Source: Candidatus Chisholmbacteria bacterium RIFCSPHIGHO2_01_FULL_52_32 (GTDB lineage: Bacteria > Patescibacteriota > Microgenomatia > UBA1400 > Chisholmbacteraceae). Taken from it: a stretch of 64,000 nt of DNA. The notes under the pieces are model-generated. The model was not told where the DNA came from and did not search any database. It was given only the letters and a program-made list of their open reading frames with translations. Of the stretch, positions 1 through 64,000 are shown piece by piece. The number at the start of each line of letters is the position of its first letter. The stretch's first letter is position 1. A program made the translations under genes and the position numbers. The stretch lies in the NCBI GenBank assembly GCA_001816585.1, contig MHCJ01000007.1, positions 2,062 through 66,061 of the forward strand, in the 5' to 3' direction.

Positions 1-145
1 CGAAGGCGGTTTTGAAGATTAGAGGTATGGGCCGTTGTTCTCATGGATGTCGGAAAGATCTCCTTTAAGGGTGCGTTGCACCCTCAACGTCCAGTATCCT
101 AACAAAGCACTGAGGCAAAGTCAAGCCGGAAAACCATAAAGACTG

Positions 146-628
146 TTACTTCTTCTCTTTTTTGCCCGAAGCTTCGCTCGCCTTATCCGAAGGCAACTCA
201 ATCTTTGGATTTTCAACCGGAATCGGCCCCCGAATCGCCATTTCAAGCGATTGATAGGCCAACACGAAGGCAGAAAGAAACACCAGGATCATGACAAACT
301 CCAAAACACTTCGGAGTCCTCCCACATAGAGAATCCCCAGATTCTCAAGCCCATCAACCACCTTCACCAAGGCCAATACGCTCATCCCGGCGGCAATCAG
401 CTTCCAAACATGCTCAAGCTTTCCGCCCCGCATCAGGGAAGCTACCTTAATGGCAAACCAGGCCACGATCACCGGCAGAATGAGGCCGACGTCATTGACG
501 AGTTTGATATCAAACTTCTGGAATATTTGGGACGAGAACAGGACATCCTGAGGAGGTTCCGAGGCAAAAACAGGTGAAACCATCCACAAGAACGAACCGG
601 AAAGCAGTAGTCGAACAATCCGCCTCAT
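146..628 (-). CDS. hypothetical small integral membrane protein
   Basis: 160-aa ORF with several hydrophobic helices; its start overlaps the stop of the upstream ORF 625..945 by 4 bp (ATGA), suggesting an operon. Confidence 0.55.
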   Translation of the reverse strand: MRRIVRLLLSGSFLWMVSPVFASEPPQDVLFSSQIFQKFDIKLVNDVGLILPVIVAWFAIKVASLMRGGKLEHVWKLIAAGMSVLALVKVVDGLENLGILYVGGLRSVLEFVMILVFLSAFVLAYQSLEMAIRGPIPVENPKIELPSDKASEASGKKEKK

Positions 629-945
629 GTTTCCCCCTTTCCGGCCGATGCCGCCGCATTCGCCACGACTTCAGCGACAGTCCCCGGATGTTTTGCGAGT
701 AGCGGCTCGATCGTTTTGCGGACAATCAGTCCCGAGAGATTCACGTACCCATTGATGAGGGACTGTAAAAGATCCTTTGCTTCTCCGCTGAAATCAACTA
801 CTTTCCCCTCTTCAGAAAACTTCAGTCCTTCAACCTTCTTGGCGATAATCACGGAAATATCCGGTCCTAACACAACCACCTGTCGCGCGATGATCTCATT
901 AAACAGGGAAATATATTCATCCTTTGACGATTGTCCGTCCGGCAT
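625..945 (-). CDS. hypothetical protein
   Basis: 106-aa ORF translationally coupled to 146..628; a candidate minus-strand promoter TTGACA-17-TATCGT lies at ~983-1010. Confidence 0.45.
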   Translation of the reverse strand: MPDGQSSKDEYISLFNEIIARQVVVLGPDISVIIAKKVEGLKFSEEGKVVDFSGEAKDLLQSLINGYVNLSGLIVRKTIEPLLAKHPGTVAEVVANAAASAGKGET

Positions 946-1043
946 AGTTGACCTCTATGATCAACGATAACGGCTATACGGTGTTGTGTCAAGAAGGATA
1001 ATTACAACCGAAAGAATACGTTTTACTCGAGGAGTTCCAAACT

Positions 1044-1066
1044 GTGGGTGAGGGAGGGATCGAACC
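1044..1066 (-). other. tRNA 3'-end-like fragment (T-loop GGTTCGATCC plus acceptor-like tail) with no matching 5' half
   Basis: reverse complement reads ...GCGGGGTTCGATCCCTCCCTCACCCA; no complementary 5' acceptor strand within reach (tRNA-Ile starts 100 nt away); abuts repeat copy A. Confidence 0.3.
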
Positions 1067-1129
1067 CCGCACAGCTCCTGCCTGAGCTACGGCTTTCAAC
1101 CTGTACTCTCAGGCGCGTCGTCTACGGGG
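1065..1129. repeat. copy A of a 65-nt structured repeat (outer stem CCCCG/CGGGG, inner stem GCCTGAG/CTCAGGC, conserved CTCCTGCC and GCGCGTCGT-TACG blocks)
   Basis: aligns base-for-base with copies at 2744..2809 and 8620..8684; the outer stem differs from copies B and C by a compensatory C-G to A-T change. Confidence 0.6.
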
Positions 1130-1166
1130 CAAGCCTTCGACCTCTGAATACAATTTTTGAGCTTTG

Positions 1167-1238
1167 TGGGTAGCCGTGGAATCGAACCACGCACCTCTTA
1201 CTTATCAGGTAAGCGTTCTGCCGATGAACTAGCTACCC
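1167..1238 (-). tRNA. tRNA-Ile (anticodon GAU); CCA not encoded
   Basis: reverse complement folds as a cloverleaf: acceptor GGGTAGC/GCTACCC, D-arm GTTC-ATCGGCA-GAAC, anticodon arm CTTAC-CTGATAA-GTAAG, T-arm CGTGG-TTCGATT-CCACG, discriminator A followed by CA. Confidence 0.9.
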
Positions 1239-1646
1239 TTTTTATGTTTCAGCTCCCTCTACACCCGTCGCTCCCCGGAGAACATCATCGACGTGCTCAG
1301 GCTTACCGGCAGTCGCTGCTTTGGTCGCCTCAACCCCCACAGCTCTTACCGCCTCAGGATGCTCGGCGATGACTCGACCCAAATGTTCCCGGAGCTCCTT
1401 TCCCGATAACTCCGCTACCGATGTTCCCGGCTTTGTTTCTGCCATCATACCTCCTTAACAGAACTCCCCTATCCTACCATAGACTTCTGAAAAAATCACA
1501 TCATGGCAAAACTAAAACCCTAAGATTTACGTTTTGAGTTTGAACGGATGCTTACACAGCAAGTATGTATTTTTCCCAGGAAATCATATGGGCTGATGCA
1601 TAATATTACCTACTACACCAATCTTTTCTCATCTCTGGCACTTACC

Positions 1647-1675
1647 TTGACAATGTGCTAATCACGTGGTATAGT
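1647..1675 (+). promoter_or_regulatory. near-consensus sigma70 promoter TTGACA-17 nt-TATAGT
   Basis: TTGACA at 1647-1652, exactly 17-nt spacer, TATAGT at 1670-1675. Confidence 0.6.
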
Positions 1676-1694
1676 ATCCCCATTCGGACAGGAG

Positions 1695-1726
1695 AATATT
1701 AGCCCCAAAGGCTAATATTTTTTTAA
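1695..1726 (+). terminator. intrinsic terminator: perfect 10-bp stem AATATTAGCC/GGCTAATATT, 5-nt loop, T7 run
   Basis: lies about 15 nt downstream of the predicted transcription start of the 1647 promoter; either a ~45-nt transcript or an attenuator. Confidence 0.55.
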
Positions 1727-1770
1727 GGCCTGAGCATTGAAAAATAAAATCTGATTGATCGCTCAAAAGA

Positions 1771-1957
1771 AAAACCCTTTTGAACGCAGCTACTCGAGAA
1801 TGAAGTGAGCGAATACCACTAAGATGTCATCGACTGTTCGACGAAGGGTTTATCCCGAGGAGTTTGATGACATGGAATGAGCGAACGAGTTCCCGAGAGA
1901 CCGTTCACTGGGGCGTCATTCTTTGGTTACTTTCTTGGATGAGCAAGAAAGTAACAA
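1771..1957. ncRNA. copy 1 of a conserved ~190-nt structured non-coding element (family unidentified)
   Basis: collinear nucleotide similarity to 58806..59001, including covarying hairpin GAGCG-(loop GGTTCCCGARAGA)-CGYTC and terminal hairpin TTTCTTGG-loop-CAAGAAAG; no credible ORF. Confidence 0.4.
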
Positions 1958-2123
1958 TTTCTCCTGGGTTCCACTCTGGTGGGAGGCTGCGAGCGCCTTT
2001 TTTTTAATTAGGTTCGTCCTTCCAGCGTTCCGCCAGAGTCGAGTCCAGGATGAAATACCCGGACGAAGACCCCGTAGCCATAGGAACTATGTGGTACCGG
2101 GGTTGAGTCCAGGAAAAATAAAA

Positions 2124-2186
2124 AACGCTTTAGAGGAGCAATCACGAAGGGCTTTGATACGCCGTGCCTCTAAAGCACGGCGTTTT
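2124..2186 (+). terminator. terminator hairpin GCCGTGC-CTCTAAA-GCACGGC plus TTTT, with an upstream alternative pairing GCTTTAGAGG/CCTCTAAAGC (antiterminator-like)
   Basis: two mutually exclusive pairings visible in the sequence; resembles a riboswitch or attenuator expression platform. Confidence 0.4.
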
Positions 2187-2368
2187 AGTTGTCCGAAGTA
2201 AATTGCTCTTTTAAAACCTTTTGAAGCCGCCGCCGCCGCGACTCAAAGATGAAACGAGTGGGAAACCAAAACTGACCGAAGGGAATTTTGGAGGGAAATG
2301 AAATGAACCTGACTGAAAGTCAAGATCTCCCACCGTCGAATCTGAAGAATCGCCGGCAAGGCTTCACT

Positions 2369-2420
2369 AGGGGGCCATTCTTTTGGATACTTTTCTTGGG
2401 CAAACAAGAAAAGTATCAAC
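2369..2420. repeat. partial third copy of the terminal hairpin module of the ~190-nt element (GCCATTCTTTTGG-ATACTTTTCTTGGGCAAACAAGAAAAGTATC)
   Basis: matches 1912-1957 and 58953-59001. Confidence 0.45.
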
Positions 2421-2743
2421 CGCCTGGATCCCAGGCATATGTAAAAACTTATAGTAATATAATCTGGGACTCTCCCCTCTGGTGGTCCCGGGAATTATTG
2501 ACAATAAACCTTAACAATTTGACCGAAAATAGGTGTCCGGGAGCGTGGGAGAAAAGGGCCAGCCTCGACTAGACGCCAGCCTCGCATAGATACAAGTCTA
2601 GGCGGGCGAGTCTAGGCGGGAGCAAATCCTCTAAAGCGCAGGCCGAAAGACCTGAAAACCCCTTTCTCCTACACTCCCTGGCATCAGGGGAGTCCCAAGA
2701 TTGCCTTGGGAAGATCCCCAAGATGAAAGGGGTTGCTCTTTAA

Positions 2744-2809
2744 CCACGCTACAACTCCTGCCTGATCTACGGCCTACGGCCTGTACTCTCAGGCACGTCG
2801 TATACGTGG
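2744..2809. repeat. copy B of the 65-nt structured repeat (outer stem CCACG/CGTGG)
   Basis: same orientation as copy A, 1.6 kb away; the two bracket the non-coding island. Confidence 0.6.
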
Positions 2810-3059
2810 TCTGCAGAGCTCATCTCGACATATTGTCGGGATTCGCTCTTTGACAATTGAATGGCGAGGTTCCCGATGAATACATCGAGAACCGAAGTCC
2901 CGCAGCAAAACCCGAATACCGATACGGCCGAATAGGCAGTGAGCGGTAAGTCGAGTTTTTGGTGCTGGGACGAGGTTCTCTGTATCCTCGGGAATCTTCA
3001 TAAAAATGAAAATAGGCGCAATAGTGATGCAGGGAAGAGTGGAATAAAACTATCTCACT

Positions 3060-3386
3060 TTACGAGGAGTGTTGCCCGCCAGGATGGATACTTTCAAGCT
3101 TCTCAAGCCTCTCTTCATGATCGTAAACTTTTGGAGCGAAAATATCCAGACTTTCTCGAATAGCTTTCAACTGGCCCATCACATCGGAGATAGCATTCAT
3201 AATTCGACTGCTATACATCTGGAACTTTTCCTCAAGTCTTCGGTCAACGACTTGCTCGATCTGATCAACATCCTGCTCCGTAAGCATAACGACACAATTC
3301 AACCACATCATCCCAAAGGAGTCAACGACATTTTGGGGAAGCAATTCCCCTCCACTCTCCCCTGCATCACTCGGGGAAAAACCCAC
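3060..3386 (-). CDS. hypothetical small protein (uncertain)
   Basis: 108-aa ORF divergent from the gene at 3421; competes with an overlapping plus-strand ORF 3069..3512 that runs out of frame into the next gene. Confidence 0.3.
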   Translation of the reverse strand: MGFSPSDAGESGGELLPQNVVDSFGMMWLNCVVMLTEQDVDQIEQVVDRRLEEKFQMYSSRIMNAISDVMGQLKAIRESLDIFAPKVYDHEERLEKLESIHPGGQHSS

Positions 3387-3420
3387 GCCCGTAAAGGGCT
3401 AGAGAAAAGGAGAAGGGACG

Positions 3421-3879
3421 ATGAAGTCGTTGAGGAAAGTGATCTTGCCCGCCGTAGTAGCAACTGCTATCTGTGTCCTCTTGTCGGAGGTATTGTTCCG
3501 GCTGCTGACTGATGCGCCGACCGCAAGTCCGCTCCGCTGGCTCGTGACTGACATGCAGCGCTTCACCGTGCTGATCTCTGTTCTACTTACTGCAGCCGTG
3601 CTGCTTCGACGGGACGATCGAGCACCTGAAGAAGTCCTGATGAGCGGATTCAGATTCACCGTCAAGGTCTACTGGCTGTACATCCGGATCGTCGTCGCGA
3701 TCGTGAGCACCGCCGTGGTTGCATACCTGGTAGTTGGCGCTGTCGTGGGAATCTTCAATCCCACAGATATCGCGATCTACCTGGGCGTCCCGATTCTGAC
3801 AGGCTTTGCGGCAGGAATACTCCTGCTGGCAGTCAAAGCCCTCATAAGAAGGAGTAACAACCACCAGCCGTCACCCTAG
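3421..3879 (+). CDS. hypothetical integral membrane protein (about 4 TM)
   Basis: 152 aa; ATG preceded by AAGGAG; the 20-nt leader AGGGCTAGAGAAAAGGAGAA is identical to the leader of the next gene. Confidence 0.7.
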   Translation: MKSLRKVILPAVVATAICVLLSEVLFRLLTDAPTASPLRWLVTDMQRFTVLISVLLTAAVLLRRDDRAPEEVLMSGFRFTVKVYWLYIRIVVAIVSTAVVAYLVVGAVVGIFNPTDIAIYLGVPILTGFAAGILLLAVKALIRRSNNHQPSP

Positions 3880-3919
3880 AGCCACCGGGCTCAGGGCTAG
3901 AGAAAAGGAGAAAAGGATC

Positions 3920-4573
3920 ATGAACGCGGAGACTCCTGTTGAACAGCCGATCTATGATGCCATAGATAATGCGTGGGCACATGCAAGCATCTGGGGCAAG
4001 ATCGGCATGGTTCTTGGAACACTGTTGGGAATCGTCCTACTCTTCTCTTGCATCTGGTCTTGGACCGCTGCAAGAGCTGCTAGGGACATGGCAGTCTCCA
4101 GAGCCAGGGAAGAGCTCCGGCAGAGCATCGGCATGGAGGTCGATGTCTTCGGCAACCCACACCCGGCCAGGTTCAGGGTTGAGAAAAACAGTCCCTGGGA
4201 CGAGCCTGTCAGAGGAACCCTCGTTGTCCTGCTTCCAGAAGGAGCCGAAGACTTCCAGATCTTGCCGGCCCTTGAGGTATCCGACACCGATTCGGGCTTG
4301 TTTGGCCTCACGGATTTCGAGCTTGCGCTCTCGAAATGCAGCTTCTCCGTCAACTACAACGTCGACGGGGTGCAACGCGCTCGAGTCTGGAATGGGTGCC
4401 CCACATTGAAGGAGGGCATCGAGATCGACGTTCGGGAGATCGAGGCCCGCGTCGGTGAAGACGAACATGCCTGGTCGCAGCCCACCCGCTCAACGAAAGA
4501 GTACGATCTGTTCGAGGTATTCGGGCTGTTAGTAGGCCTTCTCATCGACCAGCCAGAAGAATCCGGGAAGTGA
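3920..4573 (+). CDS. hypothetical single-pass membrane protein
   Basis: 217 aa; identical 20-nt leader and Shine-Dalgarno as the gene at 3421. Confidence 0.7.
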   Translation: MNAETPVEQPIYDAIDNAWAHASIWGKIGMVLGTLLGIVLLFSCIWSWTAARAARDMAVSRAREELRQSIGMEVDVFGNPHPARFRVEKNSPWDEPVRGTLVVLLPEGAEDFQILPALEVSDTDSGLFGLTDFELALSKCSFSVNYNVDGVQRARVWNGCPTLKEGIEIDVREIEARVGEDEHAWSQPTRSTKEYDLFEVFGLLVGLLIDQPEESGK

Positions 4574-4728
4574 TCACCCGCTCCGTATCCCGCAACCGAG
4601 GAGGACAAACTGAACAATCCTGACTCGTGAAAGACGGTAGAGACAACCGAAACTCATCCGCCTCCTGATCCCGAACTCACCGACAAGGTGAGAAATCTCC
4701 CGGGCAGGAGAAAGAAGGAGAAGGTGAA

Positions 4729-7065
4729 GTGAACCATCGTAACCGTACGTGGTATCCCCGTCTGGCGCTGGTCACGGTGGCAAGCATGCTGCTTGCCGCT
4801 GTCATGCCAATCGTTCCCACCGCCGCTTCGCCGGCAACCAGGCCTCTCGCCTGGAACGTCAGCCAAACGGCCGAGTCCGTCTGCATCCCTGAAAACCAAG
4901 TGGGTATCCAGGGAAGCTTCCGAAACGATGACAACCGTTCGATGGACGTCGTCGCCACGGACGAGCAGACGGGAAAATCCGTCAACCTGGGATCGGTCGC
5001 CCCGAATGAGACTGATGAGTTCCTCATCGAAACCGGCCTGTCGGTTGTTACCGAGGGCAAGGTCAGGTTCGACCTAACCTGGACGCAGGAAGATGATGAC
5101 GATGAGGACGGCGATACGACCCCGACGGAACCGCCCCCGGCGGAAACCGAAGATCCGACGGATGAGGCATCCCCGACTCCAACGGAGACCGTCGAGCCGG
5201 CACCGGAGGAAACGCCCATCCCTGATGATGACGGCGACGATTCCGATGACACGGAAGACTCGGACGACTCCGACGACGGAGAAGAGGAAGACGACGACTC
5301 CGACGGAGATGACCAGGACGATGACGGCGAAGATTCCGAAGACTCGGATGATTCCGACTCTGAGGATCGCAAGGGCGATCACGACGATGACGACGAAGAC
5401 GAGGATGAGGGAGACGACACGGCTTCGGCCGTTTTGAACTTCTTCTCAATCGGCGCCGTCGCCAATGCGGGCGGAAACCACGACGAGAAGTTCGCAGAGT
5501 ACGACGCCCGCGACTGCCGCCAGCCCGAACCGACCCCTGAGCCGACACAAGAACCGCCTCCTTCATGCTCGATATTGGCCTCTGCCAACAACGAGCAGTG
5601 GGTGAGCGTCAGCGTCGACTACTCAGGTGGACCTACCGGCTGGTGGTGGCAACTCGAGTACAACCTCGGAACTGGGTGGACCGAATGGGCAGGTTGGCAA
5701 AATGGCAGTTCGCCGAACCCATGGACTGCGGGCCAGACGTTTGCTCCAGGAACTCTAGACCTTCGGGTCAACTTTCTGGGCATCGGAAATGGCATCTGCG
5801 GTACATCGGTCGTCGTCCCCGAATCTCCTCCACCGGAGCCAACCCCGGAGCCGACTCCCGAACCGCGGGAGAACCCGCAATGTACCGGCGCATCCTACGC
5901 CTTCACGGACATCTTCCGCGAGGTCGAGGTCACTGCTTCCTGGCAGAACGCCACTATGACCTCCGTCGTCTGGGAGGACGCCACCCACTTCGAGTGGAGC
6001 AGTCCCTACCCTGACGGAGAAGGATCAGCCAAGCACATCATCGACGAAGCGCTCGGACCCGGGCCGCACCTGATCCAGGTTGTGGTCACCGGCGCCGAAG
6101 GCACCGATCCGAGCCTTTGCTCGCCGATCGAAGTGACCTTCCCAGCGCCACCGCGACCGACCCCGGAGCCCAAGCCTGAAGTCAGCGCCGCTGTACAGTC
6201 CCTTCCGCAGCTCTCCTTCTGCCTGAAGAGCCCAGCCATCGTGCTTGAGCGCGGTGGTGAGATCGTCCGTCTGGACGTGGACCTCCAAAAGCTTGTGATC
6301 GTTCAGGAGACCATCCTATCGGCAGACCTGGAGGGCATCAGCACTCACTCGAGGATCAGCCCGGACGGCTGCTTGGTCGTTTTCAGCCACACCATGCCAG
6401 GCGCTTCCCAAGCGGAGCTCTGGACGGTCGGGCTCAACGGCCAAGGGCTGTACCAAGTCACCCGGACAGAGGATGCAAGCGAAATCCAGCCTGACTGGGC
6501 CTCCAACTGGGTGATCGACTACAGCGCCGGAGGACAGCTTTTCTCGACAGACCGTCTGTACACGTTCGTCCGCGACCTGCGCGTCGCCGGAACAAGCCCT
6601 GACGCATCGCCGGACGGCGAGTGGGTAGGCTATACCGACCCGGATGGGAACATCCGCATCGTCAGCGCCCACACCGCACGTCTGGGTGACTTTGCCACCG
6701 GCTTGACCGGCACGAATCCGACGTTTGATCCCCGCGGAACTACGCTGTTCTACACCAGTGACGCCGGCCTCGAAGCGTTTACCTTCGCAAACCGCGAAGT
6801 AACCACCATCGACCGCTCCGCCACCGACATCGCACGGGATCCATCCAATCACGCAGCCCTCCTGGTTGTCAGCGGAGAGCTAGTGGTAGTCGATCCGGTG
6901 GATTCGGCAAATGTCGTCGGCACCCTCACCGGCCCCGAAGCCGAAACCGGCTTCCGAGCCCTGGCGGTCGAAGCCCCGAACCTCTCACCCGACTGGTGGG
7001 ATCCGAATCCGTTGGTGCCCAGCACCATCGGACTCCAGCTGTTCCTCACAGGGAACGGCACCTAA
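4729..7065 (+). CDS. secreted multidomain protein: signal peptide, ~110-aa poly-acidic (D/E/S) tract, proline-rich PEPTPEP linkers, C-terminal TolB-like beta-propeller repeats
   Basis: 778 aa; GTG start after AAGGAGAAGG; N-terminal hydrophobic signal; repeated SPDG..W.. propeller-like motifs; antisense ORFs over the acidic tract are artefacts. Confidence 0.8.
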   Translation: MNHRNRTWYPRLALVTVASMLLAAVMPIVPTAASPATRPLAWNVSQTAESVCIPENQVGIQGSFRNDDNRSMDVVATDEQTGKSVNLGSVAPNETDEFLIETGLSVVTEGKVRFDLTWTQEDDDDEDGDTTPTEPPPAETEDPTDEASPTPTETVEPAPEETPIPDDDGDDSDDTEDSDDSDDGEEEDDDSDGDDQDDDGEDSEDSDDSDSEDRKGDHDDDDEDEDEGDDTASAVLNFFSIGAVANAGGNHDEKFAEYDARDCRQPEPTPEPTQEPPPSCSILASANNEQWVSVSVDYSGGPTGWWWQLEYNLGTGWTEWAGWQNGSSPNPWTAGQTFAPGTLDLRVNFLGIGNGICGTSVVVPESPPPEPTPEPTPEPRENPQCTGASYAFTDIFREVEVTASWQNATMTSVVWEDATHFEWSSPYPDGEGSAKHIIDEALGPGPHLIQVVVTGAEGTDPSLCSPIEVTFPAPPRPTPEPKPEVSAAVQSLPQLSFCLKSPAIVLERGGEIVRLDVDLQKLVIVQETILSADLEGISTHSRISPDGCLVVFSHTMPGASQAELWTVGLNGQGLYQVTRTEDASEIQPDWASNWVIDYSAGGQLFSTDRLYTFVRDLRVAGTSPDASPDGEWVGYTDPDGNIRIVSAHTARLGDFATGLTGTNPTFDPRGTTLFYTSDAGLEAFTFANREVTTIDRSATDIARDPSNHAALLVVSGELVVVDPVDSANVVGTLTGPEAETGFRALAVEAPNLSPDWWDPNPLVPSTIGLQLFLTGNGT

Positions 7066-7487
7066 GTAGCACTCGTCCCACGAAGGGACAACCGAACCTC
7101 GCCATTCACCTGGAAGGGACCTCGCTCCCTACACCCGCTCACTGACGTTTCGCGTCAGGAAGAATAGTCAAGTCTGACTTGACGCATTCGGCAGCGGCAG
7201 GGTCGAACCTTTTCAGGTCACAAGGGTATCTGGTAATAGATCGGGCAGAGCAATGCCGTGAAGTCACTGGACGATCGAAAGATCGCGTGTCTTCTGGATT
7301 TCATCCAGACTGACCTCCACCTTCCCCATTGCCCGCGCCCCAAATCTCTACCAGCACTACCCTCCTTGGTCCGTTAAACGGGCCCTGATGAGATCTCGTC
7401 AGGATTGCAATTTGCATCCGACGATCCGTAAACAGGAATCAGGACATTTACCCTGAGCCTGTCGAAGGGCAGATCGAAAGGAAATCA

Positions 7488-8456
7488 CTACCGCTCACCC
7501 ATCACCACCGGCTCCTCATACACCCGCCATTCAATTTTTTCCATGAACCGCTTAAGGTAGTCCCGCTTCCACGCCAAGCTTCGGGGGGATTTCAACACCG
7601 CCAGCGGAAAATTCACCCGCAGCGCCCGGAACCGAATGATATGCCGGGTAATCCCGGGAGGAAACTTCTCTCCGGCCCGAACCACATTCAGCACATCCTG
7701 CGGCCGAAAGGTCGGGAAAAACAACACCACGTTTTTCCCTTGATGACGGCGGAAGAACTCCGCCAGGGTCTCTTCGTCAAAGAACACATCCTCCTGATCG
7801 CGAATCACCAAATGCTTATAGAAATCAACCACCTTGTTCATCAGGGAAACCTGCGAAACAAGCTCCTCATTCCCCCACACTCTGCACGCCTTCCCGTCGG
7901 CAAACACGACCAAACAAACCGTGCGCTTCTCCAAAGACACATGCCGATCCCGACCAACTTTAAGTAAATCAACCGAAACGCCGGGCAGCCCCCGAATAAG
8001 CCTCATGAACCGTCGCTCGTCAACCGCGGACACATGGCACCAGGATTTCAACTCGACCGACCGGGGATCAAAATAATCAACCACCTGAACGATCGCGTGG
8101 GGATAGCCGAGTTCCGCAAGGGTGGTAAGCCGATTCGCCCCATCCAAGTGGAGGTACCGCGAACCAAAGGCGGCCACGATCGGCGGGTTCATGAGCACTC
8201 CGTCCTCCTCTATTTTCCGCAGTAAGTCACGCGAAATACCGGAGTCAAAGTACTCCTGGATAACAACCGAGCGTAGGGGAACAATCCGAAGATCGGGAAG
8301 AAGGTAGGACATGAAAAGAGCATAGTGTATGAAAAAACTCACCGCAATAGGAAAGAGGAAGCCATATGCCAAAAACACCCCGCCAAAAAAGTTGCAGTCG
8401 GGGTGTATAATTGGGAGTGCCTGCTCCAGAAGAAATTGAACAATACTCCTGCCCAA
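7488..8456 (-). CDS. membrane-anchored protein with a ParB/Srx-like N-terminal domain (degenerate LDGANRL motif)
   Basis: 322 aa; N-terminal TM helix; the segment RYLHLDGANRLTTLAELGYPHAIVQVV resembles the ParB nuclease-domain core. Confidence 0.55.
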   Translation of the reverse strand: MGRSIVQFLLEQALPIIHPDCNFFGGVFLAYGFLFPIAVSFFIHYALFMSYLLPDLRIVPLRSVVIQEYFDSGISRDLLRKIEEDGVLMNPPIVAAFGSRYLHLDGANRLTTLAELGYPHAIVQVVDYFDPRSVELKSWCHVSAVDERRFMRLIRGLPGVSVDLLKVGRDRHVSLEKRTVCLVVFADGKACRVWGNEELVSQVSLMNKVVDFYKHLVIRDQEDVFFDEETLAEFFRRHQGKNVVLFFPTFRPQDVLNVVRAGEKFPPGITRHIIRFRALRVNFPLAVLKSPRSLAWKRDYLKRFMEKIEWRVYEEPVVMGER

Positions 8457-8619
8457 GTTTTCAATAAAAGATTGTTACGACAGTGATAACATCTCTAATC
8501 GACTTTTCCAAACCTGCCTGACACCTCCGAAAAAAGGGGTGTCGAACGTTTCCGTCGCGCCCAGGCGGCTGAATGTATCGTGCTCAGCCGATCGTTGGCG
8601 TGAGCGGAAAGCACTTTGA

Positions 8620-8684
8620 CCACGCTACAACTCCTGCCGGCAAAATCCGCTTAGCGTATTCTTGCGGGCGCGTCGTATACGTGG
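8620..8684. repeat. copy C of the 65-nt structured repeat (outer stem CCACG/CGTGG, variant inner stem)
   Basis: identical 5' block CCACGCTACAACTCCTGCC and 3' block GCGCGTCGTATACGTGG as copy B; about 30 nt of additional downstream similarity to the flank of copy B. Confidence 0.6.
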
Positions 8685-8899
8685 TTTGCGGTGCAAAAGC
8701 ACCTTAACAAGTGAATGATGAGGTTACTTGTCCCTTTTGTGGGACAAGGAATTCTCTATAGCCCCGGAAAACTCGACAATCGTGCGTTGCAGAGACATCC
8801 CCCGCGTTCCGCCAATCGGCGGACTACTGAGGAAAAGGAGGTCAACAGGAAACGGCCTATCAATCCGCGCGCTAAATCAAGTACGAAGGAGACGTTCCC

Positions 8900-9202
8900 A
8901 TGGCAAGACGGATCGGAATGGTCGTCGGGAGCGCTATTGGGCTGGCTGTCGGAGTGCCCGTCGCCATCGTCATGGTAGCCTCACGGCCGCACTTCAACAT
9001 CCAAAGCCCGGACGCCACGATTATCTGGTTCGCGCTGGTCTTCATCCTTCTCACCGTCTTGCCATACGTCTGCGCAGTGTTCTTCGGTGAGATAGCTGAA
9101 GCCGTCGTCCAGAAAGTGAACAAGCGTCGCAAACCACCGGCACCACCTCAAGCAGCGGTTGCGACCGACTCAAGGCCGCGACCAAGGGAGAAGCAGCCAT
9201 GA
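8900..9202 (+). CDS. small membrane protein (2 TM)
   Basis: 100 aa; ATG preceded by AAGGAG; stop overlaps the start of the next gene (ATGA). Confidence 0.55.
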   Translation: MARRIGMVVGSAIGLAVGVPVAIVMVASRPHFNIQSPDATIIWFALVFILLTVLPYVCAVFFGEIAEAVVQKVNKRRKPPAPPQAAVATDSRPRPREKQP

Positions 9203-10092
9203 AGACAAAACTGCAACCGATGATCCTCGTTTGCACGGCACTCTTCCTGGTCTCGTGCAGTAGAGATGCCTCCGCGCTGAGCAGCGGTGAGATCGCCGCC
9301 ACGGCACTCGCCGCAGATCTCCGGGAAACCGAGCAAGTCAACCAGGCGAAAGATCAAGCCAATCAGGCAACCGAGCAAGCCATCCAAGCTACTCAGGCAG
9401 CCCTGGAACAACCAACGGACATCCCCATACCAGTGGTGGCAACCCAACCAACCGAAGAGGTCTCTTCCTTTGCAGACATGGGTCTGAACCACTGGGCGTA
9501 TCAAGGCCGCAAGTGGGCCATCGACCAGGGTTATGCGACCGCATGCTCGGTCGAGGGCGGAGATCCGACCCAAGTCTACGCCTGCCCGGACAAGCCGATG
9601 CAAATCTGGGAGCTCATCGAGTCCGGAGTCAGGTTCTACCATGACACCCAGTCGTTCAGACCGCCGGAGGCCACGGGCAGAACCTTCGATGACCCTGACT
9701 TTCACGGCCACGAAGGTGAAGCGTGGGCAGAGGATGCCAGTCGGCAAAACATCCTTCCCGATTGGTTCCTCACCAACTACCCCAACCCGCACTACATCGG
9801 GCCCTTCCGCACGGCGACCCGCTGCGACGGCCACGTCTTTGTGCGGGTGCTCCTCTACAAGAAGCTCGAGTTCCCCAACTGGGACCTTTTGGCAGAGCGT
9901 CAATTCTCGGACTACTACAAAGCCTCGAGACTCTGCAATCAAGCCGCGGAAGCCAACCTCGAAGAGGGGATCTTCGACCCGGGCCCGGCAAGCCTGCTGG
10001 AGCCTGAACGGGAACTTGACTGGGGGTATTGGTCCGTCCTCCTCTATCAGGCTGACTCCGTCCGAACCAAGAACTCCGATCCGGCTAACTAG
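9199..10092 (+). CDS. secreted lipoprotein, function unknown
   Basis: 297 aa; lipobox-like LVSC after the signal peptide; the long antisense ORF 9148..10209 is rejected. Confidence 0.75.
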   Translation: MKTKLQPMILVCTALFLVSCSRDASALSSGEIAATALAADLRETEQVNQAKDQANQATEQAIQATQAALEQPTDIPIPVVATQPTEEVSSFADMGLNHWAYQGRKWAIDQGYATACSVEGGDPTQVYACPDKPMQIWELIESGVRFYHDTQSFRPPEATGRTFDDPDFHGHEGEAWAEDASRQNILPDWFLTNYPNPHYIGPFRTATRCDGHVFVRVLLYKKLEFPNWDLLAERQFSDYYKASRLCNQAAEANLEEGIFDPGPASLLEPERELDWGYWSVLLYQADSVRTKNSDPAN

Positions 10093-10130
10093 CGGTTGCG
10101 ACCTTCGGCCGTAACCAAGGAGAGGCATCC

Positions 10131-11276
10131 ATGTCCAAACGGTCGTTGATCCTGATTTCATCCGTGTTCGCCATCCTCCTGATTGGAGCCTGCACTCGCG
10201 TAGGTTCACCAGTATCCCAGCAGCAGATGTTGGGAACTTGGGTGGCAGGCAGTGTGACGGCGGTCTTCAGGACGCAGGAAGCTCAAGTCACGCCATCGGC
10301 AACGCCGTCGGCCACTCCACAACCTACGCACACCGCGACGGCTTCCCTCACCGCAACCGCCACCGTCACACCGATCATCGTCGTCGACGTGCCTGATCCC
10401 AAGGAGCGCGAGGACGCTCTTTGGAACATCGACAAGGACCTGATGAGGCCAAAGCTTCGGGACCCGTTGACCTTCGGCCGCAATGATCCCTACATCATGG
10501 GTGACATGGCCATCGCCATGGGGAGAGCCTGCCTGTGGGACAAGATCGAGAAGCCGTTCGGGACGGTTTTCACCGATCTGGGTGTCGTCGTACCCCCTCC
10601 AAGGGCCAGTCCTGAAGAACTCCGGCAGGCCGAGCATCAAAGGCTCGTCCTCGCAGTCTCGGAAGAGCTGTTCCAGCGGGGGCTCTATCTCCACAAGAAC
10701 CCGGCCAAGCCGAACCTGTCCAACTGGGACGACACGCTCACCCCAGATCAACTCCGCCAGTGGTGGGAAATGGCCTCCAACTCTCCCGAGTGCCGGGAGC
10801 AGATGACAAGCTCAGGTGGCGGGAACTCCCCCGGCATCACCCTTTTCACCAACGCCGTCAGTTTCAACCGGGTGAGTCTCCTGGCAAGCACGAACACGCC
10901 GAAGTCGAATCCGATTCCGACCCGGACTCCCGTCCCGAAGCCGACCGACCCACCGGAGCCGAAGCCCAAGACAGCCACGCCGGCTCCGCCAACAGCGGTT
11001 CCTCCATCCAATACGCCGGTACCACCGACCGACACCCCGGTACCACCCAGCAACACGCCCAAACCTGGAGGTGGTGGGAATGACGACGACGACGACCCGA
11101 CCAAGACCCCGAAGCCGGTGATCTATTACACGGCGACACCGTCTATTTGTGTCGATGGCGCCGTGGTCGGCGGCTGTGGTCTGACGAGAATCCAGGCGGC
11201 AGACCTTCTGCATCAATATCTCGCCGACTGGGTTTTCCCGCCCAACCAGCTGCCTCCATCGCAGAACGGTCCCTAG
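10131..11276 (+). CDS. secreted lipoprotein with a Pro/Thr-rich C-terminal linker
   Basis: 381 aa; signal peptide with IGAC lipobox; PT-rich low-complexity region. Confidence 0.75.
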   Translation: MSKRSLILISSVFAILLIGACTRVGSPVSQQQMLGTWVAGSVTAVFRTQEAQVTPSATPSATPQPTHTATASLTATATVTPIIVVDVPDPKEREDALWNIDKDLMRPKLRDPLTFGRNDPYIMGDMAIAMGRACLWDKIEKPFGTVFTDLGVVVPPPRASPEELRQAEHQRLVLAVSEELFQRGLYLHKNPAKPNLSNWDDTLTPDQLRQWWEMASNSPECREQMTSSGGGNSPGITLFTNAVSFNRVSLLASTNTPKSNPIPTRTPVPKPTDPPEPKPKTATPAPPTAVPPSNTPVPPTDTPVPPSNTPKPGGGGNDDDDDPTKTPKPVIYYTATPSICVDGAVVGGCGLTRIQAADLLHQYLADWVFPPNQLPPSQNGP

Positions 11277-11725
11277 CGCCTGCATCCGAAGCAGCGCCTC
11301 TCAGGACCTCATCATTCACAACCAGGGAAACGCACCCGTGTAATACCCACGCGCTAACCCTCTCCCCAGCGGAGAGAAGCAAACGCCGCGCGTTTGGCAA
11401 GACATAGGGAGCGTTCTCCCCCAGGAAAAAACGGGCAAGCTTTTTTGCTTGCGACTGGGCATCAAGTGTGGGGAAAGAACAAGAGAGAATCTGTCTCTCT
11501 GACTGAGGGAACCATCCCTCACTCAAGTTCCCCCCCACTCCCATTCGCAACCATCCGCCCGTTTTTTCATGCCTAAAAAGGGGAAATAGGAGTGCCAAAA
11601 CGATACAGGTTGTACATCCTTTACACAATAAACGATGTTCGGATGAAATAACTTGACCGCAAGGTGTATACTAATCTTCGCGATATATCTTCTGCTCAGT
11701 CTCCTGCTAGAATCTGCCCACCGTA

Positions 11726-12655
11726 ATGAAACAGAAACTCGGATTGGCAATCGGCGTCATCTGCCTCCTTCTTCTCGGAATGGTATCCGCTGTGCGGATC
11801 GCCAAGGCCGCCAGCCCCGCAGCTTGCTCAATCAACACCTTCCCTGTCAATGATCCCAACACCCGTTACCACACGGTCTTCACCTGGAGCAATGCCCACA
11901 CAAACCAATGGTTCCTCTTTCAATGGGGCGATGAAGCCAATACCGGCAAAGATCCCGTGGGATTCATCGGCCAAAGCGGTAGGGCGGAATGGGAACACGA
12001 GTACAACCCCGGAACTTGGGAACAGTGGGCAAACCTTTCCGGTCCGGGAGGAAACGGCGGATGCAAGGTCTCGGTAACCGTCCAGGTCACACAAGACCCC
12101 GCCAGCTGTACAATCGAAGCCTTTGTTGACGGATCAAATCCCAGCCTCTTCCACACGGTACTGCGCTGGAACAACACAAACGATGGCGAGTGGTCCCTTT
12201 TCCATTGGGGCGATGAGGAATTCACCAAAGCCGATCCCCCGGGATTCCGCGGACCGTTTGGGGAAATTTCCTGGGACCACGAGTACAACCCCGGAACCTG
12301 GGATCAGTGGGCCAACGTTGCAGGACCGAGAGGCAATGGGAGTTGTAAAGTCGTGGTTACCGCAAAACTCCAACAACCGGCGGCAACCTGTACCATCACC
12401 ACCAATCCGGTGAATGTCGAACAGACCCGCTTCCATACGACGCTCACTTGGAACAACTCGTACAGCGACCAATGGTCCCTCTTCCACTGGGGCGATGAAG
12501 AATTCACCCAAGCCGGCCCTGTCGGTTTCTTCGGCAGCAATGGAACAACGGAATGGGAACACGAATACAACCCCGGCACCTGGGAACAGTGGGCCAACGT
12601 TTCCGGTCCCGGCGGTCCCAGTGGCTGCAAAGTCATCACTTCCGTCAACCCATAA
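11726..12655 (+). CDS. secreted protein made of three ~95-aa tandem repeats (conserved HT.F/LTW.N....W.LF.WGDE and EHEYNPGTWEQWAN.SGPGGNG.CKV blocks)
   Basis: 309 aa; signal peptide; three collinear internal repeats, each starting with a Cys and ending with CKV. Confidence 0.8.
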   Translation: MKQKLGLAIGVICLLLLGMVSAVRIAKAASPAACSINTFPVNDPNTRYHTVFTWSNAHTNQWFLFQWGDEANTGKDPVGFIGQSGRAEWEHEYNPGTWEQWANLSGPGGNGGCKVSVTVQVTQDPASCTIEAFVDGSNPSLFHTVLRWNNTNDGEWSLFHWGDEEFTKADPPGFRGPFGEISWDHEYNPGTWDQWANVAGPRGNGSCKVVVTAKLQQPAATCTITTNPVNVEQTRFHTTLTWNNSYSDQWSLFHWGDEEFTQAGPVGFFGSNGTTEWEHEYNPGTWEQWANVSGPGGPSGCKVITSVNP

Positions 12656-12697
12656 ACCACCTTGAAAGGTCTGACCTTTCAAGGTAATCTTCCCCAC

Positions 12698-12728
12698 AAA
12701 AAAACCGCCTCTTAAAGCGGTTTTCTTG
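12698..12728 (+). terminator. intrinsic terminator AACCGC-loop-GCGGTT plus T-run
   Basis: follows the stop of 11726..12655; preceded by an A-run, so possibly bidirectional. Confidence 0.55.
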
Positions 12729-12756
12729 TTTCTTGTTTCTTGTTACTCCTGACAGC

Positions 12757-12773
12757 TCAAGATGTGGTAGGAA
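12757..12773 (-). promoter_or_regulatory. 3' half of the pre-16S processing stem (TCAAGATGTGGTAGGAA; pairs with 14394..14410)
   Basis: 17-bp perfect inverted repeat flanking the 16S gene, the arrangement seen in RNase III processing stems. Confidence 0.6.
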
Positions 12774-12788
12774 AAACCGGTTTTTTTA
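12772..12788 (-). terminator. palindromic terminator AAAAACCGGTTTTTTT downstream of the 16S 3' end
   Basis: GC-cored palindrome flanked by A and T runs, about 45 nt after the 16S 3' end. Confidence 0.5.
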
Positions 12789-12828
12789 CAAGACACCGGC
12801 AAACCTTGCGTGAGTGAAAAATATCTCC

Positions 12829-14345
<1,517 letters not shown>

Positions 14346-14393
14346 AAATTTGACGCAGTCAAATCCGCCAACTGGCGGACAGACCACGTCTGA

Positions 14394-14410
14394 TTCCTAC
14401 CACATCTTGA
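14394..14410 (-). promoter_or_regulatory. 5' half of the pre-16S processing stem
   Basis: reverse complement of 12757..12773. Confidence 0.6.
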
Positions 14411-14465
14411 ACTATCAAAATGAACCTTACTCTATTGAGTCTATTATTCACTTTTCAAAGAGCAC

Positions 14466-14492
14466 AAAAACGCCCCGACCAAGGCGGGGCAA
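14466..14492 (-). terminator. intrinsic terminator GCCCCG-loop-CGGGGC plus T-run downstream of mnmA
   Basis: hairpin flanked by A and T runs between the mnmA stop and the 16S leader. Confidence 0.55.
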
Positions 14493-14574
14493 AAAGTGAA
14501 ACCACATCCTTGGCCAGTTGTTATGTCATACGAACACCCGTACTATAGCAAGATTCCTTCAAAAAATCAACGCC

Positions 14575-15906
14575 TTAATTCTTCTCGGATGAATCTTTTG
14601 ATACTTGCTGCTCAACGATAATGCCGCCTCCCAAGCATTCATCTCCGAGATAAAACACCGCTGCTTGCCCTGGAGCGATTCCCCGCTGGGGCTCAGCAAG
14701 TTCCACAAACAACTTTGAATTTTTCACTTTTAACTTTGAACTTATCAGCTCTCCTCCGTGTCTGATTCGCACCTGTAACCCTTTCATGACTGTTAATTCT
14801 TCATTCTTGATTCCGTTGATGAAATGAAGGTCGGCTACCTGAAATTTATCGCGGAATGTTTCTGCTCCAAATCCGACAATCAGCTGATTCCGAACAACAT
14901 TTTTACCCACCACATAGAATGGCGGTATCGCATGTCTCAACTTGTCACTTGTTACTTGTACCTTGTTGCTGATACTGAACCCATGCCTCTGTCCGATCGT
15001 GTAGAACCAAACACCTTTGTGCTTTCCAATAACATCCCCATCGGTATCGACCACATCACCGGTCTTCTCGTTGATTCTGCGCCGTAAAAACTCGCCGACA
15101 TCGACTTCTCCGACAAAACAAATCCCGACCGAGTCTGGTTTATCCGCAGTCAATAACCTACGTCTCTTCGCCTCTCGCCGAACCTGTTTTTTTGTCAGAT
15201 GTCCGACCGGAAACAAAACGTGAGCCAACTGCTCCTGCATTAGCGGGTAGAGGAAATAACTCTGATCTTTCTTGGCATCAATTCCCTGTAAAAGATGATA
15301 CATTCCGATTCCATCTCGGTTGTGGTGAGCGGGGAGACGAACAAATTTGCGCTGGTCACCCAGACCAGGCATATCGCCTGGAAAGACTTCCGGTTTGGCT
15401 CGAAGTTTCGAACGCAATCGTTGGTGACCAAGCAAATTTCCGTTCGGCGACCTCAGCTCACCGAATCCTATCCTCGCGTAATGCCCTGTTGCTACATAAT
15501 CAAACCCGTGGTTCAAAGCCCATCGCAAGAAGAGCCCGAATTTAATCTCCCGATTGCACACCACATCCGGATTCGGCGTCCGTCCAGCTTCGTACTCGCG
15601 ATAAAAATACTCGATGACCTTCTTCCGGTATTCCTTCTGAAAATCCAGCACCTGAAATGGAATCCCAAGCCCAAGGGCTACGCTCAATGCATCCTTCCGA
15701 TCCTCCGGAGCCCGGCACCCCGGTTCATTCCAACACTCAAGGAAAACACCGGTAACATCATAGCCTCGCTCCACAAGCAAAGCCGCCGAAACCGAGGAAT
15801 CTACCCCGCCTGACATACCCACAGCGACACGTCTGCCCTGAACCGTTCCGCCAACTGGCGGATCTGGTTCACGGGCTACTCGAGGGAATTTCTGCCTCTT
15901 CTCCAT
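14575..15906 (-). CDS. mnmA: tRNA-specific 2-thiouridylase MnmA
   Basis: 443 aa; PP-loop SGGVDSS; conserved NPDVVCN and GHYAR motifs; about 30-aa N-terminal extension. Confidence 0.9.
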   Translation of the reverse strand: MEKRQKFPRVAREPDPPVGGTVQGRRVAVGMSGGVDSSVSAALLVERGYDVTGVFLECWNEPGCRAPEDRKDALSVALGLGIPFQVLDFQKEYRKKVIEYFYREYEAGRTPNPDVVCNREIKFGLFLRWALNHGFDYVATGHYARIGFGELRSPNGNLLGHQRLRSKLRAKPEVFPGDMPGLGDQRKFVRLPAHHNRDGIGMYHLLQGIDAKKDQSYFLYPLMQEQLAHVLFPVGHLTKKQVRREAKRRRLLTADKPDSVGICFVGEVDVGEFLRRRINEKTGDVVDTDGDVIGKHKGVWFYTIGQRHGFSISNKVQVTSDKLRHAIPPFYVVGKNVVRNQLIVGFGAETFRDKFQVADLHFINGIKNEELTVMKGLQVRIRHGGELISSKLKVKNSKLFVELAEPQRGIAPGQAAVFYLGDECLGGGIIVEQQVSKDSSEKN

Positions 15907-15973
15907 ATCCAGATTATATCACCTCTGATAGGCACAAACAGCAAACAAAACCCGTAAAAGGTATAATACACTC

Positions 15974-16900
15974 ATGCATGCCAGGCCACTCAATCGCCAA
16001 GCCGCTCTCTACATCGAGGCAGCCAAGAAAATTGGAGCAAGCTATACAATCATCCATCCTGCAGGACTGGTTCGGTTTTCAACCAACGGTAAAAGCACGA
16101 GGATCTACAAGAGCCAGGTCGAAGCCAACAACGCCGTCGCCACCCTCCTTGCAAGAAACAAGTACCACACAAACAGGCTGCTTCAAAAAGCCAAGATTCC
16201 CGTACCCAAGCTCTCCTTTTGCCGAACCGTCGGGGATGCGAAAAAAGCCGCTGCATTAATCGGCTACCCCATTGTCCTTAAACCCACCAAAGGCTCCCGC
16301 GGCCACCGCACGGTCCTAGAAATAAAAGGAGAAAAAGAGTTGATCCAAGCCGCAAGAATTATAAGAAAGGTCAATCACACTTTCCTGGTTGAGAAATTTC
16401 ATCTTGGAAAGGATTACCGCTTTCTTGTCCTAAAAAACAAGGTCATTGGTATCGTCAAACGTCTTCCCCCGACCGTAACGGGCAATGGCAAACAAACGAT
16501 ACAAGAGCTCATCCGCAAACTACCCAGAGTAAAGATAGACGCTGAGGTGAGAAGCGTGCTCCGAAAACAAGGGCAAACCCTCGCAAGTATCCTTAAGAAA
16601 GGGAAAGTTATCCCCATCCGCCGAAACGCTAACTACTCAACCGGAGGCTCGGCAGAAACCGTAGACAAGAGCCAAATCCATCCCGCGATCCTTAGGCTTA
16701 CCGTTAAAACAGCCCAAACCATAGGAATCACGCTTGCGGGCGTCGATATGCTCATTAAAAGCACGTCAGAGCCCCCAAAAGACAACGCCGTCGTCATCGA
16801 AGTCAATTCCAAACCAAGCATTTTTATCCATCACCACCCCGACCGCGGCCGACCCCAACCCGTCGCCAAAACCATCCTCAACCACCTCCTCCGCCTTTAA
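15974..16900 (+). CDS. RimK-like ATP-grasp amidoligase (paralog 1)
   Basis: 308 aa; collinear with the RimK/GshB architecture (YPIVLKP.KGS.G, DYRFLVL, VIEVNS.P); tandem paralog of the next gene. Confidence 0.8.
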   Translation: MHARPLNRQAALYIEAAKKIGASYTIIHPAGLVRFSTNGKSTRIYKSQVEANNAVATLLARNKYHTNRLLQKAKIPVPKLSFCRTVGDAKKAAALIGYPIVLKPTKGSRGHRTVLEIKGEKELIQAARIIRKVNHTFLVEKFHLGKDYRFLVLKNKVIGIVKRLPPTVTGNGKQTIQELIRKLPRVKIDAEVRSVLRKQGQTLASILKKGKVIPIRRNANYSTGGSAETVDKSQIHPAILRLTVKTAQTIGITLAGVDMLIKSTSEPPKDNAVVIEVNSKPSIFIHHHPDRGRPQPVAKTILNHLLRL

Positions 16901-16942
16901 GCGGTATAATACCGCAAGGCTTAGGAATGACGACAACCATTT

Positions 16943-17860
16943 ATGCTGAACCCACACACCGCTCTCTTTATCAAAGCCGCCCAAAAATTGGGGGTCGGTT
17001 ACCGGATCGTTAACCCACCGACGCTTGTCCGTTTCACGAAAAACGGGAAATCAACCCTGATCTACAGAACCCAAATCGAGGCAAACGCCCTGATCCCCTC
17101 CCTCCTCTGCCTATCGAAGTACCAAACGAACTTGACGCTGCGGAAAGCCAAACTTCCGGTTCCAAAGCAACTCTGTTGCCAATCGGCGGAAGATGCCCGG
17201 ACGGCTGTTAAAGAGATCGGCTTTCCCCTGGTCGTTAAACCGCTCAAAGGTCTGGGCGGGAAATATGTAACGGTCAATATCAAGTCTGAAACGGAACTAA
17301 GAAAAGCGGTAAATCAAGTCCTCAAAGAACACCGTGGTTTTGTCGTCGAAAAGTTTTGCCAAGGGAAAGATTACCGCTTCCTCGTTTTGAAGGGAAAGCT
17401 GATCGGAATCGTAAAAAGAGAACCACCGACCGTAACGGGGGATGGAAAACATAGCGTCAGACAATTGCTGATGATAGGTAATCCGAAGCTCCCGATCGAC
17501 GCGGAACTCCGACAAACACTCACAAGACGAGGTTTGCAGTTAAACAGCGTGCCTCAAACAGGAATCGTGGTTAAGCTTCGCAAGAACGCCAACATCACGA
17601 CCGGCGCCGACTCCAGTACCGTAACAAACAACACCATCCACCCGGACCTCCGAAAGCTCGCCATCAAAGCCGTAAGCGTAATGGGCATGAGCTTTGCGGG
17701 TGTCGATATGCTGATAAAAAATCCGAAAAAACCAAGAAAAGACAATGCCGTTATTCTGGAGTTAAACTCCCAGCCGGGAATTGATATCCATGAGCGCCCG
17801 GACAAAGGCATTCCCCAACCCGTCGCCGAAACCATCCTCAGGTACCTCCTCCACCTTTAA
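16943..17860 (+). CDS. RimK-like ATP-grasp amidoligase (paralog 2)
   Basis: 305 aa; about 50% identical by eye to 15974..16900. Confidence 0.8.
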   Translation: MLNPHTALFIKAAQKLGVGYRIVNPPTLVRFTKNGKSTLIYRTQIEANALIPSLLCLSKYQTNLTLRKAKLPVPKQLCCQSAEDARTAVKEIGFPLVVKPLKGLGGKYVTVNIKSETELRKAVNQVLKEHRGFVVEKFCQGKDYRFLVLKGKLIGIVKREPPTVTGDGKHSVRQLLMIGNPKLPIDAELRQTLTRRGLQLNSVPQTGIVVKLRKNANITTGADSSTVTNNTIHPDLRKLAIKAVSVMGMSFAGVDMLIKNPKKPRKDNAVILELNSQPGIDIHERPDKGIPQPVAETILRYLLHL

Positions 17861-17921
17861 GGGAGTCTCCCTTCAAGGGGACTCCAATACAATACTATAG
17901 GAACTTTAAAGGTTCGACCTT

Positions 17922-19382
17922 TCAAGGTAGGTCAACTGGCTGCAAATCCAACCGAAAGTAAACTTCATTCACTATCGTCCTCGCCCATTCGTTGAGTCGA
18001 TTGTGCGTTCCGTCCAAAATCGTTCGTCCGAACACCAATTTTCCGCAGCGAAGGTGTGGCTTCACCAAATCTCCCCTCCTTGGCACCCCATCGGTAAGCA
18101 CAAACTCATCAGGATGTTGTATATCAAGCGGTGTCACTCCCTCCCTCACCCACTCGACTCCAAACTTTTCACTTTTCACTTTAAACTTTGAACTTAACTT
18201 ATAGACTCCCGCCTTCAAATCACCTTTCACTTCTGCCCACCGTTCCGGATCCTTATTATGTAAGACCAAATGCGCCCCCTCCTTCGGCGCCTTCAACGAT
18301 CGATCAACCGCTGCAAAGTCCATCGTATAGTTGATGTCCAAGAACTCTAAAAGCTGGAACACATCAAATGGGATTTCCCCCTTCTGGAGCTGAAGAAACG
18401 AATAGACCGGGAACGCTCCGGTGTAGCGCGGGTTGATCTCATTGGGATAAACCTTCCCTGACTTAGCATCAATCATCAAATCCACCCCAAAAACACCTTT
18501 GTACCCCTGATGCGCCATCGCTTCACCCAGGTTTCTGGCAATCCGCTCCGCCCCTTTCTGTATCGCTGAAGAATAATGTCGGAAGCTCCAATCGTGTCCC
18601 CGCCAGATTCCCCGCCGCTCCCTCAGATTCACAAGCTCCGGAACATCAAGAATCTGCGTCTGCACCAAACCAGTTAACACTCCGTACCGAGTTACACAAC
18701 CCGTTATCGACCCAGAAATCCCATCAATGAAGCGACTGACGTTCACCAACTGCGTTCGAGAAAGATCCAATCGCCCTTTTGCATCCTCCAAAAATGTCCG
18801 AAAGTCAGAAATATCATTGATAAAATACGTTCCTTTTCCTCCACCTTCCGAGAAACTCGTAAGCTGAAACACCAACTGCCTCCCTAGCCTCTTCCTTAGC
18901 CTCCGGTAGTCATCCTCGGTAAATTTCTCAACCTCCCACTGCTCCCCCGGGATTGGAGCCAGTCCGAGTCGTCTAACCAGTGTAAAGAACGCATCCTTAT
19001 CCTCAAACTGATCCCGGATCGCCCGCGGATTGGCAAGAAGCAGCCATCCTTGCTCCTGACAAAACCGATCCACCCACTCCGTATGCTTATAGGAAAAGAC
19101 GGCTATCTTCCCCAGGCTTTGCAAATACCGTAAAACCCCGGGATGCTTAAGAATGGCCTGCGTGTTGAGTTTTTCAACCTCATTTGGAGAGAAGTCGCGC
19201 TGCACTGCTCGGATCGGGCAAAACCGCTTCAGGAAAGAGAGATCGCTCCCCCACTTGTAGCAGACAATCTCGTAGTTTGATGTCACCAAAGCCGGAGAAA
19301 TCCTCCCAAACGCCGTCAGTCCAATTCCCACAATATGGCGCCCTGCCCCATCAAGAAGCTTACAGTAATCCTGAAATTCCAT
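17922..19382 (-). CDS. large ATP-grasp superfamily enzyme (pre-ATP-grasp plus ATP-grasp core)
   Basis: 486 aa; the segment GVFGVDLMIDAKSGKVYPNEINPRYTG is typical of the ATP-grasp C-terminal subdomain. Confidence 0.7.
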   Translation of the reverse strand: MEFQDYCKLLDGAGRHIVGIGLTAFGRISPALVTSNYEIVCYKWGSDLSFLKRFCPIRAVQRDFSPNEVEKLNTQAILKHPGVLRYLQSLGKIAVFSYKHTEWVDRFCQEQGWLLLANPRAIRDQFEDKDAFFTLVRRLGLAPIPGEQWEVEKFTEDDYRRLRKRLGRQLVFQLTSFSEGGGKGTYFINDISDFRTFLEDAKGRLDLSRTQLVNVSRFIDGISGSITGCVTRYGVLTGLVQTQILDVPELVNLRERRGIWRGHDWSFRHYSSAIQKGAERIARNLGEAMAHQGYKGVFGVDLMIDAKSGKVYPNEINPRYTGAFPVYSFLQLQKGEIPFDVFQLLEFLDINYTMDFAAVDRSLKAPKEGAHLVLHNKDPERWAEVKGDLKAGVYKLSSKFKVKSEKFGVEWVREGVTPLDIQHPDEFVLTDGVPRRGDLVKPHLRCGKLVFGRTILDGTHNRLNEWARTIVNEVYFRLDLQPVDLP

Positions 19383-19390
19383 GAACTTAT

Positions 19391-20677
19391 CTATTCCGAA
19401 CGTACCAAAAAAGTCTTCAGGTCCTTTCGACCGATCAAAAGCTTTTCTCTGAATTTTGACCGATCGGATACCGAAATCGCTGTCTTTACCCTCCGACCGG
19501 AAAGCCAGTAGGTAAGCTCAATGACCGGCCGCCGCTCCCGGCCCAAAGAACTGTAATAATAGTTCTGCCAGAGAATGTTTCCCTTCCGTAGTAACCCCAA
19601 GCTTTTGGCAAGTTTCCTGTCTATACTTGAGCGGAATGCCCCCGTATCCACCTTGGCTAGGATCTCAAGTTTCTTGCCATGCGCGTCTTTCACCTTGACC
19701 AATTCATGGACACCGATAATCTTTGCTCCCCGTTTTGCCAACACCCGATCGGCAAAGCTCTCCGCAAACAGAGCCCGGGAAATCTGGATCCCCTTTCCCT
19801 TCCCAGCCTGCTCGAGTCCCTCAACCCGTTCAAGCCGTTTTTGTAAGCCAGCCCTGTTGGCAATCTGGATTCCTAAACCCGGCCGCGCCGTCAGCTCGAG
19901 TATCATCGGTCCCTTCTTGCTGTGGAGGACAAAGTCAGCCGCCATGTATCCTAAACCGACCTCGCGCGCGACCGCCAGGGAAATTTCAAGCATCTCATCC
20001 CACTGCGGGATCCGAAGACCGGAAACCTTCTTCCCTGATACGGGAACATAGAGTGTCGGCCGGTCGAAGATCGTCCCGTGGGTAGTTATCCCCGTGGCCA
20101 AATCGACCCCCAAACACAGGCCGCCTTGATGAAGGTTGGCCTTACCATGCGATCCCGGAGTGGGTAGCCTCAGCATTGCCATGATGGGAACTTGGTTGAA
20201 CACGATGATCCGGACATCAGGCGTCCCGCGGTACGCATAGTGTCGAAAAGCCGGATGTCTGGGAACCCGTTCTTCAATAAATGCGGTATCCGGCATCTCG
20301 TACTTGTGGTAATTCCCCTCCAAGATATCCAAAACATGGAGCTTCAGATCATCGAGCAGTATCTCTTCCTGCTCAACGGAAAGGAAAGCCTCGCTTCCTA
20401 GTCGTCTTTTGACGATCACAATCCCGTCTCCGCCGTACCCTTCGCTCGGCTTAATCACGAAGTTTCGCCGTAAAGATCCCCAATCGAACCGCGGGACATC
20501 GGAGAAGTTCCGGAAAACGCCATAAAGCTCCGGATGAGGGAAACCGTGACGCCGGAGGAAGCGCTTCGTCAGAAGCTTGCTATCGGCAATCGCCTTTCCC
20601 TGCTTGCTGTTGTAGCGGGAAAGAAAGAGATGATTTCGGGCATTGAGGCCCATGATGTGGGAAACCAAAAAAGCCAT
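19391..20677 (-). CDS. alpha-L-glutamate-ligase-like (sugar-transfer-associated type) ATP-grasp fused to a C-terminal retropepsin-like (putative ATP-dependent zinc protease) domain
   Basis: 428 aa; N-terminal 290 aa carry ATP-grasp motifs (FVIKPSEGYGGDGIVIV, ADFVLHSKKGPMILELTARPG); C-terminal 130 aa resemble the RimK-associated retropepsin-like domain; 8-bp gap to the downstream gene. Confidence 0.7.
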   Translation of the reverse strand: MAFLVSHIMGLNARNHLFLSRYNSKQGKAIADSKLLTKRFLRRHGFPHPELYGVFRNFSDVPRFDWGSLRRNFVIKPSEGYGGDGIVIVKRRLGSEAFLSVEQEEILLDDLKLHVLDILEGNYHKYEMPDTAFIEERVPRHPAFRHYAYRGTPDVRIIVFNQVPIMAMLRLPTPGSHGKANLHQGGLCLGVDLATGITTHGTIFDRPTLYVPVSGKKVSGLRIPQWDEMLEISLAVAREVGLGYMAADFVLHSKKGPMILELTARPGLGIQIANRAGLQKRLERVEGLEQAGKGKGIQISRALFAESFADRVLAKRGAKIIGVHELVKVKDAHGKKLEILAKVDTGAFRSSIDRKLAKSLGLLRKGNILWQNYYYSSLGRERRPVIELTYWLSGRRVKTAISVSDRSKFREKLLIGRKDLKTFLVRSE

Positions 20678-20680
20678 ATT

Positions 20681-21601
20681 CTATCCGATAAGTTCTCGGA
20701 ACCTCCAGTACTCGAGTAGCCGTAACCCGACGTACTTCCCCAAAAACACATCAAAAACTGCAACCGAAATGACGGTGAGTTCAGGATTGAGAATGGTAAA
20801 TCGTTGCAGGAATTCCATGGATAGTACCAGATAGCAGATGACGGCAAGAAGGACCGTCTCGCTGGCAAGCTCTACCGCCCGCCGCATCCCCAGGCCCATC
20901 TGCGAACCGATAAAGGTCTCCGTCAAAAGGACAAGCAAAAGAATAGGAAAGATCGAAAGCGAGACCAAGGTTCCCAAACCCAAGTACGGGTATAGGACAA
21001 GTACCGCAAAGATCGACAGGGAAACAAACCACAAAAGCAGGGCAATCCGGGGCAGATACTGCAGCCGCAATTGGCGAAGTGAAATCCGCGTTACCGTTGC
21101 GACAGAGAGGATCATCAGAAAGAAAAGGATACCGACCGTCACTCCTGTTGCGAGAAAGACTATAGAGAGGGCCGCGGTCGTAAACAGTCCGTACCCCCGC
21201 AGTCCGATGAGGTGTCTGGCTGAGGCGATAATCGCTCCCACCAAGGGAAATAAAAGGATCAAAACCAATGTTGTTGCCGGAACACCACGCGCAACCGCCC
21301 GTCGGATCGCATGCTGAAGGAAATTGTTGATCGATAAAGGCCCCGGATCTTTTTGCGCCAGGTACTGCTCAAGCTTTCCCTTGGCTGGACCCGCCGGTTC
21401 GGTAAGATCCGTGGTATCTTCTCGCATCACCACCACCGTTTCAACGGCGGACGATCCCGTTGCCGCGAGTACTGCCTCGGTCGCTTCCGCATCCAAAGCG
21501 GAAGCATTTGCCGCCCTGATTAACAGGAAAATGCCAAACACGATTACAAGGACTGCCGAAGGACGCCTCTTCATGAGAGGAATTATACTCCTGTAAGGCA
21601 A
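20681..21601 (-). CDS. polytopic membrane protein (signal/anchor, ~80-aa ectodomain, 6-7 TM), probable partner of the ATP-grasp
   Basis: 306 aa; 3-bp gap to 19391..20677; topology matches 7-TM proteins reported next to sugar-transfer ATP-grasp genes. Confidence 0.65.
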   Translation of the reverse strand: MPYRSIIPLMKRRPSAVLVIVFGIFLLIRAANASALDAEATEAVLAATGSSAVETVVVMREDTTDLTEPAGPAKGKLEQYLAQKDPGPLSINNFLQHAIRRAVARGVPATTLVLILLFPLVGAIIASARHLIGLRGYGLFTTAALSIVFLATGVTVGILFFLMILSVATVTRISLRQLRLQYLPRIALLLWFVSLSIFAVLVLYPYLGLGTLVSLSIFPILLLVLLTETFIGSQMGLGMRRAVELASETVLLAVICYLVLSMEFLQRFTILNPELTVISVAVFDVFLGKYVGLRLLEYWRFRELIG

Positions 21602-21641
21602 ATCATCCTCTCAAAAACCCTCTAATATTGAAATATCGCTC

Positions 21642-22544
21642 TTGCGGGAACAAACGCTCTTTGTTATGCTCATTTTCGTGCAGTTAAAAACCCTCTCTCT
21701 GATCACGCCGGTCTTCAACGAACCGAAAATCCACGAGAACCTACCCGTCATTGATCGGGAGCTGACAAAAACCGGCCTTCCCTACGAAATTATTGCCGTG
21801 AACGATGGTTCCGACGCGGTCACAACCACCCGATTAAATAGCCTCTCCCTCCCAAATCTTCGAATCTACACCTATGCACAGAATCGCGGCAAAGGCTTTG
21901 CCCTCCGCTTCGGATTCGAACAATCTAGAGGATCACTCATCTGTCTCATGGATGCCGACTTACAACTCCATCCACAACAAATAGCCCTCTTCACAAACCT
22001 TGCCACACTCCTTAATGCCGATGTGGTGATCGGAAGCAAGCGCCACCCCCTCTCCAAAGTCGAGTATGGCCCCTACCGGCGAATGTACTCCTGGGGATAT
22101 CAGCAGCTCGTACGATTCCTGTTTAACCTCAACCTCACCGACACGCAGGTAGGTTTAAAGCTCTTCCGCCGCCATGTGCTTGAAGCCGTCATGCCGAGGT
22201 TAAGCATCAAGGCCTGGGCCTTCGACCTCGAAGTCTTAGTGGTTGCCAAACACCTCGGTTTCCACCGAATACTCGAAGCCCCAATCATCTTAGGCTGGAA
22301 ACCAGGGGAATCGCACATCAACTGGCGGGTTATTCCTGGAATGCTCCAGGATACCCTTGGGATTTTCTATCGCAAATATCTGCTTGGGTACTACAACCGC
22401 CCTCTGGAAACGCACCAGGAAGACAACCTCACGGTCGTTGAACATGAAACCGGTGAAACGGTAGAGACAATCCGGGAACCTGAACTCTTCCCGGAAAAAC
22501 CGCGCCCGACCAGCGGCATCATCTTCGCTGCCGGAGAGAAATAA
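21642..22544 (+). CDS. GT2 family glycosyltransferase (polyprenyl-phosphate sugar synthase-like)
   Basis: 300 aa; ITPVFNE and NDGSDA motifs, DXD (MDADL). Confidence 0.85.
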   Translation: MREQTLFVMLIFVQLKTLSLITPVFNEPKIHENLPVIDRELTKTGLPYEIIAVNDGSDAVTTTRLNSLSLPNLRIYTYAQNRGKGFALRFGFEQSRGSLICLMDADLQLHPQQIALFTNLATLLNADVVIGSKRHPLSKVEYGPYRRMYSWGYQQLVRFLFNLNLTDTQVGLKLFRRHVLEAVMPRLSIKAWAFDLEVLVVAKHLGFHRILEAPIILGWKPGESHINWRVIPGMLQDTLGIFYRKYLLGYYNRPLETHQEDNLTVVEHETGETVETIREPELFPEKPRPTSGIIFAAGEK

Positions 22545-22688
22545 GAGACCAGGCAATTGGCACCGGACACTCACAACCTATTTCTCTCTCATGTTACAAT
22601 CTCCCCGCAAGAGTAGCAGTCATCCATTTGCTATTTGCCATTAGCCATAAGCTATACGCTATAAGCTATCTGCAATCTGCATATTCCT

Positions 22689-24974
22689 ATGCACATTCTC
22701 ATGCTTTCCTGGAGGGATATCGGAAATCCACTTGGCGGTGGTGCCGAGTCATTTCTTCACGAACTGGGAAAACGCTTGGTCAATAAGGGCCACTCGGTAA
22801 CGCTCTTCTCAAGCGCCTTTCCGGGATCAAGTGCGTCGGAAACGCGAGGGGGAATAAAGATCATCCGTCGCGGTAATCCCTGGACCGTTCACTTTGAAGC
22901 ATATCGCTGGTACAACAAACTACCCGCGGATACTTTCGATCTCGTCATCGACAATTTCCACGCCATTCCTTTCTTTACCCCCCTGTATGCGAAAAAACCG
23001 GTCATCGGCGTGATTCACGAAGTAACCCGAGAACTCTGGTTTGCTGAAACGTTCCTCCCAATCAGTCTCATTGGATACCTCCTCGAACCCCTATTTTTCC
23101 TTCCCTACCGCCACCGGCACTTCCTGGCGGCCTCGCCTTCCACGAAGGAAGACCTCCTCCGTTTCGGACATCCGAAAGACCAAATCACCGTCTTCTTCGA
23201 AAGTATCGACTTAAAACCGGTCAACAGATTCCCAAAAAAGGCAAGTTTCCCCCTTCTCATCTGTCTCTCGCGTCTCTCACCGACAAAGCGCTTTGAGCAC
23301 GCGATCATGGCGATGCCCATCGTTCGAGAACACGTTCCCCAAGCAAAACTTCTCATCATCGGATCCGGGAAACCGGAATACCTCCATAAACTCAGGACGC
23401 TGGTGCGCCATTTACATCTCACGCGCGTCGTTAAGTTTCTTGGGTATATCTCGGAAGAAAAGAAGCGGGGACTCCTGAAAAAATCCTGGTTGATTCTTGG
23501 GACATCAATTCGGGAAGGCTGGGGACTGGCAATCACGGAAGCAGCCAGCGTCGGCACACCAGCGGTAGCCTATAATGTTCCGGGCTTTAGGAATTCCGTA
23601 CGTAATGGAAAAACAGGAATTCTCGTCACCCCCCAGAAGCCTGAAAATCTGGCACAAGCGGTAATTAAACTGATCCGCGATGACCGACTCCGCCACCGAC
23701 TCGCTCTTGAAGCAATCCAGAGCGCCAAGGGGAGGAATCGGCAGAAAACGGCAAATCAACTCTTGCCGATCTTTAAGAAGATAGCCATTCCAGAAACAAG
23801 CAGGGTGCAAGGGAAATTGCACGTCCTCATTACCTCATGGAGAGATATCAAAAGCCCAGCCGCCGGGGGTGCAGAGATCTTAACCCACGAAATCGCAAAA
23901 CGGCTCGTACGTTGGGGGCATACGGTAACCATCCTTTCCCCCATTTTTCCCGGCGCGAAAAACATCGAAATCCTAGATGGTGTTCAGATCCTTCGTCCGT
24001 CGTTTTTCTACGCAACCCGCCCGATCACCTACCTCAATTGGCCGCGATTTCTGGTGAACGCGAGTGCAACCTACCGGGCTCAATTAGCCAACCGGATCGA
24101 TGTTGTCGTCGACCAAGTTCATGGACTCCCCTCCTTCACTCCGCTCTATGTCGCCAAACCGGTCGTTCTTTTTCCCCTGGAGGTCGCCAATGAAATTTGG
24201 CTCATGGAAATCCCATTTCCGGGCAACGTGCTTGGCTGGATGATCGAGCGACTCTATCTCTTCCTCTTCCGGAATAAACCCTTCCTGACCATCTCTCCCT
24301 CAACAGCCGCGGATCTCCATCGTTTTGGGATACAAAACGTTCGGGTCGTCACTCCCGGAATCGCCATTCCCCCGCAAAAGCTTCCGCCCAAAAGCAAGCA
24401 CCCGTCCTTCATCTATTTGGGTCGAGTGACAAAGATGAAACGGATCAAAGATTCCATCCAAGCCTTCACCATCTTCCACCGCATGCACCGAAAGTCACGG
24501 TTTCATGTCGCCGGAAAAGGAACACCAAAGTATTTTGAGGAACTCAGGCGCTACGCAAGACTTTTGAGACTCGGACGCTCCATCATCTTCCATGGCTCTG
24601 TCTCCGAACCACGCAAATATGATCTCCTCGCCCGTTCCTGGGCCCTCCTCTCAACCTCGGTAAGGGAAGGCTGGGGCTTAAACGTGGTTGAAGCCGCCAG
24701 CGTCGGCACACCAACCCTGGCATACCGAATTCCAGGAATCGTTGACACGGTTGCGGATGGAAAAACTGGGCTCCTCACCAATATCAATTCACCTTCCGCG
24801 CTGGCGAAGAAAATGGTACTACTGATTGAAGATGAAGAACGAAGACTTGCAATGGGGAAGGCTGCCAAAATCTATGCCAGAGAATTTTCCTGGGACAAAT
24901 CAGCCCGCCAGTTCCTGAAAGCCATCCGAAATTATCTCAACAATGAAACCGCGTCTGACGCGGTGAAGCAATGA
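22689..24974 (+). CDS. tandem double GT4 (group 1) glycosyltransferase fusion
   Basis: 761 aa; two complete GT4 modules, each starting SWRDIGNPLGGGAE / SWRDIKSPAAGGAE and each with an E-x7-E region. Confidence 0.85.
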   Translation: MHILMLSWRDIGNPLGGGAESFLHELGKRLVNKGHSVTLFSSAFPGSSASETRGGIKIIRRGNPWTVHFEAYRWYNKLPADTFDLVIDNFHAIPFFTPLYAKKPVIGVIHEVTRELWFAETFLPISLIGYLLEPLFFLPYRHRHFLAASPSTKEDLLRFGHPKDQITVFFESIDLKPVNRFPKKASFPLLICLSRLSPTKRFEHAIMAMPIVREHVPQAKLLIIGSGKPEYLHKLRTLVRHLHLTRVVKFLGYISEEKKRGLLKKSWLILGTSIREGWGLAITEAASVGTPAVAYNVPGFRNSVRNGKTGILVTPQKPENLAQAVIKLIRDDRLRHRLALEAIQSAKGRNRQKTANQLLPIFKKIAIPETSRVQGKLHVLITSWRDIKSPAAGGAEILTHEIAKRLVRWGHTVTILSPIFPGAKNIEILDGVQILRPSFFYATRPITYLNWPRFLVNASATYRAQLANRIDVVVDQVHGLPSFTPLYVAKPVVLFPLEVANEIWLMEIPFPGNVLGWMIERLYLFLFRNKPFLTISPSTAADLHRFGIQNVRVVTPGIAIPPQKLPPKSKHPSFIYLGRVTKMKRIKDSIQAFTIFHRMHRKSRFHVAGKGTPKYFEELRRYARLLRLGRSIIFHGSVSEPRKYDLLARSWALLSTSVREGWGLNVVEAASVGTPTLAYRIPGIVDTVADGKTGLLTNINSPSALAKKMVLLIEDEERRLAMGKAAKIYAREFSWDKSARQFLKAIRNYLNNETASDAVKQ

Positions 24975-25909
24975 AACAATCCACAGGTATCACAATCATC
25001 ATCCCCACGAAAAACGAACGAAAGAATCTCGGAAGACTCCTGAAAAGCATCCTTCAGAAACGATTACCCCGCGAGGTCATCGTCGTCGATAACCATTCAA
25101 CCGACGGCACGATACAGGTGGCAAAACGAATGTGGAACGACGCAACAAAGAAGGGAGGATACAAATTTTCGCCGCGAACACAGGCCAGGCTCTCAGCCTG
25201 GCTGGTTTCTCAAAAAAGAAAAAAAAGTGAGACTCCAGACCGTAGAGGAAAAGAATATATCGTAACCGACCTTCCTCAATTAACGCTCCTGTCTAAAGGC
25301 CCGGAGCGCTCAGCCCAGAGAAATGCCGGGGCAAGGATTGCCAAGGGAAGTCACCTGTTGTTTCTCGACGCTGATATGGAGATGACACCAACGTTGCTTC
25401 CCGAACTCCAACTCCTTGCAAAAAAAGGAGTCAAGGCAGCCAACCTGAAAGAGCTTGCCGTGGGGCACGATTTCTGGGGAAAAGCGATTGCGCTGGAGCG
25501 GAATTGCTACTGGGGTGACCCCATCCTGGAGGCTCCCCGCTTTATCGAAGCGAAACTTTTCCGTCATCTTGGCGGCTACGATTCTTCCCTGATCGCCGGA
25601 GAAGACTGGGATCTTGCCGAGCGTCTCAACCAAAACGGAACGCCAGTCGTCTACGCGAAAAGTCCCCTCCTTCATCATGAAGCGATGGGTTTCCTCCCCA
25701 ACATCAGACGGAAGTGGTACTATACCCACCATATCCGGCGCTACGCGAGAAAAAATCCCGGTCGTTTCCTGAAACAATCCGCTCCAAGAATGCGTCTGAA
25801 CCGCTATTGGGAGAACCGTCGAATGCTACTAAGATATCCGCTCTATACCCTCGCCTTTCTCCTCATGAAAGTCCTAATCTACGGTCGCTTTCGCTTGAGT
25901 AACAAATGA
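24971..25909 (+). CDS. GT2 family glycosyltransferase
   Basis: 312 aa; IIIPTKNE, VVDNHSTDGT, LDADME motifs; 4-bp overlaps on both sides. Confidence 0.8.
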   Translation: MKQSTGITIIIPTKNERKNLGRLLKSILQKRLPREVIVVDNHSTDGTIQVAKRMWNDATKKGGYKFSPRTQARLSAWLVSQKRKKSETPDRRGKEYIVTDLPQLTLLSKGPERSAQRNAGARIAKGSHLLFLDADMEMTPTLLPELQLLAKKGVKAANLKELAVGHDFWGKAIALERNCYWGDPILEAPRFIEAKLFRHLGGYDSSLIAGEDWDLAERLNQNGTPVVYAKSPLLHHEAMGFLPNIRRKWYYTHHIRRYARKNPGRFLKQSAPRMRLNRYWENRRMLLRYPLYTLAFLLMKVLIYGRFRLSNK

Positions 25910-28725
25910 AAGAAACAAAGAAAACTTTCCAGCGAGTGTACGCCCGCCGTCTCGAATCGGAGGGGGAAAAACGTACGCACCAGCGCTTCCAAAAGATCGT
26001 AAGCTTCTTTGGCAAAACCGCCAATCTCATCCTTCTCCTCGCAGCGTCGGTCGCAATCAGTCTCATTTGGCAACAACGTATCGCTACCCCCTACCTGTCT
26101 TCCCTACGGGCTGTCGGCGGGGATTACTTCAACGCCCTGACATACGCGGTATTCTTCGCCCGACACCATCCATTTCCCCCGACGGGTTGGATGCCATTTT
26201 GGTTCGGGGGGATACCGGTTATCGGCGGATATCCGAACCTTTTCTTCTATCTTATCCTTCCGATCACGCGCTTCTTCGATGTCCCGACAAGCATGGAGTT
26301 GACTTCGATTGTTTTTATCCTCCTCTACCTTATTGCAGCGCACTTCCTTTTCTGGGAAACCACCCGTAACCACCTTATCGCCCTCCTTTTTACCGGCATC
26401 GTCCTCGTCACTCCCGCAAGCTACTATGCGTTGACAGGAGAAGGCCTCGTAGTGGCTTCAGCAATGCAATGGCTCCTCCCGCTCACCTTCTTTTTCCTGA
26501 TCCGCTTCGTCAAGTTTCAAGACGGAACGATGCTTCTTGCGGCGGCGGTCTCAACGGGAATCGCGCTCATCATGCACCCGGGGGTTTCCGCCCTCATCGT
26601 TCTCGTCCCGGCAACGATATATCTTATGATCGCCGACTCCGGAGACCCCAAAGACGCGGCACACACCAGGCAATTGAGCCTCCTGAAACTGTCTGTGTGG
26701 GAGAAGTTGAAGACAAAACTCACCCACCTAACCCTCTATACCGGATTTGCTCTGTCTTCAGGCGCAATTGGCGTCTATACCCTACTCGTGCAGACGTTCC
26801 TTTCCGGTGGACCAGGATCTTGTGACAGCCCTCAGTGCTGGGGGGACTACCCGCCCCACCTGATCTGGTTTTCACCGCTTGCCCTCCTGCCGACGATCTT
26901 CCTGCCGGCAAGCCTCGTGGCATGGCGTATGCAGAAGTCGAGATTGAAAGAAATTATGGCACCGTTGGCCGCGCTCACCCCCCTCCTTCTCTACGTCGGC
27001 CTCGCCTATCTCCGTCGGATCGACTCACTCTCAAGCGCCCTTTTTCCCCGCAGACTCTTCTGGGCTATCACCCTCCTGACGCTTATGAGTATGGGTATTG
27101 CATTCCGGTATACCTTCAAAGCTTCAGCAAAGCTTGCGATCGCGGTACTGTCTATCTTCCTCATCACACTCTCGCTTTCCATTCCGTTCCTCCCCAAAGC
27201 CGTTCATTTTTCGTTACAAGACTACCTCAAGATTCCCAACTCCCTCCCCATGGGCGTTGAAAGCTACATCGTTCCCAAATACCAGACAATGCCGATTTCA
27301 GAAATCATTCCCCCTTGGCTCCCGATAAACGATGTCAATTGGCGGATGGATAGCATCCGCCCTGATTTTTTCGCATGGTGGAATACCATTGCCAGCCTTC
27401 CGTTGACCCGTGGTTATTCCAATGTGCCGACCAAGGAACATCTCGACTGGCTGTACTATCTTCAATCCTCCACCTTAATCCCGAATAATCCGGATGAACT
27501 AAGTTTGGAAACCCGGTATAACCGGGCCCTCTTTTTATTGGATGCGTACGGCGTCCGCTTCCTCCAGCATCCCGGAGGATCCATCGTCTACGAAGGCATT
27601 GCCTACGATCCGCTGCTGTTAAAAAACCGCGACTTAGTCAAAAAGTTTGAGCGGGTTCGGGAATGGAGTTTCGTGGAATTATCAGAAAAGCTCATCACAC
27701 CCGTCGTTTCTCCCACCAACGCCGCGCGGGTGATGGTGATCTCAGACCAGGGGGGGTATGAAACAATCCTCCGGGCAATTTCGCTCGAGAACCTCAACTC
27801 CACGGTCCTGATTCCCATCCAAGGCCCCCAGTCCATTGACAAAATTTCTCCGAAACTGGTTGAAGAGGCAGACGCCATCATCCTTTATCAATTCACCGGT
27901 TCCAGCTTCAGGACGCTCGAGGCATTTGTGGAGAATGGAGGCAAGGTCTTTATCGACATCGGCTCCCTGCAAAACTTACCGACTTCGGTCCCGAAGTTAT
28001 TCGGGGCAAAAAGCCTCCAAGTCTTTGACCAAGAAAGAATTTGGAAGGTCAAAATCCTGTCTCCCTCACCGCTGATGAAAGAGATTGACACCACGAAATT
28101 CTCCCCCCTTCTTTTTAACGAACATGCCTGGAGAATCGTTGCTCCGCCCTCAAAACAATTCCTCAAAGGAGAGATGGAAACGATCCTGACGCAAAACGAC
28201 ATCCCGGTCTTGGCAACCGGAAAGTTCGGGAAGGGATCCGTCATCTTCTCAGGCTTCAACCTCCCCTACCATATCGTGAATTACCAAAACGAAGAGGAGG
28301 CAAAACTCTTAAAGAACATCATCCTATCCCTGGTTCCCGAGAGCCTTGCGATCGGAGAATTCTCCGTCAACTGGACCGACCCAACCTTGATCGTAGCCTC
28401 CGCAACAGACGCCAAGGGAATCTATTTCAAACAAAACTATCACCCGGGATGGAAAGCAGCCGTCAACGGGAAGAAGACACAGGTTTTGAAGGCAGGGCTC
28501 GGATTCATGTATATCCCTTTCCCGAAAGAAAGCCAGACCAAAACCACGACACTCGACCTTGAGTTTCGCGGCAGTTTGGCAACCTGGGGCATTCCGGCGT
28601 TGAGCCTGGGAAGCATGATCGCCGCCGCCATTTTGGCGCTCAGTCAGTCTCCAATTAGGCTTCTGGGCCTTCTCTATTCGAAACTCTTCCTCAAAAGACT
28701 CAAATCCTGGTGGGCAAAAGACTAA
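25906..28725 (+). CDS. large GT-C-like polytopic membrane protein (YfhO-like) with a C-terminal extracytoplasmic domain
   Basis: 939 aa; about 13 N-terminal TM helices with GGDYFN and WFGGIP motifs, shared with 42835..45798 and 45932..48841. Confidence 0.8.
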   Translation: MKETKKTFQRVYARRLESEGEKRTHQRFQKIVSFFGKTANLILLLAASVAISLIWQQRIATPYLSSLRAVGGDYFNALTYAVFFARHHPFPPTGWMPFWFGGIPVIGGYPNLFFYLILPITRFFDVPTSMELTSIVFILLYLIAAHFLFWETTRNHLIALLFTGIVLVTPASYYALTGEGLVVASAMQWLLPLTFFFLIRFVKFQDGTMLLAAAVSTGIALIMHPGVSALIVLVPATIYLMIADSGDPKDAAHTRQLSLLKLSVWEKLKTKLTHLTLYTGFALSSGAIGVYTLLVQTFLSGGPGSCDSPQCWGDYPPHLIWFSPLALLPTIFLPASLVAWRMQKSRLKEIMAPLAALTPLLLYVGLAYLRRIDSLSSALFPRRLFWAITLLTLMSMGIAFRYTFKASAKLAIAVLSIFLITLSLSIPFLPKAVHFSLQDYLKIPNSLPMGVESYIVPKYQTMPISEIIPPWLPINDVNWRMDSIRPDFFAWWNTIASLPLTRGYSNVPTKEHLDWLYYLQSSTLIPNNPDELSLETRYNRALFLLDAYGVRFLQHPGGSIVYEGIAYDPLLLKNRDLVKKFERVREWSFVELSEKLITPVVSPTNAARVMVISDQGGYETILRAISLENLNSTVLIPIQGPQSIDKISPKLVEEADAIILYQFTGSSFRTLEAFVENGGKVFIDIGSLQNLPTSVPKLFGAKSLQVFDQERIWKVKILSPSPLMKEIDTTKFSPLLFNEHAWRIVAPPSKQFLKGEMETILTQNDIPVLATGKFGKGSVIFSGFNLPYHIVNYQNEEEAKLLKNIILSLVPESLAIGEFSVNWTDPTLIVASATDAKGIYFKQNYHPGWKAAVNGKKTQVLKAGLGFMYIPFPKESQTKTTTLDLEFRGSLATWGIPALSLGSMIAAAILALSQSPIRLLGLLYSKLFLKRLKSWWAKD

Positions 28726-28732
28726 GCCTTCA

Positions 28733-29854
28733 TTAGCGATTTTCAAAGAAAGTGACTTCCCGGTAATGCTTGAAGTTCTGCCGACCTCCCACATTCCTTC
28801 GCATCACCGCATCGTAGGTTCTCCGCCGGAAGAGGAAGTAATCAAGGACAATACTCCCAGGGTATACGGTTGCAAGCGAATGGAGGCTCCTGCCGGAGAA
28901 TTGGAAAACCTTGGTACGTAAAAATATTGGCAGATGCCAAACAAGCGCACCATAGGCTTTGAGAACACTTAAAACGAAAGAAAATCTTCGCTCGGAAAGA
29001 TAATAAAGAATCGATCCGATATCAAAGAGACATCGAAGAATAAACAGCGGAAAATAGGGCCATAGGGAATTGTGCTTCAGAACAAAATAGAGGTTGTTTC
29101 GATGATTCATATAGATCTTCCGCCCAAGATTACGATTGCTGGTATAGGACCCGTAATGGTAAACCAGGCTTTCTGGAACAGAAAAAATCCTGTATCCCCG
29201 TTCCCGAAGGCGAACACAGAGATCAATCTCCTCAAAGTAGGAAAAGAAGTACTCATCGAATCCGCCCATATCCCATAACGCCTGCGTTCGAATCGCAAAA
29301 CAGGAACCCGATGCCCAGGTAATCTCGCAGGGATCATCGTACTGGCCAATGTCCTTCTCGATGGAATCAAAGATCCGGCCCCTGGTAAATGGGTAGCCAA
29401 ACCTATCCAAAAACCCTCCGGCCCCGCCGCTGTAGTCAAAGTAGGCTTTGAGGATATTTGAGCGAAGCTTCGGTTGAACGGCCACAACCCCAGGATACCG
29501 TTCTAAAAAAGAAACCAAAGGAGTCAGCCAGCCACGGGTAACGATACAATCGTTATTGAGAAACACCAAAATTTTTCCACGTGCCTTGGCAGCTGCCAGG
29601 TTACTACCTCGTGCATAGCCAACATTGACAGGAAACTGGATGAACTGTAGGGTGAGAAACCGAAGTTTCGCAATACCCCTTTCCAAAAGTGCGCGCTCCT
29701 TCTCCTGGGAACCGTTATCAACCAGAATCACTTCAAAAGGGAGGGCTGTGGTACATTTGGCAAGGGCCCTAAGACACTCCACAGTCACCTCTGCCCCGTC
29801 GGCGAAGAGGACTATAATGCTGACCATCGGCGCGTGTCCGCGATGAGTTTCCAT
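28733..29854 (-). CDS. GT2 family glycosyltransferase
   Basis: 373 aa; VSIIVL, VDNGS, DXD (NNDCIV) motifs. Confidence 0.8.
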   Translation of the reverse strand: METHRGHAPMVSIIVLFADGAEVTVECLRALAKCTTALPFEVILVDNGSQEKERALLERGIAKLRFLTLQFIQFPVNVGYARGSNLAAAKARGKILVFLNNDCIVTRGWLTPLVSFLERYPGVVAVQPKLRSNILKAYFDYSGGAGGFLDRFGYPFTRGRIFDSIEKDIGQYDDPCEITWASGSCFAIRTQALWDMGGFDEYFFSYFEEIDLCVRLRERGYRIFSVPESLVYHYGSYTSNRNLGRKIYMNHRNNLYFVLKHNSLWPYFPLFILRCLFDIGSILYYLSERRFSFVLSVLKAYGALVWHLPIFLRTKVFQFSGRSLHSLATVYPGSIVLDYFLFRRRTYDAVMRRNVGGRQNFKHYREVTFFENR

Positions 29855-30042
29855 GGAACTGGTTTCAAGACTCTGCAGGTACTCTGAAACTTGGGTTCAG
29901 CTTTCTTAAGTAATTGTGAGTTTTGAAACGACTTAACTTTAACAAATTATTGTTCTCATAGATGCGGCCGCACATTTGACAACAATATTTATCGTAAACA
30001 TATATGGAATAACCAAAGGATCAACCCTTTGAGGTGTGCTTT

Positions 30043-30063
30043 CAGTCTTCAGTCTTCAGTCTT
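30043..30063. repeat. heptamer tandem repeat (CAGTCTT)x3 spanning the stop codon of the GT4 gene
   Basis: perfect 3 copies; the TGA stop lies inside the repeat. Confidence 0.8.
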
Positions 30064-31197
30064 CAATTGCCTCCTCGTAAATCCGAAACAGCTTCTTTTG
30101 CATAACAGATAGACTGAAATGCGCAAGGTAGCGCCGCCGAGCCGCCTGCCCCAACCTCCCTCTTAAGTCCGCGTCCAAAACTAGCCGTTCAAGTGCCTCC
30201 GCCAAATCGCCCACGCTTCCAGGCCGCACCAACAACCCCGTCTGTCCATCAACGACCATCTCGGGCAACGCTCCCAGCCGTGAGGCCACCACAGGAATCC
30301 CAAAGCTCATCGCCTCACAAACTACCAGGCCATACCCTTCAGCCTTCGGCGGAACATGGACCAAGATATCCGCCGCCGGGTAAAACTCCGAAACCAGCCG
30401 GTCATAGGAAACAAAATCATGCTGCGTAATCCCGTAAGATTTGTCATTTGTCATTTGTAATTTGTAATTTTTAGGCACCGGTCCCAAAATCGTCAACCGC
30501 ACCGTATCTCCCAACATCTCTCTCACTTTCCGGTATGCCTCCCACAAAATCATTCCCCCCTTCCGCTCAAACCACACTCCGGCAAAAAGTAGTCGAACCG
30601 GACCAACCTTTCGAACCGAAGGTTCCGCTCGATCCGATAGGCCCGGATAGATAACCGCGATTTTTGCGGGATCAGCTCCCAGTGCAATATGCTCCTGTTT
30701 GGCAAACTCACTCATCACCAAGAGTTTCGAGAAATTGCCCAGGGAAAGATCCTGGTCATAAACGGAAAGGAGGGAATGCATCGCCCGCCGCAATCCGTAC
30801 GTAGCCTCGATGCGAAGCCTTCCCTGACCAAAGTATTGAGAAAGCCCCCAACGATTGGGGATACTGTCCCCCATGACCACGGGAATGTGTCGCAAAGACC
30901 CCGAAAGCCGAAGTGTATACGCATGGCAGTGGACAAGATCGAACTTCCCCAAAATCTCAACATCAACGGTTCCTGCCGAAAGGGGCAGGATACGAAACTT
31001 CACCAGCGTCCGAAGAAAAGCGTGGAAGGAGCCATACCGAACCTCCCCCTTCTTAAGCGCGTCCGTATGGTGCACGTACGTCACGCCGGGTGGCGGATTG
31101 GCAAGCAGCGTCCGGGTATAGGTATTCTCCCCACCCATCAGAAACTTGAGGTTCAAAGGAACATCTGGATCGAGCGGTGAAATCAAAAGCACCCGCA
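30056..31197 (-). CDS. GT4 (group 1) glycosyltransferase
   Basis: about 380 aa; EGYGLVVCEAMSFGIPVVA motif; start assigned to ATG MRVLLISPL, with an alternative GTG at 31213; carries an internal heptamer tract. Confidence 0.85.
30439..30473. repeat. in-frame heptamer tract (ATTTGTC)x2 (ATTTGTA)x2 ATTTTTA inside the GT4 coding sequence
   Basis: 5 consecutive 7-mers encode the NYKLQMTNDK linker; the unit length is not divisible by 3. Confidence 0.8.
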
Positions 31198-31223
31198 TAA
31201 TAAAGCGCAGCACTCTGCTCTCT

Positions 31224-31272
31224 GCTATTCGCTATTCGCTATTCGCTATTCGCTATTCGCTATTCGCTATTC
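31224..31272. repeat. perfect heptamer tandem repeat (GCTATTC)x7 in the divergent intergenic or 5' region
   Basis: 7 perfect copies plus degenerate CTCTGCT flank copies; lies 10-30 bp upstream of the GT4 start codon on the minus strand and about 80 bp upstream of the rmlD-like gene. Confidence 0.9.
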
Positions 31273-31351
31273 GCTTTCAATCATATCCTATCAGACCAAC
31301 CAATAATCGTCTTTCTTGTCATACCCAGGGAAAGTATGCTACCCTGCCGCT

Positions 31352-32254
31352 ATGCGCATCCTTCTCACCGGCTCAAACTCGCTCCTCGGAAAAGCGCTTT
31401 GGGAAACAGCTCCGAAAGTATCCTCTCTCATCCTCACCTTCCTCCCTTCCGCTGAGCCAAGCCAAACACGATGGGAAACAGCACCGATGGATATCACCGA
31501 CAAAGCTGCGGTGAAACACACCCTCGCCCGCTTCAAACCCGATTGGATCATTCATTGTGCCGCCCTGTCCGATGTCGATTCCTGCGAGAAAAACCCCGAC
31601 CAAGCCTATGCCGTCAATGTCTTCGGCACGGAGAACCTCGTGAACACGGCAAAAAAGGCTGGCTTACGCTTTCTCTTTACCTCCTCAAACGGTATTTTTG
31701 ACGGTAAACGCACCCTCTATACCGAACGCGACAAGCCCCATCCGCTGCATACTTACGGAAAAACGAAGCTTGAAGCCGAACAGCTCATCACTCGCTCCAA
31801 AGTCCCATCCATAATCGTCCGTCCGAACGCCATGTATGGCTGGCCCCCCGTTGGTGCCCGCCAAAACCCGGTCACCTGGGCAGTGGAGCAGTTGAGTGAA
31901 GGCATCACCCTCGATATGGTGAGCGACACCTTCATAAGTCCGCTCTACGCGCCATCAGCGGCAGAGGCTATTTGGAAACTCGTTAAGACCGACACAAGAG
32001 GCATATACCACATCGCAGGGAAAACCCGCGTCAGCCGTTTTACGTGGACGAAGGAGATCGCCAGGGTTTTCGGCTTCAACCCCTCCTTGGTCCGGCCGGT
32101 AAAAAGTGGTTTCTTTCCGAACCTCGCACCACGCCCAAAAGACACCTCATTCTCAACTGCCCGCCTTGAACAAACCATCGATTGGAAGCCGCTCACGCTG
32201 AAACAGGGACTCATGAGAATGAAAAAAGAGTCAGATCAATTGCTCCACTGTTAA
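31352..32254 (+). CDS. dTDP-4-dehydrorhamnose reductase-like (RmlD family) NAD(P)-dependent sugar reductase
   Basis: N-terminus MRILLTGSNSLLGKAL with a Rossmann GxxGxxG; RmlD-like length; an alternative upstream ATG at 31316. Confidence 0.7.
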   Translation: MRILLTGSNSLLGKALWETAPKVSSLILTFLPSAEPSQTRWETAPMDITDKAAVKHTLARFKPDWIIHCAALSDVDSCEKNPDQAYAVNVFGTENLVNTAKKAGLRFLFTSSNGIFDGKRTLYTERDKPHPLHTYGKTKLEAEQLITRSKVPSIIVRPNAMYGWPPVGARQNPVTWAVEQLSEGITLDMVSDTFISPLYAPSAAEAIWKLVKTDTRGIYHIAGKTRVSRFTWTKEIARVFGFNPSLVRPVKSGFFPNLAPRPKDTSFSTARLEQTIDWKPLTLKQGLMRMKKESDQLLHC

Positions 32255-32308
32255 ATTGTTAAATTGCTGTAGTGAAAAAAACAATAGAACAATACAACAA
32301 TAAAACAG
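32252..32308. promoter_or_regulatory. operator-like motif pair TTAAATTGTTAAATTG ... AACAATAGAACAAT
   Basis: same bipartite motif recurs at 38426..38497; directly upstream of the GTG start of the 32316 gene. Confidence 0.45.
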
Positions 32309-32315
32309 TCAGACG

Positions 32316-33347
32316 GTGAAGAAACAGTTCATTGCGAACAAAAGAGCTGAGGTTGAGTTTCGCACTCGGCTTCAAGAGGGTGCGTACGTAAGCCGCGAGC
32401 CGAGCGGCAATGAACTCCTCTCCGAACTCACGAAACGGGTAGAAAAAGCAAGAATCATCTTCCGTGCGCACGAACAGGAAACCAGCTTTTCTCCATTCCT
32501 TGAGATCGGGGCCGAGCGCGGCCAGCGTTCCATGCTTCTTGCGTCGGAATTCCGCGCCCAAGGATTCATGCTCGATCTCTCCCTTGACAGCCTACGGGAA
32601 GCCGAAGCGCTGCGCCGCCCCCTGAAGCTCAATAAAATCCCGCAAAGCGTCGTAGCCGATGCCTACAACCTTCCTTTTCCAAACAATTCGTTTGCCTTCA
32701 TCATTGCATTCCAGACCATCCACCACTTTCCTGATCCCGAACCTATCCTCCGGGAAGTCAATCGGGTCCTTGCCCCCGGAGGAGTATTTATCCTCGACGA
32801 AGAACCGATTCGCCAAAGCTTCAACGTGCGCCTTTGGCGAAGGCCGACCATACTTCGCTGGTGGGAAAAGATACTTAAAGCAACTATCCTCCTCCACTTC
32901 CTCTCCGAAATCGGAAAAAGCGAAACCGATGCCGGCATTATCGAGACATCATTCAGTCTTCCTACTTGGGAAAAGGCATTGAACGTCTTCGAAACAGCAA
33001 AAGCCGCCCTCACCGTCTTCCCATTCGGACCAACCGAGACAATATCCAAAACCGGTCAAGAAAAATGGCTTAATCCTTCATTGCCAACCCGAATCCTCCT
33101 CAAACTTCTTGGGGGGAACATCCAAGCCATCTGTACAAAATCTCCTAATAAGCGAAGAAGCTACAAGCTACAAGCTAAACATCTGCTCCCACCATTCGTC
33201 TGTCCTTCCTGCCCTCCCCACCCGCTATTGGAACAACGGCTGGGGAGCTGGTATTGCCTAACCTGCAAAAATACCTATCCTGTTAAAGACGGCATCCCGA
33301 TCCTGATTGAACGCACACTCCGCCAAACCCTATATCCTAATGCCTAA
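32316..33347 (+). CDS. class I SAM-dependent methyltransferase with a C-terminal Cys4 zinc-ribbon
   Basis: 343 aa; LEIGAERG motif I, LPFPNNSFAFI, LAPGGVFIL; C-terminal CPSC...CLTC. Confidence 0.8.
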   Translation: MKKQFIANKRAEVEFRTRLQEGAYVSREPSGNELLSELTKRVEKARIIFRAHEQETSFSPFLEIGAERGQRSMLLASEFRAQGFMLDLSLDSLREAEALRRPLKLNKIPQSVVADAYNLPFPNNSFAFIIAFQTIHHFPDPEPILREVNRVLAPGGVFILDEEPIRQSFNVRLWRRPTILRWWEKILKATILLHFLSEIGKSETDAGIIETSFSLPTWEKALNVFETAKAALTVFPFGPTETISKTGQEKWLNPSLPTRILLKLLGGNIQAICTKSPNKRRSYKLQAKHLLPPFVCPSCPPHPLLEQRLGSWYCLTCKNTYPVKDGIPILIERTLRQTLYPNA

Positions 33348-33366
33348 ACCCTACATCCTAATGCCT
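33325..33366. repeat. 21-bp tandem duplication AAACCCTAYATCCTAATGCCT x2 spanning the stop of one gene and the start of the next
   Basis: two copies with one mismatch; each copy contains an in-frame ATG for the downstream GT2. Confidence 0.85.
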
Positions 33367-34155
33367 TCCATCTCCATCATCATTCCAACGTCGGGAGACA
33401 GTCCCCATCTTGAGGACTGTCTCTCCTCAATCAAAAAACTTGACTACAATCCCAAACACATCCAAACAATCGTCATCACCAATCGCGATCTAAAAAAGAC
33501 AGGTCGATCCTTTAGCTTCTCACGCGCCGTCAATCTTGCCGCAACGAAGGCGCGCGGTGAGTATTTCCTCATCACCAACGACGATATCGTCTTTGCTCCG
33601 GCATCCCTCAAATCCTTGGTCAAGGCCAAGAAGCGCAATCCCAATACCATTCTCGGAGGAAAACTCTTTGATAAAACGACACACGAACCCGCTGCAGCGG
33701 GATACACCATGAATCTTTTGCTTGGAATCATTAGACCGGTTTTCACCGGTAACAAGCCAACACCCTGCGACTGGGTTTCAGCTTGTGCCCTCTTGCTAAG
33801 TCAAGAGCTCTGGAAAAAGCTCCAAGGGTTTGATGAACGCTTTGCTCCCGGTTTTTTCGAGGACGCGGATTTGTGCCTCCGTGCCGGAACCCTCGGCGTC
33901 AAAAGCCTTCTCATTCCTGAAGTCGAGCTTCTCCATGCCCAAACCGCCACCTTCAACCGCGATAAATCAAAGAAGTACGAGTATTGGTACCGAAATAAAA
34001 TCCTTTTCCTGAGGAAACACGCCTCACCCATCAAGCTTGCCACAAACCTCCTTGTGCAGTATGCTCTCTTCACTCCTTTCAGAGGTCTGATTCTGCATGA
34101 CGGCCGTTTCCTACCTGCCCTCAAAGGTCTCACATGGAATCTGAAACACCTCTAA
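33361..34155 (+). CDS. GT2 family glycosyltransferase
   Basis: start MPSISIIIPTSGDS is typical of GT2; alternative in-frame starts at 33340 (ATG) and 33307 (TTG) lie inside the duplicated 21-mer. Confidence 0.8.
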   Translation: MPSISIIIPTSGDSPHLEDCLSSIKKLDYNPKHIQTIVITNRDLKKTGRSFSFSRAVNLAATKARGEYFLITNDDIVFAPASLKSLVKAKKRNPNTILGGKLFDKTTHEPAAAGYTMNLLLGIIRPVFTGNKPTPCDWVSACALLLSQELWKKLQGFDERFAPGFFEDADLCLRAGTLGVKSLLIPEVELLHAQTATFNRDKSKKYEYWYRNKILFLRKHASPIKLATNLLVQYALFTPFRGLILHDGRFLPALKGLTWNLKHL

Positions 34156-34230
34156 ATGTACTTTCTCACGAACGATCGTCGCATCGTTAGGTACATTTCG
34201 ATAAGAAGAATTGTTTAGGAAAAATATTCG

Positions 34231-36090
34231 ATGAATATTGCTATCGTCTCCGCAGGTTTAAGCACCCATTCTGGCCTCCGCGCCCCAATTGAGCTTGCCA
34301 AGGCCCTCAAAGCCCTCGGCCACCAAATCACGTTCTATGCTCTCTCCAAAGGAAAAGACAACCCGGCAGTCAACGATCTTCGAAGAACAGGGATTCGCGT
34401 TTCCGTCGTAAACGCCCGGTCTCTGCTTACACAAATCCTAATCCTGAAAAAAAAGCTTGAGGCTGGCAATCATGACATTATTTCGGCACACTGTTTCGTA
34501 AGCCAGCTCCTGGCTGCGCGCCTCACAGGTATCCCGGTCGTTTGGACCTACTACGGCACCCAGTTAAACGTCCTTCGCGAACACGTGTTCCCAACCAAGA
34601 ATACGGTGATTGACACAATCGATAGCCTCCTCAACCTGACTATCCGCCTCAAAACGCAAGCAATGGCTTGGCTGGCCGACGAAATCCTGTCGATTAGCAA
34701 TAGCGCAAAGCAGGAGCTTAAAAAGCTCTACGGCCGCAAACCCTTTGCCACCGTCCCCCTCGGCTCCGCCCCACCATCCTTCACAACAAAACCGCTTTCT
34801 CTCTCTCTACGCCCTACGCCCTACGCCCTAAGCCCTAAAATCATTCTCTCCGTCAGCCGTATCACTCCCTACAAAGGCTTTCATCTCCTCATCAGAGTGG
34901 TAAACAGGCTTTCAAAACGCATTCCCGATCTGAAACTTGTGATCGTCGGCTCTGCCCCCCTTCCCCGGTATCTCTCCTACCTTAAAAAAATCTCCGGTTC
35001 CTCTGTGGAAATTATCGTCAATCCAAGTGACGCCAAACTGGTCACGCTTTTCCGACAAGCCAAAATCTACGCGACGGCGGATGAGTACCTGTTCTACGGA
35101 CTCCCGATTTGGGAAGCCTCATCATTTGGCATCCCCTCTGTTGCACTCAAACGCAAAGCCGCTTCCGAAGCGATCGTTCACGGAAAAACCGGCTTTCTTG
35201 CAAAAAACGAGGCTGATCTCGAAGAGTACCTCGAACGGTTACTTACGAATCCAAAACTCTGTCAGCGTATGGGGGAAAAAGCCAGAGAACTCGCTTCCCA
35301 TCGGACCTGGGGAAAAACCGCCCGAAGCTACGAAGGGATACTCCGACAAGTCCTGACCAAACTCTATCTCCCCCTGATCCCGACGGGCTTCTATAGCCTA
35401 ATGAAAAATCTTCAAACGCAAAGAAACCTCACCCTTGCCGACCTCGGATCAGATACGGGAATGAATCTTAAGATTCTGGGAAAACTTGATCTCCTCCGCC
35501 CCATCGCCAAGTTGATAGCTGTCGACATCGATACCAAAAATCTCAAACCCCTCGCCAGAGAAGATCCCAAAGTCCAAATACTCCAAGCGAACCTCACCAG
35601 CCTAAGAAGGGTCCCGAAAAACTCCGTTAACACCATAATCTGTACACAAGTCATTGAACACATTGAAAATCAACAAAAAGCGCTCTCGGAAATTGCCAGG
35701 GTTCTCAAACCGGGAGGAAAGCTGTTCTTAAGTTCGGTTGCAAAAAAATGGTATGGCCTCTACTGGCACAACAATAAAAAGGGAAAAATTGTCGTCCACC
35801 CAGACCACGTCCATGAATTCAGCAGTGTTGAGGAGTTTATTGACCTGATTCAGTCATCAGGACTAACCGTGATCAGATCTGAGCAACTTCCGGGTAGGTT
35901 TCCGCTTTTTGATTACTTCCTTCGTGCGATAAACCTTCTTGCAGGAAAACCAACTTCAGCCGAACACCGGGATTTCTACCTAAAACATCCTCGCCTCATC
36001 CGCTGGCACAAACATCTTTCCTTCCTTCCCATCCCCGGATACTCGATTGTTGAGGCACTCGCTCAAAAACCAATGAGGGAACAGAAATAA
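34231..36090 (+). CDS. GT4 glycosyltransferase fused to a C-terminal class I SAM methyltransferase
   Basis: 619 aa; GT4 region residues 1-370, then the MTase motif DLGSDTGMN...VLKPGGKLFL; contains a (CTACGCC)x3 tract. Confidence 0.8.
   Translation: MNIAIVSAGLSTHSGLRAPIELAKALKALGHQITFYALSKGKDNPAVNDLRRTGIRVSVVNARSLLTQILILKKKLEAGNHDIISAHCFVSQLLAARLTGIPVVWTYYGTQLNVLREHVFPTKNTVIDTIDSLLNLTIRLKTQAMAWLADEILSISNSAKQELKKLYGRKPFATVPLGSAPPSFTTKPLSLSLRPTPYALSPKIILSVSRITPYKGFHLLIRVVNRLSKRIPDLKLVIVGSAPLPRYLSYLKKISGSSVEIIVNPSDAKLVTLFRQAKIYATADEYLFYGLPIWEASSFGIPSVALKRKAASEAIVHGKTGFLAKNEADLEEYLERLLTNPKLCQRMGEKARELASHRTWGKTARSYEGILRQVLTKLYLPLIPTGFYSLMKNLQTQRNLTLADLGSDTGMNLKILGKLDLLRPIAKLIAVDIDTKNLKPLAREDPKVQILQANLTSLRRVPKNSVNTIICTQVIEHIENQQKALSEIARVLKPGGKLFLSSVAKKWYGLYWHNNKKGKIVVHPDHVHEFSSVEEFIDLIQSSGLTVIRSEQLPGRFPLFDYFLRAINLLAGKPTSAEHRDFYLKHPRLIRWHKHLSFLPIPGYSIVEALAQKPMREQK
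34807..34841. repeat. heptamer tract (CTACGCC)x3 CTAAGCC CTAAAAT inside coding sequence
   Basis: encodes LRPTPYALSPK; the same TACGCCC unit recurs at 51036-51050 and 55281-55300. Confidence 0.8.
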
Positions 36091-37010
36091 TGAACCAAAG
36101 CAGCCTCACAACCATCCTTCATTCCCTCAACTTCGACCGTCAATTTCTCTTCAGCCCATTTCCGAAAACCCTCAGCGACCGCCTGGAATTTATTGTGAGA
36201 AAATACTCGCTTCTGTTGAACCATCACTACTTGGGAAGACCGGTGAGACTCGGAGATTCCAAAGTGAGGATCAACGGACGCTTCTTCTACTACGAATCCA
36301 CCCTGGGCATTGCCCCCTATCAAACTATGCTTGTCAACTTCGAAAACCGCTATCTTCCCTATCTCCAAAATCTGCATAAACCGCTCGTTATTGACATCGG
36401 CGCCCACATCGGGTTTTTCTCCCTCACGGCGGCAAAGCTTTGCAAACCATCCCGCATTTTCGCCTGCGAACCGCTTAGGCTTACCTTCAGCCTCCTCAAA
36501 AAAAATTGCACTGGGGAAAAAGCCATCATCCCAATCCACCTCGGATTTTGGAACAAGCCAACGCGCCACAAAATGTTCTATACGGAAAGCTTCCTTGCCT
36601 ATAGCTCCCTCTTTCCCGAACGCTTCACCTGGAACAACCACCCAATGACGCAAACAGTGAAGGTTACAACCCTCGATGCATTCGCAAAGCGGAACCACAT
36701 TGATCGAATTGATCTCTTAAAGATCGATGCCGAAGGGGCCGAAGAGCAAATTCTTAAAGGGGCAAGCCAAACGCTGACAAAAACGATCTATCTTCTCATC
36801 GAATGCTCCTTCGACCAGCTTGGTGGAAGTACGATGAGCTCTCTGGTAAAACATCTCCATGGCAAAGAAAAGAATTTTCAACTCATTGAAATTGGTGATA
36901 TTCGGCGCACTCCCCAAAGAGAACTCGCGACCATCGATTTCTTCTTCAAGAACCTTCGATTTAAAGGGGCGAGGCAAAAACAATACCCTTTACCCGCAAG
37001 CATCGGCTGA
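36090..37010 (+). CDS. FkbM-family methyltransferase
   Basis: 306 aa; IDIGAHIGFF, ACEP, KIDAEGAE motifs; 4-bp overlap with the upstream gene. Confidence 0.8.
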   Translation: MNQSSLTTILHSLNFDRQFLFSPFPKTLSDRLEFIVRKYSLLLNHHYLGRPVRLGDSKVRINGRFFYYESTLGIAPYQTMLVNFENRYLPYLQNLHKPLVIDIGAHIGFFSLTAAKLCKPSRIFACEPLRLTFSLLKKNCTGEKAIIPIHLGFWNKPTRHKMFYTESFLAYSSLFPERFTWNNHPMTQTVKVTTLDAFAKRNHIDRIDLLKIDAEGAEEQILKGASQTLTKTIYLLIECSFDQLGGSTMSSLVKHLHGKEKNFQLIEIGDIRRTPQRELATIDFFFKNLRFKGARQKQYPLPASIG

Positions 37011-37034
37011 CTAAGCTAAAATAACTGACAAATC

Positions 37035-38405
37035 ATGAAAGGAAAGCCCTTAACTACCATCATCCTTCTTGGCATATTCTTGAGAGTCATCTTCCTCTTC
37101 CACCACAATATCTGGCTTGATGAATCCATAAGCATCCTCATCTCACGGCTCGCAATCCCCAGGCTCCTCTCAGTCGCCAGCTACGACAACAACCCACCGC
37201 TCTTCTATCTCTTACTCCACTTCTGGATGAAGGTTTCCCAAAATCCCATTTGGCTTCGCACGCTATCTCTCCTCTTCTCGACAGCGACGATTCCCGCAGT
37301 CTTCCTCCTTGCACGCTCTCTTGCAAATCAGAAAACCGCGGTCCTTTCATCACTGCTCGTTGCGATCATGCCTGCGCAGCTCTACTATTCCGGCGAGATC
37401 CGCTTCTACTCTCTTCTAATCCTCCAATCCGCTCTCCTTTTCTCAATCGCTCTCAGAAAGAACAAACCCCAGGGAGTTCCGCTTACCGCCCTTCTCACCG
37501 CAACTATCCTTACCCACTATACCGGTATCCTAGGAATTGCTTTGGCATTCTTCCTGATATGGAAAAAGTCAAAGCGACACATTTGGGTATGGATAACAAG
37601 TGCTGCTCTCGCTCTTCTCCTAAGCGCTCCTTGGATAACGCTAACGCTCTCAAAGCCACATCCGACACCCTGGACTCCGAATCCCCTCTTATCTGTTGCG
37701 TTCATGCCGATTGCGGCGACCACCGGTCTGGTGGGAATTGCTCCGCCCTCTACGCTCTCCCTTCTCCATGCCGCCCTCCGCTTCCTGATCGTCATCGTGG
37801 GCTTACTCTTTCTTTTGGCATTGGGAGCTCAACTTCGAACACCAGCGTCCAAGCTCACCGCCATAGTCGCAGTCATACTGGTCCTTTTGGCCGCAAGCCT
37901 CTTCCCCATCCTCTCGCCCCGCCTCATTCTTCCCTTCACACCCCTGCTCTATGTCTTCGCTGCAACATTCCTTGAGAAAAGTGCCTCCCTTCGCCTGGTA
38001 TTTCTTACCGCCACGACGGCCATAAGCGTCGCAAGTTTCCTCGTCCCAATGCGAGGGCCGCTGATCCAAACCGCCCTCGGAGCGTACCGAAACTCCGCCT
38101 TCCCCACCTACCACACCGCCCTGACCACGTTCTATCCTACTTCGGTTCTCCGAACAAACTCGGATATCTACCTCGGCCCCCGCACCTTTCCCACTCAAAT
38201 GACCGACGTAATCGGTGGCACACCGAAACCCATTGAATCAGTCGCCGAGAACCCCACATTTACACTCATTATCGATGAAAAAAATACCGATGAAAAAACG
38301 AAAAATGCCATAAAAGAACAACTTAAGTTTACACACGAGATGACAAAGCGATTTGATGCTGACTCAATCACCGTCCAAATGTATGAAAGAAAATCCAACC
38401 CCTAA
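37035..38405 (+). CDS. GT-C membrane glycosyltransferase, GT39/ArnT/PMT-like
   Basis: 456 aa; about 11 TM helices; N-terminal IWLDESISI ... NNPPLFY motif region typical of PMT_2/ArnT-like enzymes. Confidence 0.7.
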   Translation: MKGKPLTTIILLGIFLRVIFLFHHNIWLDESISILISRLAIPRLLSVASYDNNPPLFYLLLHFWMKVSQNPIWLRTLSLLFSTATIPAVFLLARSLANQKTAVLSSLLVAIMPAQLYYSGEIRFYSLLILQSALLFSIALRKNKPQGVPLTALLTATILTHYTGILGIALAFFLIWKKSKRHIWVWITSAALALLLSAPWITLTLSKPHPTPWTPNPLLSVAFMPIAATTGLVGIAPPSTLSLLHAALRFLIVIVGLLFLLALGAQLRTPASKLTAIVAVILVLLAASLFPILSPRLILPFTPLLYVFAATFLEKSASLRLVFLTATTAISVASFLVPMRGPLIQTALGAYRNSAFPTYHTALTTFYPTSVLRTNSDIYLGPRTFPTQMTDVIGGTPKPIESVAENPTFTLIIDEKNTDEKTKNAIKEQLKFTHEMTKRFDADSITVQMYERKSNP

Positions 38406-38425
38406 TTTAAGAATTGTTGTATTGC

Positions 38426-38497
38426 TAAATTGTTAAATTGTTAAAACAATAGAACAATGAGCGAGCGCTAGTGAGCGATAACAATAGAACAATGAAC
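38426..38497. promoter_or_regulatory. operator-like motif cluster: TAAATTGTTAAATTGTTAAA, then AACAATAGAACAATGA twice (19 nt apart), the second overlapping the start codon
   Basis: shares the 14-mer AACAATAGAACAAT with 32279-32292. Confidence 0.45.
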
Positions 38498-40798
38498 ATT
38501 GCAGTTCTCATCGACCTACTTGTACCCGGAGGCGTGCAGAAGGCAGCCATTGAAGAAGTGCGAAACCTTAGAACATCCGGCCACAAAGCAGAACTCTTTT
38601 GCCTCACCCGTACCCGCGTTGACTACCAATACGAAGATTTACTCAAAGGTATTCCTGTGCGCTATCTTTCCGACCGCAATCCCTTGTTTCTCCAAAGGGC
38701 AGTAAAAATTCCTTTCTTTACCTTCCTTACTACAAACCATCTCCTCTCCCCCTTTCTCGCCCACCGGTACCGAATCCTCAAGGACTTCGACCTCCTGATT
38801 GCCCACGGCACCACCACCTGCCCGACGGCCCTTGCCGTGAGCCGACACTTCAACGTCCCCTATGCGGCGTTCATTTGGGATCCTATGGGTTTTATCCTCC
38901 ACACGGTGTATAGAGTCACCCCCCTTCAGTACTTCTCCCCCCTCCTCGATATCATCATTCGTCTGGTCGAAAGACGGATGCTCACAAATGCGAGGCTCAT
39001 CGTGGCCCCATCCTCCGTGCACAAACGGGCCTTACAAAAAGCCTATGGGATCCAACCGATTGTCATCCCTCCAGGCCATGATTTCATCACAAAAAGAAAG
39101 CCGGGAAAACGAACCTACATCCTCGGATATTCCCGCTGGCAGAAAGAAAAGCATCCCGACTTCTTCCTGAAACTTGCCCAACAGGTGAACCTCCCGATCG
39201 TCCTTGCCGGACTCTGGTCAAACCAAAACGACCTGAAAGCCCTTCGCAGGGAAATCCATGAAAAACACCTCAACATCCAAATCGTCCAACCAGTCCACCA
39301 TAAGGATATCCCTCGCCTCGCAGGCAGAGCCATCGTCTGGGTTCACCCCCACTTCGAGGCGTTCGGAATGCCGGGCCTTGAACTGGCTTCACAGGGCGTC
39401 CCGATCATCATTCCCAAAGGATCCGGCGTGACCGATCTCTTCAAAAACGGTGTTCACGGGCTTTTTCCACCGAGAAACGAACGGGCGCTAATCGCTGCGG
39501 TAAAGACCATCCTGGAAAACCCGGTGTCGGCGCGACAAATGGGACGAAAGGCAGCCCAAGTCGCCAAGGCCTATACCTGGAAAGCCCATACCGCAAAGCT
39601 CCTCGATGCCATAAGCGGAAGAATGAAAGAAAATCCGCCCGCAACCATCCTGCACAACTCGTTTGTAACGACCGCATCCATCGGCGGTGGTGACCGGTTT
39701 ATGATTGAAATCGTCTCCCGCCTCAAACCCAGGAAATTTACGCTCATCACCCCAGAAATCGGCCTCTATCACTGGAAAAAATCGAAGGCAATCAATGTCT
39801 CCTACAAACTCCTCTCCCCCTCCATTTTCGATAACAACGAGTCTCCCTTGCTTCTCTTTTTGGCCTATCTCATCCGAAGCATTCAGACAATAATGAAATT
39901 AACCTTTCTTCCTCAAGTAAAAATCCTCATCTCAACCAACGAACTCACGCCGGAAACTCTCCCCGCCTATTGGTACAAAAAGACCCATCCGCAAACCCGG
40001 TGGATAGCCCGAATCTTCCACCTCGTCCCACCTCCGACAAAGAGAGAAGGCAATTTTCTTGTGAACGGAGGGTCTTTTCTTCTTCAACGGGCAAGCCTCA
40101 TGCTCATGCGCTCCTGCGATCGCATCCTGGTCGATAACCCGTTCCTAAAACAAGAGCTTATGAAACTTGGTTTCCCAAAACAACAAACCGAGGTCCACTA
40201 TGGCGGTGTCGACGTTGAAAAAATAGGAAGCTATAAGGCCGGGAAAACTGAGGCGTTCTCAGCAATCTCAGTCGGCCGCTTCTCTCCCCACAAGGGGACC
40301 TTCGACCTCGTGCCGATCTGGGAAAAAGTCATCCGAACAGTCCCTAAGGCAAAATTGGGCATTGTCGGAGACGGACCGGAAGATCTCAAGCAAAAACTGC
40401 GGGACCAAATCCAAAACGCCAACCTGAAAGATCATGTAAAACTCTTAGGGTTCCTGCCCCATGGTAAGCCACTATTTGATATGCTGAAAAACGCTCGCCT
40501 GCTGATCTTTCCCGATCACGAAGCCGGTTTTGGGCTTATCGTTGTCGAAGCCATGAGCGCCGGGCTGCCTGTCGTAGCCTACAACCTCCCCATCTTTGGG
40601 GAAACATATAAAAAAGGCTACCTTACTGCTCCGCTAAAACAGACTGATACGTTCGCCGCAAATATCGTCAAACTCCTCGAAGATCAAGCCCTCCATCAGA
40701 CCATACAAACACAAGCACGTGAAGAAGTCGGCAAATTCGATTGGAACCGCGCCGCCAGAAAATTTGACCGTCTCCTTAACCGGCTTAGCCAGGAATGA
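38471..40798 (+). CDS. tandem double GT4 glycosyltransferase fusion
   Basis: 775 aa (GTG start; alternative ATG at 38492); two GT4 modules; the second module is paralogous to the downstream gene 40795..42021. Confidence 0.8.
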   Translation: MSDNNRTMNIAVLIDLLVPGGVQKAAIEEVRNLRTSGHKAELFCLTRTRVDYQYEDLLKGIPVRYLSDRNPLFLQRAVKIPFFTFLTTNHLLSPFLAHRYRILKDFDLLIAHGTTTCPTALAVSRHFNVPYAAFIWDPMGFILHTVYRVTPLQYFSPLLDIIIRLVERRMLTNARLIVAPSSVHKRALQKAYGIQPIVIPPGHDFITKRKPGKRTYILGYSRWQKEKHPDFFLKLAQQVNLPIVLAGLWSNQNDLKALRREIHEKHLNIQIVQPVHHKDIPRLAGRAIVWVHPHFEAFGMPGLELASQGVPIIIPKGSGVTDLFKNGVHGLFPPRNERALIAAVKTILENPVSARQMGRKAAQVAKAYTWKAHTAKLLDAISGRMKENPPATILHNSFVTTASIGGGDRFMIEIVSRLKPRKFTLITPEIGLYHWKKSKAINVSYKLLSPSIFDNNESPLLLFLAYLIRSIQTIMKLTFLPQVKILISTNELTPETLPAYWYKKTHPQTRWIARIFHLVPPPTKREGNFLVNGGSFLLQRASLMLMRSCDRILVDNPFLKQELMKLGFPKQQTEVHYGGVDVEKIGSYKAGKTEAFSAISVGRFSPHKGTFDLVPIWEKVIRTVPKAKLGIVGDGPEDLKQKLRDQIQNANLKDHVKLLGFLPHGKPLFDMLKNARLLIFPDHEAGFGLIVVEAMSAGLPVVAYNLPIFGETYKKGYLTAPLKQTDTFAANIVKLLEDQALHQTIQTQAREEVGKFDWNRAARKFDRLLNRLSQE

Positions 40799-42021
40799 TC
40801 AAGAATAAACCGAATCTCGTTATCCTCGTCAACGCCTTTGTCTCCGCGAAATCGATCGGCGGAGGTGATCGTTTCATAATGGAAGTGGCGCCAACGCTCT
40901 CAAAAAGCGCCGACACAACCATCATCCTTCCCAAAGTCGGTTACCGTCACTGGCTGCAAAAAGGCCTGGCAAAAGCAAAATATATTGTCCTGAGACCAAC
41001 AGTATTTGACAACCGCGACAACCCATTTGCCATTATGCTGGCGTACCTTATCCGTTGCTTGCAAACGATTGTTATCCTCAAACGCTCCCGTCTGAGTCAC
41101 CTCGTAACCGCCTCGCACTACCTCCCCGATATTCTTCCGGCAGCCGTAATAAAATGGCTTCAGCCCGACATACGCTGGACCGCCAGAATGTACCACTTGA
41201 TCCCTTCACCAACCAAACGCGTCGGCAACCCCCTAACCAATACTGCAGTCTTCCTCCTCCAAAGGCTCTCCCTCCTTTTTCTGAGATACGCGGACCTGAT
41301 CGTCGCAGATAACCGGGAAACACTGATCCACTTAAGGAAAATGGGCTTCCTCCCCAACAATCTCAAGCTTCTTTTAAGCGGTATCGACTACCAAACAATC
41401 GCAAACCATATCCCAAGAAAAAACTTTCCTTTCGCTGCCGCCTATATCGGCCGCCTCGATCCCCACAAAGGAATCTTTGACCTTCCACAAGTCTGGCGCC
41501 TGGTTGTCAAAACCCTCCCAAAAACCAAGCTTGCGATCGCGGGCTATGGCCCAAAGGAAACCACACGAAACCTAACCAGGGAATTCAACAGGAACAATCC
41601 CAGCTCAAGTTTCAGCTTTGTCGGATTCCTACCCCATGAAGAAAATGGTTCACATCCGCTCTATGATCTCTTAAAGTCAATCAAAGTCCTTCTTTTGCCC
41701 AACCACGAAGGCGGCTGGCCACTCACCGTTGCCGAAGCCATGGCCGCTGGAGTTCCAGTGGTTGCGTATGATCTCACAATTTTCAGGACAGCCTTTACAC
41801 GAGGGAGGCTTATCGCCCCGATGAAAGATAAGCACATTTTTGCCAAACACGTGATCGCCCTGCTGTCCGATGAAAGGAGGCGAAAAAAGATTGGTCATAT
41901 CGCGGAAAAACAAGCCAGGCAATATGATGTCCGCCCAATCTCCCGCCAATTTGCTCAACTGATCTTGGGGAACGGTCCCGTCCTTCCAAGCCCAAAGCCA
42001 AGAAGTCATCCGGGACAATGA
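40795..42021 (+). CDS. GT4 glycosyltransferase
   Basis: 408 aa; EGGWPLTVAEAMAAGVPVVA; N-terminus SIGGGDRFIME parallels the second half of 38471..40798. Confidence 0.85.
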   Translation: MIKNKPNLVILVNAFVSAKSIGGGDRFIMEVAPTLSKSADTTIILPKVGYRHWLQKGLAKAKYIVLRPTVFDNRDNPFAIMLAYLIRCLQTIVILKRSRLSHLVTASHYLPDILPAAVIKWLQPDIRWTARMYHLIPSPTKRVGNPLTNTAVFLLQRLSLLFLRYADLIVADNRETLIHLRKMGFLPNNLKLLLSGIDYQTIANHIPRKNFPFAAAYIGRLDPHKGIFDLPQVWRLVVKTLPKTKLAIAGYGPKETTRNLTREFNRNNPSSSFSFVGFLPHEENGSHPLYDLLKSIKVLLLPNHEGGWPLTVAEAMAAGVPVVAYDLTIFRTAFTRGRLIAPMKDKHIFAKHVIALLSDERRRKKIGHIAEKQARQYDVRPISRQFAQLILGNGPVLPSPKPRSHPGQ

Positions 42022-42027
42022 GCAAAG

Positions 42028-42720
42028 TCAAAAGGATTGATAAGGCTTATTCCCAAAGATATAGAGCGTCCCGCAGAGCTTTTTAAAGGGAAAAAACAAC
42101 GGGCCGCGAAACACCGGGAAATTCCACTGTTCAAGTGTACGGCGAACTCCGGGAAGGGGCGGAAGCCCGTGAAGGATGGCTCCTTGAACACGTAAATCAC
42201 GAAATCCAGCCTCGAAAAGACGTTTCGCCCAGTAGCGGGATGCACGAACGTTCACATGCGTAGGGTCATCAGGAAAAATCCTCGTCGTCACCGATCGTAG
42301 CCAACCCTGGTGGTTTGGCGTCGTGATGAACAGGACGCCGCCTGGCCGGAGCACACGAAAGGCTTCGGAAAAAAGAAACATCGGAGAATGAAGATGTTCA
42401 ACAACATCAAAAATTGTTATTGCATCAAACCAATCATTTTTAAATGGAAGCCGTTGGCGAGCCACGTCTACCTTCTTAAGGACACCGTGTACTCGCCTTC
42501 TGGCTTGAGCCAGTGCGTATCCGGAAATATCAACTCCAGAGACTTTAGCCCCCCTCTTTTGCACAGAAGATAGAAAGTCCCCAAAGCCGCACCCGACATC
42601 TAACACGCGTCGCAAAGAAGCAACCTTTTCAAACAGGATCTCCGCACGGGCTTTGGAGATGAGTTCCCCCTCTCTCGATGCGTTATAAATCCGCTCAAAA
42701 TATTCCCGACCATAGTTCAT
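42028..42720 (-). CDS. class I SAM-dependent methyltransferase
   Basis: 230 aa; VLDVGCGFGDF motif I, DVVEHL, LRPGGVLFITTPN. Confidence 0.85.
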   Translation of the reverse strand: MNYGREYFERIYNASREGELISKARAEILFEKVASLRRVLDVGCGFGDFLSSVQKRGAKVSGVDISGYALAQARRRVHGVLKKVDVARQRLPFKNDWFDAITIFDVVEHLHSPMFLFSEAFRVLRPGGVLFITTPNHQGWLRSVTTRIFPDDPTHVNVRASRYWAKRLFEAGFRDLRVQGAILHGLPPLPGVRRTLEQWNFPVFRGPLFFPFKKLCGTLYIFGNKPYQSF

Positions 42721-42813
42721 AGGGTATAGGGTATAGGGTATAGGAATTAGGGTTTAGGAATTAGAAATTTGATGTCATTCGTACTGTAATTTGTTATTTG
42801 TAATTTGAAATTT
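42721..42813. repeat. two heptamer tracts: (AGGGTAT)x3 plus 4 degenerate AGGNNTT units, then (GTAATTT/GTTATTT/GTAATTT/GAAATTT)
   Basis: begins at the nucleotide after the ATG of the methyltransferase (minus strand), so it occupies the RBS and promoter region. Confidence 0.85.
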
Positions 42814-42834
42814 GTCTCCCCCTCACCATCCTTC

Positions 42835-45798
42835 TTACTCCTCCTCCCTCTCCCACCACCGTCCTACATGCTTCAGAAGAACATTCCAAATCCTTCTGAC
42901 CAGCGCTCCGAAAACTCTACCATTAAACAGAAATTTATCCAAAAGGATGATCCCGATCACGGCGGAAGCCGCAATCTCAAGCCAAGTCAAAAAGGCCCCG
43001 CGGAACCGAAAATCAACGACCATGGGCTTGCCTTCAAAATCCGGAGGGATCCTTGCCCACATTACGCCTGGATATCCGAGTCCCGTCCGCCAAATCGTCA
43101 GGCCCATTCCCTTCCCCTCCGAAGTCAAACGTGCCGACCACCCGGGAAATCGTGACTCTTTAAACAGAACGCCGCGTGTTCCGTCTCCCGAGACCCGGCG
43201 ATGCGAAGCAGAAACAAACGATGCATCAAACTCCGGACTCTCCGTAGCCTCCGAAAAGGACTCCGGGAGGACAATCCGAAGCAGCGTTTTCAAAAGCTCC
43301 CCTTCCTGGAGGTTACGGTTGCGTTCAAGGTGTGCCGCAAGGTTCAAGCCCGACCAAACAGCGGTTCCCGACCCAACCTGAACGGTAGCAATCACCGGCT
43401 TCCCTGAGAGCCGTAGTAGTACTGAGGCTTTATCGTCAATATCACTATCCTCCGCATAGGAAACGTTCCACGGTCCGCCATCATAGATGAGCGGAGCAAA
43501 TTCCCCGAACGCTATCCCGGAGAGGAGAGGATCAGCCTCAACCTCCCAACGCATTCCTAAATCTCCCCGATGGGTCGCAACCATAGGAAAGAGTGCCGGG
43601 AGTTCCCTGGGAAATGTACCCGGGAGGGCTACTGATTCCGACTCTTTGACTTCTGCTCCCGTGTCAACCAGAACCGCTCCTCCGCCTTCCACAAACCGAA
43701 CCAGCATATTCCATGCCTTCCCATGATTTCGATAGTCATATCCGTAGAGGAAAACGGCGTCAAACTGGACAAGGTCGGATGGTCGCACCTGATCAAGGAA
43801 CTTTGGCCCCTTGACCGGAATAAGCTGACGGCTCGTCAACCCCAGCTGTGCCAGGGTTCTTATGAAAATCTCCCACCGTGGCTCATCACCGACGAACAGA
43901 ACCGAAGGCGCATTGGTCAGGGAGAGGATCGGCCCCACCAGGCTTTCTTGAATCTCAAGAAACCGCACCCAGTTCTGCATCGAAGGCTCGTATCGACCCC
44001 CCCTAATGTCTCCCGGTAGAGGCAAGCGGGCACCCTGCACTGCCCACTTTTCATCCCTGCCAGAGAACTCCGGGGTCGGCAGATACGAGGAGAATGTTGT
44101 CACGACGGATGAACCAGACCCATAGCTCTCCCCAGCCAGATATCGGATCGCATTCCAATCCAAAACAAACCGCGCCGCATTCTTGGACATCTCCACGGGA
44201 TAATCAAATTTTTCCACTGCGACATTATTGTCAAGCACTATATCCATCAGGAATATCCCCCATCGCTGTGCGTCCGTGATTGCCGGATCAATGTATCCGC
44301 GCGCCAGCGGCATATCGTAGTAGCTGTTGAACCAGATGTTGAAAATCTGATCTGCACTATAGAGCCGGTAATCCTTTGTTTGAACCGGAACCCAGGGGGG
44401 AACGGCCACCTTCGCAAAATCCTCCTGGTCTTTCCGGTCCACCACATTGGTTGTCCTCCCGGGAAAACCGGCCGAAAATACCGATTTGAAGTACAGCGAA
44501 TTGTCGAAATCCGAAAGATAGAGCCGTGAACCCAAAATCACAACCACACCTAAGAGAACGACATCCACACCCAAATCAATAACCTTCCGAAAGGCGGTGT
44601 CGGATCGCCCAACAACTGTTGAAAATACTTCCCCCCAACAGACGGAGGTAAAACACCCTATCAGGAGTGGCACCGGCCAAAACACGCGGTACCAACCTCC
44701 GTGGAAGATATCGATACCGATGGAATAGAGATATAAATAGCCGGTGGTATATCCAACCAGAAGGGTAACCCAAAGGATGGAAAAGACGGATGACCTCGAC
44801 ACTTGTCTCTTCACCATCACCCGGATGAAGGTAAAGCTAAAGTACACAAGCAAAAACACAACCACCCCCGCTCCGGCAATCAAAAAGAGCCAAGGATGGC
44901 TGTCGGTGTAGAAGTGGTAGATACGTGTGCGGTAAAACTCCCGCACTTCATCGGAGAGTGCTGGCCCCGGAGTTGCCTGGTAGGTCACCGGAATTTCTCC
45001 GGAAAGACCGGAGAGAATCTGGGCAGGCATCCGAACCAGCGCCGGGAGTCTCACGGCAGTCACCGGAAAACCGATGAAGAAAACCAATACCATGAACAAA
45101 ACCGTTTCAACAATCCTCTGCCGAAAACCCGATGCTTGCTCACGCGGAGCAGTCAGGAGCGAAATGATGGAAAGCGCAAACCCATAAGAAAGCGCCACCT
45201 GTGGATGCCCGTACTGCGAGACACCCAAGGCAAGGATTGCTCCGGCAAACCACCGTTTCTTCCCGGTCTGAAAGTACAGGACAAGGAGAAGCAATGTTAA
45301 AGGAAGAAACATCTGGGTCCCGAAGTAAGGAACGCTACCGCCCCAAATGAGAGCGCCGTAGAGGTTGACTGAATACGTTCCCAAAATCGCAAGGAAAAGC
45401 GCCAATCCCCGATTACGCGAAAGCCTGGCAAAAAGGAGATAGGAAAAGACAAGGAAAGCAAACGTCGTTACGAGCATCCAAAATTGAACCGCCCGAACGG
45501 CAGCAAGTTGGGAAAGGAACGGTAGCGCAGCGTAGAGATGAAGACTCGGGTAATCCAAAATCAAAGGCTCCCCGTTAAAAGCGATGTACTTCCACGACAG
45601 AGGAAGCGTGGCAAAATGCCGACCCAAATAAGCCACAAGGGTCGTCGTATTCAGAAGGTCAACCCCCCGAACCGGAATCGCCTCCCAGTACCACCGCGCC
45701 ACCGGCAGAAATGCCTGGTAGAGAACATAAAGAGCTGCAAGGTGAAGAAACAGCCCCACCAGCAGAATGAGGAAATTGACGATTCTTTTCGCCATCAC
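42835..45798 (-). CDS. large GT-C-like polytopic membrane protein (YfhO-like), paralog A; C-terminal tail GRWWEREEE
   Basis: 987 aa; about 13 N-terminal TM helices and a ~550-aa C-terminal soluble domain; collinear with 45932..48841. Confidence 0.8.
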   Translation of the reverse strand: MMAKRIVNFLILLVGLFLHLAALYVLYQAFLPVARWYWEAIPVRGVDLLNTTTLVAYLGRHFATLPLSWKYIAFNGEPLILDYPSLHLYAALPFLSQLAAVRAVQFWMLVTTFAFLVFSYLLFARLSRNRGLALFLAILGTYSVNLYGALIWGGSVPYFGTQMFLPLTLLLLVLYFQTGKKRWFAGAILALGVSQYGHPQVALSYGFALSIISLLTAPREQASGFRQRIVETVLFMVLVFFIGFPVTAVRLPALVRMPAQILSGLSGEIPVTYQATPGPALSDEVREFYRTRIYHFYTDSHPWLFLIAGAGVVVFLLVYFSFTFIRVMVKRQVSRSSVFSILWVTLLVGYTTGYLYLYSIGIDIFHGGWYRVFWPVPLLIGCFTSVCWGEVFSTVVGRSDTAFRKVIDLGVDVVLLGVVVILGSRLYLSDFDNSLYFKSVFSAGFPGRTTNVVDRKDQEDFAKVAVPPWVPVQTKDYRLYSADQIFNIWFNSYYDMPLARGYIDPAITDAQRWGIFLMDIVLDNNVAVEKFDYPVEMSKNAARFVLDWNAIRYLAGESYGSGSSVVTTFSSYLPTPEFSGRDEKWAVQGARLPLPGDIRGGRYEPSMQNWVRFLEIQESLVGPILSLTNAPSVLFVGDEPRWEIFIRTLAQLGLTSRQLIPVKGPKFLDQVRPSDLVQFDAVFLYGYDYRNHGKAWNMLVRFVEGGGAVLVDTGAEVKESESVALPGTFPRELPALFPMVATHRGDLGMRWEVEADPLLSGIAFGEFAPLIYDGGPWNVSYAEDSDIDDKASVLLRLSGKPVIATVQVGSGTAVWSGLNLAAHLERNRNLQEGELLKTLLRIVLPESFSEATESPEFDASFVSASHRRVSGDGTRGVLFKESRFPGWSARLTSEGKGMGLTIWRTGLGYPGVMWARIPPDFEGKPMVVDFRFRGAFLTWLEIAASAVIGIILLDKFLFNGRVFGALVRRIWNVLLKHVGRWWEREEE

Positions 45799-45931
45799 TA
45801 AGCCTTTTTAATTGCTATATTGTTACATTGTTCTACTGTTGGTAGATCAAAGATTGAGTGTTTTCAACAATATAACAGTGAAGCAATATAACAATATCTC
45901 TTTGTCTCCAATCCCTCCCTCTCCTACCTCC

Positions 45932-48841
45932 TCACTCCTCCTCTCTCTCCCACCACCGTCCGACGCGTGCAAGAACTCTTGAAAGAAGTTTCAGGACTCG
46001 CTTACCCACAAACCAGCCGTTGAACAGGGAAAGATCAACCAAGGTCAGACCCGCCACCCACGATAAAATCCAGGGAAGATACCACTGAAACCTCCCCCAG
46101 TAGGTAAATCGTGCTTCTACCGGTCCTTGCCCGCTCAGCGGAACGTACAGGTATCCCGGGTACGCCGGCCCGGCCGTATAGGCTTTCGCCGTTTTTCCGT
46201 TCACCGTCACCTGCCAGCCGGGATAGAACTGTTCCTTGAACAGGATGCCTCTTCCGCTCTGATCGGAGCGGAAAGAAACTGATCGGGAGCTTTCAAACCT
46301 CGGCTCCCCCGCCGAAATATCGGTCAGATTGAGAGGAACCAATTCGTCGAGAAGATTCACCAGGAGTCTGCTTTCCATAACGTTGGTATTGGCATGAACG
46401 TGGTAGGCAAGGTTCATCCCGCTCCAGAGAACAGTCCCCTCCCCCAAAGGATAACGCACCAGAACCGGCTTTCCTCTCTGAAACAACAGAACCTCTGCCT
46501 TTGCATCAACCTCCGAAACAGGATAGGAAAACTTCCACTCGCCATCCTCCCAAGTTGGCGGAGAAAATGCCTCAAAATCAACTCCCGAAAAGACAGGATC
46601 GGAGGACGCAGTAATTTCCCATTGTGAACCTAAGCCCTGACGTTGGGCATCTAAAAATGGGAAGAGTTCCGGAAGGTTGAGGCGCGCTGACTCCCGTGTT
46701 TCACTCCCGGTATCGATCAGAACCTTCCCGCCCGCTGAAACATACCGGGAAAGTGAGGAAAACGCCTTATCCCGATTCCTGTAACGGTAGTTGGCAAGGT
46801 AAACCACATCAAAGGATGACAAATCGCTTGTCGAGAAGCTGTCAACGGGCTTTTCCGAATATGCAGTAATCAGAAACCGCGAATGGATGTTGTTCATGGA
46901 CAGCGCTTTAATCAGAGCCTCATACGCCGGCCAATCGCACAGACAAAGAAGAGACGGGGCGTTTGAAACGGAGACTACCGGTGAGACCAGCTCATCCTTA
47001 ACTCGGAAGTACTCAAGATACTGCGGGATGTCCATAATTTCCGGTTTTCCTGAAGGCGTTTCATAGAGCCGGTACAATCCCACGGTCTTCGTCTGTGCCT
47101 GCTCCGCTATGGCACCCTCAAGAAAGGACGAAGGTCTCTTATTGTCCGAAATCGAAACATGCCCGCCTTCAAAGTAGCGGACGGCATTCCAATCGATGTA
47201 GTAAAGCGCCATATTTTTCGCCGTATCCACGGGATAATGGAAGTTCTCGACAAGCCCGTCGGCACCCAAAGCCTGATCGGTCAGGAAAATTTGCCCCATC
47301 CGATCGGTCCCGATCGGCGGATCGATATATCCCCGCACCAACGGCATATCAAAAAGCGCATTCCACCACACATTAACCTGGGCATCAGTCTCATATAATC
47401 GCCAGTTGCGGTCAAAAGGGTCAAGCCACGCCGGAACAAGATCCTTCTGAAGCCTCGTAAGATCCTCGTCTGAACGGATCAAGTTGATCGCTTCAGGATA
47501 TGCACTGGAAGGCGATGACTTTTCAGTCACAACCGCAAGCGTCTTTGCAAGGTCCACTGACTGGTACACCACTCCGAGCATACCCACAGACAGAACGCCC
47601 AGAGCCACGGAAGCGATTTTCCCAAAGGTCCGGGTAATCCTCGAAAACGTGTCCAATATGTAGCCGACGATTACGGCCAGAAGAAGGCCAAGACTTACCG
47701 GAAAATGCCAGAACGCCCGATACCATCCCTGTGACAGGAACGGAAAACCATAGCTATTGGCAAACACGTGCAGGATGGAATATCCGGCCAAGATTGCCCA
47801 CGGGACAATCCGAAGCACCTGTTTCTTTTCTTTATCCATGACGAGAGCGACGAGAAACACCGCCACGGCAAAACCGATTATGGCAAATATCCACGGATTG
47901 GTATCTGAAAAAAGAACCAGGAATCTGCTCTGTTCCCAGGCAGCTTGGGCGGAATCTTTCATTCCCGCCAGGCCACCCTCGCGAAATTGCGCTCCCGAAG
48001 AGGCGGCGCCAAAGGAGGTCAACAACCGTCCCTTGAGCGAAGCGATGAAAAGCCCGCTGAACAAGGAGGTCGTGACGCGGTTTGAGAGGATCGTAAGTCC
48101 CACAAGAAAGACCGCGAACTCCCCCAGACGCCCCTTGAGTCCGAGCGGCTGTTTCCGCCATCCCAGGAAGAGAAGGAGGGCCGCCGAAACCAAGACAAAC
48201 GTTCCCGCGTTCATCGCGTGCCCGAGAAATGCCAGCCCAACCAAAAATACGGACCCCCAGAACCAACCCCGACGGCCAGTCTCAAGATAACTGGATAACG
48301 TCCAAAGGCACAGTGGAAAAAACAGCTGATTGGCAAAATAGGGCAAACTCCCTCCCCAGGTCAACGACCCGTAGAGGTTAGGAGAAAAAGCCACCAGCAC
48401 GGCAATCACGACTGCAAACAGATGGTTTCTGCTTAATCGCTGGGCTGTAAGATAGGTAAACACAAGAAAGAGGAACAGACTGACAAGCATCCCGACCTTG
48501 ACCGAGGCAATCAGGGGCAACCAGCGCGCCAGGATGGAAATCGGATAATACCAGCCGATCGAAAAATCGGGATACAGGGGTGAACCCCCAAACCAAAAGG
48601 AGCGATATGCCCACGGGGGGAAATTGAAATTCTCTGCAAACATCCGCACATGGGTCACGGTATTGAAGAAATCAACACCAAGAATCGGTCGGAAATCAAA
48701 GTACCATGAAGCGATCGGCCAAACGGCCGCACCGAGAATGAGGATTGCAACCAGATGGAAAAAAATCCCTATGGCAGTCTTTATGACGGCAACAAGCTTC
48801 ACATGTTTCTCCCAATGCCATTCCGTTCGTCTCTCCCCCAT
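45932..48841 (-). CDS. large GT-C-like polytopic membrane protein (YfhO-like), paralog B; C-terminal tail GRWWEREEE
   Basis: 969 aa; same architecture and the same last 9 residues as paralog A. Confidence 0.8.
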   Translation of the reverse strand: MGERRTEWHWEKHVKLVAVIKTAIGIFFHLVAILILGAAVWPIASWYFDFRPILGVDFFNTVTHVRMFAENFNFPPWAYRSFWFGGSPLYPDFSIGWYYPISILARWLPLIASVKVGMLVSLFLFLVFTYLTAQRLSRNHLFAVVIAVLVAFSPNLYGSLTWGGSLPYFANQLFFPLCLWTLSSYLETGRRGWFWGSVFLVGLAFLGHAMNAGTFVLVSAALLLFLGWRKQPLGLKGRLGEFAVFLVGLTILSNRVTTSLFSGLFIASLKGRLLTSFGAASSGAQFREGGLAGMKDSAQAAWEQSRFLVLFSDTNPWIFAIIGFAVAVFLVALVMDKEKKQVLRIVPWAILAGYSILHVFANSYGFPFLSQGWYRAFWHFPVSLGLLLAVIVGYILDTFSRITRTFGKIASVALGVLSVGMLGVVYQSVDLAKTLAVVTEKSSPSSAYPEAINLIRSDEDLTRLQKDLVPAWLDPFDRNWRLYETDAQVNVWWNALFDMPLVRGYIDPPIGTDRMGQIFLTDQALGADGLVENFHYPVDTAKNMALYYIDWNAVRYFEGGHVSISDNKRPSSFLEGAIAEQAQTKTVGLYRLYETPSGKPEIMDIPQYLEYFRVKDELVSPVVSVSNAPSLLCLCDWPAYEALIKALSMNNIHSRFLITAYSEKPVDSFSTSDLSSFDVVYLANYRYRNRDKAFSSLSRYVSAGGKVLIDTGSETRESARLNLPELFPFLDAQRQGLGSQWEITASSDPVFSGVDFEAFSPPTWEDGEWKFSYPVSEVDAKAEVLLFQRGKPVLVRYPLGEGTVLWSGMNLAYHVHANTNVMESRLLVNLLDELVPLNLTDISAGEPRFESSRSVSFRSDQSGRGILFKEQFYPGWQVTVNGKTAKAYTAGPAYPGYLYVPLSGQGPVEARFTYWGRFQWYLPWILSWVAGLTLVDLSLFNGWFVGKRVLKLLSRVLARVGRWWEREEE

Positions 48842-48878
48842 ACTATCAAAAAGCTACCCTTGAAGGAAATGGAAATTC

Positions 48879-50036
48879 TTACGCAATCCAAAAGTGCAGG
48901 CTAAAAAGAAGTAAAAACCACACCAGGACAACAACCGACAGGGACAATACGAGAAGAGCCACCCACGGCCGTCGAAGAAGTCCGGGCAAAATCAAAAAAC
49001 TTGGGAAGAGAACCAGGACGAATCTCGGCGCCCCTTTGAGTGTTCCGACGGATAGCATCATAACCAGGGACAGAAACTGATACATGCCATAGGACAACCG
49101 TAGGCGGCGAAAGACAACCATGGTCAAAAACAGAAACAGAAGAAAGAACGATAAGTCAGATAACTCCTTGAGTTGTACGAGAAGGAGTGGAGTCAGTCCG
49201 CCGGCGATTGCCCGAAAAACAACCGGAATTTCTGAAAAATAGGAGCCAAGAACCAAAAGAGGTGAGGTCAACGCTCGTTCGCGCTGCCAAGGTCCCTCTC
49301 CCCACTTTGAGAGATCACGCAAAAAAAGCAAGGGGTCACCGAATCTGTCCCAAAGGAACCAACACCAAGGGAGAAGTGCCAACGGAATAAGAAAGAGAGC
49401 CAAATGCTGCCGTCTCAACTGCCTCTTCCGAATGGCAATTTCGATAAGAAAGCTCGGGAAGAGTAACAATCCCTGCAACCGTGTCAGCGCCGCCAGCCCG
49501 CCAAACAAGCCTGCCGGGATAAACCGGTCCCTGCGAAAGAACCAGAAACTTACGACCGTCAGAAACAAGAACAGGCTTTCTCCGTACGCCGCCGCGAAGA
49601 AAAACGACGTCGGAAAGACCAGGAGAAACAGGAGAACCTGCCATGCCAATCCCCTGCTTCGAAGTTCCCCAATTCCCAAACGATACAACCACAGCATTGC
49701 CAGAAAAAAGAAAACCAGCGAGAGGACCTGGGAAGCCGCGAGTTCGCTGCCGAGAAAAACAGGTGCAAACAAGCGAATCAGGAGTGGGTAAAGGGGAAAA
49801 CGAAGCGTTAAGCCCGGGGTATCGTACCCGAATCGCGCGATGTAGGTATGCCAGTAGCCATCCCATAATCCGAAGGTCTGAAAGGCAATGGCTGGGACAG
49901 ACCATGGAATCGATAAGCCGCGGATGGTGAATAACTGGATGAGAAAGAGGGAGAACCGCCATCCAAGAAGGAGAATGAGAAGGCGAAACCAAAAGTGAGA
50001 AGTAATCCTGCACATGGAGCTCAGCCTGAGTTTCAT
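48879..50036 (-). CDS. polytopic membrane protein, GT87/DUF2029-like putative mannosyltransferase
   Basis: 385 aa; about 10 TM helices; WDGYWHTYIARFGY motif region reminiscent of GT-C family 87. Confidence 0.55.
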   Translation of the reverse strand: MKLRLSSMCRITSHFWFRLLILLLGWRFSLFLIQLFTIRGLSIPWSVPAIAFQTFGLWDGYWHTYIARFGYDTPGLTLRFPLYPLLIRLFAPVFLGSELAASQVLSLVFFFLAMLWLYRLGIGELRSRGLAWQVLLFLLVFPTSFFFAAAYGESLFLFLTVVSFWFFRRDRFIPAGLFGGLAALTRLQGLLLFPSFLIEIAIRKRQLRRQHLALFLIPLALLPWCWFLWDRFGDPLLFLRDLSKWGEGPWQRERALTSPLLVLGSYFSEIPVVFRAIAGGLTPLLLVQLKELSDLSFFLLFLFLTMVVFRRLRLSYGMYQFLSLVMMLSVGTLKGAPRFVLVLFPSFLILPGLLRRPWVALLVLSLSVVVLVWFLLLFSLHFWIA

Positions 50037-50083
50037 AGTCCCTTAGCGATTACCAATCACCTTATCATAACTGTTCAAGCATA

Positions 50084-50962
50084 TTGTGCCCACGAAAAGT
50101 TGGGAAATCGCTTTCGGCAATAATCCCTTATAATGGATACGCCAAAACCATGACGAAATCATACATCGCACTGGTCAATGCCAGAAAGCTTTGTTCACTT
50201 GTCTTGTCTCCCCATACCTACACCGAAATCTCCAATTGGCCGCTTTACTTTGCGGACCACCTCGGACTTGTGCACGGAGAATATACCCTCAGGTTCCGCA
50301 GGGACTTCAAGCTATTGCTGCAGGCAAACCACCCTGTCAAATGGCCAATCCAGGAGATTGTCATTCAAGATGACTATCGGTTACGTTCGCTCAAGGCAGA
50401 CCCGCCATCAATCATTATCGATCTGGGGGCTTGTATTGGTATGTTCTCTCTGTATGCAAAAGCGCTCTTCCCCAAAGCCAAAATCTATGCCTTTGAACCA
50501 TTTGCCGGGTATTTCCCGGGTCTTGAAAAGAACATCAGGCTAAATAGCCTTGGAATGGGCATTATTCCCTATCCTCTGGCTTGTTATTCCGAAACAGCAG
50601 TACGATTGTTGAAATCAGGAAAAACGCTGAAATCTCCCCCGTTGGCCGCACCGTCCTGGATCTATTCCTACAAAGATTCGATCTCCCTGCAGGGTATTTT
50701 GGACTACAACAAGTTATCAACTTGTGATCTTCTCAAAATCGACGTCGAGGGCGCCGAATACGACATCATCTACTCGCTTCCGGCTCGAATGTACCGTCGC
50801 ATCCGCAGAATCCACCTCGAATACCACAACCTGGACGTAAAAACTGACCTCAACGGACACAGTTTGAAAAAGTGGTTAGAAAAAAATCATTTTGAAGTCG
50901 TCCAAACAAAGGTACCGTTTCAGAAAATGGGAATGATCTTCGCCACCAACCTTGCCCCGTGA
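50084..50962 (+). CDS. FkbM-family methyltransferase
   Basis: 292 aa; IIDLGACIGMF, AFEP, KIDVEGAE motifs. Confidence 0.75.
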   Translation: MCPRKVGKSLSAIIPYNGYAKTMTKSYIALVNARKLCSLVLSPHTYTEISNWPLYFADHLGLVHGEYTLRFRRDFKLLLQANHPVKWPIQEIVIQDDYRLRSLKADPPSIIIDLGACIGMFSLYAKALFPKAKIYAFEPFAGYFPGLEKNIRLNSLGMGIIPYPLACYSETAVRLLKSGKTLKSPPLAAPSWIYSYKDSISLQGILDYNKLSTCDLLKIDVEGAEYDIIYSLPARMYRRIRRIHLEYHNLDVKTDLNGHSLKKWLEKNHFEVVQTKVPFQKMGMIFATNLAP

Positions 50963-50990
50963 GATCAGCCATGTATCTCACCGGGACTGC

Positions 50991-51065
50991 CCTCTCCTCT
51001 CCTCTCCTCTCCTCTCCTCTCCTCTCCGCTCCGCTCTACGCCCTACGCTCTTAGCCCTCTACCCT
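50991..51065. repeat. pentamer (CCTCT)x7, then CCGCT x2, then heptamers CTACGCC CTACGCT CTTAGCC CTCTACC in a convergent intergenic region
   Basis: perfect pentamer run; heptamers are of the same TACGCCC family as 34807 and 55281. Confidence 0.85.
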
Positions 51066-52790
51066 CTCATAGATCTCTATCCCCGGACCTGGTCGACTCA
51101 AGCCCGAAAATCCGACAAATGGGACGTAAAAACGATCCTGCTGGTCATAGATTTGTGCCCCAGAACCGGCATCAACCCCTGCAAATCTGGCCACCAAGAG
51201 ATACGACCGTTCAAGTATTTCTGGGATTCCTTCAGGAACGGTACTGTATCCCCTAAGCGGCGACCGCTCAACGACGATGTAGCCAGGCAAACCCTCTTCT
51301 TCATCACCCGCATAGAAAAACTTCTTGCGAGAAGGATCATACGTCCATAAGACAAAGCCCTCATGTCCTCTCTCATCTCGAATCCGTATCTCCCGCTCTA
51401 AAATCCGGGCCCGCAGTAGGTTTCCCATTCCCCCCAGAGCTTCCTTCTCCCCAACCTTCCTCTCCAAATCTTCTTTCGTCGGCGGGAGAAGGAGAGTCGC
51501 CGCCGTCTGGTATACGCTGTTCTGATTTGCAAGGTGTGAATCCAAGAACGAAAGAACAAGCAACCGGCTATCCGTTCGGGACAGGAGGCGGTCAAACTCA
51601 AAAACGGTACGTGCCGACGGAAGAACAATAATAACGGCCAGCATAATCTCAACCAACATCCGCCGTCGTCCGCGAAGCTTGAGTAAGGTGCCGACCGTCC
51701 GAACGAACACCGCCCCGAGAATGCAGAGAAAGGGCACGATCGGCACCATGTAGCGTGTCATCACCGCGTAACCCTTCCCGGCAAGTACAAAGTAAAAGAT
51801 GGGGAACGCAAGGAAAACAACCGCCTTTGCAGGATAACGACGCAGAAAAAACAACATGCCAAGCATGGAGGCCGCAAATAAGCTCCAACCCAAGCCATAA
51901 AAAAGTGCCACCTGGACATTAAACCACCATCCCCTTCCGAGAAAGACATTCCCCCACACAACATCCAGGTTCCTGGCATTCAACATCACATCGGAAAGGA
52001 AGGTTTTCAAATCCAATAACGCAAACGGCACCCCGATAAGAAAAGCCAACAGAAACGCTGCCCCAAAAAGTGTTATTCGCCTCAACACAAAAAGGGTAAT
52101 AGCTTCACTTCCTGCCCGCCGCGGTGCCCGAAAAAATGACGCAAGAGCAATCGGAAGAACCAGTAGGATTCCGATGTACTTCGTTGCCGCCGCCAGGCCC
52201 GCAAATACCCCGGATAAAACAACGCTTTTCCTGCCTCTCTCCGTGAGAGAGCGGATGATGAAATAAAAGGAAACAAGGAGCCAAAACGTGGCTGCCACAT
52301 CCACCGTTCCGAAATGGGATTCCCGAACATGAAGATATGCCAAACTCAAAAAGAAACTCGAAAGGGATGCCGTCCGCCGATCAAAAAGCCGCTTTGCAAT
52401 AAAGTAGAGCAAAACGACGCTCAAAACCCCGAAACCGACCGAAACAAGCCTGGCCATGAGATAAAAAACACTTGGATTCAGCCGGTATTCCAAACCTAAG
52501 TCCGCAGGTGCCTGATACCGTCCCGAAAAAATCCCGACGGTAAAGTAGAGTCCGTAAAGCAGAAACAAAAAGTACATGGGAAACGTGGGATAGATAAACG
52601 TATTTGGATTGAGCGACCCTCCCCCGAAGCCAAGCGCGACAGTGACAAGATACGCCTCATCCGGCCGGGCAATCTCCATCGGCAATCCAAAGCGAATTCC
52701 CCATAGGCGCACAGAGGCTGCCAGAACCACGGTGGCAATAAGAAGAGAATGACGACGAAAGGCAAGGGCAACTCCCAGAAGACTCCACAT
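51051..52790 (-). CDS. GT-C membrane glycosyltransferase, GT39/ArnT-like
   Basis: 579 aa; about 12 TM helices; N-terminal R..D.L loop region; overall ArnT/PMT_2-like topology. Confidence 0.7.
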   Translation of the reverse strand: MWSLLGVALAFRRHSLLIATVVLAASVRLWGIRFGLPMEIARPDEAYLVTVALGFGGGSLNPNTFIYPTFPMYFLFLLYGLYFTVGIFSGRYQAPADLGLEYRLNPSVFYLMARLVSVGFGVLSVVLLYFIAKRLFDRRTASLSSFFLSLAYLHVRESHFGTVDVAATFWLLVSFYFIIRSLTERGRKSVVLSGVFAGLAAATKYIGILLVLPIALASFFRAPRRAGSEAITLFVLRRITLFGAAFLLAFLIGVPFALLDLKTFLSDVMLNARNLDVVWGNVFLGRGWWFNVQVALFYGLGWSLFAASMLGMLFFLRRYPAKAVVFLAFPIFYFVLAGKGYAVMTRYMVPIVPFLCILGAVFVRTVGTLLKLRGRRRMLVEIMLAVIIVLPSARTVFEFDRLLSRTDSRLLVLSFLDSHLANQNSVYQTAATLLLPPTKEDLERKVGEKEALGGMGNLLRARILEREIRIRDERGHEGFVLWTYDPSRKKFFYAGDEEEGLPGYIVVERSPLRGYSTVPEGIPEILERSYLLVARFAGVDAGSGAQIYDQQDRFYVPFVGFSGLSRPGPGIEIYERVEG

Positions 52791-52911
52791 AGAATTTTAT
52801 ACCCCTTTCACACTAGAATGTGCGCTTCATAGGCTTATTCAGCCATATCGCACATCTGGTGTTTCGGGGTATTGCACGCTATTATTAGATACAAATTAGA
52901 GTAAGATGAGT

Positions 52912-53607
52912 TTACTTGCGCACCAGGCAACGGAACAAGGTATATACTGCTTCTATTCCGTCAAAAGCGGAGATCTTCTTCCCGGATTCTTTCGTACGCG
53001 GTCGGTAGCTTATGGGAACCTCAAAGATCCGATATCCCCGCTGGGCAATTCGTGCCGTAATCTCAGGCTCTATATCAAACTCCAAGGCACGCAACCGAAT
53101 CCCATCGATCACTTCCCTGCGAAAGGCTTTATATGCCGTCTCCATATCAGTCAGACGGGTCCCGTATAAAAGATTCGTAAGCGTTGTCAGAATGGAGTTC
53201 GCCAGCCTCGTTTTGAGGGGTATGTTCCTATTTTCTTTCAAGAAACGCGATCCGTACACCACGTCCGCCTTCCCTTCGAGAATCGGGTTGATGATGGTGA
53301 GATATTCTCTTGGATCCAACTCCAAATCCGCATCCTGGATGATGATGATATCTCCCGTGGCATACTTTAGTCCCACCCGGATAGAAGCCCCTTTCCCAAG
53401 ATTGATAAATGAGAGATGTACCTTGGTGGTTTTCGGATCAAGTTGTTGTTCGCGAAGGATCTCCTCCCGACTTCCGTCGGTCGACGAATCATCCACCAGA
53501 ACCACCTCTTTGGAAACGACTCCAAGCTTCACAGCCCGCACCTTCCGCATCACCTCGCCGATGGTCTGAAGCTCATTGTAGACCGGGATAATAATGGAAA
53601 GTTTCAT
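52912..53607 (-). CDS. GT2 polyprenyl-phosphate glycosyltransferase (GtrB/CsbB-like)
   Basis: start MKLSIIIPVYNE; VDDSSTDGS; IQDADLE; about 230 aa, typical of Und-P-sugar synthases. Confidence 0.85.
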   Translation of the reverse strand: MKLSIIIPVYNELQTIGEVMRKVRAVKLGVVSKEVVLVDDSSTDGSREEILREQQLDPKTTKVHLSFINLGKGASIRVGLKYATGDIIIIQDADLELDPREYLTIINPILEGKADVVYGSRFLKENRNIPLKTRLANSILTTLTNLLYGTRLTDMETAYKAFRREVIDGIRLRALEFDIEPEITARIAQRGYRIFEVPISYRPRTKESGKKISAFDGIEAVYTLFRCLVRK

Positions 53608-53750
53608 TTCAAAGCCCCGCACAAGGCTAAAATATCGCAGTCACTATACCTATAGAGCTTCTGCACCCATTTATCAAGCGCCTCAAGCAAACGAATTTGT
53701 CTCCCCTTCCCGCTTCGGTTATACTCGCCCCAAAGTGTTAACGAACCACG

Positions 53751-54485
53751 TTGCGAATTGACACACCAGGCATGATAAAGCCGCAAAAAATAAGCCTCAC
53801 GAATACCGAATATCTTTCTCTGCGAAATAGCGACGAAGCCTTGAGAATTTCAATAGAACAGGCAATGCCAACTCTGGGAACGCTGGTTCTCGATATCGGC
53901 TGTGGCAGCATGCCCTTAACACCTCTTTTCCATCAAAAGCGATCAATATATATCGGAGTAGATATAAATCAATCAGTCAAACCACACGCAGTCATGGTTG
54001 CTGAACGCCTCGCCGTCAGATCAAAAACCGTTGATCTCATCCTTTGTATCGCAACCCTTGAACACGTCATGAGCCCCCAAGCAGTCTTAAGCGAAGCTTC
54101 AAGAGTTTTAAAGAAGGGGGGCTCAATTATCGTCCAAGTCCCCAGTCTCTATCCGTACCACCCCAGTCCTGAGGATCATTGGCGTTGGACCCACACCGGT
54201 TTGGAGCAAATTCTTAGGAACGCGGGTTTGACGGTTACTGCTTTCTATCCCTCAGGAACAACCCTCACAACCTACCTCACAATCTTCATTCAAGGAGTCA
54301 GTCTGTTTCTCATACAGTCGAAGGTTTTCTCTTGGCTGAACTTGCCTGTTGTTGTCAGCCTCAACAGTATCGGGCGTCTGCTTGAGAAGTTCTTTAGTCC
54401 GAACACACCTTTTTATGCGCCGGGGAACTTCCTCTTAAGTCTCGCTGCAGTGGCAAGAAAGGAAGGCGAAACAAACCTTCAATAA
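53751..54485 (+). CDS. class I SAM-dependent methyltransferase with a C-terminal TM segment
   Basis: 244 aa; VLDIGCGS motif I, LEHV, LKKGGSIIVQVP. Confidence 0.75.
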   Translation: MRIDTPGMIKPQKISLTNTEYLSLRNSDEALRISIEQAMPTLGTLVLDIGCGSMPLTPLFHQKRSIYIGVDINQSVKPHAVMVAERLAVRSKTVDLILCIATLEHVMSPQAVLSEASRVLKKGGSIIVQVPSLYPYHPSPEDHWRWTHTGLEQILRNAGLTVTAFYPSGTTLTTYLTIFIQGVSLFLIQSKVFSWLNLPVVVSLNSIGRLLEKFFSPNTPFYAPGNFLLSLAAVARKEGETNLQ

Positions 54486-55216
54486 CTTCCCCGGATCGAA
54501 ACCCAAATTTCACTCAAGATGAGTGCCACAAACCGTAATCCCGTTGGTATCGATTTCGCTTTACTCTCTCCACCGATCCGCTCTCCCTCAATCGTCGGGA
54601 TCTCCGAAACCTTCATGCCTAAGCGCATTGCCCGAATAGACATCTGATACTCTACGGCATACCCTGTCGCGGAGAGCCGCATCCGTTCAAACGCTGCCTT
54701 CCGAATGGCACGGTACCCATTAATCGTGTCGGAAATAGAGCGACCGCTTCTGTTCCAAAGGATGTTTGCGACAAGGGTAAATGCTTTATTCGCCCAAGCC
54801 CGTGGTCGGAAGAGCTTGCTGTCTTCCTCATTGCGAGAACCCGGCAGAAATCTTGAGGCAATGACCATATCGTAGCCTTCCGCAAGTTTCGAGAGTAACC
54901 TCGGAATATCCGCCGGATCCTCGTTGCCATCGGGAGAGAAAAAAACCAGCAAGTCTCCCCTGGCAACAGACGCGGATAACCGAAATGCCTCTCCACGTCC
55001 TGGGTTTTCTTGGGGAACGATTCGAATGCCACGTTTTTTGACAAAATCAATGGTTCCATCATCGGACTTATAGTCAACCACAAAATGCTCATCCACCGCT
55101 TCAAACGGAATCCTCCCCACCAATGCCCGCATCCCCTCAATCTCATTACGGGTCAGAATAACTAGTGTAGTCTTGACCTTCTTCTTCCTCATATTTCCCT
55201 GCCACCTTCCGAGCAC
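54479..55216 (-). CDS. GT2 family glycosyltransferase
   Basis: 245 aa; LVILTRNE, DYKSDDGT, SPDGNED motifs. Confidence 0.8.
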   Translation of the reverse strand: MLGRWQGNMRKKKVKTTLVILTRNEIEGMRALVGRIPFEAVDEHFVVDYKSDDGTIDFVKKRGIRIVPQENPGRGEAFRLSASVARGDLLVFFSPDGNEDPADIPRLLSKLAEGYDMVIASRFLPGSRNEEDSKLFRPRAWANKAFTLVANILWNRSGRSISDTINGYRAIRKAAFERMRLSATGYAVEYQMSIRAMRLGMKVSEIPTIEGERIGGESKAKSIPTGLRFVALILSEIWVSIRGSY

Positions 55217-55236
55217 TCTCTATTCGTAAATCATAA

Positions 55237-55300
55237 ATCCTAAATCATAAATCACTCTCTACCCTCTGCTCTACGCGCTAAGCCCTACGCTCTTCCTGTA
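55237..55300. repeat. heptamer tract AAATCAT AAATCCT AAATCAT AAATCAC, followed by TACGC-type heptamers
   Basis: 20 bp upstream of the GT2 start on the minus strand; the downstream part encodes the SVGLSA C-terminus of the epimerase. Confidence 0.8.
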
Positions 55301-56278
55301 CCATTCTATCGTCTTCTTCAGTCCCTCTCGCAAGGGCACCCTCGCTGTAAACCCAATCTTCTCCTTTGCCTTTCTCGTGTCGCAGTTCCTTCGTGGTTGG
55401 CCATTGGGCCTGGTCGTATCGAAAATAACCTGGGCCTTGCTTCCCGAAAGCTCAACAACAAGCTTTGCCAAGTCACCAATCCGGATCTCCTCTTCGGTCC
55501 CGATATTTACCGGGTCTGGTTCGGGATACTTCTCTACAGCCTCCATTAACCCCCGGGCAAAATCCGAAACATAAAGAAACGACCGCGTCGGTGACCCATC
55601 TCCCCAGACTACCACCGGATTCTCTCCAGAAACGACCCGCCGGATAAGCGCGGGGATGACGTGCGAAGTCCGAGGATCAAAATTATCTCTCGGTCCGTAG
55701 CCGTTGTATGGTCGAACGATACTGATTTTCATACCATACTCCTCGGCATAGCTCCTCGCCAGAATCTCCCCCATCCGCTTCGCCCATCCGTAACCGTAGT
55801 TGGTGGGTTCCGGCTCATCTAACAATCCCTCCGACTCTGGAGTCGGAATGGTGCAAAAACGGGGGTACACGCAGGCAGAACTTACAAACTGCATACGGGG
55901 AACTTGAGCCAACCGCGCAGCCTCAAACATCGTCATCGCCATTGCCAGGTTGTCCCGAAGCATCGTCGCGGGGTGTGTAGAGTTGTATCCGATCCCTGCT
56001 ACCCGCGCCGCCAGGTGAAATACCACGTCCTTATTGCGGCAGAGCGAAATGACTGTAGGGCGTGTAGACGAAAGATCAACTGAATGATAGCGGATCGAAG
56101 GATTCTTAAGATCAAGAAACCGAACCCCACTTGGTTTCTCCCTCCCCACAACCGTAACCCCGGCCCCCTGTGTCAAAAGTATCTCGGTAAGGTGAGAACC
56201 GACGAACCCATTCCCTCCGGTTACCAACACCCGCTTCCCCTTCCAAAAGCTTTTCCTGGTCTTCGCTTTTTTTCCCAT
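55271..56278 (-). CDS. NAD-dependent sugar epimerase/dehydratase (SDR family, GDP-fucose synthase-like)
   Basis: 335 aa; VLVTGGNGFVGSHL Rossmann motif; catalytic Y..xK region; a candidate TATAAT -10 box about 20 nt upstream. Confidence 0.85.
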   Translation of the reverse strand: MGKKAKTRKSFWKGKRVLVTGGNGFVGSHLTEILLTQGAGVTVVGREKPSGVRFLDLKNPSIRYHSVDLSSTRPTVISLCRNKDVVFHLAARVAGIGYNSTHPATMLRDNLAMAMTMFEAARLAQVPRMQFVSSACVYPRFCTIPTPESEGLLDEPEPTNYGYGWAKRMGEILARSYAEEYGMKISIVRPYNGYGPRDNFDPRTSHVIPALIRRVVSGENPVVVWGDGSPTRSFLYVSDFARGLMEAVEKYPEPDPVNIGTEEEIRIGDLAKLVVELSGSKAQVIFDTTRPNGQPRRNCDTRKAKEKIGFTARVPLREGLKKTIEWYRKSVGLSA

Positions 56279-56468
56279 ACCTTATGTTGACCCAATTATA
56301 CTAACAATTATCTTCACGAGTTTCGCACCAATAACAACCAGAGGAGAGCGCGGAACAAATTTGCGCGAGGAGCTAGGCCAGGCTGAAAGCCTGGCTGGCG
56401 ATCAAAAAACCAGGAAGCTAAGCAAAACCGCGCCATAGCGACCAAGCAAATTTCTGTTACGCGATCTC

Positions 56469-58736
56469 CTACCCTCTATCTGCATAAAACTGCGAAACTC
56501 GCGATCTTATCCGTTTCTCTTTCCAAACGAGAAGAAGACAAATAACAATGGTAAAACCGGATATCAAGGCACCAAGATAAACAAGGCGCGGTCGAAATAC
56601 ATACTCCACCGCATGGACCCCCGAAAGAACCGGAACGGACCGGAACGTCCCTTGATACTTTCCCATTTCAACCCTCTGCCCATCCACAAACACTTCCCAT
56701 CCCGGATAAACACTGTCCGCCAACACCAACACCCCTTGCCGATCCGCCTCTACCGCAACAACCACCCGCTCGGGCTGATTGACGAGAATTTCCGCCTCTC
56801 CTGCCGATTCCCCGGAATGATCAACCACTCTTGAGCGAGGCAGCAACTGACTACTGCGCACAATCCCTTGCTCCGAAAGGAAATACGCAACGGACAACTG
56901 GTTAAGCTTTTCCGCTTCAACCTCTTGCAGGCCAACCTCATTGAGTCTCAAAGAAGAAATTTTATCCCCCCTCAGATATTTTGCGTAAGCGCTAAGCACA
57001 AAACTGGCGTATCCGTTGGGCGTCGGCAAGCCATAAACCATATTCCAGTTCAAAGCCAAGTCGGAAAGCCTCCGATTCAGTTCCCGATAACTTCGCCGTT
57101 CTTCTGGGGTATAGAACGTGGCAGCAAATGGCGGTCCAATGGCCATGTTCTCCCAGTAATTCCCCAGTCCGCTAAACGGAACAGAGTCTTGATAACTCAA
57201 GAATCGCTCAGAAGGCGCCAAAACGTTCTGAAGTTGCCGTCCTGGTTCCGATTCAATCCGAACAAGCTGTCGCGGCATGGTAAATACGTATCGTGAGTTG
57301 AAAAAGAGAAGATCAAGAAACACAAGTCCAACAAAAAACCAATACTTTTTGCGAAAGAGAACGATGATACTAAGACCAAAAAGGAGGCTCGCCAAAACCA
57401 TATTTGCCGAAACGGTCCCCACGATCACTTGATCCCGTTCAAAAGTATGAAATGTTGAAAACGGCCGCCAGAAAAGACCAAAACCAAACCGGCCGACCAG
57501 AAAGAAAACAATCCCAACCGCCCACATAAATCCAGCCATAATGAGAAGTCTCCTCGCGGCGACGAACGAGAGCCCTCGCTTTTTCACCTCATCAAAAGCA
57601 ATGCCTCCACAAACTGCCATCGACAACGAAAACGGCAAAAGCGCCTCAGCTGGACCTCGGAAAACCCGAAAAAAGGGAATGAGGGTAAACAATATCTGAT
57701 AGATCGGGGTGTATCGCCCCAGAGCCAAAATAAGCGAAGTACACGCCGCCCCCAGGAAAAACAGGAAAAGTCTTCGCTTGGGAGTCTCTCTTCTTAAAAA
57801 AATGCGCTTCGCCGAAAGAAAAAGGATAACGAAGGTCAAGATTCCAAGATATCCGGTGTTATCCGCCACGTGTCGCCAAGCAGGACCCCACGTCATTCCA
57901 ACTTGAGGTTGGTCAAACAAATTCGGTAAGAACAGACGCAGGAGAAGCACCGGGTGAAGCGAGTCGCCGGTCGCCGTCACAAAATCCATTGAGCTTCTCG
58001 TTGATAATCTAGCAAGCTCAAGCGCCGGCAACACCACAACAGCAGTCACCCCGAACGCGAGCCCAAAAAGGAGAAGGACCGGTTTAAGTCTATTCCAACT
58101 TCTCACCTTTGAGAAGAATAGCCAGTAAGAAAAAAGAAGGACCAGCGTGTAGAGAACCGGCTGCGGATGTCCTCCGAAAATCTGCAGTGCCAAAGAAAAA
58201 GCAGCAACCACCGACCAGAGTGTTGAACCCCTTGCGATTGCCTTGTAAAAGGCGAGAAATGTAAAGGGTAACCAAATGCTACTTGATAACAACGGCAGAT
58301 AGCTCGTGTAATGAAGTATGGTCGCGCTGAACATGAACGTCATGGCCGAGGAGAAAGCCGCAATTCGTGACATCCCCAATTCCTTGACGAAGAGGAAGAA
58401 AGAGACACCGGCCAAGAACACGCTCATGATCGTTACAACGGTCAACGCCCAAAAAGGATCAAGCACCAGGAAGAAAAGGCTGAAAGGGTAAAACACAGCC
58501 GTGGAGATGTCCGCAAGGAACGGTATTCCGGCAAAAAGGTACGGATTCCAAAGCGGCAGAACTCCTTCCCGCAAACGAACCGCAGCATAAATGGCATTGG
58601 GTAATTTCAGGGATAAATTGTCTCCGAAAAACAGCACCTCACCCCGAAACACCGGATAAAAAAACACAGCCGTCGCCAGTGCTAAAACCACACCGACGAG
58701 AAGATTAGGTTGTAATCCCAATCGAAAACGCTTCAT
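56469..58736 (-). CDS. YfhO-family GT-C membrane protein
   Basis: 755 aa; N-terminal motif block FYPVFRGEVLFFGDNL...LWNPYLFAGIPFLAD is characteristic of YfhO. Confidence 0.85.
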   Translation of the reverse strand: MKRFRLGLQPNLLVGVVLALATAVFFYPVFRGEVLFFGDNLSLKLPNAIYAAVRLREGVLPLWNPYLFAGIPFLADISTAVFYPFSLFFLVLDPFWALTVVTIMSVFLAGVSFFLFVKELGMSRIAAFSSAMTFMFSATILHYTSYLPLLSSSIWLPFTFLAFYKAIARGSTLWSVVAAFSLALQIFGGHPQPVLYTLVLLFSYWLFFSKVRSWNRLKPVLLLFGLAFGVTAVVVLPALELARLSTRSSMDFVTATGDSLHPVLLLRLFLPNLFDQPQVGMTWGPAWRHVADNTGYLGILTFVILFLSAKRIFLRRETPKRRLFLFFLGAACTSLILALGRYTPIYQILFTLIPFFRVFRGPAEALLPFSLSMAVCGGIAFDEVKKRGLSFVAARRLLIMAGFMWAVGIVFFLVGRFGFGLFWRPFSTFHTFERDQVIVGTVSANMVLASLLFGLSIIVLFRKKYWFFVGLVFLDLLFFNSRYVFTMPRQLVRIESEPGRQLQNVLAPSERFLSYQDSVPFSGLGNYWENMAIGPPFAATFYTPEERRSYRELNRRLSDLALNWNMVYGLPTPNGYASFVLSAYAKYLRGDKISSLRLNEVGLQEVEAEKLNQLSVAYFLSEQGIVRSSQLLPRSRVVDHSGESAGEAEILVNQPERVVVAVEADRQGVLVLADSVYPGWEVFVDGQRVEMGKYQGTFRSVPVLSGVHAVEYVFRPRLVYLGALISGFTIVICLLLVWKEKRIRSRVSQFYADRG

Positions 58737-58805
58737 ACTTACCCCTTTGAACGCAGCAATTCAAGATGCCTACCAACCTATGGAGGAACCCAAGCAATGA
58801 GTAAT

Positions 58806-59001
58806 AAAAAATCCCCCTTTGAGCGGAGCTATTCGAGAACATGCGAAAGCGAACACTGTTAAAAAGCGATCAACTGTCTGACGAGCGCTCGACGCGAAGG
58901 AGTTTGATCGCATAGCGTGAGCGAAGCAGGTTCCCGAAAGAACGCTCATGGGGTGCCCTTTCTTTCGACGCTTTCTTTGGGCAAGCAAAGAAAGCGTCAC
59001 C
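58806..59001. ncRNA. copy 2 of the conserved ~190-nt structured non-coding element
   Basis: collinear with 1771..1957 with compensatory changes in two stems; sits between DegT and YfhO genes (both minus strand); a short extra copy of the 5' block CCCTTTGAACGCAGC lies at 58742-58757. Confidence 0.4.
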
Positions 59002-59024
59002 AGTTTGGATGAGCAAAGAAATGG

Positions 59025-60233
59025 TCAATGACCAAAATACCTCCCAAACACCTTTCCAATATACTCAACATCATCCTTCGTTATTTCAGGATGACAGCCG
59101 ATATAAAACCCGTTTTGGTTAAGGTGTTTCGCGACCGGATAATCATCCTCAATATGCCCCCACATCCGCTCGTACACCGGCTGGTTGGTCAGGGGCAAAA
59201 GGTAGCGCGTCTCAATCCCGTTCTTCTCAAGAAAAAGGATAAGTTCATCCCGATCCACACCTGCCTTCACCACGATGGGGTACATCATAAACACGTGCTC
59301 CGCGCTTGGGCGCTTTGTTGGCAACTGAAGATATTTTGAAAACCGCTTGAGCACCCGGGTCAACGCCCGTGCATTCCGCTTTCTTAAGGCGACAATCTCC
59401 CGCCACCGCCGCATTTGCCCGAGGCCCAAAGCACTCTCAAGCTCCGTAGCTCGGTAACTGTACCCGACATCGAGAAAATTGAAACGCCTGGCCACGATCG
59501 TAAACAGCTGGTTCAAACTTCGGAATTTCGTGTCATCCGGGTTCGTATAAATCCCATCTCTGCCGTGGTTGTAGAGGCTCTTTATGGAAACCGCCAATTC
59601 CGGATCGTTGGTCACCGCAAATCCCCCAACGCCAGTCACGAGGATATGCGCAGCGTAGGTTGAGAAACACCCCACTTCTCCGAAGGAACCGACGGGCTTC
59701 CCCCTGTACCTGGCAAACATCGTCTCACAGGAATCCTCAATCATCCGAAGGTTATACCGCTTCTTCAAACCCATAAGCTCATCCATATCACACGGACAGC
59801 CGCACAGGTGAACCGGCATGATCGCAACCGTTCGCTCCGTAATCTTCTTCTCTGCCTCTGCCGCATCCATCTCAAAATACACCGGATCAACATCAACCAG
59901 AACCGGAGTCAACCGGTTCTCAAGAATCACGTTAACCGAAGCCACAAACGTCACCGCCGGAACCAAAACCTCCATCCCGTCTTCCCAGCCGTACTGTTTC
60001 TTCATCGCATGAAGCCCGACCTGCAAAGCCGATGTCCCGGAGTTGCAGAATAGGGCATATCTGACCTTGTGGGCCCGCGCAAACGCCCGCTCGAACCGAT
60101 TGGTGAAGTGCCCATATGAAAGTCGATTATCATCCAAAGCTTGATTAACGTACCGTTTTTCCAACTCCGAGATATTAACAGCCCCAACTCCGATAAACCG
60201 TCTTTTTTTAATTCCAGCTACTCTTCCTGGCAT
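59025..60233 (-). CDS. DegT/DnrJ/EryC1/StrS-family PLP-dependent sugar aminotransferase
   Basis: 402 aa; SGTSAL motif; active-site lysine region FSTYAAHILVTGVGG; typical length. Confidence 0.9.
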   Translation of the reverse strand: MPGRVAGIKKRRFIGVGAVNISELEKRYVNQALDDNRLSYGHFTNRFERAFARAHKVRYALFCNSGTSALQVGLHAMKKQYGWEDGMEVLVPAVTFVASVNVILENRLTPVLVDVDPVYFEMDAAEAEKKITERTVAIMPVHLCGCPCDMDELMGLKKRYNLRMIEDSCETMFARYRGKPVGSFGEVGCFSTYAAHILVTGVGGFAVTNDPELAVSIKSLYNHGRDGIYTNPDDTKFRSLNQLFTIVARRFNFLDVGYSYRATELESALGLGQMRRWREIVALRKRNARALTRVLKRFSKYLQLPTKRPSAEHVFMMYPIVVKAGVDRDELILFLEKNGIETRYLLPLTNQPVYERMWGHIEDDYPVAKHLNQNGFYIGCHPEITKDDVEYIGKVFGRYFGH

Positions 60234-60266
60234 AATAAGTCAAATAGTATCAGGAAATATTGAAAA

Positions 60267-63233
60267 ATGAAAGAAGATAGTCATAAGTGTCGATGGATGT
60301 TGTATGATTGGAAGTCTAATCGGCAAAGTACTCCGATGGAAAAATCCCACTTTAAAAAAAACCCAGGGATAAGATCACCCAACATCAATCTCACTCACCT
60401 TGCTATCTTGCTTGTAGTGGCGTTGGCATTACTTTCTCCCTTGCTTCTCCCAGGTTTTCCCCAAACCCACGACGGCGATCAACATTTCGTTCGCACCGCC
60501 CATTTCTTCCATGCCGTGAAAGAAGGGAATCTCCTCCCTTCTTGGGCCGGAACGCTAAACAGCGGATTCGGATCCCCTGTTTTCCTCTATAATTGGCTCC
60601 TCCTCTATTACCTCTCAATCCCCTTCCTCCTGTTGAATATCCCGGTCGTCTCAACGATCAAGCTCCTCATTACTGCCTCATTCTTCCTCTCAGTGCTCGG
60701 ATTTTTCCTTTGGGTAAAATTCCTCTATAACAGCCGCTCCGCCTTCGTTGCCAGCCTGTTTTACCTTACCTCTCCGTACCATCTCTACAACATCTACACC
60801 CGCGGCGCCTTCGGCGAAGTCATGGCATTAAGCCTCCTCCCCTGGCTTTTTTTCTCAATCTCACGCCAGCTGTTTTCTGGAGTATTCAAATATTTCCTGG
60901 CAACTACAGCGCTCCTTGTCATGCTCATCCTCGCCCACAATCCGACCGCCCTTGTAGCTATTCCTCTCCTTGCCGCATACTCACTGGTGCTTTCCTGGAA
61001 AAGCAGAGAAAAAACGGTTCATGTCTTTCTGACCATCCCTCTCGCCCTCTTTCTAACCGCGTTCTTCTGGCTCCCGGCAGCGGTCGAAATGCCCTACACC
61101 AAGCTCCCTCAGGCGGTGGCCAGTCTTTATGAGAGCCATTTCCTTGAAGCTGATCGCTTCGGAACACCACAGAAAGCAACGGAACTAACAATCACAACCT
61201 TTCCACAATTGAGTCCAACGAAACCGTTCCTTCTCCCGTTATTTCGCATTACCTACATCCTTTTTTCGCTTGTCAGTGCAGTCGGAATCGCCCAAGTCGC
61301 CGCAGCCACAATCGCCATCTTCATCGTAACTAAAAACCGCAATAACAATCAGAACCGGAAAGTTGAACTCTTCTTTATCGCAACCTTCATCATTGCTTTC
61401 TTTCTCGCAACCAGTCCTTCAGCTCCTATCTGGCGCTTGATCCCCATTCTCCCCCCACTTCTCTATCCATGGAGGCTCCACGGGATAGCATCACTTGCTG
61501 CCGCACTGCTATCCGCAACCCTTATACGAACTCCCAGAAAGACAAGAGTGGCACTGATAGCCCTTTTGGCCGCGACCGCAATCCTCCTTGTCACTCGGGC
61601 TCTCCCTGCACAGAAAACCTTTCCGACGTTTACCGATGCTTCCCTCGTAAGAAGCCAGGAAAGTACCGACAGTACGGGGGTCTATTTACCTCGCTGGGCT
61701 CCTGCTCTCAGCGATCTGCCCTCCCAACCTCCACAGGATATTGCTTTTGTAAAAGACGGGAAACTCGAAACGCTCCTCATGGAACGGGGCGTTTCTCGCC
61801 TGCGATTCCGCGTCAAGAGCAAAAAAGCGACCGAAATCATCGTCAACACCTTTTTCTTCCCGGGTTGGGAAGGCTTCATCGATCGCATTCCAACGCAAGT
61901 CAGCCCCAGTGGCCAGGGGAATATCGCCATCTCTATACCAGAAGGTGAGACTGAGGTGGAACTTCGATTCACGAAAACCGAAATCCGAAAAACAGCAATA
62001 GCTGTCACAAACCTGACATTACTGGCCCTGGGAATAGGCGTGATTTTCCGCGTCTTATCTCGGGTTAACAATAAAAAGAGGCTCGGAGCTGTCCTAATGC
62101 TCATCCTCACAACGATCCTGGGTAGCGAGGCCGCAACCAGACTTGTCATCGGCGATTCATTCGCCACCACTTGCTTCAAGCGTGATCAGATCCTCCACCA
62201 CATCCCCAAATTGAATGGAACGTGCTCCTATTCGGATCCCCACAGTTCCGAAGCGAAGGTGAACGTCCGCTTCTCAAGCGTTGGAACCCGCGGAGAAGAA
62301 ATCACAATTCCCAAACCCCTGGATACATATCGAATCCTTCTCCTCGGAGACTCAACCACCGCAGCCATCAACGTGAACTACGAAGACGCCTTCGGGGAAA
62401 AACTCGAACGGCTGCTCCAACTAACATTCCCCAACAAAACAATTGAGGTGGTAAACGCCGGTGTTCCTTCTTACTCGGGACTTCTTGAGTATCTCTACCT
62501 TCGGGAGCGCGGCTTAACCCTCGAACCCGATCTGGTAATTACAAACTTTAATTCCACGGATGTCCACGATGACGCCCGCTATTTCCATCTCGCGAACATC
62601 GCACCGGATGGCACGGTGTTGACGGTCAGTGAGATAACACCGGATACTCCGCTCATAAAAAAACTCCATTGGGCCATCTTCAATCGCTCGCGTCTCTACG
62701 GACACCATCTCCAATTTTGGCTTATCGGACTCAAGGATAGATTACTCCCTCAAAAGCCTCTCGTACAAACCACAGAAAAAACCGAATTCGGTCAGTACGA
62801 AGCCGACTTCCTCGTCGCCCTCAGAGAAGATGTGCGACCGAACTACCAGGCCATTTGGCACTGGCCTCGTAAAAGTCTCAAGCTCCTCCACGCGCTCACA
62901 AAGAAACACAACATTCCCCTTGTCATCTCCCTTTTCCCCTTTCCACTGCAGGTGAATGGCCGGGAATGGATAAGCAGAGAGCGCATGGGTTTTGAACTCG
63001 GAAAAACCTATTCCACCAGGGACCTTGAGATGATGGAATCCCTGGCAAAAGAGGAAGGCATACCGGTCGTCAATTCTGTCGAAGCCTTCAGGAACTCACA
63101 GGAATTCCCCTTGTTCTTCCCCGAGGACATTCACTTCACTCCCGCCGGGCACGCGGTTTTTGCCCAAACGATAGCCACGTACCTGTTGGAACACAGAAGA
63201 CAGCTTGGGCTTCCGCCCACACCCCAACTATGA
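60267..63233 (+). CDS. polytopic GT-C/PTPS-related-like membrane domain fused to a C-terminal SGNH/GDSL-hydrolase-like domain
   Basis: 988 aa; N-terminal segment HDGDQHF...LPSWAGTLNSGFGSPVFLY with about 12 TM helices; C-terminal LLLGDSTT (GDS block) and a DxxH-like end. Confidence 0.7.
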   Translation: MKEDSHKCRWMLYDWKSNRQSTPMEKSHFKKNPGIRSPNINLTHLAILLVVALALLSPLLLPGFPQTHDGDQHFVRTAHFFHAVKEGNLLPSWAGTLNSGFGSPVFLYNWLLLYYLSIPFLLLNIPVVSTIKLLITASFFLSVLGFFLWVKFLYNSRSAFVASLFYLTSPYHLYNIYTRGAFGEVMALSLLPWLFFSISRQLFSGVFKYFLATTALLVMLILAHNPTALVAIPLLAAYSLVLSWKSREKTVHVFLTIPLALFLTAFFWLPAAVEMPYTKLPQAVASLYESHFLEADRFGTPQKATELTITTFPQLSPTKPFLLPLFRITYILFSLVSAVGIAQVAAATIAIFIVTKNRNNNQNRKVELFFIATFIIAFFLATSPSAPIWRLIPILPPLLYPWRLHGIASLAAALLSATLIRTPRKTRVALIALLAATAILLVTRALPAQKTFPTFTDASLVRSQESTDSTGVYLPRWAPALSDLPSQPPQDIAFVKDGKLETLLMERGVSRLRFRVKSKKATEIIVNTFFFPGWEGFIDRIPTQVSPSGQGNIAISIPEGETEVELRFTKTEIRKTAIAVTNLTLLALGIGVIFRVLSRVNNKKRLGAVLMLILTTILGSEAATRLVIGDSFATTCFKRDQILHHIPKLNGTCSYSDPHSSEAKVNVRFSSVGTRGEEITIPKPLDTYRILLLGDSTTAAINVNYEDAFGEKLERLLQLTFPNKTIEVVNAGVPSYSGLLEYLYLRERGLTLEPDLVITNFNSTDVHDDARYFHLANIAPDGTVLTVSEITPDTPLIKKLHWAIFNRSRLYGHHLQFWLIGLKDRLLPQKPLVQTTEKTEFGQYEADFLVALREDVRPNYQAIWHWPRKSLKLLHALTKKHNIPLVISLFPFPLQVNGREWISRERMGFELGKTYSTRDLEMMESLAKEEGIPVVNSVEAFRNSQEFPLFFPEDIHFTPAGHAVFAQTIATYLLEHRRQLGLPPTPQL

Positions 63234-64000
63234 ACCAGAAAAAGAATCAAGCAAACCAAAACCAAAAGCGGTACAGAAAACAGTTCCTCATGGAAAAAAA
63301 ACTGGCAAAGTCGTTGCTTTCCGCAAACGCACACCAAAGGCGGCGCCTCTACCGACAGGTCTACGATGAGTTTTTTCGTAAGGTACCCTTTCCGAACGAG
63401 AGCGAGAAGGACCGGATAGGTTCAGGTTTTGTATCCGGACACGTCAAACTCCTCAACCACTTTTTAAAACCTGACTCGACATTTCTGGAAATCGGTCCGG
63501 GTGACTGTTCGCTTTCCCTCGCCGTAACAAAGAGTGTAAGGAAGGTCTATGCCGTGGATGTTTCACCAAAACCATCAAGAAGCCTACACAAACCCAAAAA
63601 CTTTCATCTGATCGTCGCAGACGGCGTGAGTGTCCCGGTACCCAAAGCGAGTGTCAATATAGCATTCAGTAGCCAAGTCCTGGAGCACATCCATCCCGAC
63701 GACGCATTGAGTCATCTCAAGAACGTCCACCGGGCCCTCACCGAAACAGGTTTGTATATCGCTATCACCCCCAACCGGCTCTGGGGGCCCCACGATGTTT
63801 CGCAGTTCTTCGAAGACAAAGCAGAAGGGCTTCATCTCAAGGAATACACGGTCACCGAGTTGGAGAAACTCTTTAAAACCGCGGGGTTCTCAACAGTTCA
63901 ACTTTTCATCGAAGTCCGGGGGAAAGTCATTCGCTACCCCACCTTCCCGGTCAAGGTAGTTGAATGGTGTATACAATTACTGCCCCCCTCCGTGCAAAAA
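63230..64000 (+). CDS. class I SAM-dependent methyltransferase (3'-truncated by the window edge)
   Basis: open frame from ATG 63230 (alternative 63290) to the window end; FLEIGPGDCS motif I, VLEHI, LTETGLYIAITPN; overlaps the upstream stop (ATGA). Confidence 0.65.
   Translation, partial: MNQKKNQANQNQKRYRKQFLMEKKLAKSLLSANAHQRRRLYRQVYDEFFRKVPFPNESEKDRIGSGFVSGHVKLLNHFLKPDSTFLEIGPGDCSLSLAVTKSVRKVYAVDVSPKPSRSLHKPKNFHLIVADGVSVPVPKASVNIAFSSQVLEHIHPDDALSHLKNVHRALTETGLYIAITPNRLWGPHDVSQFFEDKAEGLHLKEYTVTELEKLFKTAGFSTVQLFIEVRGKVIRYPTFPVKVVEWCIQLLPPSVQK

Follow-up and report, generated by a model that had tools for sequence, protein, structure and literature searches.

A family of small hairpin insertions beside displaced gene ends in Patescibacteria-type genomes

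Introduction

Near the start of the window, as we call the whole 64,000-nt stretch of DNA analysed here, two almost identical structured elements lie on either side of a 1.6-kb interval, and one of them abuts a fragment resembling the 3' end of a tRNA. A preliminary description proposed that such elements might be a novel small RNA family, the terminal repeats of a non-autonomous mobile element, or recombination sites. What are these elements, and how did one of them come to lie against a piece of a tRNA gene?

Results

The copies form one hairpin family

Three copies were found at the places claimed for them, in one shared orientation. All are of a single 65-66-nt imperfect hairpin type:

1065-1129, minus strand: hairpin copy A; outer stem CCCCG/CGGGG; 84 bits with the covariance model
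2744-2809, minus strand: hairpin copy B; outer stem CCACG/CGTGG; 89.6 bits with the covariance model
8620-8684, minus strand: hairpin copy C; 71.7 bits with the covariance model

The compensatory change reported in the outer stem (CCCCG/CGGGG in A, CCACG/CGTGG in B and C) was confirmed, and the conserved blocks CTCCTGCC and GGCRCGTCGTMTACG, together with the inner stem, were borne out in the copies. Copy C equals A and B at the base and in the internal loop, and differs from them, with compensation, in the middle stem and at the apex. A fourth copy (D), located just beyond the window, is inverted and has the outer stem CCCTG/CAGGG. A 40-nt degenerate pattern matched A and B and none of 100 shuffles. 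When folded, each copy formed one long hairpin; the window copies reached -28 to -32 kcal/mol on the minus strand (z -3.7 to -5.5) and -23 to -26 kcal/mol on the plus strand. Folding with 30-nt flanks added gave nothing consistent by way of a conserved outer stem.

Genome and metagenome collections were scanned with the conserved flanks as a pattern, which yielded seven true homologues. The remaining matches were attributed to chance in GC-rich coding DNA, first on visual inspection and subsequently with the covariance model, and a scan of viral contigs gave one match, also by chance. The alignment comprised the only 12 copies known, from nine contigs (four in the window genome and eight in other Patescibacteria-type contigs). 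Here the covariation inferred earlier proved to be real: 94.2% of the cells were paired, compared with only 32-44% in slid controls, nine of the 23 pairs had changed on both sides, and the covariation score was reached by none of 500 shuffles. Across the copies, the base and the purine-rich internal loop (5'-CGACG / 5'-AGGAG, with possible tandem G-A pairs) are invariant, in contrast to the variable apex and middle stem. A gene start on the same strand lies 26-215 nt downstream in eight of the 12 copies.

The expectation of a structured family without an Rfam counterpart was also upheld, as Rfam 15 gave no family on the hairpin. At the gathering score, only the 16S rRNA and tRNA-Ile were matched in the whole window; between positions 900 and 3100 no match at E<=10 fell on A or B, and at the loci of the other copies the hairpin was likewise unmatched. 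A protein search with the peptides that the hairpin would encode (four frames) gave no match, and a full-text literature search found no description of such an element.

The interval between copies A and B is an rRNA operon spacer

The window genome has at least four copies, and these surround a split rRNA operon, with the 16S rRNA gene at 12833-14347, and tRNA-Ala and the 23S and 5S rRNA genes just outside the window start. Within the approximately 83 kb of this genome that were covered, the four copies are clustered within 20 kb and none occurs in the remainder, a distribution unlike that of a dispersed repeat. The proteins encoded from window position 1 to 12,700 have no family matches. For the window, an assembly artefact was rejected, since the locus is present in eight retrieved contigs (L038-L045) from several sources (ENA, NCBI, JGI) that are 99.9-100% identical to the window.

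The interval between A and B had been described as devoid of any convincing CDS. It contains, however, a 68-aa ORF (1242-1448, minus strand) with a Shine-Dalgarno site, which is a called gene in public assemblies. It also holds a tRNA gene of the split operon:

1164-1238, minus strand: intact tRNA-Ile(GAT) (ARAGORN, 1166-1238; Rfam, 62.6 bits)

A relative with a 16S rRNA 88.6% identical to that of the window genome (contig L051) has the orthologous copy A at 18951-19020 (76.7 bits, 84% identical), and lacks copy B at the orthologous site although the flanks are conserved. Its interval is syntenic and conserved in patches: besides tRNA-Ile, the blocks corresponding to window positions 2517-2443, 2050-1961, 1733-1617 and 1499-1461 are kept. 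The idea of a 1.6-kb island did not survive this comparison, and the interval is plain conserved spacer DNA of the split rRNA operon, in which two such insertions happen to lie. As copy A occupies the same place in genomes whose 16S rRNAs are 11% apart, it looks stable and vertically inherited rather than active. A gene block of approximately 4.2 kb after copy C (about 8500-12700) is missing in L051, with copy C at one edge. In two more distant relatives (L054 and L056, whose MnmA is 54% and 57% identical to that of the window), tRNA-Ile and tRNA-Ala lie 0.4-0.7 kb apart and no hairpin is present.

A further difference between relatives was seen in a protein gene. In L007, the hairpin sits in frame within a loop of comEC, and a 472-aa ORF reads through it, whereas comEC orthologues that are 80-87% identical (including P0002 and P0003) are without the hairpin. 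This was the only copy that qualified as an in-frame palindromic insertion.

Copy A adjoins a displaced tRNA-Ile end

The suspected tRNA scar beside copy A turned out to be a genuine displaced tRNA-Ile 3' end, and its counterpart in L051 has the same arrangement. The two features next to the hairpin are:

1043-1064, minus strand: fragment of a displaced tRNA-Ile 3' end (H), T-loop through discriminator, plus CA; flush with hairpin A
1130-1163, minus strand: non-conserved spacer (S'), separating the intact tRNA-Ile end from hairpin A

On the minus strand the fragment reads TTCGATCCCTCCCTCACCCA plus CA. Its repeat partner (H') is formed by the last 20 nt of the intact tRNA-Ile plus CA (1164-1185). 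The fragment agrees with the window's own tRNA-Ile 3' end at 16 of 22 positions and with that of L056 at 19 of 22, the T-stem CCTCC included. The intact tRNA-Ile is internally consistent and the fragment is of another type; it carries the T-stem of another lineage's tRNA-Ile. In L051, the order is tRNA-Ile, spacer, hairpin, and then an 18-nt copy of its own tRNA-Ile 3' end. The spacer there is longer (about 90 nt) and contains a second piece resembling a tRNA 3' half, that is, a second scar.

Copies B and C have short repeats of the same geometry

Short repeats were also found flush with the other two hairpins of the window (no strand assigned):

2729-2743: displaced short repeat H of copy B, GGGGTTGCTCTTTAA, plus C2744, which is shared with the stem; flush with the hairpin
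2838-2876: repeat partner H' of copy B, GGGATTCGCTCTTTGAC, continuing into the conserved motif TTGACAATTGAATGGCGAGGTT
8607-8619: displaced short repeat H of copy C, GGAAAGCACTTTGA, plus C8620; flush with the hairpin
8693-8708: repeat partner H' of copy C, GCAAAAGCACCTTAAC, running on into the motif seen at copy B

Both repeats are short and each falls below the shuffle threshold; taken alone, that of copy B is weak (score 16 compared to a 95th-percentile shuffle score of 18). Its geometry and motif recur at copy C and at L031. The motif is common to the flank of copy C, L031 and a hairpin-free site in L051 (18066-18099, 88% identical).

In other genomes the hairpin adjoins displaced gene starts

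Outside the window genome, the hairpin adjoins displaced 5' gene ends, namely those of ruvC, of a galU-like gene and of one further gene (gene identities RuvC, NTP_transferase and MreB). The displaced piece consists of the first 12-16 codons, and the intact gene start follows after a short spacer. In all three cases, the reading frame of the displaced start continues across the hairpin as far as a TGA that shares bases with the new ATG (ATGA), and the old start is thereby coupled to the new one.

Flush duplications were scored by local alignment against the best of 200 shuffles. The duplication at L018 (19/19 nt) scored 38 compared to 25, that at L017 (36 nt) 37 compared to 23, and that of the tRNA-Ile end at L051 (17/18 nt) 31 compared to 22. 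Copy A of the window and L033 have a flush duplication as well, more weakly; no significant duplication was detected by local alignment at L001, L007, L029 and copy D. A duplicated target end together with a restored gene is present at copy A and in L051 (tRNA-Ile) and at L017, L018 and L033 (protein genes, one contig each). Without exception, the junction coincides exactly with the hairpin base, and the overlaps are short, at 10-36 nt.

The two ends are not identical. At L033 (MKVLGIDPGFGR compared to MRVLGIDPGFGR), all nine nucleotide differences in the 29-nt repeat are synonymous. The L017 pair has seven synonymous codon differences and one V/I change, and at L018 the K-I-R codons differ only synonymously while the two 5' leaders are unrelated. 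Since H and H' differ almost only at synonymous sites, they are diverged functional alleles from different lineages, and a target-site duplication was rejected on this ground and on that of the unrelated leaders. We conclude that the hairpin belongs to an undescribed family of small insertions at gene ends, located beside a displaced spare gene end. The mobile or recombination-associated behaviour suspected in the preliminary description is borne out by the insertion differences among relatives and by the flush duplicated gene ends.

Discussion

A miniature integrating element as the best explanation

We propose that every copy marks the insertion of a tiny non-autonomous integrating DNA, about 100-180 bp long, of which the 66-nt hairpin is the sole conserved part, and estimate the probability of this reading at roughly 0.5. 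On the plus strand of the window, the layout is U-H, hairpin, short variable spacer, H'-D. H is a broken-off copy of a gene end, flush with the hairpin base, and H' is the counterpart that is still part of the intact gene; these ends are the tRNA-Ile 3' end at copy A, a short conserved motif at B and C, and gene starts elsewhere. A single crossover at H between the chromosome and a small circle (hairpin-spacer-H') would give this layout. A recombinase supplied in trans may recognise the folded hairpin and cut at its base, and the carried gene end would guide the element to its target or restore it. The circular intermediate, the strand that folds and any present activity of the element are also matters that we infer. 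A double-stranded circle of 100-180 bp would be mechanically awkward, and the intermediate would have to be single-stranded or something else. The inserts, about 100-180 bp long, lack an ORF of their own. Neither Pfam on about 40 window ORFs, nor PHROGs on the unknown ORFs, nor the called genes of the flanks revealed an integrase, transposase or HUH protein; one may nevertheless be encoded between positions 1 and 12,700, where the proteins are without family matches.

More tentatively, the copies could be miniature 'gene-end cassettes', which would form a new class of elements in Patescibacteria. The folded 66-nt hairpin might then be the attachment site for an enzyme supplied in trans, and a gene end captured from the previous host (the 3' end of a tRNA, or the region of a start codon together with the ribosome-binding site) might choose the target by homology and replace the end that is lost. 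Gene ends would in this way be shuttled between lineages, and the target would be set by a swappable homology segment instead of the recombinase.

Alternative explanations

It is rather unlikely that the hairpin acts primarily as a functional structured RNA (protein-binding, processing, stability, or a 5'-UTR regulator) in the rRNA spacer and in various gene transcripts, with its mobile-looking features secondary, as in ERIC or REP elements that also act as RNA. Such a function would agree with the strong covariation and the invariant loop, whose strands could form C-G, G-A, A-G and C-G, with the better folding of the minus strand, on which nine cells are G-U compared to three A-C cells (G-U on the other strand), and with the retention of copy A after tRNA-Ile in L051. 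Moreover, the plus-strand loop exposes CUCCU, which resembles an anti-Shine-Dalgarno sequence, in a family that mostly has a gene start downstream. The partner gene, however, is inconsistent (tRNA-Ile, ruvC, the galU-like gene, mreB, comEC, hypothetical genes), both orientations relative to neighbouring transcription occur, one copy lies within an ORF (L007), close orthologous sites are without the hairpin, and Rfam has no match. The flush allelic gene-end fragments would be left unexplained. Alternatively, the hairpin might be a mere hot spot for the illegitimate joining of foreign DNA, with natural transformation supplying the DNA, one-sided homology anchoring it and the hairpin ending the imported tract, all without a dedicated element or enzyme. 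H and H' are indeed alleles from different lineages, these genomes carry comEC, and the tRNA-Ile looks as if an imported tract ending at the hairpin had replaced all but its last 22 nt. We nevertheless regard such passive joining as improbable, because the same 66-nt family is found at every junction in unrelated genomes, the position at the hairpin base and the 10-36-nt overlap are constant, and the conservation and covariation of the hairpin call for selection on it.

The remaining readings are less probable still. With its attC-like length, conserved base and variable apex, the imperfect hairpin, whose three copies share one orientation and are spaced by 1.7 and 5.9 kb among small unknown genes, recalls a cluster of integron-type attC sites that marks gene cassettes without an integrase. 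We consider this very improbable: the core sites R'' (RYYYAAC) and R' (GTTRRRY) are absent from all 12 copies on both strands, no integrase was found among the window ORFs or the called genes of the flanks, one interval holds a tRNA gene and conserved spacer, and insertion of an attC leaves no duplicated gene end. There is hardly any room for copy A and its flank being a degenerate tRNA or tRNA-like gene, with B and C as tRNA-derived pseudogenes. The T-loop GGTTCGATCC and the acceptor-like tail beside A do suggest this, as does the 3' strand of the hairpin (GGCAGGAGCTGTGCGGGG), which we take to resemble the anticodon-stem, variable-loop and T-stem part of a bacterial tRNA. Yet neither ARAGORN nor the Rfam tRNA model, even at E<=10, called a tRNA at copy A plus its flank; the T-loop and the 3' strand of the acceptor are present there and the 5' partner is absent, the T-loop is missing in B, C and nine other copies, and the L051 fragment begins inside the T-loop, which means that a T-arm cannot form. 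Equally implausible is the idea, considered in the preliminary description, that a 1.6-kb non-autonomous island lies at a tRNA and has A and B as its terminal direct repeats. Their equal orientation at a distance of 1680 bp would fit, as would the tRNA gene and the tRNA-like scar found at one of the two ends. Against this stand the blocks of the interval kept in L051, which has copy A and not copy B, the existence of further copies, C and D, of which D is inverted, and the local repeat that each copy has of its own; no repeat partner of the kind expected for a large integrated element was found up to 20 kb away.

Implications

Patescibacteria (CPR) have small genomes, for which reports of mobile elements are few. 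If the integrating element is confirmed, its targets would be the ends of essential genes (tRNA-Ile in the rRNA operon, ruvC, the galU-like gene), which it would keep working through the replacement end that it supplies and, in protein genes, through the coupling of stop and start. It would offer selfish DNA a compact way of persisting in streamlined genomes, allow lineages to exchange gene starts, leaders and tRNA ends, and point to a possible recombination system that recognises hairpins and has a defined 66-nt substrate. In the annotation of these MAGs, the family accounts for tRNA-like scars, for duplicated gene starts and for odd short ORFs upstream of genes, and identifies the long 'gene-poor' stretch here as conserved split-rRNA-operon spacer instead of an island.

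Comparison with known systems

REP/REPIN sequences are built from a palindromic unit of 20-40 bp, one end of which carries an unpaired tag, GTAG or CGTC (PMC3733652). Like the present hairpins, REP/REPIN sequences with their RAYTs are short palindromes that are mostly intergenic and sometimes within genes, form families common to several species, are thought to be mobilised in trans and may act as RNA hairpins (PMC3733652). The hairpin described here differs in being a single 66-nt unit in which GTAG occurs in six of 12 copies, within paired columns, and CGTC lies in the internal loop and not at an end. REPs also reach high copy numbers, dispersed between genes and with an associated RAYT gene, and are without gene-end duplications. 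Of the present family, the approximately 83 kb covered in the window genome contain four copies, all within 20 kb. No Y1 transposase was seen in the window ORFs.

Rickettsia palindromic elements and ERIC-type units share with the hairpin the in-frame insertion in protein genes (here comEC of L007), co-transcription with neighbours and compensatory changes that keep the hairpin. They are longer (100-150 bp) and show no sequence similarity to it, and to our knowledge neither flush displaced gene ends nor replacement starts with stop-start coupling have been reported for them. MITEs have terminal inverted repeats and a target-site duplication of fixed length made on insertion. A MITE was rejected, since the repeats here are 10-36 nt and variable in length, the spacer is on one side only, and the synonymous differences speak for an allelic origin. 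IS200/IS605 elements have different subterminal hairpins at their two ends and insert 3' of a fixed 4-5-nt target without duplication. Ends of this type were rejected as well, because there is a single hairpin, the junction sequences vary and a duplication is present.

Integron attC sites and the hairpin attP of CTX phage are closer. They too are imperfect hairpins of similar size (the length falls within the 57-141 nt of attC), with structure more conserved than sequence at the apex, crossover at the base of the stem, and a complete palindrome at one extremity of the integrated insert. The present hairpin, in contrast, has neither RYYYAAC nor GTTRRRY, no IntI in the window or its flanks and no dif-like target, and leaves a duplicated allelic gene end, which those systems do not. 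In an integron, an IntI integrase and attI would lie nearby, or each cassette ORF would have a site behind it.

The same topology is known from phages and ICEs that restore the tRNA gene or gene end into which they have inserted, and SXT in prfC is an example of 5'-end replacement by an integrative element. Compared with such integrase-type elements, the hairpin insert is only about 100-180 bp long and carries no integrase or other gene, its sole conserved part is the 66-nt hairpin exactly at one junction, and its targets vary from copy to copy without a common core sequence. In other respects the likeness, which extends to integrase-less (cis-mobilisable) derivatives, is close: the insert lies between direct repeats that are a duplicated gene end. 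As in integrase-type elements, the two ends differ at synonymous sites, junctions fall in the tRNA T-loop, scars occur in series (here in L051), and the target stays intact through the supplied end while the displaced end is left as a scar.

Copies and structure of the hairpin

The window holds three copies of a hairpin of 65-66 nt (A, B and C), all in one orientation (n = 3), together with only two RNA genes.

Hairpin copies and RNA genes in the window
1065-1129, minus strand: hairpin A, outer stem CCCCG/CGGGG
1166-1238, minus strand: tRNA-Ile
2744-2809, minus strand: hairpin B, outer stem CCACG/CGTGG
8620-8684, minus strand: hairpin C, outer stem CCACG/CGTGG
12833-14347, minus strand: 16S rRNA

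On the minus strand, the consensus reads CCNCG-TAKACGACGYGCC, a 29-nt variable hairpin, and GGCAGGAGYTGTA-(N)CGNGG. When folded, each copy forms a single long hairpin, with energies of -28 to -32 kcal/mol (z -3.7 to -5.5) on the minus strand versus -23 to -26 kcal/mol on the plus strand. A search of Rfam matched no family to it, with the gathering score applied to the full window and a cut-off of E<=10 to 900-3100. The copies and the outer-stem difference between A and B/C are as stated in the preliminary description, and further copies were found.

Pattern scans of JGI metagenomes and of one genome per species yielded seven true homologues, in the Patescibacteria MAG L001, the 2-kb contig L007 (labelled Planctomycetia, with comEC relatives in Patescibacteria) and the loci L017, L018, L029, L031 and L033. 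The remaining matches were due to chance and lay in GC-rich genes. As the scans demanded an exact match to the conserved flanks, the number of copies is a minimum. An eighth homologue, in the relative L051, was reached via synteny. Searched with a covariance model of ten copies, the 64-kb window gave A, B and C and no others, and the 9 kb past its far end gave none. About 5 kb past the 5S gene the model detected a fourth copy, D, in opposite orientation and with the outer stem CCCTG/CAGGG.

Across the 12 copies, standard pairs occupied 94.2% of cells, and 9 of the 23 pairs had changed on both sides. The covariation score was reached by none of 500 shuffles, and pairing fell to 32-44% once the partners were slid as a control. 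The stem base and an internal loop (5'-CGACG opposite 5'-AGGAG) are invariant, and the middle stem and apex show compensated variation. Selection therefore acts on the structure of the hairpin.

The interval between A and B is an old spacer

An exact protein match puts the window on contig MHCM01000003.1 (1.158 Mb) of GCA_001816955.1, and its gene content and closest named homologues indicate Patescibacteria (CPR). Several public sources together supplied eight contigs of this locus, all 99.9-100% identical to the window. With 10 kb added past the window start, the locus proved to be a split, minus-strand rRNA operon in the order 16S, 11.6 kb containing C and B, tRNA-Ile, A, two small ORFs, tRNA-Ala, 23S and 5S. 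The two ORFs (106 and 160 aa) are conserved in L051. The 11.6-kb gap between 16S and tRNA-Ile carries genes without known function on both strands. None of ten proteins tested from 1-12,700 had a significant Pfam or PHROGs match; below threshold there were one Pfam match (E=0.003) and two weak PHROGs matches (E 0.0015-0.006). Three 282-nt tandem repeats (region 11863-12679) lie within the ORF at 11726-12655, and an acidic (D/E-rich) 9-nt-periodic repeat (5224-5424) within the ORF at 4729-7065.

L051 (16S 88.6% and MnmA 62% identical) has the same operon order. It carries a hairpin after tRNA-Ile (76.7 bits, 84% identity) and keeps blocks of the A-B interval (2517-2443, 2050-1961, 1733-1617, 1499-1461 and tRNA-Ile). 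At the site orthologous to B no hairpin was found; the flanking motif is kept there (L051 18066-18099). The preliminary description had proposed a 1.6-kb island bracketed by A and B and suggested looking for its absence in relatives. Because the interval is conserved in blocks in L051, with A but without B, it is an old spacer, not an insert with the two copies as its borders. Nor does the interval lack a coding sequence, as had been thought: the 68-aa ORF at 1242-1448 is called in public assemblies and is a real small gene.

Also missing from L051 is a block of about 4.2 kb with four plus-strand genes (about 8500-12700), after copy C. The block sits between the 16S terminator and a 322-aa gene, with C at one edge; in L051 the 322-aa gene directly follows 16S.

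Two further features of the interval were observed. On the plus strand, 1647-1735 contains a near-consensus promoter (TTGACA, 17 nt, TGgTATAGT) and, no more than about 10 nt after it, a short hairpin and T-run; the promoter would yield a transcript of only ~45 nt, antisense to the rRNA operon, and the block is 76% identical in L051 (about 18476-18596). Two related hairpin-bearing stretches at 1902-2000 and 2360-2450 (GGGGCgtCATTCTTTGGTTACTTTCTTGG...CAAGAAAGTAAC and GGGGCCATTCTTTTGGATACTTTTCTTGG...) correspond to the "~190-nt element" noted previously; this region is partly conserved in L051 (2517-2443, 2050-1961).

Gene ends are repeated flush with the hairpin

Directly after copy A, the minus strand reads TTCGATCCCTCCCTCACCCA-CA. 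This fragment matches the 3' end of the window's own tRNA-Ile at 16/22 positions and that of the more distant relative L056 at 19/22, T-stem included. In L051, the hairpin is directly followed by AGTCCAAGGCGGCTCACA, which agrees at 17/18 positions with the 3' end of the tRNA-Ile in the same genome. The tRNA-3'-end scar noticed earlier beside A is thus real. The hairpin itself was rejected as a tRNA. Between tRNA-Ile and hairpin, the L051 spacer holds a second piece resembling a tRNA 3' half (18860-18935; T-arm GATGG-TTCGATC-CCATC, acceptor strand CGGAACC, then ACA), which suggests serial events at the tRNA-Ile site.

For every copy, the sequence flush with the hairpin was compared with 400 nt on the other side, using 200 shuffles. 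Repeats were clearest in L018 (19/19 nt, score 38, best shuffle 25), L017 (36 nt, 37 versus 23) and L051 (17/18 nt, 31 versus 22). A, B, C and L033 gave weaker matches with the same geometry, and four copies had no detectable repeat.

The repeat is the start of a neighbouring gene in L018 (NTP_transferase, galU-like), L033 (RuvC) and L017 (a gene beginning MKIVADLHLHSKYSR). In gene sense, all three show an old ribosome-binding site and start codon, 12-16 codons, the hairpin, a spacer of 26-65 nt that carries a new ribosome-binding site and start codon, the same codons again and the remainder of the gene. Differences between old and new starts are almost all synonymous: 9/9 within the 29-nt repeat of L033, seven codons besides one V/I change in L017, and four nucleotides in the K-I-R codons adjoining the 19-nt identical block of L018, where unrelated leaders precede the two starts. 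A duplication made by insertion would begin as identical copies, one of which then decays at random; the two starts, by contrast, are functional alleles that come from different lineages. In 3/3 cases the reading frame of the old start continues across the hairpin to a TGA stop overlapping the new ATG (ATGA), the arrangement expected if translational coupling keeps the gene expressed. In L033, ruvC lies immediately downstream of a region (2604-5255) with a 16S gene that fits the archaeal model best and contains a group I intron, with LAGLIDADG-like ORFs nearby.

A short motif, GCNCTTTGAC, makes up the flush repeat at B, C and L031 and, less clearly, at L029. At the first three, its partner leads into a block of 25 conserved nt, TTGACAAYTGAATGRYGAGG, after which comes a variable compensated hairpin (block regions 2838-2876 by B, 8693-8730 by C and about 1640-1680 in L031). 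L051 has the block (18066-18099) without the 66-nt hairpin. The block may be a leader or a small RNA's end.

Gain or loss between relatives

In L007, the hairpin lies within the loop-coding part of comEC, and a 472-aa ORF reads through it; the orthologues P0002 and P0003 (80-87% identical) are without it. This case, the absence of B in L051, and the hairpin-free spacers of 0.4-0.7 kb between tRNA-Ile and tRNA-Ala in the more distant relatives L054 and L056 show that the hairpin has been gained or lost between relatives. The comEC loop is a mosaic of small inserts common to distant orthologues. A cytoplasmic-loop region of comEC is hypervariable (L007 560-860, with orthologues P0001-P0009 and loci L049 and L058) and contains several different short in-frame inserts, some near-identical in DNA between orthologues ~51% identical in protein.

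A probably mobile element and its relation to known systems

The layout of displaced gene end (H), hairpin, spacer, the same end joined to the intact gene (H') and gene would result if a small circle (hairpin-spacer-H') crossed over once with the chromosome. Its topology is that seen when an integrase inserts DNA into tRNA genes or gene ends and the target is restored. Just about 100-180 bp long, the insert has the hairpin as its sole conserved part, so it would be non-autonomous and depend on an enzyme from another locus; neither the window nor its flanks yielded a recombinase. Such an enzyme may recognise the folded hairpin and act at its base, the carried gene end providing homology and replacement. 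Of the earlier interpretation, a structured, probably mobile element next to a tRNA scar stands; the island does not.

A structured RNA, which would be compatible with a mobile origin, is a live rival. A occupies the same site in two genomes 11% apart in 16S, four copies cluster within 20 kb, and four lack a repeat. The invariant internal loop would suit RNA-protein contact, and in 8/12 copies a gene start lies 26-215 nt downstream on the element's plus strand.

REP sequences measure 20-40 bp, carry an unpaired tag (GTAG or CGTC) and are present in high copy number (PMC3733652); the hairpin differs in length and tag and is not a REP in that sense. It is not a MITE either, since its repeats are variable and allelic. 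The comEC insertion in L007 recalls the in-frame Rickettsia palindromic elements. In size and variable apex the hairpin is like attC, but neither core site is present in it and no integrase was seen. The nearest functional analogy is a gene-end-restoring integrative element cut down to its attachment region.

Follow-up and report, generated by a model that had tools for sequence, protein, structure and literature searches.

A family of about 200-base elements, previously undescribed, is present in Ca. Chisholmbacteria and its relatives. The long hairpin shape of the element is clearly under selection, and the repeat appears to be retained for its single-strand shape, most likely as RNA. Our leading explanation, held tentatively, is that it is an ERIC-like, lineage-specific, dispersed intergenic repeat of Ca. 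Chisholmbacteria and close relatives (CPR, Microgenomates) which is kept for its fold and acts in cis.

Copies of the element in the window

The window is the whole stretch of DNA analysed here (64 kb). In an nhmmer search with a profile of the copies, 1775-1955 (copy 1) and 58813-58998 (copy 2) were found to be homologous with E values of about 1e-56 to 1e-68, and this profile gave no comparable match elsewhere in the 64 kb. A covariance model scored copy 1 at 184.5 bits (1764-1961) and copy 2 at 180.5 bits, which bears out the collinearity of 1771-1957 with 58806-59001 described in an earlier note on this DNA; the shared blocks listed there are all present in both copies. With the covariance model the window contains three copies plus half-copies. 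A segment at 2369-2420 had been taken for a partial third copy of the terminal hairpin. It is actually the 3' end of a complete divergent copy (copy 3, 2217-2436) with the same rod-plus-hairpin architecture as copies 1 and 2. The features are as follows.

1775-1913, + strand: long interrupted rod of copy 1; CCC at 1775-1777 pairs with GGGG at 1910-1913, with covariation in helices 1-8
1806-1813, + strand: 5' box of copy 1, TGAGCGAA, exact motif, facing the 3' box across the rod
1878-1885, + strand: 3' box of copy 1, TGAGCGAA, exact motif
1914-1925, + strand: CU-rich single-stranded linker of copy 1, CGTCATTCTTTG, of the type YCUUUCUU kept in all copies
1926-1955, + strand: terminal 12-bp hairpin of copy 1 with a hexaloop (terminator scan)
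2217-2374, + strand: rod of copy 3 with a branched apex and without the UGAGCGAA boxes (folds); TGAAGCC at 2221-2227 pairs with GGCTTCA at 2360-2366
2386-2417, + strand: terminal 13-bp hairpin of copy 3 (nhmmer E value 9e-7 with the profile of copies 1 and 2)
2422-2436, + strand: extra hairpin GCCTGG-ATC-CCAGGC closing the conserved block of copy 3; the stem is the same and the loop different in the L019 ortholog
58741-58766, + strand: half-element 2b, 5' arm only (repeat family D19; nhmmer E value 0.007)
58813-58953, + strand: long interrupted rod of copy 2, between DegT (59025-60233, - strand) and YfhO (56469-58736, - strand)
58846-58853, + strand: 5' box of copy 2, degenerate, AAAGCGAA (alignment)
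58918-58925, + strand: 3' box of copy 2, TGAGCGAA, exact motif
58954-58966, + strand: CU-rich linker of copy 2, TGCCCTTTCTTTC (alignment)
58967-58998, + strand: terminal 13-bp hairpin of copy 2 (fold, covariation)
59004-59021, + strand: degenerate second small hairpin after copy 2, TTTGGATGAGCAAAGAAA (seen in the sequence)

The minimum free energy of the rod is -64.5 kcal/mol in copy 1 (z -4.55) and -74.9 kcal/mol in copy 2 (z -4.44). The 3' part of copy 3 scored 40.7 bits against the covariance model (E value 2e-10). One or two extra partial small hairpins like that after copy 2 also follow the element at L009, L011, L012, L013 and L022 (L numbers denote loci or contigs outside the window sequence). 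The recurrence of the 5' block alone, noticed previously at 58742-58757, corresponds to half-element 2b. Read on the - strand, 2b is GCGTTCAAAGGGG-N6-ATG and forms the ribosome-binding region of YfhO. The same arrangement of half-element and YfhO is found at L008 (GCGTTCAAAGGGGATAGCTATG), and half-elements also come after full copies in L012 and L013. This dispersed, multi-copy nature of the family (half-copies, a long variant and non-orthologous subfamilies) had been missed in the earlier note.

Anatomy and covariation

Short copies of the element are about 185-200 nt long. The rod measures 137 nt, and about 205 nt in two copies (L008 and L013) which have about 70 extra nucleotides in the apical half. 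Its 5' arm (CCCYUUUGARCG..UCRAGA..) pairs with the 3' arm (..UCCYGA..CGYUCA..GGGG), and A/U-rich tracts flank the rod; an A-rich tract lies 5' of helix 1 in 8 of 10 copies and corresponds, on the opposite strand, to a U-tract that follows the rod. Midway along the rod two UGAGCGAA boxes stand opposite each other as direct, not inverted, repeats. The 5' box reads UGAGCGAA in six of the ten copies with the core AGCGA in all ten, and GAGCGA of the 3' box is invariant (10/10). The central G-C and C-G pairs between the facing boxes (helix 5) are also invariant. In a pairing model, the two boxes on the + strand can form a two-fold symmetric motif with the order U-A, G.A, A.G, G-C, C-G, G.A, A.G, A-U. 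The 3' module consists of the CU-rich linker, which is unpaired in all copies, and a hairpin of 12-13 bp with a GRYRMG loop. Pairing of this hexaloop with a downstream UUGUC (a pseudoknot) was considered and rejected by eye, as it was found in one subfamily only and without covariation. The linker of copy 1 resembles the 16S 3' tail CACCUCCUUUCU, and GAGUUUGAU resembles the 16S 5' end; both resemblances are probably coincidental.

Across 10 full copies, 91.2% of the cells are paired and double changes affect 23 of the 50 pairs, counts that would equally be expected for a single-stranded DNA hairpin. None of 500 shuffles matched the observed pairing or double changes, and slid controls gave 37-47% paired cells with four to nine such pairs. 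An alignment of 11 sequences gave a similar result. The further copies from relatives therefore do covary, and the outcome under which the element would be a plain DNA repeat without covariation was not obtained. Double changes occur in five of eight pairs in helices 1-2 and in seven of 12 pairs in helix 9, the terminal hairpin, which is 99% paired. This hairpin was correctly recognised before; it covaries as GTTAC/GTAAC, GACGC/GCGTC and GATAC/GTATC. Each copy folds far better than its shuffles on either strand (z -3.8 to -4.6).

The earlier account of the fold needs revision in other respects. Compensatory substitutions had been claimed in at least two stems: GATGACAT versus GATCGCAT is indeed offset by ATGTCATC versus GCGATC (helix 6), while the G-U versus G-C difference in the GAGCG stem is no compensatory change. 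The local hairpin GAGCG-[loop]-CGYTC is 78% paired, shows no double change and is broken in four of the 10 copies. The main helix was thus misassigned in that sketch; the CGYTCA..GGGG segment pairs long-range with the 5' block CCCYTTTGARCG instead.

Copy 3 evolves far more slowly than the gene adjoining it. It shares 96.2% identity over 157 nt with its L019 ortholog, and the similarity ends directly 3' of the extra hairpin at 2422-2436. The adjoining gene shows 74.9% DNA identity and 66% protein identity to its L019 counterpart, and the other flanks are unalignable. All six substitutions between copy 3 and L019 fall at unpaired positions, and every paired position of the terminal hairpin is identical. 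In the search for relatives, the gene next to copy 3 had two homologs only, both on short contigs.

Comparison with Rfam and coding potential

A scan of the whole window against Rfam 15 at gathering thresholds detected 16S, a single tRNA and nothing else. When the thresholds were relaxed, the regions 1300-2800 and 58650-59150 gave chance-level matches of 13-19 bits, compared to thresholds of 44-87. No family was assigned at either stringency, whether 6S, SRP, tmRNA, RNase P, a riboswitch, HEARO, raiA, ROOL, GOLLD or any other. The earlier proposal of a novel, non-coding, structure-constrained family is upheld by this absence from Rfam 15 and by the covariation.

Gene callers annotate parts of the element on the - strand as proteins of 65-170 aa. 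An open frame (..FAH.M.SNSF..RQTVD.F..) spans the element in copy 2, L009, L012 and L022, and an AUG follows the SD-like AAGAAAGG in copy 2, L016 and L022. By hand translation, however, the frame open in copy 2 is stopped in copy 1 and four other copies (early in copy 1, L011, L016 and L013), has no start in copy 1 or L009 and carries many amino acid differences between copy 2 and L022. The frames of copies 1 and 2 are shifted by an indel, and the matching database "proteins" number only five. What similarity the frame shows arises because the nucleotide sequence and the structure are conserved. Judged from these translations, the protein-coding reading appears refuted for the family as a whole and we give it next to no credence. 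The absence of a conserved ORF reported earlier is confirmed.

Copies in relatives and genomic contexts

In relatives we found seven further distinct full copies, plus the ortholog of copy 3 and two truncated copies. Full copies occur at at least 10 loci (copies 1, 2 and 3, L008, L009, L011, L012/L021, L013, L016, L020 and L022). A scan of species-representative genomes with GAGTTTGATNNCATNNNNTGAGCG returned three chance matches only (L001-L003) and nhmmer found nothing beyond the pattern; a refined pattern had no match in viral contigs. In the species of the window, copy 1 is present with an identical model score in all seven strain contigs read, and copy 3 likewise in all five strain contigs that extend far enough. 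The GC content of the copies is 46-51%, compared to 51.6% for the window. Contigs start or end inside copies at L018 (both ends), L007 and L019.

Full copies are also present at the DegT-YfhO site of L008 and L009, and L018 has a truncated one upstream of YfhO. The L009 element spans 3498-3694, between the DegT stop at 3468 and the YfhO start at 3724. In L017, DegT and YfhO overlap and the element is absent from the junction. The element is retained upstream of YfhO where the YfhO proteins share only 46-67% identity. Copies at this same site (copy 2, L009 and L008) are only 49-60% alike, whereas copies at different loci (L009, L011, L012 and L020) are 73-89% alike; the subfamilies do not track locus orthology. 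Neighbors of the element include glycan genes, DegT and YfhO, LigT and Fic, an ECF sigma factor, TPR, hypothetical proteins, and an AI-2E transporter with a response regulator. The element is antisense to its neighbors at DegT-YfhO, L013, L016, L018 and L022, and co-directional with them in L020; copies 1 and 3 are co-directional with the + strand genes from 3421. A rule that the element is always antisense to its neighbors held for the first eight contexts and was broken by L020 and by the synteny of copy 3 and L019. An argument linking the element to single-stranded DNA in replication was built on that rule and fell with it. The use of GTTCAAAGGGG as a general ribosome-binding site of the genome was rejected as well (19 matches versus 26.6 expected).

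A proposed intergenic repeat acting in cis

Under the tentatively favored explanation, the element would enter RNA within whichever transcript crosses it. In L009 the element is probably part of the DegT-YfhO operon mRNA, since the gaps to the genes on its two sides measure only about 30 nt each. In the transcript it would form a very stable rod, flanked by A-tracts and U-tracts, that acts in cis. Transcription might be attenuated or insulated by such a rod, or RNases blocked or attracted, and the expression of neighboring genes would thereby be uncoupled. ERIC, BIME and Correia repeats act in this manner on neighboring expression in other bacteria. The symmetric box motif on the + strand would suit a dimeric protein, in which case the effect would depend on orientation. 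New copies may arise by duplication, recombination or an unspecified route of transposition that leaves half-elements behind, one of which would have been recruited as the YfhO ribosome-binding site. Similar bacterial repeats were reported to attenuate transcription or to trigger cleavage by RNase E or RNase III in an orientation-dependent manner (PMC3049150).

We compared the copies with intrinsic terminators. On the - strand, about eight of 10 copies have a U-rich tract after the rod base (CCCC/GGGG or CGCU/AGCG), L022 and L012 being the exceptions; on the + strand, the tract after the rod is CCUUUCUU. A conserved rod of 137 nt far exceeds what a terminator needs. Several observations run against the cis-acting repeat, among them the lack of any sign of mobility in the comparisons described below, a base composition that is not AT-rich and strand tests that lean to the + strand. 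A plain terminator or stabilizer needs no near-invariant 8-nt boxes, no conserved 13-nt internal loop and no conserved hexaloop; these features point to specific recognition, which the cis-acting repeat covers only vaguely. The 96% identity of copy 3 is more like that of a trans-acting RNA gene than of a passive repeat.

A possible stand-alone small RNA

The main rival, which we regard as possible and clearly less probable, is a set of stand-alone sRNA genes on the + strand of the window, each of about 185-235 nt. A protein might possibly bind the rod through its symmetric tandem G.A platform. Perhaps the CU-rich linker or the 5' arm would pair with purine-rich ribosome-binding regions and repress translation in trans or as cis-antisense. 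The YfhO leader is one conceivable target, being nearly complementary to the 5' block of copies 1 and 2; 22 of 26 positions of half-element 2b on this leader match the 5' arm of copy 1. In favor of this reading, every copy has the conserved, unpaired linker. The 5' arm, however, makes a poor seed because it is buried in the rod.

Several strand tests bear on this reading. The tandem G.A reading of the UGAGCGAA boxes, which is drawn from known RNA motifs, works on the + strand only, the - strand giving U.C/C.U mismatches. The consensus fold is -73.3 on the + strand versus -62.6 on the - strand, and six of the eight short copies fold better on the + strand, but both long-variant copies fold better on the - strand. 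G-U cells outnumber A-C cells on the + strand in every full copy; however, the ratio of 34:10 on the structure derived from the + strand drops to 13:8 when the count is limited to pairs predicted on both strands. Part of the G-U excess is an alignment-register artefact in helix 1 of copy 1. Taken together, the strand tests lean weakly to the + strand. Most copies would lie in mRNA in the - orientation.

The ORF-free region around copies 1 and 3 holds + strand signals only: a promoter-like TTGACA-17-TATAGT at 1647-1675, a hairpin with a T-run near 1700-1726, and terminators at 1981-2001 and 2159-2183. The 96% conservation of copy 3 with changes confined to loops also favors an sRNA. Against it, no conserved promoter or canonical terminator accompanies the copies: their 5' flanks share A-richness but no conserved -35/-10, and the terminal hairpin is AU-rich without a following U-run. 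In L009 just 30 nt separate the 5' end of the element from the YfhO start codon. At least 10 diverged loci with half-copies would also be unusual for a trans-acting sRNA family.

Mobile DNA and other explanations

We consider it unlikely that the element is non-autonomous mobile DNA (a MITE, a REPIN or an IS200/IS605 derivative) whose hairpin matters as single-stranded DNA for a transposase encoded elsewhere; in that case the covariation would reflect co-evolution or gene conversion of the arms and not RNA function. G.T wobble and tandem G.A pairs are tolerated in DNA hairpins too. The family has multiple copies, inverted terminal arms (about 26 nt), half-copies like REP singlets, new pieces beside old ones (copies 1 and 3 in tandem; the extra hairpins), subfamilies that do not follow locus orthology, contigs breaking inside copies, and a DegT-YfhO junction in L017 that lacks the element. 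No signs of mobility were found, however, when target-site duplications were sought by eye and the seven strain contigs were compared: there is no visible target-site duplication and no presence/absence polymorphism among the seven. No transposase adjoins any copy in the flanking ORFs scanned. The covariation runs along the whole 65-bp rod and a separate small hairpin, not the ends alone, and the boxes are direct repeats which arm-to-arm conversion would erase. The persistence of the element upstream of YfhO across 46-67% protein identity, and the evolution of copy 3 at a slower rate than its neighboring gene, also argue against mobile DNA.

A doubtful explanation is that the element is the RNA component of an undescribed CPR-specific RNP, in which a tandem-G.A platform would hold a dimeric protein and an anti-Shine-Dalgarno-like tail would contact ribosome-binding sites or the ribosome, or else a SINE-like, RNA-templated repeat copied from a master gene such as copy 3.

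A gene-specific cis leader (riboswitch or attenuator) for YfhO on the - strand is improbable. In such a leader, the closing stem would have alternative partners for its 5' strand: the first CGCTCAAAGGGG block, giving the rod plus U-tract, or the second block, which carries the ribosome-binding site. YfhO is immediately preceded by the element in the window, L008, L009 and L018, the duplicated arm holds the ribosome-binding site in the window and L008, and a U-tract follows the rod on the - strand. L009, however, has no second block, no ligand-pocket-like conserved junction is evident, and elsewhere the element neighbors unrelated genes or lacks a gene downstream. Copies 1 and 3 have no close downstream gene on the - strand and, like L020, are oppositely oriented relative to their genes. 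A YfhO-specific leader is largely refuted by this diversity of contexts; the broader suggestion of a gene-specific cis-regulator also failed, as the copies flank functionally unrelated genes in both orientations.

A 6S-like RNA, in which the rod with a central open region would mimic an open promoter and sequester RNA polymerase, is more improbable still. The size of about 185-200 nt, the order of closing stem, internal loop region and terminal stem, and an asymmetric A/U-rich internal loop (AAUACCAUUAAAAAG opposite about 7 nt, beside the boxes) fit this reading. However, there was no match to Rfam 6S (RF00013) even at E values up to 10, the diverged copies and half-copies are many per genome and not one or two, the "bubble" would be mostly filled by the symmetric box pairing, and two copies have the extra apical nucleotides.

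Diversity-generating (DGR) template/variable repeats, integron attC sites, retron msr/msd, IS110 bridge RNA, TnpB/IscB omega RNA, the hammerhead ribozyme and a CsrA sponge were rejected on anatomy alone, because there is no adjacent reverse transcriptase, recombinase or nuclease gene, the motifs mismatch and the loop GGA is not invariant.

Comparison with known repeats and RNAs

The closest architectural parallel is ERIC. Like ERIC, the element is an imperfect palindrome in the range of 130-200 nt, has a modest copy number, is intergenic in either orientation and often inside operons, and would form a long hairpin in the transcript. Truncated ERIC copies also occur, as do longer ones into which roughly 70 bp are inserted at fixed sites, and ERIC is unusually well conserved between species. 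The resemblance is one of architecture only: no sequence similarity is apparent and the phylum (CPR) is unrelated. Unlike ERIC, the present element adds the 3' module (CU-rich linker and 12-13 bp hairpin) and the facing direct-repeat UGAGCGAA boxes. Orientation-dependent effects of ERIC on the flanking mRNA were reported previously (PMC3049150).

REPINs are inverted REP pairs that form a hairpin, cluster beside existing copies and decay into singlets (PMC3116915). The present family shares with them the two-armed long hairpin, copy-beside-copy clusters, single arms and within-genome families. It differs in that no RAYT/Y1 transposase is near any copy, the copy number is apparently much lower, conservation extends over the whole rod and is not limited to two REP cores of 16-25 nt, and the conserved 8-nt boxes are direct, not inverted.

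Like the present element, MITEs, Correia, BOX, RUP and SPRITE repeats are under about 270 bp, modular, and have tightly folded inverted arms; spurious ORFs are called in small interspersed repeats, which when co-transcribed are possible terminators or RNase targets (PMC3049150). When compared with a MITE, the present element has terminal inverted repeats that base pair, the arms pairing over helices 1-4, but no consistent direct repeat was seen by eye at the boundaries of copy 2 versus L022. AAAT-like flanks in some copies are of low information and lie partly inside the conserved region. Unlike a MITE, the element is not AT-rich and its orthologous copies persist across deep divergence. The flanking ORFs scanned, from the 64-kb window and loci of about 10-20 kb, contained no transposase domain, and no parent IS was identified there.

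The likeness to 6S RNA is limited to a similar size and a rod with an interrupted center; the present element is multi-copy with half-copies, and its center is a conserved symmetric motif, not an open bubble. With box C/D-type RNA and TIGR it shares a two-fold symmetric pair of short conserved motifs that a symmetric protein dimer could bind. TIGR systems, some of which were found in CPR genomes, consist of 36-nt guide units in long tandem arrays; variable spacers lie between the boxes, and a Tas gene with a Nop domain adjoins the array (PMC12045711). A TIGR-Tas array was rejected for the present element, the units of which are about 200 nt, dispersed and without variable spacers; no Nop domain was found by Pfam in the 20 flanking ORFs scanned.

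Implications

A covarying structure of 200 nt is present in several copies per 1.16-Mb genome and is kept at one operon junction despite drift of the proteins encoded there. The element is unlikely to be junk, since multiple copies are kept, the same junction is retained and evolution is slow in one case. CPR genomes are tiny and streamlined, and non-coding RNAs and repeats in them are almost uncharted. Annotation of the element would clean CPR annotations, because gene callers make fake proteins of 65-170 aa from it and assemblers break contigs there. If it acts in cis, as tentatively favored here, it would offer a handle on expression tuning inside operons of CPR organisms; as a trans-acting RNA or an RNP component, it would instead represent a new class of regulator for an uncultured phylum.

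Copies of the element in the window and in related genomes

An earlier note had described two collinear segments 57 kb apart. They are clearly homologous: a profile of these two copies (c1 and c2) matched 1764-1973 (E 1e-62) and 58801-59018 (E 5e-68), with no comparable match in the other 63 kb of the window. What had been taken for a partial third copy is related to the element (E 9e-7 for its 3' part with the same profile), but it proved to be only the 3' portion of c3, a full-length divergent copy spanning about 2217-2436 (40.7 bits, E 2e-10 with the covariance model). The recurrence of an isolated 5' block is genuine and lies at 58741-58766 (repeat family D19). Rfam 15 has no family for the element: at gathering thresholds the whole window gave 16S rRNA and one tRNA only, and relaxed scans over c1, c2 and c3 gave only noise of 13-19 bits.

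The host, Candidatus Chisholmbacteria, is a bacterium of the Candidate Phyla Radiation (CPR); proteins encoded in the window match NCBI entries, OGY17678 among them, with full identity. An initial DNA-pattern scan of species-representative genomes produced chance matches only. YfhO homologs led to contigs L008 (67% protein identity) and L009 (60%), which carry the element at the same DegT-YfhO junction as c2, and to L018 (46%), a contig that starts and finishes inside copies. A refined pattern scan added L011, L012, L013 and L016 from metagenome contigs and no copies from viral contigs. Gene callers had translated the element; when these spurious ORFs were aligned and used to query a protein database, L020, L021 and L022 were recovered. 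A relative of the gene adjoining c3 led to L019, which starts inside a c3 ortholog. Altogether the c1/c2 type is represented by 10 distinct full copies and the c3 type by two, besides several fragments. Metagenome contigs repeatedly begin or end inside copies, at L018 (1-91 and 2491-2538), L019 (1-157) and L007 (1-131), which points to assembly breaks caused by near-identical copies at other places in those genomes.

Fold, covariation and constraint

Folded singly, each copy gives one long interrupted hairpin (the rod) and a separate hairpin of 12-13 bp, and is much more stable than shuffled sequence (c1, -64.5 kcal/mol, z -4.55; c2, -74.9 kcal/mol, z -4.44; reverse strands, z -3.97 and -3.76, respectively). 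The 5' block of the earlier note (CCCYTTTGARCG..TCGAGAA) is the 5' arm of the rod, and its partner is the segment that had been drawn as a local hairpin (GTTCCCGARAGA.CGYTCA.GGGG). In the 10-copy alignment the local GAGCG/CGYTC hairpin is 78% paired, lacks double changes and is disrupted in four copies; the long-range pairing model therefore takes its place.

RNAalifold on eight copies predicted 47 pairs, 23 of them with double changes. Covariation was then assessed on a model-based alignment of 10 full copies, itself fitted to the covariance model, in which standard pairs fill 91.2% of cells (78.9% in shuffles). Both-sided changes occur in 23 of 50 pairs (shuffles 14.3 +/- 1.9; 0/500 reach 23), although the copies form about five subfamilies, so independent events are fewer than the cell counts suggest. 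When partners were slid by 1-3 columns, pairing fell to 37-47%, with 4-9 double-change pairs left. An 11-sequence version gave a similar outcome. Helix 2 has both-sided changes in all four pairs and the terminal hairpin in 7/12.

Sequence comparison indicates that the element is constrained despite its dispersal. Over 157 nt, c3 and its ortholog in L019 share 96.2% identity, and all six substitutions fall at unpaired positions of the c3 fold; the adjoining gene is 74.9% identical in DNA and 66% in protein, and the other flanks are unalignable. The similarity stops directly after an extra GCCUGG-loop-CCAGGC hairpin. Among strain contigs of the window species, c1 is present with identical model score in 7/7 read, and c3 likewise in the 5/5 that reach far enough. 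The element is also kept upstream of YfhO across lineages in which YfhO identity is 46-67%.

Strand and transcription

The forward strand has the better consensus fold (-73.3 vs -62.6) and folds better in 6/8 short copies. G-U cells exceed A-C cells on it in every full copy (35:10 overall), and the tandem G.A reading of the conserved boxes exists on this strand only. The stretch 1450-3060, which surrounds c1 and c3 and is free of ORFs, carries forward-strand signals.

1647-1675, forward strand, promoter-like site, TTGACA-17-TATAGT with TG, near-consensus (11/12)
1981-2001, forward strand, terminator
2159-2183, forward strand, terminator, best of the region

Within about 25 nt downstream of the promoter-like site there is a 15-bp AT-rich hairpin (near 1700-1726) with a seven-T run; this promoter-to-terminator unit of about 45 nt lies directly upstream of c1 (within 1647-1735, forward strand). 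Between c1 and c3, a strongly structured 187-nt segment (2006-2192, forward strand; -65.4 kcal/mol, z -3.83) ends in the terminator at 2159-2183; it has no Rfam match and may be another small RNA. The motif CTGGG..N..CTCTGGTGG (1965-1988 and 2465-2494, forward strand) follows c1 and c3 at different distances, and its conservation does not extend to the c3 ortholog.

Against the forward strand, the G-U:A-C ratio is just 13:8 on pairs predicted on both strands, and a U-tract follows the rod on the reverse strand in most copies. At the DegT-YfhO junction of L009 about 30 nt lie on either side of the element, which places it in reverse orientation within the operon mRNA there, unless an internal promoter is hidden in the element. 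We lean modestly to the forward strand as the one carrying the sequence-specific features; transcription probably runs through the element in one orientation at some loci and in the other elsewhere. A family of stand-alone small RNAs made from the forward strand is a possible but rather unlikely reading.

Conserved boxes, loops and linker

The box UGAGCGAA occurs on both arms. On the 3' arm GAGCGA is invariant (10/10); on the 5' arm the box is complete in 6/10 copies and its AGCGA core is present in all 10. The two boxes face each other whatever the length of the apical part, and their central GC dinucleotides pair mutually (helix 5, invariant). By analogy with known RNA motifs, the flanks on the forward strand would form tandem G.A and A.G pairs closed by U-A/A-U, a two-fold symmetric motif; the reverse strand reads U.C and C.U. 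The boxes are repeated in direct and not in inverted orientation and face each other in every case, so selection appears to act on a folded single strand and not on duplex DNA. A mobile element acting purely at the DNA level is improbable.

Also conserved are an A/U-rich internal loop AAUACCAUUAAAAAG, a GRYRMG hexaloop and, between the rod and the small hairpin, a CU-rich linker YCUUUCUU that is similar to the 16S 3' tail CACCUCCUUUCU. Boxes, loops and linker together call for a specific partner, which none of the readings proposed here names.

Genomic contexts and turnover

Neighbours include genes for glycan biosynthesis, LigT and Fic, an ECF sigma factor, TPR and hypothetical proteins, and an AI-2E transporter with a response regulator. 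The element is antisense to its neighbours at DegT-YfhO and in L013, L016, L018 and L022, and co-directional in L020; c1 and c3 are likewise co-directional with the forward-strand genes from 3421. A gene-specific regulator was ruled out by the unrelated flanking genes and mixed orientation, and the element is a dispersed repeat. A leader of YfhO, to which the conserved position upstream of that gene would correspond, is very improbable. A 6S-like RNA is slightly more so. Literature searches turned up no description of the element, and no Rfam 15 family matches it.

Half-elements, consisting of the 5' arm and mostly including its box, adjoin full copies in the window (58741-58766), L008 (two), L012 and L013. 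Additional partial small hairpins lie past the 3' end of c2 and of the copies in L009, L011, L012, L013 and L022, and the apical half in L008 and L013 has about 70 extra nucleotides. Copies that share a junction (c2, L009, L008) are 49-60% identical, less than copies at different loci (L009, L011, L012, L020; 73-89%), which implies turnover or concerted evolution. In the further relative L017, DegT and YfhO overlap and the element is absent.

Coding potential

The frame ..FAH.M.SNSF..RQTVD.. is open in c2, L009, L012 and L022 and annotated as proteins of 65-170 aa. Public hypothetical-protein calls on the element (P0141-P0145, 65-170 aa) are listed here.

L009 3465-3701, hypothetical-protein call
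L012 1164-1583, hypothetical-protein call
L020 10001-10513, hypothetical-protein call
L022 4168-4437, hypothetical-protein call
Window 58770-59000, reverse strand, hypothetical-protein call

As the earlier note held, no ORF is conserved: by hand translation the frame is interrupted in c1, L011, L013 and L016, and an indel puts c1 and c2 out of register in it. A protein-coding family was rejected on these grounds, and a small protein gene is scarcely credible. The calls are annotation artefacts that served as a handle to further copies.

Other repeats and the rRNA locus

Other repeats and the 16S rRNA gene were mapped in the window and, for the 7-nt units, also in L011 and L022.

1045-1130, 2720-2810 and 8654-8694, reverse strand, second repeat family (first two copies, 59 nt at 85% identity)
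14711-14971, 18163-18196, 30428-30470, 31217-31272 and 32238-32266, repeats of 7-nt units
34805-34849, 38404-38448, 42785-42813, L011 1590-1625 and L022 4440-4470, further repeats of 7-nt units
12833-14347, reverse strand, 16S rRNA gene (flanking processing stem, 12750-12773 with 14394-14417)

The second-repeat copy just 3' of tRNA-Ile (1166-1238) resembles a tRNA-Ala gene minus the anticodon arm (GCCGTAGCTCAG followed by GCAGGAGCTGTGCGGGGTTCGATCCC..CCA); ARAGORN and Rfam called no tRNA there. Many intergenic spacers of the lineage are occupied by short tandem repeats whose 7-nt units include TGTCATT, GCTATTC, CTACGCC, TTCATGA and AGTCTTT. Three tandem 282-nt repeats at 11863-12679 (families D2 and D3, 63-73% identity) have a 30-nt word in common with 5647-5676, inside the gene at 4729-7065 for a 778-aa acidic, Pro/Thr-rich protein, and are probably a repeated protein domain. 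No 23S or 5S was detected in the whole 64 kb and tRNA-Ile lies 11.6 kb from the 16S rRNA gene; the rRNA operon is thus split.

Relation to known systems

ERIC elements, like this one, occur as half-copies and in a long variant and are highly conserved. Of the small interspersed repeats described in other bacteria, ERIC is the closest in architecture: an imperfect palindrome of 140-270 nt, in few to tens of copies, at intergenic and intra-operon sites and in either orientation. On this match our preferred reading, held tentatively and at somewhat less than even confidence, is a dispersed RNA element that acts in cis and is selected for its structure. Co-transcribed interspersed repeats act as attenuators or as RNase E/RNase III targets, with an orientation-dependent effect (PMC3049150), and REPINs offer a possible model for mobility (PMC3116915). 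TIGR arrays, the sole CPR-linked RNA system that surfaced in the literature, differ from the element in every defining feature. The element forms a new family within a general class that is already known, and its interest lies in the host phylum, in how strong the covariation is and in the unusual, symmetric motif that the boxes would form.

What the first reader, a model, noticed from the sequence alone, without database searches (positions are those of the whole stretch)
8597..8730. Third copy of the 65-nt element, with extended similarity to the flank of copy B
Copy C (8620-8684) keeps both terminal blocks and the CCACG/CGTGG stem, but has a different inner stem that is still base-paired (GCCGGCAA/TTGCGGGC).

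About 30 nt downstream, ACAAGTGAATGATGAGGTTAC parallels ACAATTGAATGGCGAGGTTCC after copy B. A GTGAGCGG(A/T)AAG motif also occurs next to both. The functional unit may therefore be about 120 nt.

It lies in the intergenic region between the ParB/Srx-like gene (minus) and a small membrane-protein gene (plus).
Basis: seen in the sequence. Interest (0 to 1): 0.55.

Follow-up and report, generated by a model that had tools for sequence, protein, structure and literature searches.

The report
Small mobile hairpin element, third copy
Copy C is a genuine third copy of a roughly 70-base hairpin-forming insertion element shared by Anaerolineae-like bacteria and Patescibacteria (CPR), but the extra similarity beside copies B and C is the host's own boxA transcription signal, not part of the element.

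Summary
Window 8620-8684 is a third copy of the element at 1065-1129 (A) and 2744-2809 (B).

A pattern and a covariance model found nine more copies elsewhere, in one Anaerolineae-like relative and eight low-GC, CPR-like contigs. On 12 copies the three-helix hairpin is 92.8% paired, against 31-41% for slid controls, and 8 pairs change on both sides. No Rfam family matches.

The flank similarity is real but is not element sequence. GCWCYTTRAMAANTGAAT occurs three times in the window: after B, after C, and in the genuine 16S rRNA leader. It is a boxA-type leader motif. Copy A and the CPR-like copies lack it, so the proposed 120-nt unit fails. GTGAGCGGWAAG is at chance level.

The element comes and goes at orthologous sites. 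A close relative (L134) has an intact tRNA-Ile exactly where copy A interrupts a tRNA T-arm. In other genomes the element lies between a working gene end and a displaced duplicate of that end (tRNA 3' ends; the first 13-17 codons of ruvC, galU-like and PHP-like genes). A leader ORF reads through the hairpin and ends in an ATGA overlap with the working start.

Best reading: a non-autonomous mobile hairpin element. The mechanism is unresolved and no partner enzyme was found.

The parts
8620..8684 (-). Copy C: hairpin core (P1 CCACG/CGTGG, conserved asymmetric internal region, P2, P3)
   Evidence: Sequence; pattern hit; R1 77.8 bits; fold -31.3 kcal/mol, z -3.1, on the minus strand. The strand assignment is tentative.
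8685..8688 (-). Four-base tail 5' of P1 on the minus strand (CAAA in C, CAGA in B, CTTG in A)
   Evidence: Alignment of copies. For A the tail lies inside the insertion when compared with the empty site in L134.
8611..8620 (+). Partial boxA-like repeat GCACTTTGAC abutting the hairpin (last base shared with P1); a possible displaced or duplicated piece of the target
   Evidence: Read. It matches 8 of 10 bases of GCACCTTAAC at 8699-8708. On its own this is weak statistically (one search found no significant repeat for C).
8690..8703 (+). Small hairpin GGTGC-AAAA-GCACC just before and overlapping the boxA-type motif (boxB-like position)
   Evidence: Folds. The genuine 16S leader has a hairpin in the same position before its boxA.
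It belongs to the host operon leader (genes 8900-11276 on the plus strand), not to the element.
   Evidence: One of only 3 window matches to GCWCYTTRAMAANTGAAT. Compared with the Aquifex rrn BoxA 12-mer GGCUCCUUGGCA (PMC3177189).
8600..8611 (+). GTGAGCGGAAAG: a chance-level motif, not part of the element
   Evidence: 2 hits, and 14 of 100 shuffles reach at least 2.
2744..2809 (-). Copy B hairpin core
   Evidence: 95.1 bits; -42 kcal/mol, z -6.5.
2845..2862 (+). boxA-type motif GCTCTTTGACAATTGAAT downstream of B on the plus strand. The relative L008 keeps it at the same locus without any element.
2735..2744 (+). Partial boxA-like repeat GCTCTTTAAC abutting copy B
   Evidence: Read; 9 of 10 identical to 2845-2854.
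1065..1129 (-). Copy A hairpin core, with tail CTTG (plus-strand caag at 1130-1133)
   Evidence: 80.9 bits. Absent from the orthologous site in L134.
1044..1064 (-). Displaced 3' part of a tRNA-Ile (T-loop, T-stem 3' strand, acceptor 3' strand) directly 3' of copy A
   Evidence: TTCGATCCCTCCCTCACCCAC is identical over 21 of 21 bases to the 3' end of the intact tRNA-Ile of L134.
1134..1145 (-). AGAGGTCGAAGG: variable-loop and T-stem 5' strand of the same interrupted tRNA, directly 5' of CTTG and hairpin A
   Evidence: 10 of 12 identical to L134 GAAGGTCGGAGG.
1166..1238 (-). Working tRNA-Ile (GAU). It is a different sequence type (acceptor GGGTAGC) from the interrupted one.
14446..14463 (-). Genuine boxA of the 16S rRNA leader (GCTCTTTGAAAAGTGAAT), preceded by a hairpin. 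It serves as the reference for the flank motif of B and C.
   Evidence: 16S rRNA at 12833-14347 on the minus strand.

Best explanation
Copy C is one insertion of a small, non-autonomous, hairpin-forming mobile DNA element. The element is about 70 nt: a 4-nt tail plus a 65-nt three-helix hairpin with a strongly conserved, asymmetric internal region.

**Shown.**
- It is a discrete unit with fixed ends, found in unrelated contexts in the Anaerolineae-like window genome, in one relative, and in eight low-GC, CPR-like contigs.
- Its helices are kept by compensating changes.
- It is present or absent at orthologous sites.
- At one site the insertion can be read to the base against an empty site.
- The similarity next to B and C is the host's boxA leader motif.

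**Inferred.**
- It moves, or is recombined, as a folded single strand recognised by an enzyme encoded elsewhere. This is the logic of IS200/IS605 ends, REP sequences, integron attC sites and CTX-phage attP.
- It prefers T-loop-like sequence (TTCRA / TYAAAG), which the reverse complement of boxA resembles. That would explain why B, C and L005 sit beside boxA leaders.
- Insertions survive only where the hit gene end is backed up by a second copy. This would leave the observed architecture of working gene end, spacer, hairpin and displaced gene end.

How that duplicate arises is not resolved. It could be a carried replacement end, a Campbell-type integration of a minicircle, or one-sided homologous recombination ending at the hairpin.
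For: **Family and structure.**
- 3 window copies, 7 metagenome loci holding 6 distinct copies, L008, and L052 and L106.
- 92.8% of cells are paired against 31-41% for slid partners. 8 pairs change on both sides. No shuffle (0 of 500) reaches the covariation score.
- No Rfam match.

**More conserved than the host.** A is 91% identical to L006 over 67 nt, while the two 16S rRNAs align at 79-86%. Subtypes A, B and C each have their closest relative in another genome.

**Presence or absence.**
- No element after tRNA-Ile in L134 (neighbouring protein 90% identical), nor in L133 or L138-L142.
- B and C are absent from the syntenic L008. C lies near the edge of a 4.4-kb block that L008 lacks.

**Duplicated gene ends.**
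- Direct repeats of 37-43 nt start at the hairpin base in L001, L002 and L006 (z 5.7-11.4). L008 has a 16-nt repeat with one mismatch (z 3.8).
- The repeats are gene ends: tRNA 3' ends or codons 1-17.
- 18 synonymous against 3 nonsynonymous codon differences; 0 of 20000 random-mutation simulations do as well.
- The leader ORF reads through the hairpin and ends in an ATGA overlap with the working start in 3 of 3 cases.

**Flank motif is boxA.**

**Orientation.** The element is sense to tRNAs but antisense to protein genes and boxA leaders. That argues against a fixed cis-acting RNA role.
Against: - Only 12 copies are known.
- No transposase, integrase or reverse transcriptase was found beside any copy. 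The one exception is an IS3-type transposase about 500 nt upstream in L007, which may be coincidence. None turned up among 20 window ORFs tested.
- Copy number in the window is low (3, all within 9 kb).
- The repeats flanking B and C are short and not significant on their own.
- The T-loop-like preference holds for 7 of 12 right flanks, and some of those loci may not be independent.
- Invariant G-U pairs and an extremely conserved internal region would also suit a functional RNA.
- The window's working tRNA-Ile differs from the interrupted one over its whole length, and L134 keeps a 5' remnant of the window type. A simple insertion does not explain this.
- A relative's ruvC (L149) shows the same duplicated-start architecture with a different, short hairpin. 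The duplication process may therefore not be specific to this element.
Confidence: 0.6

Rival explanations
1. A functional structured non-coding RNA transcribed from the minus (pattern) strand. It could be a small RNA co-transcribed with tRNAs, or a cis-regulatory leader such as a riboswitch-like aptamer whose P1 competes with a downstream terminator.
For: - Covariation and invariant internal-loop sequence.
- The minus strand folds better, and the pair at alignment columns 16-62 is G-U in all 12 copies.
- Four copies follow tRNA genes on the same strand.
- In L052 the 3' strand of P1 could also pair with a downstream CCCCG followed by a U run (read).
Against: - There is no consistent orientation or distance to any gene class. 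The element is antisense to ruvC, galU-like and PHP-like genes and to the boxA leaders.
- It is absent from close relatives at the same loci.
- It interrupts a tRNA T-arm and coding sequence.
- No conserved promoter or terminator was seen.
- No Rfam family matches.
Confidence: 0.15
2. The hairpin together with boxA is one functional antitermination unit (nut-like: hairpin plus boxA, about 120 nt) on the plus strand. This is essentially the first reader's extended-unit idea.
For: - B, C and L005 each have the hairpin 15-35 nt upstream of a boxA-type motif on the plus strand, ahead of plus-strand operons.
- A strong conserved plus-strand promoter lies at 1647-1675.
Against: - The genuine 16S leader, and the B locus of L008, have boxA with only a short ordinary hairpin and no element.
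- Copy A has no boxA, and no convincing boxA was seen beside the CPR-like copies.
- A separate small hairpin already occupies the boxB-like position next to each boxA.
Confidence: 0.07
3. A passive recombination scar. Any stable hairpin marks where incoming homologous DNA was trimmed and joined (one-sided, homology-facilitated illegitimate recombination). On this view the element is carried along rather than actively mobile.
For: - It sits exactly at junctions between a displaced gene end and a diverged complete copy, with a synonymous-difference pattern typical of two functional homologues.
- L149 has the same architecture at ruvC with a different short hairpin.
- Gene content upstream of ruvC varies among relatives.
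- All window copies lie in segments that differ from L008.
Against: - It does not explain why the same 65-nt sequence (80-91% identical) recurs in distant phyla with fixed ends.
- It does not explain the clean insertion inside a tRNA T-arm with matching tRNA-derived sequence on both sides.
Confidence: 0.13
4. A degenerate tRNA or tRNA-like gene.
For: - Copy A sits just downstream of tRNA-Ile, where a second spacer tRNA might be expected, and is followed by a T-loop and acceptor-like 3' end.
- Part of the conserved block (GCAGGAGCTGTGCGG) resembles a tRNA anticodon-stem, variable-loop and T-stem stretch (my own reading).
Against: - ARAGORN and the Rfam tRNA model do not detect it.
- There is no acceptor 5' strand, D-arm or 7-nt anticodon loop.
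- The tRNA-like flank belongs to an interrupted tRNA-Ile that is intact in L134.
- B, C and the copies in protein genes have no tRNA flank.
Confidence: 0.03

Closest known systems
Single-strand hairpin recombination substrates: IS200/IS605 ends and their miniature derivatives, REP/REPIN sequences with RAYT transposases, integron attC sites, CTX-phage attP (from general knowledge of these families)
   Same: - Function depends on an imperfect hairpin with conserved unpaired or asymmetric bases rather than a perfect palindrome.
- Helices are kept by compensating changes.
- Insertion is orientation-specific, and at the one readable site (A against L134) there is no clear target duplication.
- The element is non-autonomous; no enzyme gene sits inside it.
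   Different: - It has one 65-nt three-helix hairpin instead of two end hairpins (IS200/IS605) or a 20-40-nt REP.
- No attC R/L core sites (RYYYAAC/GTTRRRY) are recognisable.
- No TnpA, RAYT or IntI gene was seen nearby.
- Copy number is low.
- It is accompanied by duplicated host gene ends, which none of these families produce.
Integrative elements that land in gene ends and carry a replacement end (tRNA-gene islands; phages 21 and e14 in icd)
   Same: - A working gene end on one side and a displaced partial copy on the other.
- The copies differ mostly at synonymous sites.
- tRNA duplicates begin in the T-loop.
   Different: - The DNA between the two copies is only about 80-120 nt (spacer plus hairpin), with no integrase and no cargo.
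- The targets differ from copy to copy (tRNA-Ile, tRNA-Pro, tRNA-Arg, ruvC, a galU-like gene, a PHP-like gene, boxA leaders).
Palindromic repeats tolerated inside genes or operons: Rickettsia palindromic elements (in-frame in ORFs and RNA genes) and mycobacterial MIRUs (small ORFs overlapping the neighbours' stop and start codons) (from general knowledge)
   Same: - A hairpin repeat is translated as part of an ORF.
- In 3 of 3 cases the ORF ends in an ATGA overlap with the next start, which would keep translational coupling.
   Different: - Here the host gene is not extended in frame. It is restarted from a duplicated 5' end.
- The sequences are unrelated and the lineages are different.
boxA/boxB antitermination signals of rRNA leaders (PMC3177189; PMC10250234 abstract)
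   Same: The flank motif of B and C matches the window's own 16S leader boxA, and is preceded by a small hairpin.
   Different: This applies to the flank only. The 65-nt element is not a constant partner of boxA.

Membership tests
Any Rfam 15 RNA family | Covariance-model match at or near the gathering score | tested here: not met
   The gathering scan of the window found only 16S rRNA and tRNA. E-value scans around C and around A and B gave nothing on the element.
REP / REPIN (RAYT-associated) | 20-40 nt palindrome with a GTAG or CGTC head, tens to hundreds of copies per genome, RAYT gene in the genome | tested here: not met
   The element is a 65-nt three-helix hairpin. Only 3 copies occur in 64 kb, all within 9 kb. 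RAYT presence in the whole genome is not testable here. REP features are taken from the abstract of PMC3733652.
Classical MITE | Terminal inverted repeats matching a transposase family, and a short fixed target-site duplication | tested here: not met
   Only the 5-bp P1 is symmetric; the conserved interior is asymmetric (TAKACGACG against AGGAGYTGTA). At the A/L134 empty site there is no clear duplication, 0-2 bp at most.
IS200/IS605-derived miniature element | Subterminal hairpins at both ends, insertion 3' of a 4-5 nt target without duplication, TnpA (Y1) in the genome | tested here: inconclusive
   Insertion without duplication at A. A T-loop-like motif abuts one end in 7 of 12 copies. But there is a single hairpin only, and no TnpA was seen in 20 window ORFs.
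Integron attC / cassette array | R''/R' core sites RYYYAAC...GTTRRRY at the hairpin base, extrahelical bases, same-orientation arrays of short cassettes, IntI nearby | tested here: not met
   The three copies do share one strand. The base of the hairpin does not fit the core sites (my reading). The intervals of 1.6 and 5.8 kb hold genes on both strands. Copy A lies inside a tRNA T-arm. IntI was not searched genome-wide.
tRNA-targeting integrative island | Partial duplicate of the tRNA 3' end at the far junction, with an integrase gene between the repeats | tested here: not met
   Duplicate present: L008 16 nt with one mismatch; window A fragment. Only 14-37 nt plus the hairpin lie between the tRNA and the duplicate in A, L052 and L106, so there is no room for an integrase.
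boxA/boxB (nut-like) antitermination site | boxA consensus in a leader, with the hairpin as a constant partner | tested here: not met
   boxA-type motif present beside B and C. The hairpin is absent from the 16S leader and from the L008 B locus. boxA is absent beside A, and no convincing boxA was seen beside the CPR-like copies.
Riboswitch / cis-regulatory leader RNA | Fixed orientation upstream of a recurring gene class | tested here: not met
   Neighbouring genes are unrelated and the orientation is mixed.

The most novel reading that the evidence does not exclude
The element is the recognition hairpin of a minimal integrative unit: a circle or single strand of about 80-150 nt consisting of the hairpin, a short leader with a ribosome-binding site, and a replacement copy of a conserved gene end. 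It integrates by recombining with the resident gene end. This leaves the resident end displaced and still translated, and the restored gene restarted by translational coupling. It would spread between phyla (Chloroflexota and Patescibacteria) by using universally conserved sequences such as tRNA T-loops and conserved N-terminal codons as landing sites. That would be an integrase-island architecture reduced to its two ends, which to my knowledge has not been described.
Probability: 0.2. Interest if true: 0.85.

Novelty: new variant of a known kind. Interest (0 to 1): 0.6.

Why it matters
If it holds, this is a new family of very small mobile hairpin elements shared by two distant, mostly uncultured bacterial lineages. 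In the one pair measured, the element is more conserved than the hosts' 16S rRNA.

It marks places where essential gene ends (tRNAs, ruvC, a galU-like gene) have been duplicated or replaced. It therefore gives a concrete sequence handle on how genes are swapped in place in these genomes.

Practically, it explains odd 'leader ORFs' and tRNA fragments that annotation pipelines will miscall. It also shows that boxA-type leaders are used ahead of protein operons lodged inside the split rRNA locus of this Anaerolineae-like genome.

Tried and rejected
- **Strict pattern in GTDB species genomes:** 0 hits.
- **Relaxed pattern in GTDB genomes:** Only L052 and L106 are real. The 19-29-bit hits are driven by the forced pattern and lack P1 or P3.
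- **Viral contigs:** one scan found nothing; the other found two chance matches at 13.7 bits.
- **Known RNA families:** none match.
- **tRNA, tmRNA or tRNA-like reading of copy A:** rejected.
- **Promoter and terminator scans around the copies:** nothing consistent.
- **Link to the ParB-like gene:** its homologues in L008 and L009 have no element upstream.
- **Link to the conserved 106-aa protein next to A:** its homologues in Patescibacteria (L127-L132) and in other Anaerolineae-like contigs (L133-L145) have no element.
- **K-turn, hammerhead and attC core-site readings of the conserved internal region:** done by eye only; none fitted.
- **Partner enzyme in the window:** 20 ORFs scanned against Pfam. 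All that matched are sugar or methyl transferases, epimerases or ATP-grasp enzymes.
- **Literature:** four text searches found no description of such an element.

Full report
**1. The observation**

The sequence at 8620-8684 is as described. A two-block pattern taken from the three copies hits only 1071-1126, 2751-2806 and 8627-8681, all on the minus strand, with no hits in 100 shuffles. A covariance model built later scores the three copies at 78-95 bits; the next window hit scores 16 bits. Copy C keeps the outer stem and has a different, still paired, inner stem. Each copy folds somewhat better as the minus strand. For B the energies are -42 against -32 kcal/mol.

**2. A real family with a conserved fold**

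- The pattern found 7 metagenome loci, L001-L007, holding 6 distinct copies.
- A syntenic relative fetched through the ParB-like protein (L008) carries one copy that the pattern had missed.
- A relaxed pattern in GTDB genomes gave two more true copies, L052 and L106, among about 115 chance hits.
- On the 12 copies the three-helix hairpin is 92.8% paired, against 31-41% when partners are slid. 8 pairs change on both sides. No shuffle (0 of 500) reaches the covariation score.
- The region between P1 and P2 (TAKACGACGY on one side, AGGAGYTGTA on the other) is nearly invariant and asymmetric. The feature is therefore not a simple DNA palindrome.
- No Rfam family matches.

**3. The hosts**

- Homologues of the ParB-like protein are named Anaerolineae or Chloroflexota.
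- Eight of the nine copies found outside the window sit in low-GC contigs (38-43% GC) with CPR-like genes. One of these carries a 16S rRNA with a group I intron and LAGLIDADG ORFs. The ninth, L005, is a 52%-GC contig whose copy and flank resemble B.
- RuvC homologues of the L006 protein are named Woesebacteria, Levybacteria and Dojkabacteria.
- Copy A is 91% identical to the L006 copy over 67 nt, whereas the two 16S rRNAs align at 79-86%. Each window subtype has its nearest relative in another genome.

**4. The extended flank**

B, C and L005 share GC(T/A)C(T/C)TT(G/A)A(C/A)AANTGAAT 15-35 nt from the hairpin on the plus strand. In the whole window this motif occurs three times: after B, after C, and on the minus strand about 100 nt upstream of the 16S rRNA, where it follows a small hairpin.

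It resembles rrn BoxA. The Aquifex 12-mer is GGCUCCUUGGCA (PMC3177189); the E. coli form UGCUCUUUAACA is from my own knowledge. The shared flank is therefore a host boxA-type leader signal for the plus-strand operons that start at 3421 and 8900.

L008 keeps this boxA at the B locus without any element. Copy A has none, and no convincing boxA was seen beside the CPR-like copies. GTGAGCGGWAAG is chance-level.

**5. Presence or absence**

The window's minus strand is syntenic with L008: MnmA, 16S (with its own terminator), the ParB-like gene, tRNA-Ile, two conserved small ORFs, tRNA-Ala, 23S.

- L008 has an A-like copy after tRNA-Ile but lacks B and C. C lies near one edge of a 4.4-kb block that L008 does not have.
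- L134, whose neighbouring protein is 90% identical to the window's, has tRNA-Ile followed directly by that ORF and no element. The same holds for L133 and L138-L142.
- Aligned to L134, copy A is exactly CTTG plus the hairpin (70 nt). It is inserted between the T-stem 5' strand and the T-loop of a tRNA-Ile whose 3' 21 nt are identical to the intact L134 gene.
- The window's working tRNA-Ile is a different sequence type, and L134 retains a 5' remnant of that type. This locus has therefore seen tRNA gene replacement as well as the insertion.

**6. A recurring architecture**

Read on the pattern strand, the copies with interpretable flanks show: working gene end, spacer, hairpin, displaced duplicate of the same gene end.

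- *tRNA cases (element sense to the tRNA):* window A and L008 (tRNA-Ile), L106 (tRNA-Pro), L052 (tRNA-Arg). The duplicate begins in the T-loop.
- *Protein cases (element antisense to the gene):* L006 ruvC, L002 a galU-like gene, L001 a PHP-like gene. Repeats of 37-43 nt cover the start codon to codon 13-17 (z 5.7-11.4).
- The two copies differ by 18 synonymous and 3 nonsynonymous codons, which 0 of 20000 random-mutation simulations match. Both N-terminal variants of RuvC exist in related full-length proteins. Both copies therefore come from functional genes.
- In all three protein cases an ORF starting at the displaced ATG runs through the hairpin and spacer and stops in an ATGA overlap with the working start codon. 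The per-locus chance is 0.12-0.34 with the reading frame given, so the joint chance is about 2e-4 with the frame left free.
- A relative's ruvC (L149 and L150) has eight displaced codons, a different short hairpin and a restarted gene. Gene content upstream of ruvC varies among relatives.

**7. Interpretation**

The discrete ends, the cross-phylum identity, the mixed orientation relative to host transcription, the insertion polymorphism and the interruption of a tRNA T-arm and of coding sequence all point to a selfish, non-autonomous DNA element, not to a cellular RNA gene or a regulatory leader.

Helix conservation with an asymmetric conserved core points to recognition of a folded single strand. 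This is inference by analogy with IS200/IS605 ends, REPs, attC and CTX attP. Seven of 12 right flanks begin T[TC][CA][AG][AG], which is T-loop-like; the reverse complement of boxA (TGTCAAAG) fits this. That gives a plausible reason why B, C and L005 sit beside boxA leaders.

The origin of the gene-end duplicates is unresolved. A carried replacement end or minicircle integration fits the protein cases. It does not easily fit the window's tRNA-Ile locus. A passive 'recombination end at a stable hairpin' model fits L149 but not the element's sequence conservation.

**8. Limits**

- Only twelve copies are known.
- No partner enzyme was found.
- There are no expression data.
- The literature searches found no prior description, but the searchable library is incomplete.

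Noticed in passing
window 1166-14347 (minus strand), compared with L008 and L134: The rRNA locus is split. 16S rRNA (12833-14347) has its own processing stem and a terminator-like hairpin with a U run at about 12690-12725. tRNA-Ile lies 11.6 kb further on, with protein genes on both strands in between. In relatives the order continues: tRNA-Ile, two small conserved ORFs, tRNA-Ala, 23S, 5S (L008, L133, L134).
   Followed up: partly
window 146-945 (minus strand); L127-L145: The pair of small ORFs (106 and 160 aa) between tRNA-Ile and tRNA-Ala is conserved in the Anaerolineae-like contigs. The 106-aa protein has about 50% identical homologues in Patescibacteria. It has no Pfam domain.
   Followed up: partly
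window 1647-1675 (plus strand); L008 about 14365-14400: A near-consensus promoter (TTGACA, 17 nt, TGnTATAGT) is conserved in L008. It points into about 1 kb of ORF-poor, partly conserved sequence that leads to copy B and its boxA.
   Followed up: no
window 2159-2183; L008 about 14100-14125: A conserved hairpin CGCCGTGC-TTTAGAG-GCACGGCG with the loop motif CTTTAGAGG. The same motif recurs at about 2630-2645 and about 2125-2140.
   Followed up: no
L134 about 1000-1070: Upstream of its working tRNA-Ile, L134 keeps the first 24 nt of the window-type tRNA-Ile, interrupted in the D-loop by a 39-nt insertion with its own hairpin. The two lineages appear to have lost opposite halves of two different tRNA-Ile genes.
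   Followed up: partly
L138 about 1540-1640; L008 14708-14775: A partial tRNA (variable loop, T-arm, acceptor 3' strand) follows tRNA-Ile in both. In L138 its T-loop carries a different insertion of about 38 nt that itself looks like a tRNA 5' fragment. The region downstream of tRNA-Ile is a graveyard of tRNA fragments.
   Followed up: no
L149 2100-2190; L150 612-702: ruvC is preceded by eight displaced ruvC codons (all 5 codon differences synonymous), a 27-nt hairpin CCCCGCAAAAGCCTTTGGCTCGCGGGG, and a new ribosome-binding site. This is the same architecture as at the element but with a different, or much reduced, hairpin.
   Followed up: partly
L006 2604-5255: The 16S rRNA gene carries a group I intron near its 3' end, and two LAGLIDADG-type ORFs lie within the gene (2627-3139 and 3840-4460).
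   Followed up: no
window 11863-12679 and 5224-5424: Three 282-nt tandem repeats lie inside an ORF (11726-12655, no Pfam hit). A highly acidic D/E/S-rich repeat lies in the 778-aa secreted-looking protein (4729-7065).
   Followed up: no
window 8523-8562 and 8370-8405 (minus strand): Two terminator-like hairpins with U runs lie between copy C and the ParB-like gene. The gene's real start is probably near 8318 rather than the TTG at 8456, since homologues cover only about 83% of the long ORF.
   Followed up: no
window 15900-64000: The rest of the window is largely a polysaccharide-biosynthesis cluster: glycosyltransferases, FkbM-type and other methyltransferases, epimerases, a DegT aminotransferase and ATP-grasp enzymes. 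Short AT-rich periodic repeats occur in several intergenic regions (for example 30428-30470, 31217-31272, 38404-38448).
   Followed up: no
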